Source: Neoechinorhynchus agilis
Lineage: Eukaryota; Animalia; Acanthocephala
Direction of reading: 5' to 3'
Assembly: GCA_051530055.1 (NCBI GenBank)
Contig: CM121341.1
Span: 12,440,784-12,504,783, forward strand
DNA length: 64,000 nucleotides
Shown piece after piece: positions 1 through 64,000 of this stretch. Position numbers and translations under genes: made by a program. Numbering within the stretch: position 1 is the first letter of the stretch; each line of letters begins with the position of its first letter. Below the pieces are notes generated by a model, which was not told where the DNA came from, did no database searches, and was given only the letters and a program-made list of their open reading frames with translations.

Positions 1-3000
1 CAACCCAGGAAAAGTTTTATTGCTTCAAACAACGCAATTTTGAACAATATTCTAAACCAAAAGAGCAAAGTCTCCGTTCAGTGTTCTTGCTTACCTAACA
101 AAGTACAGTTTATTTTTCAACAACCCAGGAAAAGTTTTATTGCTTCAAACAACGTAATTTTGAACAATATTCTAAACCAAAAGAGCAGTCTCCGTTCAGT
201 GTTCTTGCTTACCCAACAAAGTACAAGTTTATTTTTCAACAACCCAGGAAAAGTTTTATTGCTTCAAACAACGTAATTTTGAACAATATTTTAAACCAAA
301 AGAGCAAAGTCTCCGTTCAGTGTTCTTGCTTACCTAACAAAGTACAAGTTTATTTTTCAACAACCCAGGAAAAGTTTTATTGCTTCAAACAACGTAATTT
401 TGAACAATATTTTAAACCAAAAGAGCAAAGTCTCCGTTCAGTGTTCTTGCTTACCTAACAAAGTACAAGTTTATTTTTCCTTTTAACAACCCAGGAAAAG
501 TTTTATTGCTTCAAACAACGTAATTTTGAACAATATTCTAAACCAAAAGAGCAAAGTCTTCGTTCAGTGTTCTTGCTTACCTAACAAAGTACAAGTTTAT
601 TTTTCCTTTTAACAACCCAGGAAAAGTTTTATTGCTTCAAACAACGTAATTTTGAACAATATTCTAAACCAAAAGAGCAAAGTCTCCGTTCAGTGTTCTT
701 GCTTACCTAACAAAGTACAAGTTTATTTTTCCTTTTAACAACCCAGGAAAAGTTTTATTGCTTCAAACAACGTAATTTTGAACAATATTCTAAACCAAAA
801 GAGCAAAGTCTTCGTTCAGTGTTCTTGCTTACCTAACAAAGTACAAGTTTATTTTTCAACAACCCAGGAAAAGTTTTATTGCTTCAAACAACGTAATTTT
901 GAACAATATTCTAAACCAAAAGAGCAAAGTCTCCGTTCAGTGTTCTTGCTTACCTAACAAAGTACAAGTTTATTTTTCAACAACCCAGGAAAAGTTTTAT
1001 TGCTTCAAACAACGCAATTTTGAACAATATTCTAAACCAAAAGAGCAGTCTCCGTTCAGTGTTCTTGCTTACCCAACAAAGTACAAGTTTATTTTTCAAC
1101 AACCCAGGAAAAGTTTTATTGCTTCAAACAACGTAATTTTGAACAATATTTTAAACCAAAAGAGCAAAGTCTCCGTTCAGTGTTCTTGCTTACCTAACAA
1201 AGTACAAGTTTATTTTTCCTTTTAACAACCCAGGAAAAGTTTTATTGCTTCAAACAACGTAATTTTGAACAATATTCTAAACCAAAAGAGCAAAGTCTTC
1301 GTTCAGTGTTCTTGCTTACCTAACAAAGTACAAGTTTATTTTTCAACAACCCAGGAAAAGTTTTATTGCTTCAAACAACGTAATTTTGAACAATATTCTA
1401 AACCAAAAGAGCAAAGTCTCCGTTCAGTGTTCTTGCTTACCTAACAAAGTACAAGTTTATTTTTCAACAACCCAGGAAAAGTTTTATTGCTTCAAACAAC
1501 GCAATTTTGAACAATATTCTAAACCAAAAGAGCAAAGTCTCCGTTCAGTGTTCTTGCTTACCTAACAAAGTACAAGTTTATTTTTCCTTTTAACAACCCA
1601 GGAAAAGTTTTATTGCTTCAAACAACGTAATTTTGAACAATATTCTAAACCAAAAGAGCAAAGTCTCCGTTCAGTGTTCTTGCTTACCTAACAAAGTACA
1701 AGTTTATTTTTCCTTTTAACAACCCAGGAAAAGTTTTATTGCTTCAAACAACGTAATTTTGAACAATATTTTAAACCAAAAGAGCAAAGTCTTCGTTCAG
1801 TGTTCTTGCTTACCTAACAAAGTACAAGTTTATTTTTCCTTTTAACAACCCAGGAAAAGTTTTAATGCTTAAAACAACGTAATTTTGAACAATATTTTAA
1901 ACCAAAAGAGCAAAGTCTCCGTTCAGTGTTCTTGCTTACCCAACAAAGTACAAGTTTATTTTTCAACAACCCAGGAAAAGTTTTATTGCTTCAAACAACG
2001 TAATTTTGAACAATATTTTAAACCAAAAGAGCAAAGTCTCCGTTCAGTGTTCTTGCTTACCAACAAAGTACAAGTTTATTTTTCAACAACCAGGATTTTA
2101 TTGCTTCAAACAACGAATTTTGAACAATATTCTAAACCAAAAGAGCAAAGTCTCCGTTCAGTGTTCTTGCTTACCTAACAAAGTACAAGTTTATTTTTCC
2201 TTTTAACAACCCAGGAAAAGTTTTATTGCTTCAAACAACGTAATTTTGAACAATATTCTTAACCAAAAGAGCAAAGTCTCCGTTCAGTGTTCTTGCTTAC
2301 CTAACAAAGTACAAGTTTATTTTTCCTTTTAACAACCCAGGAAAAGTTTTATTGCTTCAAACAACGTAATTTTGAACAATATTCTAAACCAAAAGAGCAA
2401 AGTCTTCGTTCAGTGTTCTTGCTTACCTAACAAAGTACAAGTTTATTTTTCCTTTTAACAACCCAGGAAAAGTTTTATTGCTTCAAACAACGTAATTTTG
2501 AACAATATTCTAAACCAAAAGAGCAAAGTCTCCGTTCAGTGTTCTTGCTTACCTAACAAAGTACAAGTTTATTTTTCCTTTTAACAACCCAGGAAAAGTT
2601 TTATTGCTTCAAACAACGTAATTTTGAACAATATTCTAAACCAAAAGAGCAAAGTCTCCGTTCAGTGTTCTTGCTTACCTAACAAAGTACAAGTTTATTT
2701 TTCAACAACCCAGGAAAAGTTTTATTGCTTCAAACAACGTAATTTTGAACAATATTTTAAACCAAAAGAGCAAAGTCTCCGTTCAGTGTTCTTGCTTACC
2801 TAACAAAGTACAAGTTTATTTTTCCTTTTAACAACCCAGGAAAAGTTTTATTGCTTCAAACAACGTAATTTTGAACAATATTCTAAACCAAAAGAGCAAA
2901 GTCTTCGTTCAGTGTTCTTGCTTACCCAACAAAGTACAAGTTTATTTTTCAACAACCCAGGAAAAGTTTTATTGCTTCAAACAACGTAATTTTGAACAAT

Positions 3001-5362
3001 ATTTTAAACCAAAAGAGCAAAGTCTCCGTTCAGTGTTCTTGCTTACCTAACAAAGTACAAGTTTATTTTTCAACAACCCAGGAAAAGTTTTATTGCTTCA
3101 AACAACGCAATTTTGAACAATATTCTAAACCAAAAGAGCAATCTCCGTTCAGTGTTCTTGCTTACCTAACAAAGTACAAGTTTATTTTTCAACAACCCAG
3201 GAAAAGTTTTATTGCTTCAAACAACGTAATTTTGAACAATATTCTAAACCAAAAGAGCAAAGTCTCCGTTCAGTGTTCTTGCTTACCTAACAAAGTACAA
3301 GTTTATTTTTCAACAACCCAGGAAAAGTTTTATTGCTTCAAACAACGTAATTTTGAACAATATTTTAAACCAAAAGAGCAAAGTCTCCGTTCAGTGTTCT
3401 TGCTTACCTAACAAAGTACAAGTTTATTTTTCAACAACCCAGGAAAAGTTTTATTGCTTCAAACAACGCAATTTTGAACAATATTCTAAACCAAAAGAGC
3501 AATCTCCGTTCAGTGTTCTTGCTTACCTAACAAAGTACAAGTTTATTTTTCAACAACCCAGGAAAAGTTTTATTGCTTCAAACAACGTAATTTTGAACAA
3601 TATTTTAAACCAAAAGAGCAAAGTCTCCGTTCAGTGTTCTTGCTTACCTAACAAAGTACAAGTTTATTTTTCCTTTTAACAACCCAGGAAAAGTTTTATT
3701 GCTTCAAACAACGTAATTTTGAACAATATTCTAAACCAAAAGAGCAAAGTCTCCGTTCAGTGTTCTTGCTTACCTAACAAAGTACAAGTTTATTTTTCAA
3801 CAACCCAGGAAAAGTTTTATTGCTTCAAACAACGTAATTTTGAACAATATTCTAAACCAAAAGAGCAAAGTCTCCGTTCAGTGTTCTTGCTTACCTAACA
3901 AAGTACAAGTTTATTTTTCCTTTTAACAACCCAGGAAAAGTTTTATTGCTTCAAACAACGTAATTTTGAACAATATTTTAAACCAAAAGAGCAAAGTCTT
4001 CGTTCAGTGTTCTTGCTTACCTAACAAAGTACAAGTTTATTTTTCCTTTTAACAACCCAGGAAAAGTTTTAATGCTTAAAACAACGTAATTTTGAACAAT
4101 ATTTTAAACCAAAAGAGCAAAGTCTCCGTTCAGTGTTCTTGCTTACCCAACAAAGTACAAGTTTATTTTTCAACAACCCAGGAAAAGTTTTATTGCTTCA
4201 AACAACGTAATTTTGAACAATATTTTAAACCAAAAGAGCAAAGTCTCCGTTCAGTGTTCTTGCTTACCCAACAAAGTACAAGTTTATTTTTCAACAACCC
4301 AGGAAAAGTTTTATTGCTTCAAACAACGCAATTTTGAACAATATTCTAAACCAAAAGAGCAAAGTCTCCGTTCAGTGTTCTTGCTTACCTAACAAAGTAC
4401 AAGTTTATTTTTCCTTTTAAAAACCCAGGAAAAGTTTTATTGCTTCAAACAACGTAATTTTGAACAATATTCTTAACCAAAAGAGCAAAGTCTCCGTTCA
4501 GTGTTCTTGCTTACCTAACAAAGTACAAGTTTATTTTTTCTTTTAACAACCCAGGAAAAGTTTTATTGCTTCAAACAACGTAATTTTGAACAATATTCTA
4601 AACCAAAAGAGCAAAGTCTCCGTTCAGTGTTCTTGCTTACCTAACAAAGTACAAGTTTATTTTTGCTTTTAACAACCCAGGAAAAGTTTTATTGCTTCAA
4701 ACAACGTAATTTTGAACAATATTCTAAACCAAAAGAGCAAAGTCTCCGTTCAGTGTTCTTGCTTACCTAACAAAGTACAAGTTTATTTTTCCTTTTAACA
4801 ACCCAGGAAAAGTTTTATTGCGTCAAACAACGTAATTTTGAACAATATTCTAAACCAAAAGAGCAAACTCTCCGTTCAGTGTTCTTGCTTACCTAACAAA
4901 GTACAAGTTTATTTTTCCTTTTAACAACCCAGGAAAAGTTTTATTGCTTCAAACAACGTAATTTTGAACAATATTCTAAACAAAAAGATCAAAGTCTCGG
5001 TTCAATGTTCTTGCTTACCTAACAAAGTACAAGTTTATTTTTGCTTTTAACAACCCAGGAAAAGTTTTATTGCCTCAAACAATGTAATTTTGAACTATAT
5101 TCTAAACCAAAAGAGCAAAGTTTCCGTTCAGTGTTCTTGCTTACCTAACAAAGTACAAGTTTATTTTTCCTTTTAACAACCCAGGAAAAGTTTTATTGCT
5201 TCAAACAACGCAATTTTGAACAATATTCTAAACCAAAAGAGCAAAGTCTTCGTTCAGTGTTCTTGCTTACCTAACAAAGTACAAGTTTATTTTTCCTTTT
5301 AACAACCCAGGAAAAGTTTTATTGCGTCAAACAACGTAATTTTGAACAATATTTTAAACCAA
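1..5362. repeat. Tandem satellite array, about 43 monomers of 121 bp or 126 bp; begins outside the window
   Basis: Monomer CAACCCAGGAAAAGTTTTATTGCTTCAAAC...AAGTACAAGTTTATTTTTC(CTTTT)AA repeats head to tail; the optional CTTTT gives the 121 vs 126 bp variants (e.g. 240-360 and 361-486). Substitutions increase after ~4800. Ends at TTTTAAACCAAA ~5362. Confidence 0.98.
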
Positions 5363-6443
5363 ACCTTCAAATACAGATAAAAATAAGATAAAAAGACAAC
5401 CTTAAAAGCTTTCTTCGACGCAATTTTCAAGTAATGACACATCCATTATAGTCGAGAAGTTATCTTTTGAACCACAAGTTAGTAAATGGGTTTATTTATA
5501 AAGAAATAATAACTTAGAAGACTAAATTTGCAACCCATCGTAATCTAAAAGCCTACAAAACCAAAAAGCAAAGATTTTAGTCTACGATTCGGTTGGTTCG
5601 ATTTCCCGGCAACGATCTAGGAATCCAAGTGCGTCGGACTTCCATCTCTACGGTCGGGGGTCGATAACCGAAGTCTTAAATCTCAATCGCCAAAAAATTC
5701 GGCACCTTCCTAGCCCTAGATGAAAGTTTTTAACTAGTCTGATTATTTCCTTGATTAATGAATACTATACATTTTTTGTTTTGGAAACTCATTACAAAGC
5801 TTTAAATTAAACAGAAAACAGCATTTCAGCTTTAAATGGCTTCCGCGTACTTTAGCGTCCCATCAAATACGCCATCGAAGTGCATCTCAGTGAAATTTGG
5901 CAACTTTTATTCTAGGTCTTTCCCCAAAATATTTGTTTTTAAATGAGTTTGGAATTGTGAACCAGAATGTTCAATATTTGATTTCAAAATTTATTCGGAA
6001 ACGCAACCAAATCTGGTAGAAAGGCTGAAATCTAATAAATGGTTATTTGTGAAACTTTCGATCGCAACTCACTTATTAGATCGGGATGAAATGTTCAAGA
6101 CAGGTTTTGTTGCTCAAAATTGAACAATTAGTCACTAAGTCTCATAAAACGGGAATTTAAATTGTATTGATTGTTAGGAAACTAACGTTACGATCGATTA
6201 CCAATAAGTGGCAATCATCAATAAAATCCAAGTTGGAGATTTGGTGATCTTAATCAGCGTGGATAAAAATATTTTATTCAATTAAAATATGCATTATCCA
6301 GGTTATGATTACCACAACTCCATAAATGGCAAAATTTAGTCTATGATATCTAAAATTCGATAAAGGTTAAACAATTCAGGTAAACTTAATTCGATTATCG
6401 AGAAGTGTAAGATGATGATTTTTTTACAATAAACGGCTGAATT

Positions 6444-6564
6444 ATGGACACACAGCCAAACGGTTTCAGTCAAGCAAGCGCTGGTCTACGGTTATAAGTT
6501 TGTACATCCCTCCGGATTCTCAGATGGATTCTGAGGAGGTGGGATCATCAGTGAGTTTCGTCCC
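6444..6564. repeat. Dispersed ~120-150 bp repeat, copy 1 (probable TE/SINE relic)
   Basis: ATGGACACACAG...CGGTTATAAG...CCGGATTCTCAGAT...GAGG(C/T)GGGA...CAGTGAGTTTC is shared with 6856-6934 and 12386-12530. Confidence 0.8.
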
Positions 6565-6855
6565 TTTCGATGGCATCGGCGGTCGTTGATTTGAACCCTT
6601 TGGACCCTGAAACAGGGATTCAGGGCTGAAATCAAGTAGACCACCTCGGCACAACTACTCAATGTACAACAAACTCAGCCAGTTTTATACCCTGGGGCAA
6701 ATATTGAATTCTCTTATGTCTTCTAGTAAGCCGGTTATATCAATTAAGTGTTTTAGAAAATCCCTTATTCTGCTTATTTTCCTATCTAGGCATACAGTCA
6801 ACCGATATCGTCGATTAGGAAAGTGATTGAATTACTTGAACTCTAAAACCATACG

Positions 6856-6934
6856 CGGTTATGAATCTTGTACTTCCCTGTCCGGATTCCCAGATACCTC
6901 CCAAGGAGGCGGGACTCCACAGTGAGTTTCCTCC
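6856..6934. repeat. Dispersed repeat, copy 2 (partial)
   Basis: CGGTTAT...CCGGATTCCCAGATACCTCC...GGAGGCGGGACTC...CAGTGAGTTTCCTCC matches copies 1 and 3. Confidence 0.75.
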
Positions 6935-7170
6935 ATAACCGGTAAGCCAGAAGACAAGTTAATTTGATTAGTTTGCTTTTAAGTATTCACAAAAGCATTG
7001 TAAATTCCATTTTCGTGATATTTCGACTGATATATCTCGCTTTACAAAACCATCTCACGCGATAGTGTTTGTTCCCAGGATTTGTTTTCTTTAAAAACAT
7101 TAATTTTATAACTTTTACCTGAAATTATCATTTCTAGTATTCTTATTTTGAAGATTTTCGAGTATTGAAA

Positions 7171-7893
7171 ATGGAAGAGTCACAAAAGGACTGGTGGGCA
7201 AGTGAAGGAACACTCGTTGATGAAGAAACTATGGCTCGGGTAAATAAGCTTAGATAAGGAAAGAAAAAGTCATGTCATTAAAAAATAGATATGCTGTATG
7301 GAGGAAACGATCCATGGTGTAGAAAATCCATCTGAGGCACTAATTCAATGGCAGCACCGGACCATAAACTTTCTTTGGGATGTTTTTAGCGTTTCGGATG
7401 ATTCTGCGATTGATAAAATGCTACGAACAAAATCGTTTCATGACTTCATTCCATTGATTAGTCGAATTATAGAAAATCGAAGCGAATCCACTAGCAGCAA
7501 CTCCGTTATCAATTTGATTGAGCAGGAACAAATGTACATTGCTTGTTTGGGTATTATTAGTGCTGCTTCTGCCCGTGGATTCTGTGAACTTGTCAATCTT
7601 CCGATATTGATCAGTCAATTACAAATCGTCGATGCTTTGCTCACATTAAGCGACGACGCTCGCACTATGATTGCAGGTGAGGCTTGTAGTCAAAATATTC
7701 TATATCTTGATAAAAATCGTTCCTTGAAGGAATATTGTTCAATGTGGCGCTCATGTCTAAAGATGGAGTCGAAAAAATCGCAACATTGATTAAGGGGAAC
7801 GATTTGTCATCGCTTCTGGCGGGTGCAAATAAAGCTGTGGTTGATCAGTTAGCAAGTCAACTACTTGGTGGAAATTCTATTGAAGGAAAATAA
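7171..7893 (+). CDS. Hypothetical alpha-helical (ARM/HEAT-like?) protein, 3 exons
   Basis: ATG 7171. GT-AG introns at 7240-7288 (49 nt) and 7677-7729 (53 nt) join MEESQKDWW..., ORF 7298 and a last exon ...AGILFNVALMSKDGVEKIATLIKGNDL...GK* in frame. The family call rests only on the AGILFNVAL-like helix pattern. Confidence 0.7.
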
Positions 7894-8212
7894 ATGTGGG
7901 ATTTAGAAGCTTAAATTAAGAATTTCTTAAGACAACATTAAAGAGCAATAAGGGAAATTCTCAGGTGTTAACACTTTCTTACCAATGAAGGAATCCACTA
8001 TCAGAAATTATATTGTGAATAATCACAAAATTATGGAAAGCCTCTTTTTCCAACACCCTAGCAAACGAATTTATGACGAGTCAACCCTAATTTGAATAAA
8101 TTCAAGTTTGAACACAAAGGAACTTGGCCTTTAACACAAACACAATATTACTGTATTTTTTGGAGGACGCTAAAAACAAAAGTTCTAGAATTTTTCTTCT
8201 CGAAGTTTAATA

Positions 8213-9755
8213 TTAAGTTAATCGGCTTCGTTCTTCGTATGATCGATACACAGTTCTAGAATTGAGAGCTTGTAGCGGTCTACAGTTCGTTGAGAGTAGC
8301 GTCTTGGCACTGCTTTTATCCACGGTCGTGCAATGAATATGCCGAAATGCAGATATCTAGGACATTAAATTCAAAAGGATTTTACGGAGAAAAACTCACG
8401 TCGTCAGATGAAACTTCGATTGGTTCTTTGTAAATTATCCATTCGCATGACTCGTAACACGGCGGAGTGGACAGAGAACCCTCGTAAGAGAAGAAATGTT
8501 TTCGGTTACCTTTTCGAGCGACACAATCGGAATTATCAGAGGAAATAATTTACCAGGAAGAAGATTGTTTACATTAAATTGTTCCGGGAGTTTGTAAGTA
8601 TCTCCTTTATACGTTAAATTATGAGCTGCTTCTGCCAATAAAGAGAAGGTAGCACTTGTTTGTCCTTCCTACAAATTGAAAGTTTAACCGCATTTCTCGA
8701 AGGTACAGAACAAAACTTTTAGAAATATGCAGAATATTACGAGACCATCAAAGCTCATCGATTGACTGGCGTTTTTAAAATCAGCATATTTATCTGCGTT
8801 ATAAAAGACAATGTGGATCTGCAAAGACGTGGTGCTGTTGGAACCGGATTAGGAGTTTTCTTACCTCCGCAGGATAAAACTCCCCATCCAGTGCATGCTC
8901 GGATCCAGTTTGATTGTCCGGTCCCCAATGCATATGGAAATGATCAAAGCAATATTTGTCCTTGAGAATACCGCCTGAAGTAACTAAACATAAAAGAAGT
9001 TGTCTTATAAATCTTTAGGTTATTAATTTTGCTTTAGCTATTTTATCTCCGGTTCGAAAGGTGAGATATTCTGAAAAAGGAAAATAATCAACACTTTCAA
9101 AGATGCGACTTTGGTGATTGGCGAATCTAAAAAAGAGACGAAATTTGACTTTTCCTCTCCAAAACCTTTCCTGAGTATGTATTTTTCAGTATAAAAATAC
9201 ACAATGGCATGTTTAATCCGATGTTAATTGTCTGCACCCATTCAAACATTTCTTTAAGGATGGTTGGTATTTTAGAAGTGCAGCCGATTAAATCAATCGG
9301 ATTACCTTAACTCTACGAAATAACAATCGCATTTAAACTCACGGCAATAATTAGCATCGCCTGTGACTCGTATAGTGAATCCGATGTTTGTGACATGCTG
9401 ACAGCAATTGGAAGTTAACTTCATTTGAATTTCCTTCAGTGCCGAGTTATAAGTTGTTTGCTGTGAATTAATATTGATTGGTGATTGACACTTTAGGTTT
9501 TTCATGACCGGATACATTTTGGACCATTGGCGTGGACCATCGAATTCACTGTAGCCCCATTCAATATTTTCCTTTCGATTGGCTACGTTTTTCGATCGAA
9601 TGAAACGCGAGAATTTCTCGCAGATTCTAAAAGATATTTAACACGATGAAATGAATTTAGAAACGTGCTTACATTCTTAAAAAGGAAAATCGTTTACGAT
9701 CACTTTTGCTGTTTTCTAAATCTTTGTCCGTTTCCGATTTCTTTGAGGTCGGCAT
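8213..9755 (-). CDS. Alpha-carbonic anhydrase, copy A (7 exons)
   Basis: Spliced product has WGY...GPRQW...QSPINI, FHMHWG, SEH, AEIHIV (three Zn-ligand His) and YEGSLSTPPCYESCEWII. Introns include 9627-9672 (46 nt), 8984-9342 (359 nt) and four of ~43-48 nt. Confidence 0.93.
8237..9017. repeat. Inverted repeat, left arm (~780 bp), partner 12846-13628
   Basis: The reverse complement matches 12846-13628 with only about a dozen differences by eye, introns included. Confidence 0.95.
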
Positions 9756-11535
9756 TTTCACGATGGAAAATGACGAGAATGCGATGGATTCTGTCTTGAA
9801 TTAGAAGTTATGACTAAAGACGAAGAAAATACTTGAGACAGGAGTCAAAAGGTACAATTATCGCTTAGATGTAATTACCAAATGAGTCTGATATTTGAAG
9901 GCTACGTTGAAAATTAAGATTTACCTAAGGTGATTTCATGTCACTCTTCTGAAAATAAAATGTTTATTGACCCTTTCGAAGAATCTCATGCCTTTAGCAA
10001 GAATGTTTCGGTTATACTCGCTAATTAAGTGTGTTTTTAAACTGCAAAAACGAAGGAAGTGCTTGCTTCCCTTCGGGTTTCTCTTAAATTGCTTTCTCAG
10101 CTAACAAATTTGTACCCTCGGTGAAGTAACACGTCAATATTAGCTAGTGCAAATCGTTCCTCGGCTGGATGTTATTAGAAAAGTCTACGAGCATCCCAGT
10201 AATCTAATGTTTATTTAATGCAAATTTATCCTTGCACTCTTTACTCAGCTTGTAAGTAATGCTTTAATAAAGAATCTCAAGCGAAATAAAATCACTTCGT
10301 GGATGTGGATTTCTCTAAGCTGTTTTATCATTGAATTCACAGTTTAGCAATATTTAACGTTGCCTGATATTAACTTATCAATGGAGTTACGAAAATGTTG
10401 ATTTCATATTTGACTTAAGGTAGACGTTCCTCATTTTAATAAATGTTTTAGAATACAAATTTCGACTAATTTTTCCTATTTAGAATTTTTGACCATGAAC
10501 CACAGATTATGCTATACGCAACTAAGATTAAGATCAAATGCTTGAAGCGTGAGACACCAAAATGGATAAATCTTAAATAAGGTATGCATACTGCTACGTA
10601 CATATTAGGTAATTATGAATTTGCCGATTAGAAAGTAAAAGATTTTTATTTTAGATAAAATTGTAGATTTTGTATTCAAAACTGAATATTTTCAAGTCAT
10701 AAATGCTCTTTGAATCGAAAACAATGCAAAATTCGAGACGATTAGCATTGGAGATAATCGTAAATTGACGGGAAAAGTTTTCGATGGCATCTACGATTTC
10801 TGTTTTCGTTAAAAGACGTAAGGTAGCTTGTCAAGGTCGGTAAAACCGAATAAAATGAAGGTCTCTTATTTACTATGTAGGTATCTGAAGTGCGCTGATC
10901 TGGGAAGATTAAATTAATTGAGATTTTATACTAACTATAGCGTTCGATTTCGAGTTATTTCAAGGAAAGTCTCAACTTCATTGTTCACTAACGCTTTTGC
11001 TGGTAACAACCGACGAGAATATTTTACCATACGATAAAATCCAAATTTTTGGCTATTAATATCAGCGGGCGCCCTATTTGACCACATTAGAACATGCCAA
11101 AATTTATTCAAAAATTATTCCTTCCGAAACTCACAAAAATCTGCATACATCCGCATAATAAAACGACACGATGATAAAGTATGCATTTTAATCGATGCCT
11201 TTGATTATTTCAAAAGCTAGAGGAAAGTCAGAGTTTGCTTAATGCGATGTAAATCTAGTTTTTCTACTTTGATTAATAATTTACGTTATGGTAAAATTGT
11301 ACGAAATAGGAAGACGACCATGCTGCTAGCAAAATATTTTCTACTGTGCATGAACTAAAAATTTGATAGCAGCCTGTGTAAATCAAAATTCAATAAGTAT
11401 CTAAGTGCACTGGGAAGCAAATGACTTTGTGAGACAAGTAAATGTGGGAAAACTTTTAATTTTGTCGAAGTAGTGGCAAGGCGTGTTTTTCCGGCAGAGA
11501 AGTTTAAAAATTTCGTTGGATAATCTTCATACGAT

Positions 11536-13642
11536 ATGAGTACTACGCCTATTAAGAAGGATGATTTCATGAACACAAAGTCCAATGAAGAGAGCAATGA
11601 TAAAAGATTGACATTTTTAGGAATGTATGATATCCTCAATTGTTCAATTAAATACATCAAAAGTTTAGTCTGTACGAGAAGATAATGAACTTCGTTCGCT
11701 GTAAGAGAAAAGGACAAGATAGTCGAGCCCATAGTATTGAATGGGGCTATGGAGAGACTAATGGCCCTCTTTTATGGAACAAATTTTATCCATTTATAAA
11801 AAAACTTAAACGTCAATCTCCAATCAATATCAATGTGCACGAAACTGTCTTTAATGCAAACCTAATTGGAATTGAAATGAAGCTTAGCTCGAATTGCTGT
11901 AAGATTGTCAGAAATGTTGAATTTACCATCAAGGCAACCGGTGACGCTAATGATTGCTGTAAGTTTCATATTTTTATCCGTTGGAAGGTGAGGTTAGCGA
12001 TTAACTAGCGGAAAATCGCTTGTTTTTGTAATCTCGAATGAATTTTATTCAGGTAAGCAATGATTTAATCTAAAGATAAACAGGAGAAGAATATACCAGC
12101 GTATGGATTTTAGCGAATCTTAATTGAATTATAGTATACCGATGAAAAGGGAAATTTTGAGATTCGCTTGTTTAAAAAATTACTCTCGGTTACATGGCGT
12201 CGACTAAACTTTTCTATCGTGAGCATCCACCCCTTTGGAACTAAATAGGAACCTTATACTTTTGGTGAAAATAACCTCGGTCATCACACATTTGATTTAT
12301 TGGAAATATGTGATCACCGGGATTATTTTCAGCAAAAGTATACTTTGATTTTTATAGATATGTTTATTTTTCCATACACGGCCTGATGGACACACAGTCC
12401 ATCGATTTCAGTCTGGGAAAGCGCTGGCCTGCGCTCAATACCCTAAGACCGTACGGTTATAAGTCTGTACATTTCTCCGGATTCTCAGATACCTCCAGGA
12501 GGCGGGACTCATCAGTGAGTTTCCTCCCCTCAGCGGTATTTCGTTGTCCATTCGGCAGTGTATGGAAAAAATAGACATCTATAAAAGGACTACCGGCTGA
12601 GCCACTCATACGAATGTTATATACTTTGATTAACCCGAAGGATTTTCTATCGATTATTAAATAATAAACGCTTGAAAATTGAACTATTCATGCTTAGCAC
12701 AAAATAGGAAACCCTATCTAATTATTTTCTTTGCATACCTTTTGATTTGTGATAATTCCTGGATTCGGTAAATCAATGCACAGAAATTTCCCTTTGCTTA
12801 CGTTAATGATTTTCCTTTCCCAAAATAATTCAATTTTCGGTTAAGCTAAAGATTTATAAGACAACTTCTTTTATGTTTAGTTACTTCAGGCGGTATTCTC
12901 AAGGACAGATATTGCTTTGATCATTTCCATATGCATTGGGGACCGGACAATCAAACTGGATCCGAGCATGCACTGGATGGGGAGTTTTATCCTGCGGAGG
13001 TAAGAAAACTCCTAATCCGGTTCCAACAGCACCACGTCTTTGCAGATCCACATTGTCTTTTATAACGCAGATAAATATGCTGATTTTAAAAACGCCAGTC
13101 AATCGATGAGCTTTGATGGTCTCGTAATATTCTGTATATTTGTAAAGGTTTTGTTCTGTACCTTTGAGAAATGCGGTTAAACTTTCAATTTGTAGGAAGG
13201 ACAAACAAGTGCTACCTTCTCTTTATTGGCAGAAGCAGCTCATAATTTAACGTATAAAGGAGATACTTACAAACTCCCGGAACAATTTAATGTAAACAAT
13301 CTTCTTCCTGGTAAATTATTTCCTCTGATAATTCCGATTGTATCGCTCGAAAAGGTAACCGAAAACATTTCTTCGCTTATGAGGGTTCTCTGTCCACTCC
13401 GCCGTGTTACGAGTCATGCGAATGGATAATTTACAAAGAACCAATCGAAGTTTCATCTGACGACGTGAGTTTTTCTAGGTAAAATCCTTTTGAATTTAAT
13501 GTCCTAGATATCTGCATTTCGGCATATTCATTGCACGACCGTGGATAAAAGCAGTGCCAAGACGCTACTCTCCACGAACTGTAGACCGCTACAAGCTCTC
13601 AATTCTAGAACTGTGTATCGATCATACCAAGGCATTCCCTGA
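11536..13642 (+). CDS. Alpha-carbonic anhydrase, copy B (7 exons)
   Basis: ATG 11536 (MSTTPIKK...). Introns 11625-11668 (44 nt), 11959-12880 (922 nt), 13000-13045 (46 nt) and three more short ones. Motifs WGYGETNGPLLW, RQSPINI, FHMHWG, AEIHIV, GSLSTPPC; stop TGA 13640-13642. Confidence 0.93.
12255..12342. repeat. 88-bp imperfect palindrome (MITE-like) in CA-B intron 2
   Basis: TATACTTTTGGTGAAAATAACCTCGGTCATCACACATTT pairs with AAATATGTGATCACCGGGATTATTTTCAGCAAAAGTATA. Confidence 0.75.
12349..12590. mobile_element. Fold-back element with ~35-bp terminal inverted repeats enclosing dispersed-repeat copy 3 (12386-12530)
   Basis: TTTTATAGATATGTTTATTTTTCCATACACGGCC and GGCAGTGTATGGAAAAAATAGACATCTATAAAA are inverted. 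A 12-bp direct repeat TATACTTTGATT lies at 12339-12350 and 12620-12631. Confidence 0.55.
12846..13628. repeat. Inverted repeat, right arm, partner 8237-9017
   Basis: See left arm; covers CA exons 3-7 and the intervening introns. Confidence 0.95.
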
Positions 13643-14044
13643 TCAGCCGAATATATTTATTGAACGAAGTATAAAGTTACTCGGTTCTATTAGCTACAGT
13701 ACTATTAGCTGCGTTTTCCTACTGAAAACCTTGTTTCATATTCGTAAAATAAAAGATTCATTATTCATGTTAGATATCATTTCTTTTACTTATTCAAGCG
13801 ATTTATCGACGTGACTTTGATTCCTTTTGCCAATATCTATTAGTACCAATGTGTTTAAAAATGTATCAGGTGAAAATTTGATTATTTTGTATTGGCATTA
13901 TTTTCGGTCGAAATTTCAATTTAGACTTGAATCCGTAAGCTACCATCTTATATTCATTACACGAGTTAAAGGATTTTGAACAATTTTTAAAACCATAGGG
14001 CATTCTTGTGATAAGGAGAACCAAACTAGAAGTTAAACATTTTA

Positions 14045-15064
14045 TTAATACATAGCTGGATTTTGTGTTCGCTCACTCGTTCGAAAGTGGCGTTTCACCA
14101 ATAACTCCTTATTTGTAATCGGAAATGATTCTATGTCGGATTTCGGTTTCTGACTCTTCTCATCTATAAATATTGTAATAATCCGCACCGTTTTTAGACT
14201 TAAAACACTGTGCAATACAACATTAACTTGCTGTTGATTCTTGATTATCTCAACCAATACCAACTGTCGTCGTCAAATTGAGAGTTCGAAATCAATATAC
14301 GCTTACATCACTGCCAAATTTTGTGTAATTATGATAGTGGCACTTTAAACACTTCGAAAAACCTAAAAAATACCAATTGAAATTCAGCTTTTCTGAGTGA
14401 AAATTTAGTGAAAACAACTTTCCAGTTGTACGTTTGGACATTCAAAATTATAAATGGAATGAACTGATTTATTTTAGATTGTTACAATCTCATAGAGTTC
14501 ATCACTCTCATCGGTAGACCTATGAACAGCCTCAATTTTTTCTGTCGCCAGATTATAGCAATGTTTTATATAAAATCTATCTCTTGGTTTGTGCCTACTG
14601 GCAACAAAGAGGATCTTAGATGATCTGGGAGGAATATATATTGAATCCATTGTTTGGGGTTTTAAATCACTGAATGACAAACTTACGTTTACAAGTCGTT
14701 CGAATCGAACAAAGACCCGCATTCCACTGGAAACGCTTGAGTTTTGTGCCACACTTAGAAGGCCGTCAAATCTGTGGCTATAATCATAGACACGAAAATC
14801 AAATCCAAGCTGACACATGATTTTTCCCTGACGCACAGCTAGTTCAATAAGAGCTAAGCGAACCATACTTTGTTGAAAAGAAACTGGTTCGATATTGATT
14901 GATGGCCGACACGATTGGATGGAAAGTCTTAGAGACGGACTGATTTTGCCTGATTGGAAAAATATTGGTAGGATCAAGAGGGGCATAGGAGAGATGCCAT
15001 CAGGAAAACGTGGCCATTGTTTGATCGTCAGACTCACAAACTTATTTATGTGAATATTAGGCAT
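14045..15064 (-). CDS. Hypothetical multi-exon protein
   Basis: 196-aa ORF from ATG 15064 and a 72-aa downstream ORF. A strong GTAAGC donor at 14306 and a CAG acceptor ~14264 link a small middle exon to the last one. The full exon chain is unresolved and no family was recognised. Confidence 0.5.
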
Positions 15065-15355
15065 TATGGAGAATCGACAACTTCACTAATGTCAGGCATT
15101 AAAAAGAGCGAATCCTAGTTGATTTGCTTCATTAAAACTTGCATTGAAGTGAAGAAATTGAACTGTTGCAAATTAAGAGGTTATCGTGGAACTCATTTGT
15201 AGTCCATATAAAATGAATATTGATATTATAATTCGAAAGAGTTTAAAATCTCAGTGTTACATGCATACCTTCTAGAAATTTTTCTTGAAAAACAAAAAAT
15301 TCAGTGAAAATAATGGTTTTTTGCACGTGGAAATACTAGATTACAATTTTAGGGA

Positions 15356-17396
15356 TCATGTATCGCATCCAGTAGGGTGCACAAATTTAGCTATTCTTAT
15401 TTTTAAACCTGGCCAAACAGCAAAGAAATTACAATTTTCGGGATTATTTCCGGCATTACAATTTACAGGTAAAACATTATTACCTTCAGGCGGATATATA
15501 TGTTTTCAGTTAGTTCTTTTTCTAGAATTCTGCTACCAAATACCACATTGCTTACTATTTGCCTTATCGCTCTTCATAAAGAATTCAGTTTCAGTTGTGA
15601 TCAAGATCATCAAGCTCTCTCCGTCGTCCCTGTGCCGACTTCTTCCTAAAACTCGATGAAGACATAGATCCATAACAAGCGGTTGATTGGTTTTTCTCTC
15701 AATCTCATTCACGGTAATCATAAATGCAGTTTGACCGAATACTCCATCAAACCTCTGAGTTCGTGCCCAACGATCTCGAACGTAGCAAATATCGACACTA
15801 TCAAAGAATCTCATAAAGTCACACAATGTTAAGGATTTCACCTCAGATGGTTTCCAAGGATTTATCAACTCAATTAGTTTACCCTTTCGTTTACATCCTT
15901 TAACTGCGTATGCATGATTAGAAACTAGATCTCGTTTGTGGAATTCGGTTTCAGCGACCCGGCTATTGGCACACATGGCACAAATAAGAGCTCGTTGATT
16001 GAACGCCTGTAAGAGAACATTAAATACTGCGCTGCTAGACATGTTTACACCGTCCAATGGAATTGATTGACAGGCAGAAGATCCAGATACAAGTATAAGG
16101 CCTTCAGCGCAACGACCGGATACAATATTCGGGTATCCGCCGCACATGCGAGCTAAGACTTTCTCTAATACACTCACGAACAACTGACCTCGTCTACCAC
16201 GGGAGCAACAAATTATTTGACGGCCGAATTCGTCAATTTGAGCTGGGAATCGATCGTCAGTTAGAATCCACTGCCATGCTCCATCTTTGCAGAGCCGACA
16301 ACATATCGCACACGACTCATTGATTTGAGCAAATGCAGTGGGACTAAACAATTTAGCCAGTAATGAGATTCTATTAGCGCACACGGCAGCACTGATGGCA
16401 CTGATGAACCAGCAATCTCCTAAGGGGCCTTGCTGTATATCACAAGGTCGTACATCTCTGCGGATCAGGCATGTAAACGACGGTTTGGATGAAGTAGTGG
16501 TTCGAAGCCAGGTTAAAGGCCTTCAAGTACTCGTTGCTTGGATCTCTAAGTTGAAGAAAATAAGGAAAGAGATTTATTTAAATGGATTGTGTGGGATTCC
16601 CGATGCTTAGTAAATAATATTGGCTATTTTGCTAACCTCATGAGACCTTATTCTTCTCTTAAAATATTCAATTTTCGAAAATACACTGACAATGAGGATA
16701 GTTTTTCTTTTGGAAGATTTCAACATTACATGGATGCTAAAATTAAAAATAATTTTTAAGCAGTCAAAACAATTCATTTTGGATCGCCGATTTGATGTTC
16801 GTGAAATCTGGCTTCTTTAAAAAAAACGGGTGATTTTTACAAACTAGTAGTTTTATTTAAAAGTGCCAAATTTCTGCATAATGGGTTGCAAAAATAGTTT
16901 GTCTCATTTTAAAGCAATATGTGAGATTTTTGTTCGTTGAGCCAAACAAGTTATACAAAGTCTCTCATACATCACAAAAAAAGTGCTAGGAGGTCAGCAA
17001 AGACGAACTGTTTTCAGGAAAGTGCAACCTTAAAAAGTTTTTTAAAATTCCCAAAAGTTTTAAAGCAACTAGTGCATTACGATTATTCGGGCATTGGCTG
17101 ATAGCCATGGGGATGTGTTCGATATCCGTAAAACGGCATCCTGTAGAATTAAACCTTGCGACAGCCAATGTTAGTTGATCTTTACATTGTCTATATGATG
17201 ACTCATCAGCATTATTGTCTTCATGGTACTTAATCATCATAAAGAATTTGTACCCGTCGAGTCCTTTAGTAAGTACAAAGACAAGGCAGTCTCCGCTATG
17301 ACAATCAAGCCAGTGTGTGTGAGCGTGCCCTACCCCGCCTAGACAGCAAGACGCCCTCACTAAAAGTAATTTATTGATGAAAAAGCTTTTTGACAT
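15356..17396 (-). CDS. Calpain catalytic-domain protease, SOL/calpain-15-like
   Basis: Exon upstream of ORF 16384 gives WLR...DIQQGPLGDCWFISA (catalytic Cys). The ORF has DDRFP, GRCAEGL, NHAY (His), INPW (Asn) and SOL-like FMRFFDSVDIC. The start codon is uncertain (17396 or the MMIKY ATGs ~17243). Confidence 0.85.
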
Positions 17397-17409
17397 AGAG
17401 CGCCAATGC

Positions 17410-20000
17410 TCAAGCCGAGAACATGATGCAACAGTTTCCACCTCCAAAGCCGAAGGCATTCTTTATGGCGATAAGGTCGTTGCTTCCTGGTACTTGTACG
17501 ACTTCATTGTGACCCAGAATATTTGTCTCAGAGCTGCAGGGCGAGCCATTTTTTAAATTTGTTGTACCGATAATCATTCGTTGCTTCAACATTCTACCTG
17601 CCATATCCATGCGTCTGATTTGAAAAGGAACGAAAACATATTTGAAATTCAAATGAAGAAATTGAACTCTTTTAAATTGTCTAAAAGCATCTTATATTGA
17701 TTTAGATTTTTGCCGAAAGCAATATATTAACACATTTGGGACATTGTTCTGTCATGCAGATAAAATTCGCGATTGCGAGAGAGATGCATCTCTTCCAAGG
17801 ATTTATGTGAATCAACTATATTTTCGCTTGATTAATATGGATTCTATGGTCAGGAACGCAAACAAAAAATAAATTTTAAGAGCAGAAGGGGTAGGATACT
17901 CAGATGCTTTATTTCTATTCAATGGAGAGTGTTATTTAGGCCTTCACTCGGATAAACTGACGATGAACCTGACGAGGTTCAAAACCTATTTAATAAAAAA
18001 TTATTTACTGGGTGAAGACCTAAACAATAATTCTAATCATATAACCCGGTACCTCATTTAAGTCACCATTTCATTTAAAATAGCGTGAATTATAAGGATC
18101 ACTCCGGTTCCAGCTTCCCTTCAAAGTGTCAAAGATTTGAGCTTATCGCTTTTATCTAGTAACTATAAAAAACAAGATAAAACTTTTCTGATTGGTACAA
18201 AATGATGAAAGAGATGTGCTAAAGGGTACCATGGATGAACCACCTCTATTGGTCAAATGCGATCAATTTTTAATTATAATTGCTCCTCTTAGGTTAGTGT
18301 ATTTAGTAATTAAAAAAATTACATAATTTTGCTTCTTAATATATTTTCCGTCACAGCTTCAATCTTTCTTAGTTTTTCAACGTCTCATTTCTGTAGACTT
18401 AACATTGGAGCTATCTTCCAGTTGTCAAATGAAAATAAAAGCTACGAGAGACTTTTAATAGATCAACAAGGATGCAATATTTTAGCAAAACTATCTTTCC
18501 AGATTACTGTCTAAACTTTATCTATAATAATTCGATGAGTTTAATGAACAATTAAGTGTTCAACATTGAACCTTCTCATTACAGAATTCGCGTCTTGCAT
18601 GCAACTTTAGAAACATCGAAGGATAAAACCTATAAAAAATTTAATGCGAATTGGAACAAAAAATAGGTTTACGAGAACTTCACGACGGTTGCAATTGATT
18701 CAATAAGTTTATAACTGGATAAAGCGAGAAAATTCGAATTTTGGAAATCGACGTCTATCAACTGAATCTGAAATACAAAAAATAGGAAATGGAACGCATT
18801 ATCGCCGAACAAAGAATCTTCTCTATTTGTCATGATTTACGTTAATCCAGTGCCCCAAAGAGAAATCGGTCCACAAAATCTGACTAAAGTTTGATTATTA
18901 TCGTATTTCCGGCAAAGCAAAGCTACAGACGCCTGGAAGTGAATAATCGACAAGGCTAGCTCTATGGGTCCTGATGCTCCTAATGTGTGTCCAATCGCAC
19001 CTTTCATACTCGAGACATACAAACTCTGACCTTGGAATACACTATCGATCGCTTTAATCTCGAAATGATCCCCTTTAATAGTGCCTGCTGCATGAGCATT
19101 ACAATAATGAACCTGCATATTTGGTTTAAGCGATGAGATAGCTAATCGAATAGCAGTAGATGCTGCATCTTGGTTTAAACTTGTTAAAGAAGCAGAATGC
19201 CCATTTGAAGAAACTCCACATCCCATAACCTCGCCAATTGCTTTGGAAGCGGATTTTCGTTCTAGCACGATTGCACCTGCTCCTTCACTTAGGACAAATC
19301 CATCTCGGTCGGCAGAGAACGGACGAGCTAGACCGTATCGAGATAGTGCTCTCATTCGATCAAAACTCTCCAAGACTAACGGCACAACGCAGCTTTCAGT
19401 TCCAATACATAATGCTGCATCGCATTGATTGCTCATCAAAGAATCATACGCCAATCTAATCGCATCCAGTCCACTTGAACAAGCTGTACTTACAGTGTGA
19501 GATAATCCTCTTATATTATAATAAAGTGGTTCAATACTGCATCTCCCTCCCACCTCCTTCAAGAGACAGAATTGACCATTTCTATATATATCACACAGAA
19601 CAGCTGAAGGAGTATTGGCCAACAATGAAGAAAGACTGCGACTTGTTTTGTTTCCGCCCGATTGGAGTTTTAAGGTAGCAACTACACCAGGCATTCCATA
19701 TCCCAAGAAACATCCTATCCGGTGAGCTGGATATCTACCCAGTACTCCGGATTCCTCAATAGCCTGCGAAGAAGCTTGGTATGCAAACCCAGTCACCCTG
19801 TCGTACTTTGAATCAGAAGCTAATGAGGAACATATCATCACAGTGTCGCATTTTGATCTGTGATTGAACAGAGAAGAGCCCTTTACACTGTTTCCACTTT
19901 CGAAACATAAGAGTTTTTGAAAGCACTCTTCCAATGTGTTTCCCAGGGGGCATATTACTCCTAGTCCGGTTATACTAATCGAAGACAGTGAACGAACCAT
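17410..20000 (-). CDS. OXSM: Beta-ketoacyl-ACP synthase II (KASII/FabF, mitochondrial OXSM-type)
   Basis: ITGLGVICPLG, STACSSG (Cys), RPFSADRDGFVLSEGAG, NAHAAGT (His), SSMKGAIGHTLG (Lys, His). The C-terminal exon QRMIIGTTNL...KNAFGFGGGNCCIMFSA* lies at 17410-~17586 beyond a ~1.3-kb intron whose exact donor is uncertain. Confidence 0.88.
17954..18055 (+). ncRNA. Degenerate Penelope-type minimal hammerhead motif (pLTR relic) in the KAS intron
   Basis: CTGACGA-T-GAACC-TGACGA-GGTTC-AAAAC followed by AATAAA. Core GAAA is mutated to AAAA. Same family as 42060-42245. Confidence 0.55.
18330..18515 (-). mobile_element. Degenerate LINE (CR1/L2-like) RT C-terminal fragment in the KAS intron
   Basis: A stop-riddled minus frame reads FAKILHPC...W..APMLSLQK*DVEKLRKIE, resembling the LINE RP.LEY...W.P....DI..LE..Q motif. 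Confidence 0.45.
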
Positions 20001-21420
20001 TAGATAAAAATTCTGAAATAAAAGTATTAAACAAGACGTTGAACATATATTATAAAGATGACCATTATCAAAATGTAAGAACGAAATTTGAGAGCTACAC
20101 TTTTCAACATAGATAGCTTCGGTTAAGGATTGCATTCGGGTGGTGGGATATGTTATTGTTTAGGTCGCTTTTCGACACTCGAGGGAGATCGTTAAAGAAT
20201 ATATTTCTACCGACTGAATCGGTAATTGTCAATTTAATCTAAAAAATTACAGAGGAATTCGTCACAACACACAAGTGTTCATTTTGACTCGGGACCGGAA
20301 TCTAGAAATATTTAAAAAGATGGTATTTTTAATTCTATTAAATAAATTTGTTTTGAGAATATTTGCTGTTTTATTTTAAGTTCACTAAAATACAGATTGA
20401 AATGTGGCTTAGGTATGCGAAGGAGAAATAAAAAATCTAGGTGGATTTAAACAATGATGGGTTACTGCTTTAGTAAGAAATCGAGAATGGAATTGGTCAG
20501 AAATTTAAATTCTGTAAAAGTTATGAGGGTGAATAATGAATAAAATGAAATGCTCTCTACTTTAGTGGAGCGATAAAAAATAAAATACTAGATTCAAATC
20601 CATCGCTGCTTAAACGAATGTCCAGGGTCTGAATTTAGCCTTACTTTAAACAAACTCGATTAAATCAGAAGAAATAAAACAATGCATTAAGATCCATAGT
20701 TGTTCAAAAGATTCTTCGGGGTAACAAAAAGTCGCCGGTTCATTGATGAAAAGTCTTAATTGAATCAGAAGAAATCGTTCACGCACTTAATTTAACATTA
20801 AAGTGGTGAGGCCAACATGAAACAAAAACGCTTTTTTATCAATGAGAGGAAGGTATCGTTGCAATCCTAACGAGTAGAAATTGATCAAAGTTCATAACTG
20901 TTCAAAAGATTGCAGGCGCTCTTAATTTTGACTCGAAGTGGTGAGATGAACACTGAACAAAAGTTGCCGGTCAACTGATGATAAATCAAAGTCCCGAGTC
21001 GTCGTTTAAAGGATTGTTCAGGGCGTTGGTTTAATTCAAAGTTGCGATATCCAAAATCGTCTCATTATGCTCCGGAACCGAGAAAGTCCTTTTGCTATTT
21101 TTAATCGTATTGTTTCTAAGGTCAAAGTTGTGGCCTCGTCTAGGTTAAGAATGAATATTAAGATTAGTCGGCATTAATCTGTGCTCAGTTCAATGCCCAA
21201 AATTGACTTTCAATGAACAAAAACATCGCAATCAAGAATCATTGAATAAAAACTAAGTTTCGATCACGACGTAACTATGAGTTCACGGCGTATTTCTTCT
21301 AAGGTCTTACGTAAGAACAATGCCCTTAGCATTGAATAAAGGAAATATTGATTCCAAAGGACTAAAAAACTTGATTATTTCGAAGCTTGAAGTACTTTAG
21401 CATTTCAAAACTGCTGTCTA

Positions 21421-22278
21421 TCACGAGTAAAATACTTTATTCAAAAATGGCTGCTTTTTGCTCGGAATCATTGTGTCAAGAATTGATCCCTTACTTCTCC
21501 GTACATAATCGCGAGTGGTTGCCGTTTAGTCCGTCCATCAACGTCACTTGCGATGGAATTAGTACGAGTCCCATGGTAAGAAATCGCATTCCTGTCGAAG
21601 GTTGTGATTGTCGCTTGACTTCCATCACTCGTCAAAGACTTCGTTGTCAGTTGAGCGATCCACTTTTCGACAAAGTCCTTTGGTCGCTCTTTAAATTCCT
21701 TAAACTGGGCGAGACTGGCGATTATATAGCCGGTCGCGCAAACTAGAATGCCGGCCACCGCAGCATCGCGTCCAGGTCCGAAATTGCAGTAGACAGCATC
21801 ACCAAGTTTGGATGCAGCTGCATAGGAAATTAGAGTAATTAGAGATAATGACTGGAGTAGGAAAGCGATGAGTGAAAGGCTCCATGACCAAACGTATGCA
21901 AATATATGGCATTTTGGCCTTACGAGAGCAATTGTGGTGCTGACCATCAATGCTATTATCCACGAAATAGACCAAATGACGAACAAGGCTTGACAATCTC
22001 TCAAAGAAGGAAATATTGATGTCTTAAAGAAAAATCAAGATTTCCTTCGTTAACGTCCCTCGAGGAGATGGATTATAACATGCTACTAACTGTCCAAATA
22101 ATCTACACTCTTTAAACAGACCAACCCATCGACTACTGAAAAGACAATTGTAGGTGCCATTCTGGATGAGAGTGGATAGTAGGAAATTGTCACTCAGACA
22201 TCCACCGATAAAAACGAAACCACCGAAAAGGCATATTGCATTTCCGAAAATAATAAAAGATGTCTTTCTCAAAGGCAT
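21421..22278 (-). CDS. Claudin/PMP22-family tetraspan membrane protein
   Basis: TM1 followed by WVGLFKECRLFGQLVAC (claudin W-GLW-C-C signature), then three further hydrophobic segments and FGPG. One intron lies near 22000-22050 and a probable 41-nt intron at 21454-21494. Confidence 0.75.
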
Positions 22279-22408
22279 ATAAGCGTACTCAGTGAGCAAT
22301 GAGAACGGGTAACTGCGTTTTATGCCTCAAGAAGTGTCTGTCTAAAGGTCTTTTGACCTTGTGACCTATTGAAATGAAAATGGAAATTAGGCAAGGTATA
22401 TGGGGACG

Positions 22409-22750
22409 CCTGCCGTTTATAGCGAATATTTACCGTGACAATTTCTTAGTCCGCCCGAAAATACGCACTATGGTATAAAAGGTGATTACAATTCAAATCT
22501 GGAATCCGTGCTACTTCCTGAGTTTGCCAATGTCATCATTTAAGTGATTATTTCAATTAAAACGACGTGTAAACGTTCACCGTGATGATTTTATTTTAAT
22601 AACTCGTTGTTTAGAATCAATACTTCAAGAATTAATAACTTGTTTTTATGCGCATAAACCATTTAACAGTAAAGTAAATCGCTCTCAGCAGATTTCCCAA
22701 CAAATAAATTTGAGAATTGTGCAAAGTCAACCTTTACATTTATTTATCTA
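22409..22750. repeat. Segment X, direct repeat with 41486-41847
   Basis: CCTGCCGTTTATAGCGAATATTTACCGTGAC...CTTTACATTTATTTATC occurs at both places, with few SNPs and one ~23-bp indel. Confidence 0.9.
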
Positions 22751-23074
22751 GCATCCTTCCAAAAGTTGCGAAGCTTTAGACCAGTGGTTCCAAAACTTTT
22801 TGTCCTTTTCAGGTGAAAACTTTGTCATGGCCCCAAGGTTGAAAATCCACTAAACGCATAAATGAAAACTTTCATTTAAAACAAAATACAAATTTAATGA
22901 CTTTTATTAACTTTAGGGGATATTATAAGATTTTTTATGTCCATATCAATTATCAGCAAACCGTAAATCCACACGAGCACCAATATCAGTCGGGTTCTTT
23001 TCTTTGTTATAAGGTTCATGGCGGCTCTGAATCCATGATCCACCACATGTGAAAAAGGGAAAGGAATTGACAAA

Positions 23075-24130
23075 ACGAGAATCTGAAATTAAAGAGTTAT
23101 GAATTCTCGCTACCAGGGGTAAGCCCCAAACTGATTGTTTGCAACCATTGACGGGTAACTGCTCGCTGCCTGAATCTCCACACCGAAGATTAAGCGCCCC
23201 CACGAAATATTCATTTAAAGTGTAATCCTTGCCAAGAACGGATTTAACTATTTTGCGGCTTGCTTCATACGATCCCAAATTAGCTAGCACAGAAATATCA
23301 GCTGCTTTTCGGAAAGCCAAACCGCCTAATGAAACAGGCAAGGACGCTTGACGCCAGGCATCGTCCGACGGCTGAGTATTTAAAAATTTCTCGAGAGAGG
23401 CTTTCACCGTCTCGTCTAATTTTGCCAGCTTATCCTTATCTCCGTCTACGAGCTTCGAAGAAACGCGTCCAGCAAGCGACCGATTTGAGTTTCGGCGGTG
23501 GCCACGCTCCTGGACACAATCCTTACGTAACTCGAATGCTGTCGAAATGCATTGAGTAAAATTTTTGTCAAAAGAACTTATTCGCTTTTTTATTTTTGTA
23601 GTCAGTGATCCTTCAGAAACATCACCAGCGGAAAACACCAGTCTAGTTTACACAAAAAGACGCATTCACGGCAACTCTGAGTTAGTCTCGATGCAGTCTG
23701 TCTATAAAAAGGTGAATCTCTTTGCGGCCTGATATCGCGCGCCCCTTGGGATTCTTTTCAGAAGGTTCCTGGGCAGAACTCGCACAATATTCCCTACAAA
23801 TGCAATTTCATTTTGTACTGGTGATAGGATTCTGGCGCACACCATCAATGGACATAGGGCGTGAACGGGAACCGCCGCGGCGTTAATTGCGGGGTCCATG
23901 GACCCTAAGAACTCCTGTTTTCGTCAGGGAGAAAATCCCATCACAAACCTCACATAATCATGTTGAGAAGCTCGGCCCTTGGCTGACGAAGTTGAAATAA
24001 TCACATTGACGTTATTCTCTTCACTTGGCTCGTTTTGGGCAGGCAAGTTTCCGTCTTCATATTGTAGTCTAGCATCCAGGTGCCGTAAGTGGTGGAGGCG
24101 GCATTGGTGTCGTCGGTGGTGGAGGCGTTT
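23075..24130 (-). mobile_element. CRE-clade non-LTR retrotransposon, internally deleted
   Basis: CEVCDGIFSLTKTGVLRVHGP zinc-finger-like N-terminus, LLKRIPRGARYQAAKRF, and RT tail WRQASLPVSLGGLAFRKAADI. Absent from hAT copy 2. Confidence 0.75.
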
Positions 24131-24496
24131 AAAAAGCAGCTCTTGGATGAGTATGGATTCATCTTTATTTGGGATCTGAGTATGTCACCCAACCAAAAAG
24201 ATTCAAAACTTAGTTTTTAATATGCAAGTCGTTCAGATCCGCATTAAGAGCCGTTAAGTGTTTAGATTAAGTAAACAAATCTTTATCTCTACTTTGAAAA
24301 TTCGAAAGATTTGGAAACTGAGAACATCCTCCTTTTCCTAAGTTTTCTTTGTACAGAAATGTTTTTGTGACAAACGCAGAAACTATGCTTTCAGTTTTGA
24401 TTAAATTTAATTAGTTTAAAATTAGTTTCGCTAAATTAGGCTAATGAATTGGTCATAGAGGCCATGTAATTTTCTTGAACTAATTAAATTGCGTCG

Positions 24497-27400
24497 TGTT
24501 ATAATATATGCCTGAATTAGACCTGAACTAGGTTTTATTGAGCCAACGAAACAAAATAACAAAACGAACGTGCGCACACTTGAAACCGCCCCTATCGATC
24601 GGTCAATTGTGACACCCCCCCCTTCAATATTGTTTCTTCCGAACGCGGCAGGACCTCCTGACTTCTTGTCCATTCTCCATGACATACTCCGTCCCCATTT
24701 TTTCCATTTCAGCGGTATCATTTTCTTTTGCGTCTCCTAAGAATTGAGGGTATTCTTTGCTCGTTTCGTTCTCCGATAAATCGCCTCAAGTGGAAGCCAA
24801 TCTTTGTGTGGAAACCAATTGGCGATGACCATCGTAGAATTCAATCAGTGCATTCTTTTCATTGGCGCTGATCAGTCTCACTTCGTTCACCTGGTCGTCA
24901 AATTTCGATTTGGGTTCGTGTTTCGAAAGTAAGCTTTCTCATAGGACTAGATCCAGCCCGGTATGGGTGAGAATATCTCACATCGTCGCAGGAAGTCGAA
25001 CATTCGCTCATGAGGGGTCTGACCAGTGCTCGTACAAAGTTGCATGCGTATTTTTGCGAGTGCCTCATGAAGTATATCGGACCATTTGCTTATGGACAGG
25101 TTCCTATCATTTAGTATTAGCTCAATTGTTTTCCAAATAGTTCCGTTGAGCCTTTCACATTGTCCATTTCCTTGAGGATGATATGAAGTAGTATGGCTTA
25201 GACAAATGCGTTTCGAGTTGAGCCATATGCGTAGGCACGTAAAAGAGGAACCTCGATCAGAATGAACATAATCGGGATATCCGAAGATCGCGAATAATTG
25301 AGAGAGGCATATTCTAACAGTATTGGCGGAGCAATTATGGCATGCGAACGCGAACGGGAATCTAGAATATTCATCGATGGCGACTAGTAGATATTGGTAC
25401 TCATTGTTCGTACGAGGAAGCGGTCCTTTGAAGTCTATTGATAGACGTTCAAAAGGTCTTGTGGCCTTGACGAATTGTAGACCTTGTGGCTTGAAAAACC
25501 TCGGCTTAACACGACAGCACACAGGGCAAGCGGCGATAACTTCACGGATTTCCTGTAAAGAGAAGGCAATGTTATTCTGCCTCGTATAATGCTGCATTCT
25601 TGTAACACTGGGATGACCAAGTTTTCTATGGTTTTCGTGGAGTCGTCGAAGTCTCGAACCATTTTCTCCGTCATATATTGCTGCGCAACTATCGCGTGAC
25701 AGAACGTCGGCTGCTAGATTTCGTCCGGCGCGATATTTCAATGTATATTTATAGGAGGGATGGCGACGGTCGAGGAAGGACAAAAGCTGGAATTCGGCGG
25801 GTGGTGAGTGTGTTAATTGTCGAGAGATGAAGATTGATTGAATACATGTTGTCTTACAAAAAAAAGTTCTAACTTCCAACGAAGGATTCGCTCGTTTCTA
25901 ATTTTTTTGAATGTTGTTGGTTCATCATGAATGAGATTGATTTTTGATTAGTGACTACAGTGAATGGTCGAATGGCCAAGAAATATCTCCAGTGTTTCGC
26001 AGCTTCAACTAAAGCATACGCTTCCTTTTCGACGATATGGTATCGCTTTTCGTGTTTGTTCAATGTCTTCGAAAAGAAGGCCGCAGGGCGTCCACTATGG
26101 AATAAAGCCGCTCCAACGGCGTTTTCCGAAGCATCTGTTTCAAGGACAAATTCTTTTCCTTCGTCGATACTATTAATCACCGCATTTTTGATATCGGCTT
26201 TTAGGGACCGAATCAAGATCGTTATTTCATTGGACAAGGGAAATTTTATGTGATTATATACCAAGAACTGAATTCTCTTCGAATAATTCGGAATCCACCG
26301 ACTGTAGTACGCGAAAAATCCCATTAATCGTTGAAGCGTTTTCTTGTCGGTGAAAGTCGCTATGTCGTTGAGAGGCTTAAGTCTGTTAGGGTCAGGTCTT
26401 AATCGTCCATCCCCGATTTCGTATCCTAGCACAAAAACTCTTTTGAGTCCATATCGGCTTTTCGAGCCGTTTAGTCTCAACCCTCTCTTGATCGCCGCTT
26501 CCTTGAAACGTTCAAGATTTTGATCATGTTCTTGTTGGGTCTTCCCACGTATGACTACATCATCCAAATACGAATAAGTATTTGCGAGTTTATTTTCGTC
26601 GATGATGTGATTCATAAAGCGTTGGAACACGGCCACGCCATTCGTGAATCCCATGGGAACCTTCTTGAATCGGTATAATCTTCCGCAAGCTTCGAAGGAC
26701 GTATAATTTCTCTCTTTGGCGTCTATCGGAACTTGATAGTATGCATCCTTCAAGTCAATTTGACTAAACACTGTATTCTTTGCGATATCATTAAGTATGG
26801 TTTCAATTTTCGGTAACGGGTAGGCATCCAGGTATGTAAACCTATTTATCGTTTGAGAAAAGTCGACAACAAGTGGTTTTTTGCCGTTTTCTTTTTTAAC
26901 CAGGACAACTTGAGCACGCCACGGCGAGTTTGAAGTCTCTATAATATCATCTTTAAGCATACGTCCTATCTCCGATTTGATAAATTGAAAATCCGTTACC
27001 AAGATACGATCTAGATTTCGTGGCGATGGCAATCAGCGCTCAAATTTTCGAAAAGGGTCGGACTGAATACGGTCTCGCTTGATGTATGATCGGTAACGGC
27101 GGCTGTCAATTCGATAATGTTTCCCTCTCCATTCAGTTTTACTCGTAATTCCTTGTGTAGTTTGATAAAGGGCAAGCCCAAGATAATGTCAGAGCATAAG
27201 TCAGGCAATATATAGAATTCTAAGTTTTCAATATTCTGCTCCTCATACTGTACATTGGTATAGGTCGTTCCTAGCGCCCGTCCGGATGCCATAGAAACAT
27301 TCATACATGCAGGCTCTGAAACAAGATTAAGTTTCTTCGAGGTGCTGTTGTCGATGAAATTGAGAGAGCTACCGGCATCGAGTAAGGTTTGAAACGTCTT

Positions 27401-28394
27401 GTTTTGAATCGTTACTGGGATTTCCAGCGAGGTCGGTTTCGAGGGGCCAAGAAAAACGGACGATAGTTCGGCCTTATTGGGTTTTTTTGGATCTGCACAT
27501 CTTAGCGAAAATCCTACTTTTTGGCTTAGCAGGACATAGGTTTCTGGGATGTTGCTTATTCCCACAGAAAAAGCATATTGATCCACCGGAAAATCTCTCG
27601 CTCTTACCTCTACCAGAATCAGCAAAGGTAGAATCAGCGACGGTTAGACTGCGTAAGCATTCGCTGGTTTTACTGTCATCGAATTGTCCCAAACCATCTA
27701 CCGCACATTGGATACTTTTCGAGATTGTGATAGCCTTTGATAGGGTCAAATCCTCGATTTCCAACAATCTTCCCCTTATGTTACTCGATTTGATCCCAGC
27801 AATAAATGCATCTCGGATGGATTCATCTTTGATGTCTTCTCCACTAGATGTCTTGAAGCCCCAATCACGAGCGATGTTCCTTAAGCTCAGGACGTGTTGA
27901 TCGATGTCCTCCGAATCCAGCTGTTTGCGAGTGGCGAGCAAATGTCGAGTCAATACAACATTTGGTTTTTTGACAGAACGCATCGTCAAAAATTTGGGCT
28001 TCCTCGCCAAGCTCAAGTACATCCGGTCCAATATTGGCAAATAGGTACTCGATTTTGTCATCCTTGTTCTTGACCAATTGTATGAGGTACTTGAAGTTCC
28101 TTTTCCACAATTTGAATCTTTTCGCCGAACCGTTTTCACGCGGTAACGTATTGAACCGTTCAATTTTAAAGTTGGGGTTCATTCTTTGGCATGAACTGGT
28201 TGAATCGTCCAATAGAGATTTTTCGTTCTCCATAGAATTCGAATAGGAGGTTGGCTCAATAAATTGTCATAATATATGCCTGAAGTAGACCTGAACTAGG
28301 TTTTATTGAGCCAAAGAAACGAAATAACAAAACGAACGTGCGCACACTTGAAACCGCCACTATCGATCGGTCAATTGTGACGCTCAATATTACA
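24497..28394 (-). mobile_element. Ty3/Gypsy LTR retrotransposon, full-length boundaries, frameshifted (gag-PR-RT-RH-IN)
   Basis: TG...CA ends, 5-bp TSD CGTCG (24492-24496 and 28395-28399), LTRs ~28265-28394 and ~24497-24614, polypurine tract 24615-24625. Gag CCHC CFFCGNKQHPRNLC, protease LLDAGS, RT YLDD, RNase H ETDAS, integrase DFKGP...HSDRG...ERLN. Coding is split across frames. Confidence 0.95.
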
Positions 28395-28741
28395 CGTCGT
28401 AAATAATTCTCTTTGTTTTCAAGGAATTCCAACATTAATTTGTGAAATACAAACAAACAGAATTTTTGTCTAAGAGAGATGCTTATATTTTAATCAGGAC
28501 TTAAACATATCGACCTAGGAATTTATTTATTTTGAGTTGAAAATAATAATAAATATTGATCACAATTTTCTTCTTTTACATTAAACCTAGTACGGACCAA
28601 TCCGTAGCAATGCCAGCGAACCCTGGGGGTTCGTACGGACCACTTTGGGAACGACTGCATTAGACTAATTTATTTACCTCAATCGTCTCATAAATCTGGC
28701 ATCGCTTCAGTGGTCACTAATATGCAATCTACGCTTTTCCA

Positions 28742-30235
28742 TCATTTCACCGGTTGTGTATCTTCTTCGTCAATTTCCTCTGCTACTTTTCGAACTGTTC
28801 CCTTCTTCGTTTGGTTTTCACTTTCATTCGCTTCGCCTATAATCCCTGTCGATTCATTGAGCAGAATCTTATAAGCATCGAGGATGCGATTTGGCTTGGG
28901 ATTTCTAATATTAATTGGAATTCCGTATGAGGCCATCAGTGGTAAGAATGTATCCATGAGGAAAACCTTTACTCGCTTCAGAGCATCGCTACTCAGTTGA
29001 TGTTGACCCTGAAAATCCTGCACAACCCTGTACGCCATTATAAATATTCTTGCCTTAACTTCTGCGAACGATGCGAAACTGAATCTACAATAGAAAAGCT
29101 CTGAGATATCTTACCTTTGATCACACCCCGTTTAAATCTTGAAATGAATTCAATAATCAATGGCAAAATCTCATTGATTTCGCTGTAGCACAGATCATTC
29201 CGTACATCGTCGTGGGTTATGTGCACTACAGAATCTTCTTCACTGGTGATTTCTATAATTTGCGGTTCCGCAGAAGTTGGCACCCTCGGTGATGTGGCTG
29301 CCGGTGGTTCATTATTAGTTGCTATTGTTTCAGTGCTTTTATTAGGGGATCGACGGGGTGATTGTCGCGCAAGGACGGGTTCCGGCCTACATGGGAAATG
29401 GATATAAGCCCACCGCACGACTAGGAGAAACTTACTTAAAATCAGTGTATTCGTGGACGTTTTCAACCTTTTCCTGGTGCTGATTATTAGACTGAAGTTG
29501 TCCGGGCATATATTGAAATTGATTCGGCGAATTTACTGGGTTTTGTTGGTCAATTGGACGCTGGATGCAAAATGCTTCCTGAGGTTGAATAAGCAGTTGA
29601 TTTGAAAGATTAATCACAGCTTCAGTCGTCGATTGATTTAAAGTTGCCGGTTGCTCGCGCTGGGTTTTGGCCATTGTAACGTTATTTTGTTGAGCAAAGT
29701 ATGGATAAGGTAATATATTGTGTTCCGGTCTCGAATGCAAATTTGCGGCATGAAGATTTGTGTTGAATTGTTGATTGCTTCCTTCATGGGGATTATATTG
29801 ATTTTGTTGTTGCTGAAGTGACAACTGACTCGCCAATTGGAATTGATGAACGTATGATGATTGATCTTGATTCCAAGCTGTATTTGGCTGATGAGTAACC
29901 TGTTGTTGTTGAAAATATTGTACTGGAAATGTCGCTGAAATTTGTGCACTTTGTTGTTGAAGTTGATTTGCTGTCAAAATCGACTGTTGATAATGTTGTC
30001 CTTGACATAGTTGATATAGCTCATTCGGCCTCTGTCCAAATGATTGAAAATTAGATACGTTTGAATAAGGCAAATTTTGTAGTTGGCCGGGTTGTTGCTG
30101 TTGCCAGCCGTCTTGCTCCTGCTGCCTTTGATCCAATAATTGACAATTTGAAGGGAAATTAAGGACAGTCCCCGGTGTATATGAGTTATGCAATGTATAT
30201 TGTCCGCCGTCATGGTTAGACTGTCCATTAGAAAT
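28742..30235 (-). pseudogene. Truncated copy of the Gln/Asn-rich gene at 38612-40636
   Basis: Essentially identical to 39040-40520, but lacks the ~535 bp holding the 5' end (40521-41054) and ~350 bp of the last exon (~38689-39039), which creates a premature TGA at 28742. Confidence 0.85.
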
Positions 30236-30633
30236 GATTGTTAGCACGTAGATTTATAAGTCCGTAAATGTTCTGAAATCTACCGAAATAGCTTTGCGAT
30301 AGTATACTTAATTAATGTTATTTTAAAGGAAATGATGTTGATACATCCAATAAAAAAATTTGGCCGTTTTACATCCATCAAAAAATACTGGTGCTTTTAA
30401 AATCAACTTCATTTAAAAATCATGCGGTTCATTACTTGATTTTTTCTGAATAAAATACAACTCTCTGCCGTTCAAAAGAATCATTGTATCTTTCATCTGA
30501 ACATGCGAATTCAAAACCTTCCACAGTGATCGCCACATCGATTAAAATTCAAACATTTACAACGATCTCCAATTTTTGGGTCTCCAATCCGATCTAATAA
30601 TATCCCTGCCTATATCAATCTCCCGGTTTTAAA

Positions 30634-31270
30634 ATGGCATCATATAATAACAATCCCCTCTTTTCCTTTACTTCCGAAAGAGGTTATTCATCGGAAATTC
30701 CTGGGATCAAAGAAGATCGGGAAATCATTCGATCGATCTCGTATTATGTTGGCAAAATCAAGATCCACTTTATAAATGTCAATTTCTCTGGTAGTTACAA
30801 TGATTCCGCCGTCAGCAAATGAGACTCCCTTGGCATAACAATTTCGAGCGGCAATTATAACTCCACGTTTCCGGTTTCCAGACTATTCCCGGATATCGAT
30901 TTGTCCGACAGAGATAGGAGTTTGAGTCAAAGCATTACTGTAGGATTCTATTTTTCAAATCGAGCAAAACCGGTAAAACCATTCCTAGAGCAGTTATCAA
31001 AGAAAACGTGGACACAAGAATTAAGGAATTGAGGTCAAATTCAGTTACAACGACATTTCCAATCAAACGACTATCATTTTCCACATTGCAGCGGCTATCA
31101 AAAATGGGAACATTGGTCCCAGAACTGTGTCCGTTCTGCGCTCAAAATTATTGCAGTGAAAAGTGCCCTAAATCCGTGAAATTGTGTGCGAACTGTGGTC
31201 AATCAAGTTATTTCGGGTTTGCAAGATCTTATCCGGAGTTAAATAATAACGCGTTTATTGAAAATACAAG
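30634..31270 (+). mobile_element. Degenerate gag-like ORF1 of a non-LTR retrotransposon
   Basis: Tandem decayed zinc knuckles CPFCAQNYCSEKC...CANCGQ; stops upstream. Confidence 0.5.
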
Positions 31271-31499
31271 GAAAGGTTTAGGAGGACCCATGTACCTTTG
31301 GGTCCTCATCCGTCAATATGGGTATATGCAGTCGAGGGGTGTCCGTTCAGGAGGTAATATCTGGTCGGAGAGCTGTCTATTCTGGTAAAGACTATCCAGT
31401 CGGAGACGGTTCGTTCGGGTGAGGGTGTGTCCGTTCGATTGAGAATATCTGGTTGGGTTGGAAGGTCCGTTCTGGTGGGAGTTGGTGTTTATTGCTTGC

Positions 31500-32004
31500 A
31501 GGGGCACTTGTAAGGTTGCTCTTTCCTCAGAATCATTTCAGGTTATGATAATCGAGAAGATTGGGCAGCATGGAAAAAGAAGCATAGATATAGGGAGGTG
31601 CGAGGTAAAGAAGGGTGAAACGAATTAGGATTAGGAGTATTGTACTTGCGTGAAAAGGGAGCGATATGTGGAAGAAATTGTGGTAGTAGGGTTGAGAGGC
31701 GTTTTGATCGTTTTATGAAAATAGCATCAAGACATTCGGTGAGAGGGTGAACTTCAGCTATGCAAATTTTAGATGCTCTTTTATGAAGAATTTCAAGACG
31801 GCGGATTGGCGATTTGGAAAGGTTGCAAAATACGGGGTAACTGTAGGTGAGAGGTGGTAAGATAAAGTAGAAGTAAAATTTGTAGAGGTCGAGTGAAGGG
31901 ATTCCTAAATGTCGGAGGCGTTTAAGGAGATAAATTTTAAAGGTGTTGTGCTTGAGGGACAGAGTGATGCGCGAGTCCCATTTCAAATTTGATTGGAATT
32001 GCAT
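31500..32004 (-). mobile_element. LINE (L2/CR1-like) ORF2 3' fragment
   Basis: IYLLKRLRHLGI...FY...ILPPLTYSYPVF...LEILHKRASKI is a typical post-RT LINE motif. Confidence 0.75.
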
Positions 32005-33125
32005 AAACAGAATTCTTAGGGTTATGTGGTCACAACAACAAATATCGATAAAGGCATCCCCCTCTCATCTTCACCGTTGTGCCAGGTTCCGGGAAACAAC
32101 TCAAACGAATCCGCCTCGCTTGATCCACAATAACCACGATTCTAATTTATCGTTAGACGCAAAATTATCTGACTTCACTTTTAACGTCTTAAAAATGGTA
32201 GATTTGCGAATTAATGGAGCTATCAAACATCTAGAAGCACGGCTTACTAAGCATTTTTACTCGATGTTGGCAGCAATTCAATGTAGTATAAATTGAGCGG
32301 AATCGTACAATACGTTTAATTCATAGGTGCCTAAGAAGCGGGTTAAGAAAACTTAAACGTCGGACATCACTATCGATTCCGCGATGGATGCCGATATGGA
32401 CGACAACGAAGAGTTTGTCAAGAGTTATCGTTGAGATCAAGCATTGCCGCTCACTCAAAATTCGCTCCGTAACATATTCACCCAACTCTTCCACCAGCCA
32501 ACTCTCGCAAACTACATCTCCTTCAAGCTCTTTCAAACAGCCATTTCTCTCCATTCATTTCACTAACATAAGAAGTCTTACCAAAAATAGATCATCTTTC
32601 GCTTTTAGCCACTACCGCCAACGCAGACATTCTGGTTATTGTGAAAACATGGTTGCACTCCTCCAATTCCGACATCGCCTGGATACCTGGCTACACGTCT
32701 TTCCACTCTTACAGAGACGAACGCGTAGGAGGTGGAATCTCCATTTTCATTCGGTCCGACCTCCCTTACTCCCTGTCAACTCCTTACCAATCACCATACT
32801 TAGAATTCATCCACACAACGCTATCTCTCAAACTTCAATCAGGCAGCCTAAATTTAACCATTATCGGTATCTATCGTCCTCCCTCAGCCAATCTACAAGT
32901 GGCATCGCAGGATATTGATGCATTGATGCAATGATAGTAATCTTGAACATCTAATCATTCTTGGTGATTTCAATAATCTTCCTACATCACTATCTCTCTT
33001 TGACTTCGTCCAGTTAGCAAAATTTCCTAATCGCCACGACTCACATCTCGGTAAAATCTTTACCAACATCCACAAATACAAGGCTGCTAAAAAATTACCT
33101 CCAATCTCGTCCTCAGACCACTGCG
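32005..33125 (+). mobile_element. L2/CR1-like LINE 5' fragment with AP endonuclease
   Basis: FTNIRSL, KTWL, IPGYTSFHSYRDERVGGGISIFIR, IIGIYRPP, broken by frameshifts and stops. Confidence 0.75.
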
Positions 33126-33139
33126 CAATAATCCTCTCT

Positions 33140-33670
33140 CCCTCATCACCTTTGGGCACAACTATGGCTAACGTCTACATGAACTATGTAGAACAGCGGA
33201 CACTGGATAGCACCGCCCAAGAGGGCCGTCCCAGCTTCTACACTCGATATGTAGATGACATCTTAACCATATTCAAGGATAAAGTAGACGTGATCAATTT
33301 CAAGAATAAACTTGAAGCAATGTCTACCTTGAAATTCACCATTGGTCAGTGTAGCAAGCATGATTTCTTTTTCTTGGACGTCCGAATCTCGCTACAACCA
33401 GGACAACCACTAGAAACCGCCGTCACATTTCCAGTACCTATATTGACTACGCTATATGCAAGTTGATAGACAGGATAAAGCAACACAGATACAAAACAAG
33501 TGCGACGATACACAAGCATATAAAGGATGGACATGGAGGCGTCTATACCTCAAACTTCGAATCCGAATTCAAGATCCTCTGTAAGGACAATGAAGCCACA
33601 AGACTAAGATTGGCTTAGGCAATGATCATCCGTCATGACAGACCCTCAATCAGGGTCAAATATAAAGAGA
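33140..33670 (+). mobile_element. Penelope-like element fragment (RT plus GIY-YIG tail)
   Basis: SPLGTTMANVYM, FYTRYVDDIL, LKFT, FFLDVRI (PLE RT motifs), then FKIL...RLRLA*AMIIRHDRPSI resembling the GIY-YIG C-terminus. Confidence 0.75.
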
Positions 33671-34849
33671 TGTTCAGTGGTCTCAGATTGCATAGCCAGT
33701 TGCACTGGCGCAGAGATAAAAGTGTGTTGACGTAATGGACAAGTGTGTGTATATGTTTTAATCTTCAATCGAAAAATTTCACCCATTCAATTCGGTCTTG
33801 TATGGGCGCCCTTCTTTGCATCTACGATTCTCTTCTTCTTTATAATCTCGATGCACAACCTTTATTCATATTGCGACAATTTTTAAAGTTTCTTTTTATC
33901 TCTTAAAGATTTCAGAATTCACTTCTCCTGACCTATCTTATGCCATTTTTTCCAAGCGCTACGCTAAAATGAAAATATTGATCGGTAACGTATATATTCG
34001 ATCCTAGAAAATTCATCTTCATCAGACTAAAGAAATATCAAAAAATCTGCTCAACGTCAGAGTCGATATGCTCTTTGGAGAAGCGCTATTCGCAGATCTA
34101 CAGATTTACATTAACTTATTTTACCTCCGTATCTTACTTTTACTGCCAATCTATGTTATTCATGTCTTGATCTTTGTTTTTTCAAGAAAACCTGCCCTGC
34201 TAAAACTGCCGTTGTTTCACAATCGTCTCTTTTCCGGCTTCCGGGACACGATCTGATCGCATTTAGCTTTGACAGAAATGTGCCCCTCCGCCGAAAGTTC
34301 AAATATTATTGATCTCAACATACAACTTTTTAACCCCTGCACCGATTTTTTTGCAATTACTGTAGGAATTCCTCCCTTAAAGAAATTAATAACTTTTTAT
34401 CCGCTACCAGTATGCCATTTTTTGCCGTAGCCCATCGTTCGGCCCCTGGGTCTCAAAAACCTAAACTTTTATCACTGTATGGGAAAGAGCTCCACGCTTC
34501 AAAAACTCAGCACGACAAGGCATCGGTTAAGTTGTGGGAATCGTAATATTGCCTTGTAGAACCCGTTTTCAATTAAGCCATGACTCTGGGACACTTTCCT
34601 CGCTTTAACCTTATTCGTCTCCATGGTGGAAGACCATCTCCCAAAAACATTTTCGCCCGTAGCGAACCGCCGCAGGTTTATAGATCAAAAAGTTTGGGTT
34701 CCCAAACATTTTATTCCTCTATTAGCTATGAGATTTGACTTAAAACTTAACGATATCGCTAAGTGCTGACCGTCTAAAAACTTATCCTCTAGCAACAGCC
34801 TTAGCTAACCCTTCAAAGCTAACTATCCGGTCCAGCGTATGATTTAGTC

Positions 34850-35705
34850 TTCTCTCGAACAGTGGGCCGAGATCAGCATGCCTAAGCGGATTTTCCTTAT
34901 AAAGAATAAACGCAAATCTAGTCTCACCGAACGATGTCAGGCCTTCATCCATAACTCTCTGGTGTCCATTTATGAGCGAGTTCTATCACGCTTTATTTTA
35001 AAATTTTCCCTGGAGCACAATTATATAGACCCTCAATAACATTCTGAAATCTAAATTTTTCTTTTTTTTCAAGATGATCCCTCCCAGGCTTTTTATTTCT
35101 AAACGAGGGGTCTGCTCCAGGGATAGCCTTTATCTTCAATTTTATTCTATTTTGCGTTTAAATACATTGTTCAGAACTGCACGGTCTGCCCTTTACTTAC
35201 ACTTTAAGTCGTTCTAAAGTCTAAGTCTGTTATAGGTAAACGCAAAATCATAGAATCTTTTATGTAGCTTTGCAATTCGAATTCTCCACTATATTACAAT
35301 AAAATAAACATTTTATTCGATGATTTGATGATATACTTTTACGTCTAATTTATCATGTACAAGTAATATTAGTAAACTTAAAAAGCTTTTAAAGGTTGCC
35401 CGTGTCAAGGCTAAACGTGCCTTTAGCCTTGGCCTCGGTCTCAACGCGACAAAAACTATCTGGAATGCTTGGGCTATCTCTGGCTCAGTGTTCTGCTACA
35501 GAGGTAAACCGTCAGGACAACGCCTGAAATTCCTAAGTACCTTTCTCAGCGTCCTGGCTGAGCTAATTTACTCCTGGGGACAGTTTCCTCGCCGGGCCAC
35601 TGACCGTATGTACAAATGGATTGATATCCCTGAAGATAGCACAATCGGATATTGTAACAGTCCAATAACTTCTCATGCCTTTGCTCCGTTCTCGAATAAA
35701 TAATA
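34850..35705 (+). mobile_element. Highly degenerate non-LTR RT (R2/NeSL-like)
   Basis: Remnant motifs RGLLQG*PLS, LFDDL, GLGLNATKT and MYKWIDIPEDSTIGYCNSP (cf. K.WL.LP.......Y.P). Confidence 0.55.
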
Positions 35706-36013
35706 TTATTACGGACGCCGTTGTTATTAGAAATATCAGTTGGTGTGTGAATCATGTCAGTACTGAAAACTTTTTTGACCTAGAGACCCTTTCATGTTGT
35801 TATTTATGTCGCTTGTCAAGAGAGACGAATGTATATATTTCAATTGATTAAATGAGTCATTGCCAATTCATTCTACTAAAATTTCATAGGAATTTGTCAC
35901 AAACACATTAAATGATTGTTTTCGTTTTGAACAATATGTACTTTCGACTCTTTTTATAGGTCGATGGAATTTCCTATTTTCGGTACAGAGGACGTCGGTA
36001 TTGTCGAACCCAA

Positions 36014-37494
36014 TTGAATGTGTGGTTCGTAGCTCTCGCCGACGACTTGAGCGTCGAAATGAGCGAAACTGTCGCCGGAGGCAAGGTACGGACTGTTCAG
36101 GTGGCGCTGACAGCCGTGAGCCCCTTTGGCCCAGCTATTTCAGATAGAAGAGGACTACGAATCGGATCCTTGAATTGTAGGAGTCTGCGAGCGCAATGGC
36201 GTAGGGGAACCGTGACCAAATTGGCAAGGGACGCCAGAATGGATTTTGTGCTTTTACAAGAATTGCGCATAAGAGGCCAGTCAGACACATACGTAAATCA
36301 GGAGGATTTAGGAGGAGACTGGTCATTATGTTACCTATCTGCGGACAGTCGAGGAAATGGAGGTGTAGGCGTTTGCTTATCACCCCGCCTCCGAAACTTC
36401 GCACTATGCAGTACTATAACTGACCGAATCCTTCGTGTCAGCATAAAACTTCGGTCGAGAAATCTCTATGCTTTTGGCGTATATTCACCGACCTCCTCGT
36501 CGGATGAAGTGGCGGTTGAAGGATTTTATGGAAATCTAGCCGAAGCATTAGATGATGTACCGAACAGAGACGCCCTCCTAATAGCCGGTGACTTCAACGC
36601 GATTTTACCGCATTCCGAAAGATCGCTATATGTGTTAAAGGCGAGAATCGGAACAGCCCGTACTTGGTTGAGGCGCTGGAGCGGCATGATCTCGTGCCTG
36701 CTAACACTTTATTCCGGAAGCGTCCGTGGCGTTTTGCGACGTTTATGGGTCAAAAAAATCCGTCCAAACATGCCATGGGAAAAAATCCCAAGAGACACTT
36801 AGCTCAGCTTGACCATATATTGTTGAGACTTAAGGAAAAATGTCGGGTCAATAACGCTGACACATTCACAGTTGATGGGCTGCCAACCGACCACAAGTTG
36901 GTAATGTGTCAGTTGAGCATGAACGACTCGTTGTTCCGTACGCCTCAGCATCCTCCACGCCCGTTCTATGGCGCCCTCGCTAATGAGGAGAAGAGGAAAG
37001 AGGTCGATATCGAACTAGAGAATCAACTGAGCTCGATGCCAGCTGCTGAAACGGATATTGATTTTTATTACAAGTCAATCCGCGACGCAGTGACCGAAGC
37101 GGCCGAGAAAACCCTCCCAAAAATGATGCGTATAAAAGCTGCAAAGGTTATATGGCAGGAGGACTGTGAATTTATAGCAATGGCTGAGCAGATCAAAACT
37201 CTAAGAAAAAGAGGAAAACGATCTGAGACTCGCATTGCAAGTCTTGAACTTGCCAACCTCTATAATAAAAAGCAAGAGGCTTCGATAGAGGATGCAGTTC
37301 GCGGGATCGCATATAAGGAAGGTTTTGTTCGTACCTCCTTAGCATGGAGAGCGATAAACACTCTCACAGGAAGATCCCAAAGACAGCCAACTTTGATTGA
37401 AGGTCCCTCCCCGGAAATCAGAAAAAAGAGAATCGCAAATTATTTTGCGGAAATTCTCAATTCGCCATTATCGTATTTGGATTTATTTATCTAA
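36014..37494 (+). mobile_element. RTE-like LINE ORF2, AP endonuclease and linker, 3'-truncated before RT
   Basis: SLNCRSL, LLQELR, GNGGVG, ITDRIL, GVYSPT, IAGDFNA, LDHIL, TDHKLV. One frameshift ~36660; cut off at the X/Y junction of the duplicated unit. Confidence 0.85.
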
Positions 37495-37524
37495 CATCCT
37501 TCTAAAAATTGCGAAGCTTTAGAC

Positions 37525-38595
37525 CAGTGGTTCCAAAACTTTTTGTCCTTTTCAGGTGAAAACTTTGACAAGGCCTCCAGGTTGAAAATCCACTAAACGC
37601 ATAAATGAAAACTTTCATTTAAGACAAAATACAAATTTAATGACTTTTATTAACTTTATGGGATATTATAAGATTTTTTTATGTCCATATCAATTACCAG
37701 CAAACCCTAAATGCACACGAGCACCAATATCAGTCGGGTTCTTTTCTTTGTCCCTGAATCAATGATCCACCAGATAGGAAAAGGAGAAAGCAATTAACAA
37801 CTTCTGTACAATAGCGCATAATGCAGGATATTTAATTGGAATCCGTTATTGTACCCAGAATTTCTGGCGTCCTTGTTTAAACACTGGTTTCTGTTCCTCA
37901 TTTGTAGATATTTTGAAAAGCAGCTCTTGGATGAGTACGGATATATCTTTATTTAGGATCTGAGTATGTCACCCAACCAAAAGGTTTCAAACCCCAGTTT
38001 TTAATATCCAAGTCGTTCAGATCTGCATTAAGAGCCGTTAAGTGTTGAGAGTAAGCAAGTAAATCTTCATCTCTATTTCGAAATTTCGAAAGATTTGGAA
38101 ACTGAGAACATTCTCCTTTTGTTAAGTTTTCCTTGTACAGAAAAGGTTTTGCGAAAAACGAAGAAACTGCGCTTTCAGTTCTGATTAAATTTAATTGATT
38201 AACTCGATGTTTAAAATTAGTTTCGTTAAATTTTGCAAATAAATTGGTCACATAGGCCATGTAATTTTTTTGAATTAATTAAATTGTGTCGTAAATAATT
38301 GTATTTGTTTTCTAGGAATTCAACACTTATTTGTGAAATACAAACAAACAGAATTTTTGCCTAAGAGAGATGCTTATATTTTAATAAGGCCCTAAACATA
38401 TCTACCTACAAATTTATTTATTTTGAGTTGTAAATATTAATAAATATTGATCACAATTTTCTCATTTTATATTAAACATAGCACGGACCCTCTGATGTTG
38501 TCCAGGGACTACCAAATCAATTTTAATAATACAAGGAATCCGTGGCAATGCCAGCGAACCCTGGGGGTTCGTACGGACCACTTTGGGAACGACTG
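37525..38595 (-). mobile_element. hAT (Buster/Charlie-like) non-autonomous element, copy 2 (1.07 kb, uninterrupted)
   Basis: Same TIRs, TSD and flanks as copy 1. ORF 37949-38260 (AYVTNLFAKFNETN...SQFPNL...HLTALNADL) resembles the C-terminus of Buster/ZBED8/SCAND3-type transposases. Confidence 0.85.
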
Positions 38596-38611
38596 CATTA
38601 GACTAATTTAT

Positions 38612-40636
38612 TTACCTCAATCGTCTCATAAATCTGGCATCGCTTCGGTGGTCACGAATATGCAATCTACGCTTTTCCATCATTATATTATCAGCTTTTG
38701 AATGTTGCTCATCAGAAGTGCCCATTTTGGCAACTTTACAGTAGATGAACTTCTGACCAACTGGTTCCATTTCAGAAAACTCCGAGTTACTTGTCGATTT
38801 TTTTCGCTTTCTTGACATCTCCACCTCCTCGTTTACTTGCAAGGCCGGTCTTCCTGGCGGTAGCAAATCCTTGACACTCGTATCCGTTTGATTTCCTCTC
38901 TTTCGTTTTGTTCTTGATTCGACGTTTTCCATACGCTCAACAGAATTATTCGAAAGTTCATCTTCAGATCTATAGAGTTCTGGAATAAGCGAGTTTTCAG
39001 TTTCCTTCTTATCTGCAGAAGTGCCAGTTTTCATTCGCTTCACCGGTTGTGTATCTTCTTCGTCAATTTCCTCTGCTACTTTTCGAACTGTTCCCTTCTT
39101 CGTTTGGTTTTCACTTTCATTCGCTTCGCCTATAATCCCTGTCGATTCATTGAGCAGAATCTTATAAGCATCGAGGATGCGATTTGGCTTGGGATTTCTA
39201 ATATTAATTGGAATTCCGTATGAGGCCATCAGTGGTAAGAATGTATCCATGAGGAAAACCTTTACTCGCTTCAGAGCATCGCTACTCAGTTGATGTTGAC
39301 CCTGAAAATCCTGCACAACCCTGTACGCCATTATAAATATTCTTGCCTTAACTTCTGCGAACGATGCGAAACTGAATCTACAATAGAAAAGCTCTGAGAT
39401 ATCTTACCTTTGATCACACCCCGTTTAAATCTTGAAATGAATTCAATAATCAATGGCAAAATCTCATTGATTTCGCTGTAGCACAGATCATTCCGTACAT
39501 CGTCGTGGGTTATGTGCACTACAGAATCTTCTTCACTGGTGATTTCTATAATTTGCGGTTCCGCAGAAGTTGGCACCCTCGGTGATGTGGCTGCCGGTGG
39601 TTCATTATTAGTTGCTATTGTTTCAGTGCTTTTATTAGGGGATCGACGGGGTGATTGTCGCGCAAGGACGGGTTCCGGCCTACATGGGAAATGGATATAA
39701 GCCCACCGCACGACTAGGAGAAACTTACTTAAAATCAGTGTATTCGTGGACGTTTTCAACCTTTTCCTGGTGCTGATTATTAGACTGAAGTTGTCCGGGC
39801 ATATATTGAAATTGATTCGGCGAATTTACTGGGTTTTGTTGGTCAATTGGACGCTGGATGCAAAATGCTTCCTGAGGTTGAATAAGCAGTTGATTTGAAA
39901 GATTAATCACAGCTTCAGTCGTCGATTGATTTAAAGTTGCCGGTTGCTCGCGCTGGGTTTTGGCCATTGTAACGTTATTTTGTTGAGCAAAGTATGGATA
40001 AGGTAATATATTGTGTTCCGGTCTCGAATGCAAATTTGCGGCATGAAGATTTGTGTTGAATTGTTGATTGCTTCCTTCATGGGGATTATATTGATTTTGT
40101 TGTTGCTGAAGTGACAACTGACTCGCCAATTGGAATTGATGAACGTATGATGATTGATCTTGATTCCAAGCTGTATTTGGCTGATGAGTAACCTGTTGTT
40201 GTTGAAAATATTGTACTGGAAATGTCGCTGAAATTTGTGCACTTTGTTGTTGAAGTTGATTTGCTGTCAAAATCGACTGTTGATAATGTTGTCCTTGACA
40301 TAGTTGATATAGCTCATTCGGCCTCTGTCCAAATGATTGAAAATTAGATACGTTTGAATAAGGCAAATTTTGTAGTTGGCCGGGTTGTTGCTGTTGCCAG
40401 CCGTCTTGCTCCTGCTGCCTTTGATCCAATAATTGACAATTTGAAGGGAAATTAAGGACAGTCCCCGGTGTATATGAGTTATGCAATGTATATTGTCCGC
40501 CGTCATGGTTAGACTGTCCATTTGTTGAGACGTTTCCTCTTGTGGAATGATTGGTTTCTTGAAACATATTATGTCCCCAACCTTCCATTGGTTCCTCTAT
40601 TCGTGATTGTCCACCTATTTTCTCCATGCGTTTCAT
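38612..40636 (-). CDS. Gln/Asn-rich low-complexity protein with helical domain and NLS-rich tail (unknown family)
   Basis: Three ORFs join in frame via a 49-nt intron (GTAAGT...TGTAG) and a 53-nt intron (GTAAGA...TCGCAG). Q/N-rich N-half, S/T/P linker, helical core, KRKR and RKRKK motifs. Additional 5' exons (~40660-40860) are possible. Confidence 0.75.
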
Positions 40637-41485
40637 ATTTTAACTTTGTTCCGAACTTTAGTCTGCTTCTTCGCGTATTGTGGTTGCTGTTATTTCTTTA
40701 GAGATGTTATCTAAATGTTTACGGATTAATACCACCAAAACCTGCAAAAAATAAAGTTGATAAGCGAGCTTGTGCTCTGTCCATAAAAGAAATGACGGTT
40801 CATACTTTCTTCGTGTCTTACTCTTGTCATCTTTGAACGAGTTGAAAAGACCTGCTAACATTGACTAATATTGCGTTTATAAACGAACCTACTGTGATTC
40901 ATGTTGATTGCTCGTTTTAAAATGACTCCAATGTATGCGCTTTAACGCTTTTCTTTGATTATATAGCATCGAAAACGATAAGTCGGTTATGCGCCTTTTT
41001 ATGGAGGTCTGCGGGAGCGCCGTGGATTTACACATTTTGAGCTTGAACGAAGAAATGATTGTTAGCACGTAGATTTATAAGTCCGTAAATGTTCTGAAAT
41101 CTACCGAAATAGCTTTGCGATAGTATACTTAATTAATGTTATTTTAAAGGAAATGATGTTGATGCATCCAATAAAAAAATTTGGCCGTTTTACACCCATC
41201 AAAAAATACTGGTGCTTTTAAAATCAACTTCATTTAAAAATCATGCGGTTCATTACTTGATTTTTTCTGAATAAAATAGCTTAAGCGCTGAACGCATTAA
41301 GCATCTTATGCGGTTGTCATCTTTAAATATCTTACGGTCAATAGTTCTAATGTAGAATGTGAAAAGCAATAGCGAATAAGTCTATAAAAATATTGGGACG
41401 CGCCGTCTAAAAGCATCTTTTTTTCTATTGATTATAAAATTCTAAAATCATTGCCATCTACCTCAAAAACTAGCAGCGAGCGTAA

Positions 41486-41860
41486 CCTGCCGTTTATAGC
41501 GAATATTTACCGTGACAATTTCTTAGTCCGCCCGAAATGAAGGATATAATCGAAGTTAAATACGCACTATGGTATAAAAGGTGATTACAATTCAAATCTG
41601 GAATCCGTGCTACTTCCTGAGTTTGCCAATGTCATCATTTAAGTGATTATTTCAATTAAAACGACGTGTAGACGTTCACCGTGATGATTTTATTTTAATA
41701 ACTCGTTGTTTAGAATCAATACTTCTAGAATTAGTAACTTGTTTTTATGCGCATAAACCATTTAACAATAAAGTAAATCGCTCTCAGCAGATTTCCCAAC
41801 AAATAAATTTGAGAATTGTGCAAAGTCAACCTTTACATTTATTTATCGAGCAGTGGTTCC
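41486..41860. repeat. Segment X second copy, followed by a 10-bp hAT TIR stub CAGTGGTTCC
   Basis: Direct repeat of 22409-22750; CAGTGGTTCC at 41851-41860. Confidence 0.85.
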
Positions 41861-42059
41861 TGTCATAGATAATCGATAGCTCACAATAAGCGAGGGACAC
41901 CGTTGCTATTATTAATAAAAGTTGGTATCAATCATATCATCTGGTGACGAGGAACTACGTGAGGGATTGAGCACATTGAGGAAATCCTAATCAACTAACA
42001 GCAGCTAATGAGAATGTTGCTGGAAAATATAAATGGAAAAAGCGGATACCAGGATGAAG

Positions 42060-42245
42060 ATACCAGGGTATATGATTAAACTTTTTGTTTAAGTCTTCAC
42101 CCGGGTAATAATTTTTTAATTGAAAGCGTTTCAAACTTCGTCGGGTTCATCATAAGTTTTTTTGGTTTTTAAAAGACGTTCGAACCCGACGAGGTCGGAA
42201 ACGATTTTAATAAAAAAATCATTTACCGGGTGAACGCACAAACCA
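42060..42245. ncRNA. Back-to-back inverted pair of degenerate Penelope-type minimal hammerhead/pLTR motifs
   Basis: Minus strand ~42060-42160 reads CTTATGA-T-GAACC-CGACGA-AGTTT-GAAACG...AATTAAAAAATTATTACCCGGGTGAAGAC. Plus strand ~42170-42245 reads GAACC-CGACGA-GGTCG-GAAACG...AATAAAAAAATCATTTACCGGGTGAAC. Confidence 0.55.
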
Positions 42246-42327
42246 TGACCATTAAAGTTATTTGTGTACGAACATCACCATGGTAATTGTTGGTTGAAAG
42301 TAGGTTCGTAAACGTTAAGAATAAGTG

Positions 42328-43075
42328 ATGACGCCTAAGCCGATTCTCAAAGTCCTTCCTAGTGATTCTTTAATTATTAGAAGTAGGTTTTTGAGTTTTA
42401 TTTAGCATTTGTAATGATTTTGTGACTTTAAGAGTCATTAAGCAGTGGAGGAAAAGTGGGTGGCATCGTGTATTTGACCAATGAAAATGTTTCAGATATA
42501 GTATTTGAGATTAAGTGTAGTAAAAGAGATTTTCTTTGTGTTAAGCCGTCAAAAGGAATCCTTGGACCAGATAAAACAACCGCCGTGGAAGGTATTTCGA
42601 TGCTTTTAAATTGGAAATAGAATCTCGTTTAATTTTTTTAGTTTATTTCAAGAACCCAGATTATATTAAGGATAAGATTCCACTACTTTGTCTCTGCACA
42701 AAGTTCAAGACTAAAGAAAATACTGTGTGTTACGTTTATAATCTCAGACTATTATTTGCTCTTGTGTCATTGTAGAATCTCAATTCAAACTTTGAGCATA
42801 AGCACGTTATCGCCATAAAACGGGAGGAAGAGAAGCCACTTTGCGAACTTTTCCAAGAAAAGGACGAACTCAAACCCGAATCAGATTTAGAAGCAAAGAA
42901 GCATCCACAAAATGTACAGTCAAATCAAACAACAATGGGAAGCAAAGAAATTTCTCAAAAGGTTGTTAATGAATTGCCGTATGAAAAGAAGGTGTCGATG
43001 TCAGCAATTTGTTTCGGAGTGTCCATTGCTATGGGCATTTTCACAAGTGTAATCAGATTATTATTTGGATTTTGA
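42328..43075 (+). CDS. MSP-domain, C-terminally anchored protein (VAP/MOSPD-like); absent from the ORF track
   Basis: Four exons, three ~50-nt GT-AG introns: MTPKPILKVLPSDSLIIR / ...YLTNENVSDIVFEIKCSKRDFLCVKPSKGILGPDKTTAVE / VYFKNPDY... / charged linker and a terminal TM SAICFGVSIAMGIFTSVIRLLFGF*. Confidence 0.75.
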
Positions 43076-43421
43076 TTATTGTCGTTTAATTAAAAACTTA
43101 AACATCTTTCATTTTTGCAAGTGTTTCGTACTTATGAAATTGAGGCAGCGAGTTGGATAAAATTTCAGAAAAATAATTGGTCTAAAGACGACAAATTTAT
43201 AACATATAAGAGTGAAGGATTCTATATAATTTTTAATAACGAAGAAATTGTTAATTTGTTTTGCGGAGTGTAAATAAGTATCGAGAGAAGTGAGGATGCC
43301 TGTAAACGAAATAAAAAGCCGGGCAATAATTTTGATATTCACGTTAAAAATTAACATTGTCGAACGATTTTTCGATTTTATTACACTTGAAAGCTTAAAT
43401 TTTTAAAGAATGTTCGCTCCT

Positions 43422-45100
43422 TTAACGCTGTAGCATATCATAATTTCCAGAGCAGTTGCTATATCTTAATCTAAGACCACGCAAAGTAGATTTAACGTTC
43501 TCAACATTATAAGATTTCACTAAGGCATCATGCCTTAAAAGGTATATATCACTAAGGTCGGTTTCAGCCGATATTTTTTCCCCACGTGGTTCAGATCCGC
43601 TATCTTCTTGATTATAACTACCAATCAATTGTCCCAATGAAGTGGCATTCAACGTCACCAATATGAACGTGATGTTCGATGGTGTGCATTGACTGAGCTT
43701 GAGTGGAAGGTGAAAGGTCATTTGATTTTGGTACGATTGAGAACTCGATTCAAAATGTTTGTACAGCCATTCCATTGGAAACCAAGCTCGACCAATCGAT
43801 CTACTGAGCTTCGTTCTCGAAACCATCATATCCTTTACCTCAAAATCGATTGTTTCTCCTTTCTGCATCTTTATCAAGAATATCTACTTAAGCAAACGGC
43901 GATGAACGTGAAATTCGAATCCACGGATTACTTAGTGGAAATCGATAATTAAGAATACAAAACATTTAACTCCATGGAAGCGTCAAATTAGTATTATTAT
44001 TAAATTATTAAAACTCATGCCTCATACAACAATTAGTATTGTCTAGCAGCAACATAATCGAAATTGAGCTAAAAAATGTATATAAATCCGTATAGTAAGC
44101 AGTTTTTATATTACAAAACATGATCGGAGATTACGGCTTACAATCGTCAATACGCTTGTCAGGTCACAAAAAAATTCAGTGCAAATTTTGCCAACTTTAA
44201 CGTATGCAATAATAAATACCAATCTTAAATTACGGACGTTCCACTATGTAACCTTCCTCAATTGCTACTTTCTCAATTCCATTACCTGATCTCTCCAAAT
44301 TGCATTACAACAAGAATGCTTTAACGTTGTGTAGCACATTGGGCGATCTCCACTGGTCATCAAATTTGCTCGCACCTTTACGTATGGATCCGGTGCTAGT
44401 AGCCCCAAACGTTTTGGAAGATTATGAACTTCAAGTTCTATACAAATTTGCGTTTCGTTAAGACAAATTTAAACACCTACCTGTAATCTCAATCAATAAT
44501 GAATGAATCTTAATCGAAGGTTCACTAATACGGCGTACGTTTCCATCAAGGGTTATCAATTTGATGGCACCAGATAAGGCTAAGATCTTTTGTTCAACTG
44601 AGATGATAGCTGCTCTCAGTCGGATAAGATCTATGGTACATTGTCTTACAAGCAAGAGAGCGTCTGTTTTGCAGTAAACCTGTCCAATCGATACATCTAA
44701 TGAAAGGTACCTCCAATATACTTCCTTTCCCGCCTCGAACTCGCCTAAGTATTTTTAGAACACCCTGAGCGTATCCCATGTCCCCTTACTTTCCCGATAA
44801 ATCGCAAGGATATGTTTCTTTGAGCCGAATTTATGCCTACCTTGCAACTGCCACGATACGCATAAATCTACGAATCCTTCTAATAAAGATTCAATCCGAA
44901 GAATCTGATTCAGCTTTAAACAAATGTGCGGAGTCGTTTGTTCCAATTTCATTTCAGACTGAGTGTGCTTTTAGTCGCAAACGCTGGTCCAACGGCGGCT
45001 GCAGTCGCTTTCGTGAATCGCTTCATCTTTGATTTGACCTTCACAGTTTGAAACTTGACAGTCGTCTCTTCAATTTGAATGTAAGTCTGGGCAGAGCTAC
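43422..45100 (-). CDS. Multi-exon C2-domain protein (5' end uncertain)
   Basis: One exon reads ELEVHNLP...PDPYVKVRANL...YTTLKHSCCNAIWRDQ (C2 motif); last exon has IGRAWFPMEWL. Exons are joined by short introns including a 31-nt GT-AG at 44680-44710. Confidence 0.6.
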
Positions 45101-45431
45101 AAAGACATTAGACAACTACTGTCTGCTTCTGCGATCCTTTTTGTTTCTCGAAATGGGTGAACACAACCTAGTTAACAATCTCAACAATTTGAAACCGTGG
45201 AAGCCTGCGCAGTGTCTATATATTTACATGCTCTTCACTTTTCGTTGCTGCTATCGACTCTTCACACCGTCTCTTACTTGGAATCGAGACCGTACTTTAT
45301 AACAGACAAATGATGTGGTCCACGAAGAAGATTGCTCAACAATCAGGTATGATCCTCGGCTTATGTCTTTTATAATACTTAACGACTCGATTTTCCGCTA
45401 AAGAATAACTGAAAGTTTTTCAAAATAGAGA

Positions 45432-45441
45432 TATATAAAAG
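45432..45441 (+). promoter_or_regulatory. Candidate TATA box upstream of the microprotein cluster
   Basis: TATATAAAAG followed ~40 nt later by a GTAAGG donor at 45473. Confidence 0.35.
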
Positions 45442-46004
45442 AAGCAGTTGTCATAGGTCAAGAACTTCAAACGTAAGGTGAACTCCAAAAAGATTTTTAC
45501 CTAAGGACTTTGACCTTTAACACTTCATGTCAAGAAAATCAGGTAACTAACTACATTTTTGCGAGCGTTTGTGGCCTTTCTAAGCTATTTCAAATGTGTC
45601 CCTTTAATTCTGTGCTCTGCCATACACCCCGGAAACTCATTTTCACCCTGATTTCCACCTCAATTGTTCGTGATTTTAGCCACACACATATTCAAAGCCT
45701 CTAGCCGTAGACTAATGAGCTCAAATGCAGGGTAGTTACTGAAACGTGGGTAGTACGAGTCATTCTATCCCCGTGCTGAACTCATACTCAAATGTGCTCA
45801 CACTTCTTGCATTTCTAGTTTCAAGTAAGGAGCTGTGTGCATTGAGCATCAACACCCAAAAATATTCGTCAAACCCTCTTACTAACTTGCACTTTTACTT
45901 GTTCACTTTGCAAACGCGAAATTCTTTACTCAAGTTTTAAAAGGTTTGTTTCCGTCGATCTAATCCGGCTAAATTACGCCCCCGATATTGTTCTTTAGAT
46001 TAAA

Positions 46005-46292
46005 ATGTCATTCGGTGGACTTGGAGCCTACAGCCCTTTTGGAATGGGCGGTCAAAATTTTAGCTGCACAATGGCGCCTGCTCTTGTAAGCGGAATGGAC
46101 GGTGGATTTTCAGGCGGTGGAATGTTTCCTCCGATGATGGGTGGTGGAATGTTTCCACCGATGATGGGTGGTGGAATGGGCCAAACGTGCTGCGTATGTT
46201 CACCATCGTCTGGAGGGCATGGCGGAATGATGAATCCTTGTTGCAGCCCATCAATGCCCTGCGGTGGACTAAGCTCATACGGTTCTATGTGA
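46005..46292 (+). CDS. Gly/Met/Pro/Cys-rich protein (cluster gene 1; possibly exon 1 of the next ORF)
   Basis: 95-aa ORF with GGGMFPPMM repeats and CC pairs; TTCTTTAG acceptor 6 nt before the ATG. A 28-nt GT-AG intron (46289-46316) would fuse it in frame to 46336. Confidence 0.75.
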   Translation: MSFGGLGAYSPFGMGGQNFSCTMAPALVSGMDGGFSGGGMFPPMMGGGMFPPMMGGGMGQTCCVCSPSSGGHGGMMNPCCSPSMPCGGLSSYGSM

Positions 46293-46335
46293 TTTTCAAT
46301 CTATATCACTTAATAGGAATGAAAATCGCACTCTT

Positions 46336-47139
46336 ATGCCGATGCAATGCCCTCCGATGATGGGCGGCGGATCGATGATGCCAATGCAATGCCCTCCGAT
46401 GATGGGCGGCGGATCGATGATGCCAATGCAATGCCCTCCGATGATGGGTGGCGGATCGATGATGCCGATGCAATACCCTCCGATGATGGGCTACGGATCG
46501 ATGATGCCAAGCCTTCCTATGATGGGTGGCGGATCGATGATGGGCGGCGGATCGATGATGCCAAGCCTTCCGATGATGGGCGGCGGATCGATGATGCCAA
46601 GCCTTCCAATGATGGGTGGCGGATCGATGATGCCAAGCCTTCCAATGATGGGCGGTGGATCGATGATGGGCGGGGGATCAATGATGCCAAGTCAGGTTAT
46701 GCCAATTGCCATCACTCCACCAACGTTAGTTTCCGGACCGTCCATACAACAACCAGTAAGCATGCCCATGCAACAAGTGAGTATGCCAATGCAACAGCCC
46801 GTTCAACAAGTGAGCATGCCCATGCCACAACCTGTTCAACAAGTGAGTATGCCTGTCCAGAATTTTTCTCCTCAGCCAATGCCAATGCCAATACCAACTG
46901 GTCCGCCTAAATACGTTGATGATGATCTGGAGTATCTTTTGATTCAACGCTCAAGCGGTGGTGGATATTCAGGTGGACGAAGGAAGTTATTATATTGTGT
47001 TGAAGGCGATGGACAGACGTCGTACTCAAGACCGCGTCCATCATACCTACCATCCATGGCACTGCCACCGCCGCCACGGCCACCGATGCAACACCATGGA
47101 GATGATGGTGGACAGTTATTTTACTGTGTTCCGCGTTGA
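46336..47139 (+). CDS. Met/Pro/Gly-rich tandem-repeat protein (cluster gene 2)
   Basis: 267-aa ORF with repeats MPMQCPPMMGGGSM, MPSLPMMGGGSM and PMQQV whose nucleotide variation is mostly synonymous; C-terminal L[LF]YCV motif twice. Confidence 0.85.
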   Translation: MPMQCPPMMGGGSMMPMQCPPMMGGGSMMPMQCPPMMGGGSMMPMQYPPMMGYGSMMPSLPMMGGGSMMGGGSMMPSLPMMGGGSMMPSLPMMGGGSMMPSLPMMGGGSMMGGGSMMPSQVMPIAITPPTLVSGPSIQQPVSMPMQQVSMPMQQPVQQVSMPMPQPVQQVSMPVQNFSPQPMPMPIPTGPPKYVDDDLEYLLIQRSSGGGYSGGRRKLLYCVEGDGQTSYSRPRPSYLPSMALPPPPRPPMQHHGDDGGQLFYCVPR

Positions 47140-47303
47140 AGTACTTCAGCAGCAGCAGAGGACGTACTATAAGATTTAAAATCGCCAATTTTGTCTTCGC
47201 TTTTTTTATTCGAAAATGAATTATTTCTAAGAGAATTCTCGTTCGCGTAGGACAATTATCTTCTTACCGCTATCTTCTTATTTTCAGATAGTAAAACAAT
47301 CTG

Positions 47304-47537
47304 ATGGGTAACCGACGGAGCTCTAACCGTGAACCCTCGGTGCAGATGCCAGCCTGCACTTCAAGACAAAACGGTCGAATGGGATCAGGTAGACAACATC
47401 AGATGTGTTACTGCCCTCAGCAGCCAACTATTATACCAATTTTGGTTCCTTCCCCGATGGCGGGTTATTCATATAACAGTCCGAATGCACAGAACCCGTT
47501 TATGAATCAAGGTCCGCCTCCTAGGTACTTCCAGTGA
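47304..47537 (+). CDS. Small Pro-rich protein with N-myristoylation motif (cluster gene 3)
   Basis: MGNRRSS..., QMCYCP, TIIPILVPSP; TTTTCAG acceptor 16 nt upstream. Confidence 0.7.
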   Translation: MGNRRSSNREPSVQMPACTSRQNGRMGSGRQHQMCYCPQQPTIIPILVPSPMAGYSYNSPNAQNPFMNQGPPPRYFQ

Positions 47538-48154
47538 GACTCCTTTCAATCAAACCCAAAATAATCGATATATCTGTGTAAGTAACAGAGAATGCACCAC
47601 GGGACACGGACCAATAATACATTACGCGAGAGCATTTCCATGGGACACTCAAAGTTGTTCCACTCGCGCACACAGTCAAAAATAAAGACCAAATGAATTG
47701 GATATCCATTGAAAAATTTCCTTCATTTCTTCTACTGGAATATTTCACTCAAAACTTGGTTTCTATTTGTGGTTTTTGTGCGTGTGGTGTGAGCGCATTG
47801 TTTATTTAGATTCGCTTTAAAACGAGAACGCATTCTAATGAGCGAGGAAACAGTGAGTATTCCGGGTTTTCGTTGAGACGACCACCACACAAGGTGAGTG
47901 CTGAATGTATGAACTTTTGCGAACATACTGGCATTGAACGGTTCGCGTGTGCGTACACCGGAACTAGTCACGCATGTGACGAAATTCGTTCATATTCTCG
48001 TGGTGCTGACTTTAAAAAGAAGTCATATTCGTTTTGAACCCATACTAAAACAACAGTACCACTTTTTGTTTTACGTTCATATCGATTGTAACCTTTGCTC
48101 TTTCTCAAAGCCAACATTTATCAGCGCTCTTATCCCGTTTAGATATAGAATATA

Positions 48155-48424
48155 ATGGGTCGTATTTTCTCAAAAAATAGAAATCAAGCCCCTGAGTACA
48201 TTCCGTACGCCGTGTGCTGCAATAATGGGTGTGGACAACCTTGCCTCAGTGTTCAGTATATACCAAAGGACCCACCACAACCGACGATCAGCGCCCCGCA
48301 ACCTCTAGTGTTACCGTGTAACACTGGCTGTAACAATGGTTGTGGACAATGCTGTCCACCTTGCTATCCACCCGTCTGTTGTAGACGGTGCCAATGCTCA
48401 GTTCAGCCAGTTCGAACTTGCTAG
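48155..48424 (+). CDS. Small Cys/Pro-rich protein with N-myristoylation motif (cluster gene 4)
   Basis: MGRIFSK..., YIPYAVCC, CNNGCGQ twice, CCPPCYPPVCC; CGTTTAG acceptor 12 nt upstream. Confidence 0.85.
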   Translation: MGRIFSKNRNQAPEYIPYAVCCNNGCGQPCLSVQYIPKDPPQPTISAPQPLVLPCNTGCNNGCGQCCPPCYPPVCCRRCQCSVQPVRTC

Positions 48425-48688
48425 ACAATGAAAATAACTTTAATCAACTAGAAAATAGATTCAGTAGGCAGGAAAGGAGTAAACAAGGATTTCCAGGCTC
48501 GGTTTGGTCATATTACTCTCCTTCTTTATTCGGACAAGGAGAAATGGCGTGACTGTGTTCCTTACGAATGTTTAACCTTGTTATTTAAAAACCCTTTACC
48601 TAGAAATAGATTTTTACATAGATTTTTAAGACTTGTTTCAAAAAGTTCATCCTTTCATTAAAGATATAAACAATCGCAGAAAAGTGAA

Positions 48689-48844
48689 ATGGGCGGTTCC
48701 GGCAGTAAAAACCGTCAACATATCGTCCCGTGCGATTTTGTTTGCAACCGCTGTTGTGGATGTGGCAACCAGTGTGGAGGCGGTGGAGGATGCTACTCCG
48801 TGTGTGGATCTGGTGGATCTGGTGGATTTTCACGATTTGGATAG
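48689..48844 (+). CDS. 51-aa Gly/Cys-rich microprotein with N-myristoylation motif (cluster gene 5; not in ORF track)
   Basis: MGGSGSKNRQHIVPCDFVCNRCCGCGNQCGGGGGCYSVCGSGGSGGFSRFG*; shares HIxPxDFxC with gene 7. Confidence 0.8.
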   Translation: MGGSGSKNRQHIVPCDFVCNRCCGCGNQCGGGGGCYSVCGSGGSGGFSRFG

Positions 48845-49275
48845 ACGAATGTCCTTGCTGATCAAGCAAACCTTGCACACGCTATTGGTAACACCGCAAT
48901 CCCCTTACTGCCGTTCAAAGTAACCTTTCGATAAATGAAAAACAAGATGTGATTCACTCCAACAAATGACACAAACGTTCACATGCCACACTCATTCAGC
49001 AATAAAATTTGAATACATTTTCGACAAGTTTCTGTATGAAAGGTTCTCTCGCCACTATCGTTATTTCCCACTTCTTTTTTCAATTCGCCTATTCCCCAAC
49101 CATCAACACCCGTTTTCAATTCCATCAATTTAGTTTCCACCATGAACAAAAGACCTGCTGACAAAACAAATACACGGTGAGCGTTCACTCTTTGTCACCC
49201 GGTGTCAATTAGCGATCATATATAGGGAGAAAGCAGAAATGAGAATTCAACATTCGAGCACAAGGAACTTCTACC

Positions 49276-49518
49276 ATGGGACTATTCGGAAGTAAAAGGC
49301 AAACCTACGTGGTTCCTCCTGAGTACTGCTGCCCCACTCAGTGTTGCGGATCAGCAACAGCATTACAACCACCTTGTCCACAAGTACCATTTATTCCTCC
49401 TCCTCCACAACAAATCGTACCCATCTATATTCCACAAATCATTCCAGTTCCTCAAGCTCCTATATGCCCTAAACCACAACAACAATTTCCAATCCGTATG
49501 ATATGCTGCCCAACCTAA
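49276..49518 (+). CDS. Small Cys/Pro/Gln-rich protein with N-myristoylation motif (cluster gene 6)
   Basis: MGLFGSK..., YVVPPEYCC, QIVPIYIP, C-terminal CCPT; upstream GTGAGC...TATAG ~50-nt UTR intron candidate. Confidence 0.85.
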   Translation: MGLFGSKRQTYVVPPEYCCPTQCCGSATALQPPCPQVPFIPPPPQQIVPIYIPQIIPVPQAPICPKPQQQFPIRMICCPT

Positions 49519-49684
49519 CAAGAACAGCTACAACTACAACTACAGACGAACTTTTACTAGAATTATTTATATTTGTATTAGGTGCTGCTTTATAGCTAAA
49601 ATAATCTATTAGATGGCCGGGAGGAGTGTACTTGTAACGGATATCTACTCGTCCCATTGCCTTTTAGATATGTAAACAAGACCC

Positions 49685-49888
49685 ATGGGTGGTATATTCG
49701 GAAAAGGAGGTAGTAGAACACATATAATCCCCGCGGACTTCTGTTGTCGCTGCCAATGTAATTGTCAGCGATCATCAGTTTCGCGGGTGTGCCCAACAGC
49801 ATGCTCACGACAAATCTTAATACCAATTGTGATTCCTTATTCACCTTGTTGTGGATGCCCACAATCCGCACTCTGCCATTGCACATAA
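49685..49888 (+). CDS. Small Cys-rich protein with N-myristoylation motif (cluster gene 7)
   Basis: MGGIFGK..., HIIPADFCC, QILIPIVIPY; CCTTTTAG acceptor 17 nt upstream. Confidence 0.85.
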   Translation: MGGIFGKGGSRTHIIPADFCCRCQCNCQRSSVSRVCPTACSRQILIPIVIPYSPCCGCPQSALCHCT

Positions 49889-50157
49889 CTTGTCGATAAA
49901 TTAAAAGATGATGGAACATCAGTAACGTTCGGAAAAGGTGCGTAAATGCACTAAACCCCACTTCGAGTGTGGCATCCAAGGCTCCACATCGCGATCTGAA
50001 GGTACTGAGCACTCCAAGCAAGTTCACGTTGTCTTCAGTAACCAAGACGAAAAAGGTTTACACTTTTTCTAATTAATTGTTTTTTATGAGTAGAAGAGAA
50101 TTATGGCTTGCGTCTTTTGTTCTGTTTTCATTTAAAAAACTTCAACTACGTTTGTAG

Positions 50158-50334
50158 ATGGGATCTAGAGGAAGCCGACCTACTCAATACATTCCTTATC
50201 CATGCAACTGCGGATGTGGCTGTCAATCGCAACCAATATGTGTCCAATGCGATCAACCTCAAGCATCTCCTCAGTATTTCCCAGTCTTCGTACCGCAGGG
50301 CTGCTGTTGCGCTCAATCAAGGTGCTGCTGCTGA
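50158..50334 (+). CDS. 58-aa Cys/Gln/Pro-rich microprotein with N-myristoylation motif (cluster gene 8; not in ORF track)
   Basis: MGSRGSRPTQYIPYPCNCGCGCQSQPICVQCDQPQASPQYFPVFVPQGCCCAQSRCCC*; the ATG directly follows a TTTGTAG acceptor. Confidence 0.85.
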   Translation: MGSRGSRPTQYIPYPCNCGCGCQSQPICVQCDQPQASPQYFPVFVPQGCCCAQSRCCC

Positions 50335-51068
50335 TCTCTTGAAGGAAAAGTGGTATCTATATCCGATTCCCGATGCACTGACAAATGCATAAAAGCACAC
50401 CTCGCACTGAACGTGAATCTCTGAGGCACTGCAACATCCTCTACTCCTCTCACTGATCGAAACAGAACTTATTTTAATTAAATCACGCACTGAATTCAAT
50501 AAACTATCTTTACTTTTAGTTATAATAATTACACGTTTAGTGTTTAACAAATACAAAGAATAGGACCCATTTACCTTTCGGTCGTCATAAGCACTCGAGT
50601 TAAGAGTTGTTCAAAAATATATAAATTCGGATCCGTTTTGGTGGGAATATCCGGTAGGCTTCTAAAGAGTGGGATTTAAATTCATTCTATACATGATTTG
50701 CAATTATACTCATAAAGATTTACAATCCGGGAAAATATAGCTGAAATTGATAATCAAGCCGTTGTTGTGTCAATATTGCAGCGCAATAAACACAAATCAT
50801 GCGGTTATGTTCGTCGCTTTTGGTATGGACGATTTTTGTTTTACTGCCTATGGCTTATGACAAGCAAACGATTAGGTTATGGTGGCGTATTTATATTGTG
50901 AATGAGTGTTACCAAGTATAATCGAGATTTCGATCTTGGGCAGAGGATAAAAGACTCATCGAATTTGTGGACATTTTTCCAACAAAGGAATTGTACTCGG
51001 TGATCTCAAATAACGCACGTATTCTCCAATGGAAAAAAACATTCAATGTATTAAAATCAATATATTAA

Positions 51069-53017
51069 TCAATGCATCGGCGCATAAAGCTGGTGGATAC
51101 AATCGCTTCGCGCATCGGTCACAAATAAAATGTCGCCTGAGATAGCGATTCCAGTTGGCTGGATCATATGAGAGTAGGTGATGTCTTGGACAAATTGGCC
51201 ACTTCTGGTGAACACAGAGACGGACTGCTTGTCCGAATCTACTATATAAAATTTATTATTAGCGAATCGTATGGCCATTGGTGTCTTGATCGGAACTAGG
51301 GGGGAGTCATAGGTGAATACGAGCAAGGGCAGGCCATTATGATCGATTCCCCTTGCAAAAGAACGATCTGCGCCGGATCCATGCATAGTAAAGACAAGCA
51401 TTTGTTGGACGCTGCAAATGAATTGAGGATTTGTGCCAAAAGGAAGGTTGATTTCCTTGAACCACGCCATTGGATTTGTTTTGGCCGATTTTGGATTTAG
51501 TGCGATCCATTTCAGAACTACGATTCGGTCATTCTTTAAGTCGCAGACGTAAATATTATCGTCCGGTCCAACGCACACACCAACAGGAGTATCAAATTGT
51601 TCAGTGTTGGAACCCGAGACGTCGCTTCTTCCTATAAAATACAGCACAGTTTTCTCTTGCATTACCACAACGAGTCTATGGAGATCTGTGATCAAAATTG
51701 CCGATAATCGATCGTTTATGCATACGTCGTTTGGACTATGAAATCCTGTCAATTGCTTAAGTGACTGTTCCGGTTTCCGGGATGTCAAACAAATGTCATG
51801 GTCCGTCTTCGGAATCACTATACTGATCCGATTATTGCCTTGATCGACAACGTACAATTTACCGTGCTTGTCAATATCAATTGATATTGGGCACACGAAT
51901 TCGTCCCCTGGAGATTCTGTACAAAAAGAGTTTGACTATTGCTCGCAAGAAACCAAGCACAAAAGCCAAACCTCCTTTTACTGCGGACGATGGAAGCAAG
52001 AGATCGCCCTGTGTTGCTAGAAGGAGGTTGTTCAATAAAGTGCTTTCCAATGAGACTGTTTTCTAGATTATCGGTTAGATTGTTTGAAAATGTGAATTTT
52101 ATGCGAGGAACCTGCGTGGACACCTCTGTCGTTAGAAAGGGAAGTTCATTGCTGGGATTTTCCAGGTTTTTGGCGATTTCAAGAAGTTCTTCTACACTCA
52201 CAGCACTCTTTTTAACTCCAGAAGATTCGATCTCATTAAGAACACGATTGATAGTTTCGCTAATGGATTCAGTTTTTTTTCGAATATCCCGAACAACTGC
52301 TTCGCTTTCATCCTTGCAATGATTCAAATACAGTTCAAGATTCGAGCTGATCTCTTCAGCACGCTGCTTGACTAAATTCACGTTATCTTCAGCGCGTTCA
52401 ATCACCTGTTGTTTTGCAATAAGTGCGGCATAATCAAACTCACTGAGTTGTTTGTCAATTGTCTGAATTACGCCCTCTGACTGAGTTTTTAAACACCGGC
52501 ATTTCTCGAGAACTCTTTCAAGAAGTTCTTGGCGGTGTTTCTCGATACATCCTGGACAACCGAGATAATTACAGTGTGAACAGATAGTCAGTGAAGGCTC
52601 AAGTCGGCAGATTTGACAGAGATTGTTAGAAGTGAGTTCGATTCGGTTGATTTTTATTAATTGAGCAACTGAAAGGTTCTTCGAGAAATCTTCCACGTTT
52701 TGTGCAACACATTTCATCTTGCAAACAGGACATTTGACATGATAAGTATCCTTAGATGGATCATCGCCGCCATTTCCACACAACGATGAAATAGACGATC
52801 CGGTTAATGGGCGTTTGCTAATATTTATTAGGCACTCAACACAGAAAGTATGGCCACAGGGAAGGATTCGGGGGTCGCAGTATGTTTTGTCGCAAACAGG
52901 GCATGTTATTAGTTGATGAATTGATTTGTAACTACAAACGGATTGATTATGTTGGTCACGGATATCAGACGAAGTAGTAACTTCCATTGGTTCACGTACG
53001 ATCAGCTCACGATTCAT
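51069..53017 (-). CDS. TRIM-NHL protein (RING, B-box-like, coiled coil, NHL propeller)
   Basis: RING CPVC...LPCGHTFCVEC...CPVC, Cys/His-rich B-box-like segment, long helical region, NHL repeats (YVVDQGNNRI, FDTPVGVCV...IYVCDLKNDRI, PTGIAI). One intron near 51915-51980. Confidence 0.92.
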
Positions 53018-54134
53018 TGCTTGACAGGCCGTTGACGGTGATGATATGATCTTGGTAAAACGTTTGTTTTGATCAGGTCACGTTTCCATGACTACCTTGG
53101 CGATTGATTGTTTTAGTGTCTATCGTTTGCCACGTCAATGAAGCTGTTCAAAAGTTAAGGTTCACGCGGGGAAATTACACAGAGAAATACGATTGATCTC
53201 ATATCGTCCAGAGTCCATCAATGGACATCAGTAACAAACCAGTTTTTTCTCGCCAAACCTCTAATTCTTTTTAGTACAAAATATTCCTTAATTGAGAGAC
53301 CCGAGTTCAACGATCCAAACCGACACGAGAAAAGCAATGAAGAAGATATGATTTCTGACTTAATTTTATTTGGCAAAAGTCTAAATACGAACATTTATAA
53401 ACACGCAATACTTTAGAACTGCAATTATACAAACTTTTTAAGATCTTTAAATGCTGTAATGTCAGCAAGATAGCGTGTGTGAATGGAATTGATCAAATGT
53501 ACTCGATCGCAAACGTATCGATTATTAAAATGAAATAGAAGTGTTGGTGATAGCGCATTGTGTTTATTCCCATATCCACGAAACATTATGAACAACTCAC
53601 AATTTGCACTTCTAGAGATGGACAGTAACCTTTAACTTTTTAATAGTCGCGAAACCTAACCTTCAACACTTCATTTTTTGCCTGCAACACCCGTACTCGA
53701 CAAAATCCCATTGTTCATTTGACTTTCACTGACTGGAAATGTGATCGCTTTGCAACGAATAAATACAAGACGCCCTATGCTTTATTAGGAGACAAAAGCA
53801 AATACTCACAAGTGCGTGTGTTCATATGAGTTTGAACGTGAGCCACCAATAATGAATCAGGTTAAAATGACACACGGACACTATTGAATTTCGACAACAG
53901 AGAGCGAGACCGAATATTGACAGCGGTACAAAAATTGGGAACATAGTCATTCTCAGTTTCATATCACACTTGCATGATTTCGACACAGAATATAAACTGA
54001 GAAGAGTTGGCATGGCGGAGAAAGTCAATTTTCACCGCGGCTCCTTCGCTCAATTTACGGCTCCGAGATTGCTCGCATAAAGTAAGTGATGAGCATGTGA
54101 GATTTCAAAGGAATTTTTTCTATAGGAATAAGCA

Positions 54135-54287
54135 ATGGGTTCCATTTGCAGCCGACGAGAGATTACCAGAATAGTGCCATATCCGTGTGAATGCGGAGTT
54201 ATGGCACCAGGTTGTCCAGGCATCCAAATTTATCGAGGACGACGAACAATAGGCGAAGGCACTGGCATCAATAGAATTAGCGGATGA
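54135..54287 (+). CDS. 50-aa microprotein with myristoylation plus adjacent Cys (cluster gene 9; not in ORF track)
   Basis: MGSICSRREITRIVPYPCECGVMAPGCPGIQIYRGRRTIGEGTGINRISG*; 45-nt GTAAGT...CTATAG UTR intron just upstream. Confidence 0.75.
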   Translation: MGSICSRREITRIVPYPCECGVMAPGCPGIQIYRGRRTIGEGTGINRISG

Positions 54288-54397
54288 CAAATTGACTTGA
54301 TCGTTACGTGAATGAAATCCTAATTATTTTGTTTTTCGATTATTCTTTACCATTCGAGTGCTCAGATTAATCCAACGATTTTCAGATATAATTATAA

Positions 54398-54592
54398 ATG
54401 AGCCGCTGCTGTCGTCGGAAACGTATAACAACAATATATGTGCCCTACAGTTGCGGTAAACATTGTGAACCGCAATGTGCTCCACAATATGCTCCACCGC
54501 CTTTCCAACATCCAGCACCTCCACCGCTCCCGTATTGTCCCATTTTTATTCCACCACCACCACCCATCTTTTCACCGTTCGTTAGGCGTTAA
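54398..54592 (+). CDS. Small Cys/Pro-rich protein with N-terminal CC plus basic motif (cluster gene 10)
   Basis: MSRCCRRKR..., IYVPYSC, CPIFIPPPPP; TTTTCAG acceptor 12 nt upstream. Confidence 0.8.
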   Translation: MSRCCRRKRITTIYVPYSCGKHCEPQCAPQYAPPPFQHPAPPPLPYCPIFIPPPPPIFSPFVRR

Positions 54593-54975
54593 CTTTTATG
54601 AAGATTGATTGGGTTATAAAACACCATGGATTTGTTGCGTGGGTCTGAAAGGGGGGAAATCGTGCTTTATGAGAAAAAATCAGTTAATAGTTGTCTTTAG
54701 CCAAACACTTGGAGTAGAGTGCTCTTATACATCTTAAAGCTTAAGTATCATCCGAGCAGGATTTTAATTAAAAAAAGACAGGCAATTTAAAGTTAAAGTG
54801 TTATCATCACAGTTGATTGTAGAATAATCAAATGGGGGTGAACAGTGTTTTAATATTGCAAAGGTGACAATCAAAAGTCGCCTTCTCTCCCTATTAAAAT
54901 ATCGCTGTTCGATACAAAACGCACGAATGTTGCCATAATTTAATAAATGAACATTGATTTCCGAAAAGTATAAAA

Positions 54976-55928
54976 TCAAATCTGTTTAAGGTTTCGAATT
55001 ATTTCATCATCCCGTTTGAACCGAGCAATTTTTACAGTTCGGACAATTGCTGAATGCAGGTCTCGATGATCTAGACAGCATTTGTTAGTCGGAAACTCAA
55101 CAAAGCATAATACGAGGCGCTGAAAATTTCAAAGAATAGGGATTTCAGTGAGAATGCAAAAATTAACTCACTTTCCTAGCAGAATGAAGCACTCGAACTA
55201 ACGTGCTGATCATTCGGTCACTTCCATCCAACGAAAAATCTTTCCCATAAGCACCGGAATCTCGGAGAACCAACACTCCGTATCTAGAATGAAAGCTGTC
55301 TATACTTCCTTCGTAGAGCACTATAAAAACGCTAATAAAACAATATTAATTTCCTTTTCGTACGTACTAAAGTCGCATCCAAATTTTAGTCCAGAACGAA
55401 CTATCCATCCCTTTGACTTCAAATGGACAAAAACTGCCGATCTATACGGAAACATATAGTCCCTTTGACAAAATTGTGCCCAAAGTTCTCGATTGAGCAA
55501 AGGCAAATCATTTTCGCCATAAACGTTGAAATTCTTATTATTCGTAGTATTGTAGATTGTCTACCTGACCAGAGAAATGTTGGATTCAGTAAAAAAAAGA
55601 GATCTGATACCTCCTCAGGCGATAAAATGTATGAATGGTCCGTCTCTGCTGAACATTCCTTCATAAACGCAACTGTAATGTCGTCAATGTCATCATTTTT
55701 AATCAGGTCAATTGAGTATTTGGCTGCGTTAGCAATTGCGGCGTTTCGATCATGATTTCCGATGCAGTCCTGAATGTTACACGATCAAAGTGTCCATAAA
55801 TACAAGTTGTCTACCTTCTGAAACTCTTCAATCAATTGACCACATTTGACTTTTGAGTTCAAATAAGGAAAAAAGGATAGAATTGAATCGCGTCTTTTGG
55901 TCTCTGTGACTTCAGGCGAGTGTTCCAT
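54976..55928 (-). CDS. TSEN2: tRNA-splicing endonuclease subunit Sen2
   Basis: Spliced product has LSPEE, KGWIVRSGLKFGCDF-MLY (catalytic Tyr), FHSRYGV (His) and TLVRVLHSARK (Lys); four short introns. Confidence 0.85.
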
Positions 55929-56289
55929 CTACGAAGAAGGTTTAGTGTAAAAGGATTAAGCGAATCTTGTCTTACTTTATCAACAATGATAACCTACTCG
56001 TCGAAAACTTTCGTTTTTTTGAAAATCTTTCATATGAAATTCGGTATAAACTTATAAATATTCTTTGCTTAAAGGCGAGAACGTGATCAATCCAAAAGAA
56101 TAATTTTAATAAAATCGAGAATAAAAAACAAATCTATTTAACTTTTCATCGAATCTGACCAAGGTTGCCAGGTGTGCATAAAACGTCGTTAGCTTTCCTC
56201 ATTAAAAGAGAATTCAATAGCTGTATTCACATTATTCAATCTATCATTTTTTCGCTGTAAATTCAAAATACAATATAAGCCATTTGTTG

Positions 56290-56570
56290 ATTGCCGCCCA
56301 GTCACCACTTCCTTTTAATATTTTCTAACACGAACTTAAACTGCCGACAACTTCCCCTTCGTCGCTCAATCACCTACTTAACACCTATCGAAATAATCCA
56401 AATCAAATATTTCTGCACCAATCGAAAACTCTACTTGAACTCTTCTAGATACTTTGAGTTGATTCCCTCAATCTCCCGCAACCGAGCATTATTCCCCGAT
56501 CTCCCAAATGACATCCGACGAATAACATTCCCTTCAGAATTTCTCTAATTTCAATCAAATCTGAAACCAA
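56290..56570 (+). mobile_element. LINE 3'-end remnant
   Basis: C/T-rich strand ending DLPNDIRRITFPSEF (cf. LINE N.LP..IR......FK). Confidence 0.4.
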
Positions 56571-57172
56571 GACTCGAACACTGCACTTTCCTTCAAGTCC
56601 CTTTGCCCGATCGCTCCACCCTCACCTACGGCAATCTTCCAAATCCGTCGCCATGAAACGTTTCACGGAGAATAACCTCCAAAATTTGCACAGTTGATTT
56701 CCCCCCGCCCAACGAATACCTTTAGAAAAAATGTCATAAAACAATCAAAACGCCTCCCAACTCTACAGTGGAACCTCTTCTTTGTTCAATAATAAAACGC
56801 GTTATTTTTATAACAAGCAATCAAAGTAACGATTCCTCGGTGTCGAGAAAGAAGAAAAGACAAAAATTTCATCGACTTATCGCCACCATTTTATCAGATC
56901 TGGAATTCAAGTGTACGATATCGGCCGTTTGATCGTAGATTTCCCCAGTAAAAATAAAATGCATTCTTTGAAGTGTACTTTTCCTTTAAAAGATTCGATG
57001 CCATTTCGATAGATGACATAAATTATGAAATAACATTGGCGTTTAGAATTCTGTGCGATCAGATTGATTATAACCGAACGAATATCCATCTTTTTGTATT
57101 AGTGGCCACTCGCATGGAATTTCTAATAAAAGAAATTTTTAAGCATAACGCAAAACTAAGAATGATTTGAGA

Positions 57173-57601
57173 TTAGCGTTTGGTTGCGTTTTTGGTACCT
57201 TCTTTTTTTAAAACGCAAAATATACTCTTCTTTGAGTCGAGGTAGTTTCCGAATGAAACTATTATTTTCACTTTTGGGTAACTGGGGGGTGGGATGCCCA
57301 AACCAACGTTAGAATTTATCCAATTTTTGTTTAGGATAGATGATCCTTCATTATGAACAACCATTTTTGAAACTTGGTCATTCGCAAATAAACTGTGGGA
57401 AGATAACACCCCACCTTTATTACAACCAACAACTTTTGTGTGCGGGGCAGGAAACCCATTATACAAACCCACATCTGGAGAATCTTCAACTCTACTCACC
57501 TTAAGGTTTTCAAATTTACTTGACATTTCTTTATCTGTAGGGTCTTTTCCTCGGAACTGTCTCATTGCTTGTTTTCGATTAGCCGCTGATTTTTTGCGCA
57601 T
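57173..57601 (-). CDS. Hypothetical basic protein
   Basis: 142-aa ATG-initiated ORF, K/R-rich N-terminus; no family recognised; 3' end uncertain. Confidence 0.5.
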   Translation of the reverse strand: MRKKSAANRKQAMRQFRGKDPTDKEMSSKFENLKVSRVEDSPDVGLYNGFPAPHTKVVGCNKGGVLSSHSLFANDQVSKMVVHNEGSSILNKNWINSNVGLGIPPPSYPKVKIIVSFGNYLDSKKSIFCVLKKEGTKNATKR

Positions 57602-57750
57602 GGCGCGTCGAACGTAAACAATTCAAATTTGTATTTTCGTGATTTTAGTTGTTAGCAATGCAAACATTAAGATTAAAAATGTAATGTTTGTAATTTCGAT
57701 TATTGGCAAGATAAAATATCAATATATTTTGAAATAATGTGGACATTTAC

Positions 57751-58809
57751 TTAATCATCAAACACAGTTTTAACCTGCTCATAATACTTCTTTTTGTTTT
57801 CCTCCAGGGTATCCAACATCGGTTCCATGTACTCCTTAAACTTATCAGCCGTCATTACTCCTACTCTCGTCTTACCAACCGCGAAGGCTGAAGCTGCTCT
57901 TGGTTTGTTGTCGATCAATGCCAATTCGCCAAAGTAATCTCCTTTTTTGATTTCCTTGACAGTTCTCGCAAGCCCCTTCAATTCCATTTCGATTCTCACG
58001 ATTCCATCTTCCACAAAATACATACAATCGGCATCCTCTCCTTGCCTAAAAATACAATCACCGTCTTCATAGATCTCCTGTTTAACCGAATTCAGTAAGT
58101 AAATTTTGCTGTTAAGATCAAGGCCGTTAAATAAAGGAATAGAAGTCATTGCATTTTCGTACAACTTGTCCCGTTCTTTAGCCGTTAGCACTACTTTTCT
58201 TCTAAACGTCCTCCTGTCAATCGTCCAAAGCATCCCATCGGTTTCTGCCTTTATTGTTGCATTTCTAGGAGTATTGAAAATCAGAGCTAATTCTCCGAAA
58301 CATCCAGTGTTTATAAATTCATGCACTATATTATCATTTGCTACAACTTGGAACTTTCCATTGTCAATAACGTAAAAATTATCACCTTTTTCACCTTGCT
58401 TAATGAGTACAGTACCTGCCTTTACGCTTAGCGGTTCAAGGGCATCAATAATTTGTTCCAACTGCTCGATTCTAAGGTTCGCACATAAATAAAATGCCCG
58501 GAGTTTCGTTCTGATAACTGCCCGCTGCTCTTCAGTCTTTTCAAAGATAGGATCACTGTCGGTGTCTTCATCTTCTTCTATCGAACTCTCCATGTATGCA
58601 CGCCGAGTCACATTTCCATAATCTGGTTCAATTTCAAAACTATCCTCTCGATCTGCGAGCCTAGAAGCTGCATAATCGAACGCTATCTTATTCATATCAA
58701 CTCCAGCGTCCATTGCAGAGTTTTCCAATAAGTATCGTATTAAGCCAAGTAAGTAATCAGCAATCGCATCCGGGACGTCGTAATCTTGAGGCGAATTGTC
58801 AGAATTCAT
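57751..58809 (-). CDS. PRKAR2: cAMP-dependent protein kinase regulatory subunit, type II-like, intronless
   Basis: N-terminal D/D-like helices, TRRAY inhibitor-site position, acidic linker, EKTEEQR, and two cyclic-nucleotide cassettes FGELALIFNTPRNAT and FGELALIDNKPRAAS. Confidence 0.9.
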   Translation of the reverse strand: MNSDNSPQDYDVPDAIADYLLGLIRYLLENSAMDAGVDMNKIAFDYAASRLADREDSFEIEPDYGNVTRRAYMESSIEEDEDTDSDPIFEKTEEQRAVIRTKLRAFYLCANLRIEQLEQIIDALEPLSVKAGTVLIKQGEKGDNFYVIDNGKFQVVANDNIVHEFINTGCFGELALIFNTPRNATIKAETDGMLWTIDRRTFRRKVVLTAKERDKLYENAMTSIPLFNGLDLNSKIYLLNSVKQEIYEDGDCIFRQGEDADCMYFVEDGIVRIEMELKGLARTVKEIKKGDYFGELALIDNKPRAASAFAVGKTRVGVMTADKFKEYMEPMLDTLEENKKKYYEQVKTVFDD

Positions 58810-59019
58810 TCTAGAATTTTATTAGCAAATAAAGAAGGCTATCCCGGTTGCCATGGATATGCATGCGATCTGTTTTATGTCGATGATTTTCGCTGATCAT
58901 TTCAAGAGTATTAGAGTCGTCGATCGATTGGAGCGTAACGGCATTGAGGAAGCTGCACAGGAGCCACAGTCGTTTTTCAGGCCAGGATAAGCGCGTCGTG
59001 CTAGGTCGTTATTGATTTT

Positions 59020-59660
59020 CCGCCGTCTCTTAATACAATCAAAATAGTTTTCCACAAGGTGGCGTTAAGTCTCTCGCATTGCCCGTTTGCTTGTGGTCGA
59101 TAGGACGTAGTATGACTTATACATATCTTGAGATTTTAGCCAGTCGCGAAGAACGCGGGACGTGAAACAAGCGCCTCGATCAGAGTGAATATAAGCCGGG
59201 CAGCCAAACAAGGCAAATATTTGCTGCAGGCAGGATTTGACGATTTCAGTGGACGTATCCCGACATGCGAACGCTATTGGGAAACGTGAAAATTCGTCGA
59301 TAGCGACGAACAAGTATTTGTGTCCCTGAGTAGACGTTGGTAGGGGACCTTTAAAATCCACCGAGATCCTCACCATAGGTGCTGTTGCTTTAATGAGCTC
59401 TAGATCATTTTGAGGCTTGAAAAAATGCGGCTTAAATTCACAACCTACGCGACAATCGGAGGTGATTTGTCGAACTCCGTTAAGGGTGTAAGGTAGATTA
59501 TTCTGCTGAATGAAGTGAAATAGCCGAGTACTGCCAGGATGACATAAGTATCGATGAATTCCCTTCCGTCGATCGAGGGATACTCTGGATACAACACATA
59601 CATTTTTAGGAAGGGCATCTGCCGATAAGTTTTCATTTCCAGGCCGATATTGAATATTCT
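59020..59660 (-). mobile_element. Gypsy integrase fragment (family related to 24497-28394)
   Basis: HPGSTRL...C...C zinc motif, VDFKGPLP...AIDEFSRFP...IHSDRG; frameshifted, no LTR seen. Confidence 0.85.
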
Positions 59661-61269
59661 ATGAAACCCGTATTCAAAAAATTAAGGATAATTAAATACT
59701 ATAAAAGTTCCGAAAACTTGAACCGAGTGTAGATTTATGTAGATTCGCAAAATTCATTGTTTTCATTCATTATAGATCCTCATTTATATTTTCCAATAAT
59801 ATGAACTTTCTTAAAATTATTCGTAAAAGAGCTCGAAAACTGGTTATTTCGATTTTCAAGTGTTAAGCCAAAAATGACTAAATTCAGACGTTTTCTAAGT
59901 TAGTATAAACACTGTCATATATTGAGCGATTTGCTTATTCAGTTGAATATTTTCGAATTCCGAGTCGAATATGTGCTTGCGTCAACAGTAAAAAAATCTG
60001 TAAAATGCAATTTGGAAGATAATTTAGATAAATTTACCCGATTGAAATATTTCAGACAGAGAAATAAAATATGGATTTTATGTTTTTTGTATTTTAGAAT
60101 AATCACGGATGCAAGAATGATGGATAATTATTGGAAAAAATTTACGATGATAGGAATTTTCACCCCAGACTCCCATATGGTTAATACTTTTTACGATTAC
60201 AATGTGAGTCATAGAAAGCTCCACAAACTCACATAGAACGGAGATTAAATAAGGAATACTTTTGTTTATTTTAGGATCTAAAATAAATGAGATTTTTATC
60301 TATTATCTGCGTCGGATCCGCTGCCTTGACCATCTTTCAACATTTTAAGCACAAATAATTTTATTAATAAATTACGTTGCAACTTTCGCTGCTGGAATTA
60401 AAAATAATTCCATAACCAAGATGTCCTTTATACTGTTGAAAGAGGCGCTCTTTATACTTGTATGATTTTCAAACAATTCGATTATTATTGATAGTCGTTT
60501 TCGAGAGGCAAAGTCACTTGTTCGATTATAGAGAATCGATTAAATTACTAAATGTTCGAGAATAATGATCCGTTAAAAAATTAATTTCAACGAAATTTTC
60601 TCCAAGGGAATTTTTACGCTTAGAGACCCAACAAAAACGTCAAGTCATTGACGCCATTTTTTTCAACATTTGAGGAAGTGTAGATTGTAAACACTTTTTG
60701 CAAATGCATTAAAATTCATGCACTTTATCATCGATCTACTCGTTAACTACACTAAGTATCTCATAAAATGCTTAAAAGTTTAAAATGAAGCCACATCACA
60801 TTTTTCATTAATCGAAGAAACTTCAAACTTGCGGAAATTTTAAAATTGTTTGATATTGTAAATAAATTTGATAATTTTTTCTTCTTCGATCCAAGGAAAG
60901 CTATTTCCCTCAGTAGTGCAAACTACGTATGGAGGTTTGAATTGGTTTAAGAAGGAAAATTTCTATAAAACTCTCGAGCATACACGAGTTTAAACGTGAA
61001 TTTTTGGTTCATTGAGTGTTTAGCAACCAAAATGCGCTAACGAATGTCTGAGATTCGCAGCAACGGGTTCGATCGGCTGCTGCTGACTCCTTGTGCCGTA
61101 GCCTTGCGGCTGGCTCGCAAAATATAATCTCTGGCTTTGGGTCACTGGAAAATCTGATTCAAATTGATTTATTTTAGTAATTTCAAATTTTTGGGTTTGT
61201 TAAAAAAAATATTTAAATCCAAAAATAAGTTTCACCAGAAAATGCTACAATTTGTTGTCTTCAAATGTT

Positions 61270-61950
61270 ATGTTTGTTCGGCAGCTTCCTTGATGGCCGC
61301 GGCATTGCCGCGTTGGATACCATTATTCGCGTTCTTCATAAATGTTTGCTAACTGCAAATACTTATTATTGAAAACTAAAATATCTTTTGTTGCAAGCTC
61401 TCCGAATTCGTCACAGAAACATTAACCGGCTACTGTCTTTATGTGCGAAGAAATCCGCTGATATTCGCGGAACGCTCTCTAATGCTCTTACTGCGTGGAG
61501 CGTTGTTGCGTGTAGCTAACCTTTTTAAAAATTATTATTGCTGAATTTAACGTCGATAGTACTTTGTATAGTTGATAAGATCCTCGGTTATTATTTACAG
61601 TCAACAAACGATCCAGTAACTTGTGCCAATGCCGTTCAAGGAACTTATTAAGAAGCAAACGATGAAAAGGCTCGACTTTTGCTACACAAATGCTCATGTA
61701 AATCTGATACATCCGGATTCATGCGAAGACAAAAATAGATTTTCGAAATCAAATCTTCGCTCTGACCGTTCCAACATTGTCGTCGGTTAATGACATTCAA
61801 TTATAATGAAAACTGTCAATATCTGGTATATCAACTGCAATTGCGGCATAGATTTTCCTAAAAGTTTGTGCAGCTCGCAGCCACAATCGCATCTTCGGGA
61901 CGTTCTGCATCCTTAATTCGCTTTAGAAAATCCTTTGTCTGATCAGTTAT
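61270..61950 (-). mobile_element. Possible CRE-like C-terminal remnant (zinc knuckle/RLE)
   Basis: Fragments RCDCGCELHKL and GIQRGNAAAI resemble CRE C-terminal motifs; heavily decayed. Confidence 0.35.
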
Positions 61951-62089
61951 TAAACGAGGGATATTCACAGACTGCAATATTCTCGAGCTCTCCACGACGC
62001 CTCAACGTAGTTGTCGTTGCCAAATCGAAATGTGTCCTTTCCAAATCATATCGACTGGTAAAATTGTATTAAAAATCGAATATTGAATT

Positions 62090-62350
62090 TTGGACGGTAT
62101 AATCCTTAAGAACGAAGACCAGGAGCGAATCGATAACGATGTAACTGAGCAGCAAACTGAATTCGAGAAGCGGGCATTTCAAGAAGGCCAAGAAGTATGG
62201 TTTAAAAGGGAACTGAATAGCAAATGGAGGAGGGGGAAGTAATGAAACACACGAACCGCTGTGTTACATCGTAAAGGACGAGGATGGGAGATGCAAAAGA
62301 GCTCGCGGAAATTTAATGCGAGAGCGAGGAGAAAATCAGACTAACGAAAG
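62090..62350 (+). mobile_element. Gypsy integrase C-terminal remnant
   Basis: RAFQEGQEVWFK...KWRRG followed by a decayed Y.V...G...R.R..L pattern. Confidence 0.45.
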
Positions 62351-62429
62351 GGCTGCAATGCCAAGCGAGGAGGAAAATCGTCTTCTCGGTAACGCTTCAT
62401 CGCTGTGTCAAAGCTTCATCGCTGTTTAG

Positions 62430-64000
62430 CGTTCCGAACTCACATATCAGACGAACTCCCAAATCAGACGAACTCACATATTTAAAAGCTTACAAACAAA
62501 AAACTTGCGAAACAATTCCGCTCCACAACAGCCACCAAATCGTTCGTATCGGTCAACTCCTTGTCCCCACGATCAACGTCGTCACACGATCTAACGTCGT
62601 AAACACTTGCAAACAATGCCGAGGCCAAAGCGCCCAACCACCAAGCTCGTTCCCTGCGACATGGACGATTGCCCTGTTACAACTCAAATATACGTCTCAG
62701 TTACTTGGGCAGCAGCCGGAAATTAATCTGCGGTTTCCGTGCAGCCGCCTTGCTCAAACCTTGTTCTCCGGTTTCCCCCTTCCCACTAAGTACTCTAACC
62801 CTAACCGCTCCCAAACCCCCAAATCCCAACCCCTTCCATCTTCAGTTTCCTCACCCCAAACCACCTCTTCTCCCTCGCTTCACTCTCCAAATCCTTTCCA
62901 CCCACCCTTTGCTGTCTCCGCCCTCCAAAACTCCTCTCCACACTCTAATTCGACTTTTCATCAACAGCCTTCTCCCCTAATTAATTCCGTTCCTATCGTC
63001 TCTCACACCCTTTTCCCTCGTCCCTGCACTCTAAGTCTCACTCTGCTCCACCATTAAAACCGAACCCCCCTTCCTCCTCGGCCTCATCTAAATCCTCCAC
63101 CTCCTCTCTAGCACCCCGTACTGCAAGAAAAAACCATAAACTCCTTCCGTCCACCCACGAATCCCGAACTACCCCATCGGTCAACTTCCATCCCTTCTCT
63201 CTCTGCGCAGCTTCAACCCTCTCCGTCAGTGTCCACCCTTCATGTCCCTTCTAAACATCCCTTTCCAATAATCTTTTATTCTAACATCCACAGCCTCCTC
63301 CCCAAACTGGATGAGCTCCATATAGTGGCCTCTTCTTGCAACGCCGACATCCTTGTAATTACAGAAACATGGCTCTCACCCCATAGTAAATTATCTGTCT
63401 ACCTTCCAAACTTTCAAGCTTTTCACCTCACAAGGAACTTCCGAAACGGGGGAAGCATATCGATCTTCATCCGCGCCTCTTTCCCTTACCATTGCTCTTC
63501 ACCCTACCTTTTCATCTCCGACGATCTTGAATCGCTACCCATCCAACTTCATCGCCCAATCTGCAATGGCCAACGTGAGATCTCTATCGCTGGCCATTAT
63601 CGCCCTCCTTCCTTCTTCAACAAATGGACCACCTATTTACTGGCCTACTTTCCACTACCACAGATCACTTCATCATATTGGGCGATTTTAACAAACTGCC
63701 GATTCCGCCCTAGCTCTCTCATCTTTCCCAACTCGTTACTTTCCCCGCACGCTGCTCCTCCCGCCTTGATAAAATTTTCTCAAACATCAGGCAATACTCG
63801 TGCACTACCAAACTCCCCCCGATCGCCTCGTCTGACCATTGTTCCATCCTTCTCTCCCCCTCATCACCTCAAAAACGTTCCTTTCCCGACCTCTGCGTTG
63901 TCTGGGATAAACGTGATCATCATACCCAATCTTTTGCTGTATGTGTCAATTCTCTTATCACGCAAAATCGCTCTACCATCTTTGGCACCGGCCCCCCGAT
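62430..64000 (+). mobile_element. L2/CR1-like LINE 5' portion (S/P-rich ORF1 and AP endonuclease), running off the window
   Basis: YSNIHSLLPKLDEL, DILVITETWL, NGGSISIFIR, GHYRPP, GDF; C/T-rich sense strand; frameshifted. Confidence 0.8.

Follow-up and report, generated by a model that had tools for sequence, protein, structure and literature searches.

A tandem array of small Cys/Pro-rich protein genes with a candidate acylation signal in the acanthocephalan Neoechinorhynchus agilis

The window, a stretch of 64,000 nucleotides, stems from chromosome CM121341.1 of Neoechinorhynchus agilis (Acanthocephala). Eight ORFs of 50-89 aa, which by their sequences appear to form a genuine paralogous family, lie on one strand (+) at 47.3-50.3 kb and 54.1-54.6 kb. 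The cluster is split in two by a TRIM-NHL gene that runs on the other strand (51069-53017). The cluster and its associated features are as follows.

46005..47139, + strand: Met/Gly/Pro-rich repeat protein gene, ORFs 46005-46292 (95 aa) and 46336-47139 (267 aa)
47283..47290, + strand: splice-acceptor-like site TTCAG/ATA, 16 nt upstream of the g47304 ATG
AG at 45997-45998, 48141-48142, 49666-49667, 50156-50157, 54124-54125 and 54384-54385: equivalent acceptor-like sites
47304..47537, + strand: g47304, 77 aa; MGNRRSS start, IIPILVP strand, only 3 Cys
48155..48424, + strand: g48155, 89 aa; MGRIFSK, YIPY, two CNNGCGQ blocks, QPLVLP, CCPPCYPPVCCRRCQC tail
48689..48844, + strand: g48689, 51 aa; MGGSGSK, HIVP, Cys block followed by a Gly-rich tail
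48846..48941, + strand: out-of-frame relic of what were once the C-terminal half and the 3' end of g48689, reading ...PQSPYCRSK-stop
49276..49518, + strand: g49276, 80 aa; MGLFGSK, YVVP, CCPTQCC, IVPIYIP
49685..49888, + strand: g49685, 67 aa; MGGIFGK, HIIP, CCRCQCNC, LIPIVIP, CCGC...CHC tail
50158..50334, + strand: g50158, 58 aa, 21% Cys; MGSRGSR, YIPY, CNCGCGC, YFPVFVP, CCC...CCC tail
54135..54287, + strand: g54135, 50 aa; MGSICSR, RIVPYPCEC
54398..54592, + strand: g54398, 64 aa; MSRCCRRKR, YVPY, Pro-rich body, CPIFIP

An MSP-domain gene nearby (42328-43075) encodes a VAP-like protein with a hydrophobic C-terminal tail.

All ten ORFs that a sequence-only reading had placed here on the + strand were present. 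Its count of eight genes in 4.3 kb was right as far as ORFs are concerned, but the first two (46005-46292 and 46336-47139) encode a different kind of protein. Both contain PPMMGGG-type repeats, the gene has tandem coding repeats of 27/36/42/33 nt, and its composition is 16-20% Met, 11-19% Pro and 15-27% Gly. This repeat protein, which had no match in Pfam or in a further search, falls outside the MG family.

In the eight family ORFs, the N-termini were exactly as quoted earlier (seven with MG, six of these seven with Ser6, and MSRCCRRKR in the eighth), and the shared motif MGxxxS(K/R) has Lys or Arg at position 7. The seven early motifs (YIPY, HIVP, YVVP, HIIP, YIPY, RIVP, YVPY) and the five P-x-x-x-P strands were also found, and to these the ORF at 48155 adds a sixth, QPLVLP. 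The modules are collinear when aligned and follow a fixed order, from MGxxxS(K/R) through [Y/H/R][I/V]xP, a Cys block and the P-phi-phi-phi-P strand to a second Cys block. Seven ORFs of at least 45 aa with MG...[SG][KRS] are present in the window, on a single strand and within 7 kb, as against a mean of 0.17 and a maximum of 2 in 200 Markov-1 simulations, which excludes chance. For the fuller family pattern, the numbers were 7 observed and 0 in the simulations. The strand pattern P[ILVF][ILVFY][ILV]P occurs 11 times in the six frames of the 64 kb, six times in frame inside family ORFs. The cluster is thus very probably a real protein-coding family.

The copies have diverged extensively at the DNA level. 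BLASTN between copies detected nucleotide similarity only in one 48-nt 3' end, TCA as well as AGY codons are used for Ser6, and the strand-motif Pro codons differ at the third position. Between copies pS was 0.81 and pN 0.50, values that are biased because the alignment was protein-guided. The motifs have survived although DNA divergence among the copies has reached saturation, which places the constraint at the protein level. This persistence bore out the earlier proposal of a paralogous family; the description of all members as rich in CC/CxC and Pro was overstated, as CC is absent from the ORFs at 47304 and 54135, which contain only 3 Cys (4%) and 4 Cys, respectively, and the one at 48689 has a single Pro.

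With so few Cys, g47304 is a divergent member; its IPILVP codons are 89% identical to those of g49685 over 19 nt. g48155 contains an internal repeat, g49276 is preceded by a TATA-like ATATATAG about 55 nt upstream, and g54398 lacks Gly2 and has CC followed by basic residues instead. g48689 is a truncated copy, and the remnant behind it is collinear with g49685 at the latter's C-terminus and GATAAATTAAAA 3' end (73% over 48 nt). The second half of g54135 is degenerate, with neither a P-phi-phi-phi-P strand nor a C-terminal Cys block, and the gene is possibly a decaying copy. Both g48689 and g54135 look decayed and lack the second half of the architecture. The best explanation is a lineage-restricted array in N. 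agilis that evolves by birth and death.

GenBank has only three models in the cluster region, two of them probably mis-structured, and five of the eight small ORFs, including g48689, g49685, g54135 and g54398, are absent as such. The ORFs 46005-46292 and 46336-47139 are fused via a 28-nt intron into one product of 368 aa. KAL7676650.1 (80 aa) corresponds to g48155 minus codons 3-11, which are removed as a 27-nt "intron". KAL7676651.1 (172 aa) joins g49276 to the g50158 region, which it reads in another frame, with g49685 inside its "intron". It might be argued that the small ORFs are not translated separately, but are decaying pseudogenes or parts of these larger spliced genes. According to PMC12690905, the models, including those of 80 and 172 aa, were made by BRAKER with RNA-seq hints. 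The lack of annotation, the degenerate look of g48689 and g54135, and the absence of any exact ORF product from a collection of 15 billion proteins point in the same direction. However, the 27-nt "intron" is in frame and stop-free, its acceptor has no pyrimidine tract, and it encodes exactly the residues (IFSK...) kept in the paralogues. At g50158, all three family motifs lie in the family frame, beyond chance, and not in that of the 172-aa model. Alternative-frame and antisense ORFs had no Pfam match, and saturation at synonymous sites has left the motifs in place. We consider such an artefact improbable.

Poly(A) signals are found downstream of most cluster genes. Of the 9 cluster genes, 7 have an acceptor-like YAG/R at 0-25 nt before their ATG, compared with 9% (21/235) of the ATG ORFs of the window, a pattern that was defined only after the data had been seen. 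The same layout is known from the amniote SEDC genes, which have a non-coding exon 1 and the entire CDS in exon 2. The eight genes are best explained as single-coding-exon microprotein genes in a tandem array.

The family products are basic (net +2 to +7) and nearly devoid of acidic residues. As had been claimed, none of the eight has a signal peptide, and none has a transmembrane segment either. Their first 20 residues are polar, and hydropathy in 15-residue stretches peaks at no more than 1.75, suggesting a cytosolic topology. Of the seven Gly2 members, six match PS00008, the PROSITE pattern for N-myristoylation, in agreement with the proposed N-myristoyltransferase consensus; the exception is g48155, with an Arg3 that the pattern disallows. 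From these N-termini, it is rather likely that most members are N-myristoylated. AlphaFold2 gave a pLDDT of 44.8 without secondary structure, so no fold is predictable by this model. Cys content ranges from 4 to 21%, and reaches 16-21% with up to five CxC in g48155, g48689, g49685 and g50158. The Cys positions are poorly conserved, in contrast to the non-Cys motifs MGxxxSK, YIPY and P-phi-phi-phi-P.

Searches of Pfam, PDB and two very large protein libraries, which have poor sensitivity for such sequences, identified no homologues, whether among cornified-envelope, articulin/alveolin and sperm-tail proteins, as anticipated, or in any other described family. The label "undescribed" therefore holds within the reach of insensitive searches: the family profile gives its own annotated member only 29 bits. 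No rotifer homologues were found, although this low score and the rarity of annotated small ORFs limit the weight of that result.

Several known systems are similar, although the searches found no homology to them. Amniote LCE, SPRR and loricrin genes, which are "simple" genes of the epidermal differentiation complex, and mammalian KRTAP genes also form tandem clusters of many small paralogues; the possible layout of the N. agilis genes, with an acceptor right before the ATG and a one-exon CDS, is another likeness. Their products are Cys/Pro/Gln(/Gly)-rich, basic and disordered, have no signal peptides and contain CCxP-type strings; the Gly/Ser-richness of loricrin recalls the g48689 tail and the neighboring repeat gene. 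They become cross-linked after deposition either in an intracellular matrix or against the plasma membrane on its cytoplasmic side. They are, however, confined to amniotes or mammals, are not N-myristoylated and lack YIPY and P-phi-phi-phi-P, and it is in dying cells, not in a living syncytium, that transglutaminase or disulfides fix them.

We suggest that Met1 would be removed and Gly2 N-myristoylated co-translationally by N-myristoyltransferase, and that Lys/Arg7 with nearby basic residues, or palmitoylated nearby Cys (MGSICS; MSRCC), would hold the proteins more firmly on the cytoplasmic leaflet. Their Cys/Pro/Gln-rich body, similar in composition to KRTAP, SPRR and LCE proteins, would then pack and be cross-linked, likely by disulfides and possibly by Gln-Lys isopeptides, resulting in a dense sub-membrane layer. 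On this composition, a role in a cross-linked, membrane-apposed structural layer is a possibility that we put forward with reserve. A living syncytium has a reducing cytosol, where disulfide cross-linking cannot be taken for granted; in it, the CC/CxC clusters could equally serve metal binding or palmitoylation. Against a shell, g47304 has few Cys, and g48689 and g54135 are without the second half of the architecture.

Three other roles, each of them unlikely in our view, have to be weighed. The proteins may be heavily lipidated organizers or regulators of membrane microdomains that form no cross-linked shell, carrying N-myristoyl and multiple S-palmitoyl groups on their CC/CxC strings, with a role like that of apicomplexan ISPs, Leishmania SMP-1/HASPB or GAP-43/BASP1-type adaptors. 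MGxxxS(K/R), MGSICS and MSRCCRRKR resemble dual-acylation motifs, and a reducing cytosol makes CC strings natural substrates for palmitoylation. Small, soluble proteins with MG...S/K or CC-plus-basic N-termini are targeted to the cytoplasmic leaflet in ISP1-4, SMP-1/HASPB and BASP1/GAP-43, as would be the case here, and a basic, disordered, fold-less product is compatible with this. Yet most Cys are distant from the N-terminus, within a Pro/Gln-rich, KRTAP/SPRR-like composition, and eight diverged tandem copies, some decaying, are more in keeping with a bulk structural or fast-evolving role than with a regulatory one. No homology to the named adaptors was found; they have neither Cys/Pro-rich bodies nor such arrays, and ISPs and SMP-1 have folded domains. 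Cysteine-string protein, likewise cytosolic, is comparable only in its string, to which the possibly multiply palmitoylated CC/CxC runs correspond; it has just one string and belongs to the DnaJ-domain chaperones, whereas the N. agilis proteins lack a J domain and have Cys scattered among Pro and Gln. Alternatively, the genes could encode germ-cell or reproductive structural proteins (sperm membrane or sheath, shell precursors of the embryonic syncytium, cement-gland material) evolving rapidly under sexual selection, and not tegument components. SMCP and Drosophila Mst84D/Mst87F are similar in composition, being small and Cys/Pro(/Gly)-rich, and come from clustered genes whose products enter disulfide-cross-linked intracellular structures; they have no acylation motif, and no homology to them was found. 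Fast-evolving orphan tandem small genes are typical of reproductive tissues, and this family shows birth-and-death turnover with truncated copies. In N. agilis, 30% of transcripts show sex bias and the body is largely given over to reproduction (PMC12690905). On the other hand, no germline-specific gene is found among the neighbors, the MSP-domain gene looking like VAP, and shell or cement material normally needs a secretory signal, which the family lacks.

The remaining role is that of membrane-tethered, metallothionein-like proteins whose CC/CxC clusters chelate Zn, Cu, Cd or Pb, with the adjacent Met-rich protein (MxM/MM; 16-20% Met) binding Cu(I)-type ions. Free thiol clusters in a reducing cytosol typically bind metal, and metallothioneins are likewise small and cytosolic, contain CC and CxC clusters and lack a stable fold unless a ligand is bound; the Cys-richest four members would qualify by content. 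Acanthocephalans accumulate metals, and a convincing metallothionein is not defined for them (PMC12274423; PMC12690905). If true, this role would contribute to their well-known metal hyper-accumulation. However, metallothionein Pfam models gave no match even at E up to 1, and Tyr, Phe and long Pro/Gln/Ile-rich stretches are atypical of metallothioneins, as is the acylation-type N-terminus. Cys content is lower and variable, g47304 and g54135 being Cys-poor, and the conserved modules are the non-Cys motifs. We know of no lipid-anchored metallothionein.

Taken as a whole, an array of acylated microproteins forming a membrane-docked, cross-linked layer is our best explanation, held tentatively. 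Within the syncytial tegument, the best-fitting target would be a hard intracellular structure rich in sulfur, either the intracytoplasmic lamina, the defining trait of Syndermata, or the hooks and spines; the shell-forming syncytium of the embryo is less likely. Acanthocephalan hooks are sulfur-rich by EDXA, which was ascribed to cystine in unidentified polymerized proteins (PMC12651140), and the syndermatan epidermis has an electron-dense intracytoplasmic lamina beneath the apical membrane (PMC13403294). If the lamina is the target, rotifer homologues are expected, and the failure of the search to find any counts against it. In Pomphorhynchus laevis, tRNA genes for Cys are most numerous, followed by those for Gln and Gly (PMC7310846), and these three are among the residues most enriched in the family. 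N. agilis appears to possess a real, undescribed and lineage-restricted protein family with a credible acylation signal, which may build such a layer beneath the membrane of its tegument.

All ORFs named in the sequence-only reading were present, with N-termini and motifs as quoted. Eight of them form a family of small plus-strand ORFs, designated here by the window position of their start (g47304, g48155, g48689, g49276, g49685, g50158, g54135 and g54398). In a MAFFT alignment, the order of modules was identical in the full-length members: MGxxxS(K/R), a short polar or basic linker, [Y/H/R][I/V]xP, a first Cys block, a Pro/Gln linker, a P-phi-phi-phi-P strand and a second Cys block. The strand P[ILVF][ILVFY][ILV]P occurred 11 times in the complete six-frame translation of the window, and six of the 11 occurrences lay in frame inside family ORFs; the five members for which the strand had been claimed do contain it, and one further member can be added. 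The eight genes originally assigned to a 4.3 kb cluster have to be divided, the first two ORFs belonging to a different protein and the remaining ones to the family. Two outlying members, g54135 and g54398, lie apart, beyond an opposite-strand TRIM-NHL gene. The description of all products as Cys/Pro-rich fits the family with the exception of g47304 (3 Cys), g54135 (4 Cys) and g48689 (one Pro).

ORFs of at least 45 aa with the pattern MG...[SG][KRS] numbered 0.17 on average and 2 at most in 200 Markov-1 simulations of the window. The window itself contains seven, all on the plus strand between 47.3 and 54.3 kb. The fuller family pattern, including [Y/H/R][I/V]xP, was found in 7 ORFs, compared with 0 in each of the 200 simulations. 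It is thus a real family, whose genes the public record either lacks or annotates wrongly.

The strongest evidence that the ORFs are genes comes from protein sequences that are constrained even though the DNA is saturated. With blastn and 7-nt words, no similarity was detected between any two gene units except for a 48-nt stretch at the 3' ends of g48689 and g49685, yet the motifs have been kept. Gly2 is encoded by GGT, GGC and GGA across the members, Ser6 by TCA in one copy and by AGC or AGT in five, and all four CCN codons are used for the two prolines of the strand motif. Pooled over the family, pN was 0.50 and pS 0.81, a difference that lends weak support to constraint because synonymous sites are saturated and the alignment was protein-guided. 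Ten alternative-frame or antisense ORFs of the cluster region gave no significant Pfam match.

The regions around the ORFs were inspected for processing signals. A pyrimidine-rich YAG/R site was present 0-25 nt upstream of the ATG in 7 of 9 cluster genes, four of which read TTYAG/ATA, versus 9% of the window's ATG-initiated ORFs as a whole (binomial probability about 1e-6, for a pattern picked after viewing the data). As a bare 8-mer, TTYAG/ATA is not enriched (11 in the window, 7.8 expected), and it is the position relative to the ATGs that stands out. Alignment of the upstream regions revealed no long promoter block common to the members; the short acceptor-like TTYAG/ATA alone emerged. The YAG/R sites look like 3' splice sites, suggesting a putative 5'-UTR intron that ends just before the ATG, or trans-splicing. 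Spliced-leader trans-splicing is described for bdelloid rotifers, and not for a monogonont (PMC1925144). Our literature search found no report of it for acanthocephalans.

AATAAA or ATTAAA follows most of the genes within 12-235 nt. Such a poly(A) signal is absent between the members of three close pairs, namely the 46005 gene and g47304 (164 nt), g49276 and g49685 (166 nt), and g54135 and g54398 (110 nt), which may be co-transcribed. A 20-nt element, AAGAGAATT(C/A)T(C/G)G(T/C)T(C/T)GCGT, was found at 47229-47248 and 50094-50113 in copies that are 80% identical. It precedes g47304 and g50158 by about 60-75 nt, possibly as a 5'-UTR or regulatory element common to both. The copy at 50094 begins immediately past the acceptor AG of the 172-aa GenBank model.

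N. agilis is an eoacanthocephalan and a parasite of fish. Its 46.2 Mb genome is very compact, consists of three major contigs, and was annotated by BRAKER with RNA-seq hints (PMC12690905). Three GenBank models lie in the cluster. KAL7676650.1 (80 aa, span 48155-48424) equals g48155 less codons 3-11, which are excised as a 27-nt intron. The excised segment is in frame and stop-free and encodes RIFSKNRNQ, paralogues keep the same segment (LFGSK, IFGK), and its 3' end, AAATCAAG, is without a pyrimidine tract; we consider this putative intron an artefact. KAL7676651.1 (172 aa, span 49276-50392) combines most of g49276 with g50158 sequence read out of frame, leaving out g49685 altogether. All three family motifs are present in the family frame of g50158, which makes it at least the ancestral coding frame. 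Both models appear to be mis-structured. The third model joins 46005-46292 and 46336-47139 via a 28-nt intron to give 368 aa. Intron sizes in the TRIM-NHL gene, meant as a yardstick for introns of 27 and 28 nt, were ambiguous, as five solutions fit. Five of the eight family genes (g47304, g48689, g49685, g54135 and g54398) are unannotated as such. Because the annotation omits these five and appears to mis-structure two models, the family is at present invisible to proteome-based studies of N. agilis.

Judged from its copies, the array is old, diverged and turning over. The g48689 and g49685 units are collinear across their whole length. The frame of g48689 is shifted by an insertion rich in Gly codons, and the ORF ends after 51 codons. 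Its former second half can be located downstream:

48846-48923, plus strand, other frame: former C-terminal half of g48689, with ...PQSPYCRSK and stop still recognisable

The remnant is followed by the 3' end GATAAAT(G/T)AAAA, which is common to g48689 and g49685. Other changes affect single members: neither the strand motif nor the second Cys block survives in g54135, and in g48155 the CNNGCGQ block is duplicated internally.

The neighbouring gene at 46005-47139 is built of tandem coding repeats of 27, 42, 36 and 33 nt. The repeat units of the product are PPMMGGG(M/S), MPMQCPPMMGGGSM, MPSLPMMGGGSM and QQ(P)VSMPM, and the composition is dominated by Met (16-20%), Pro (11-19%) and Gly (15-27%). 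CC occurs twice in the product, and its C-terminus is non-repetitive; a word-indexed homology search with this C-terminal part found no relative. The product has neither an MG start nor any family motif, and all that it has in common with the family is a sulfur-rich, low-complexity, signal-less character.

The remainder of the window looks like ordinary eukaryotic sequence. The other genes encode a calpain, a beta-ketoacyl synthase, a VAP-like MSP-domain protein, the TRIM-NHL protein, a tRNA-splicing endonuclease and a PKA regulatory subunit; tRNA and Rfam scans of the window detected no tRNA genes or Rfam matches. Two further features were recognized:

24947-28163, minus strand: Ty3/gypsy-type LTR retroelement, with gag-like, aspartyl protease, RT/RNase H and integrase ORFs largely open
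36014-36802: LINE-type endonuclease ORF

A satellite array at 1-5363 (126-nt unit, 43.5 copies, 96% identity) continues past the left window end and yields spurious repetitive ORFs, for example at 2992-3411. A segmental duplication (28430-30457 and 38321-41278, 91-99% identity, about 10.3 kb apart) bears a Gln-rich gene; the 142-aa ORF at 29038-29466 has an identical counterpart at 39331-39759. More repeat pairs, at 22.4-24.4 kb and 37.5-41.9 kb, suggest TE-mediated duplication or nesting, or an assembly artefact. The peptide string LPGKLFPLIIPIVSLEK is identical at about 8542 (minus strand) and about 13322 (plus strand), some 4.8 kb apart, its placement on opposite strands indicating an inverted duplication. 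At 62001-64000, GC rises to 0.48 and GC skew is strongly negative (-0.38), which sets this part off from the remainder; it contains a 17-nt microsatellite-like repeat at 62435-62481.

The predicted family products are 50-89 aa long, have a net charge of +2 to +7, and are almost without Asp and Glu. Contents among the members peak at 21% for Cys (range 4-21%), 28% for Pro and 16% for Gln. The N-terminal 20 residues are polar or basic, indicating that the products lack signal peptides, as had been proposed. The maximal Kyte-Doolittle mean over 15 residues was 0.69-1.75, and the hydrophobic stretch is interrupted by Pro, so there is no transmembrane helix. AlphaFold2 with the family alignment gave a pLDDT of 44.8 and no secondary structure.

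Gly2 is present in seven of the eight small members, g54398 being excluded by its MS start. Six of the seven fit the PROSITE pattern PS00008, G-{EDRKHPFYW}-x(2)-[STAGCN]-{P}, and g48155 fails solely via Arg3. Lys3 is present in the myristoylated neuronal calcium sensors although PS00008 bars basic residues at this position. Lys or Arg at position 7, which is favourable for N-myristoyltransferase substrates, was found in 6 of 7 Gly2 members. The N-terminus of g54135, MGSICS, has Cys at position 5, in the manner of Src-family dual-acylation motifs. In g54398, MSRCCRRKR combines adjacent Cys residues near the N-terminus with subsequent basic residues, like the palmitoylation motif of GAP-43; the rest of GAP-43 (IQ motif etc.) is absent, making this a likeness of motif and not of membership. 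We regard the predicted acylation motif of the Gly2 members as credible. A short plus-strand ORF at 20457, unrelated to the family, starts with MGYCFSKKSR, a textbook type of myristoylation-plus-palmitoylation N-terminus. It stops after about 28 codons and could represent exon 1 of a gene that has gone unrecognised.

Several protein classes were considered and rejected. Secreted Cys-rich peptides of the knottin or defensin type were discarded for want of a signal peptide, a conserved Cys framework, a confident fold and a PDB relative. CYSTM and tail-anchored Cys-rich proteins did not fit a family with a Pro-interrupted stretch, no transmembrane segment and no Pfam match, and protamine-like proteins did not fit products of only moderately basic charge in which Pro and Gln dominate.

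Pfam searches with all 10 ORFs (E up to 1) and a PDB profile search with the family (E up to 10) returned nothing, and exact look-up in a collection of 15 billion proteins found none of the ten ORF products. When g48155 and the family profile were run as word-indexed queries against 5.8 billion clusters, the sole match was the window's own 80-aa model, listed as hypothetical protein ACOME3_002898. From 1.84 billion representatives, a full HMMER profile search retrieved only the window's own 172-aa model and one spurious repeat-derived protein. Within the limited reach of these searches, the proposed lack of homology to described families was thus borne out for Pfam, PDB and the large protein libraries. 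It is an important caveat that homologue searches are insensitive here and that ORFs this small are rarely annotated. In the word-indexed search, the family profile scored only 29 bits (E = 0.38) against its own member, so that real relatives in other species would fall under the threshold. In the literature, we found neither a described family of acylated Cys-rich microproteins nor a lamina or lorica proteome.

According to all membership tests run, the family belongs to none of the known systems with which it was compared. None of the 10 ORFs had a Pfam metallothionein match, with E values up to 1 allowed. Metallothioneins have about 20-30% Cys, CxC/CC arrays that are conserved and few aromatic residues, if any, whereas the family has 4-21% Cys, Tyr or Phe in conserved motifs, and unconserved Cys columns; the likeness is confined to CxC/CC strings. 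For KRTAP and SEDC proteins (LCE, SPRR, loricrin), there was no Pfam match, and none was found among the 1.84 billion representatives beyond the window's own products. The family is likewise Cys/Pro/Gln-rich, basic and signal-less, a likeness of composition only. In its presumed manner of working, it comes closest to these amniote clusters, with tandem small genes and putative intracellular deposition at a membrane. Of the SEDC/KRTAP layout, a one-exon coding sequence with a 5'-UTR intron, the clustering and the uninterrupted ORFs are seen here, and acceptor-like sites close to 7 of 9 ATGs indicate that the exon arrangement may be similar. The family differs by its lipid-anchor motif and, if it acts at all, by acting in a living syncytium. 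Small acylated docking proteins (ISPs, SMP-1/HASPB, BASP1/GAP-43) are alike at the N-terminus only. We rate the family as candidate clustered Cys-rich structural microproteins, here with a predicted lipid anchor.

The analysis shows a family under constraint whose predicted proteins are small, basic, disordered, signal-less and rich in Cys, Pro and Gln, with an N-terminus that fits the N-myristoyltransferase consensus. Gly2 would be N-myristoylated, and the hold on the cytoplasmic leaflet would be stabilised by basic residues, palmitoylation, or both. To judge from composition, the Ile/Val-Pro strands could pack laterally, and Cys, possibly together with Gln and Lys, could be covalently cross-linked to form a dense layer. 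The shell suggested by the sequence-only reading is an attractive hypothesis.

The hooks of acanthocephalans are sulfur-rich, their egg shell is keratin-like, and their syncytial skin contains a dense lamina; the group is also noted for metal accumulation. We know of no identified structural protein of hooks, egg shell or lamina, and the cluster is a concrete candidate. On account of the literature on the lamina, the hooks and tRNA genes, a structural, tegument-associated role is the single most likely reading, offered tentatively and at less than even chances. Syndermata have an electron-dense intracytoplasmic lamina directly beneath the apical membrane of the syncytial epidermis (PMC13403294). 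The sulfur of acanthocephalan hooks has been ascribed to cystine in unidentified polymerised proteins (PMC12651140), and in Pomphorhynchus laevis tRNA genes for Cys outnumber all others (57 on one contig), with those for Gln and Gly next (PMC7310846). These three residues are among the most enriched in the family; the tRNA gene excess could reflect demand for Cys/Gln/Gly-rich proteins, or merely tRNA-derived repeats. Against a structural role in the tegument stand the reducing state of living cytoplasm and the absence of rotifer relatives from the HMMER matches among 1.84 billion representatives.

Membrane-tethered metal binding is one rival to be weighed, and the family could represent the missing metal-binding proteins of a metal-accumulating group. 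The lack of a convincing acanthocephalan metallothionein (PMC12274423) favours it, and the departures of the family from metallothioneins in Cys arrangement and aromatic content speak against it. The neighbouring Met/Gly/Pro-rich protein could be accommodated either way, as a thioether ligand protein in metal binding or as a matrix partner, loosely like loricrin, in a structural layer. Multiply palmitoylated membrane organisers, germ-cell or reproductive proteins, and non-genes are the other rivals; each of the four accounts for some of the evidence, the last running against the protein-level constraint.

Within the structural reading, we also consider the specific proposal, improbable as it stands, that the microproteins, perhaps with the Met/Gly/Pro-rich partner, make up the intracytoplasmic lamina or the sulfur-rich cortex of the hooks, anchored by myristate and palmitate at the inner leaflet of the apical membrane and then cross-linked. 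Cys/Pro/Gln-rich bodies serve cross-linking in hair, the cornified envelope and the sperm capsule; to our knowledge, such a body has not been seen together with a classical N-myristoyl/palmitoyl anchor. If made and acylated, the products would constitute an undescribed family that unites the two. If the proposal is true, the cluster would provide the first molecular handle on a structure that defines the Syndermata, and lipid-anchored KRTAP/SPRR-like peptides would have given rise, convergently and within a living syncytium, to a "cornified envelope".
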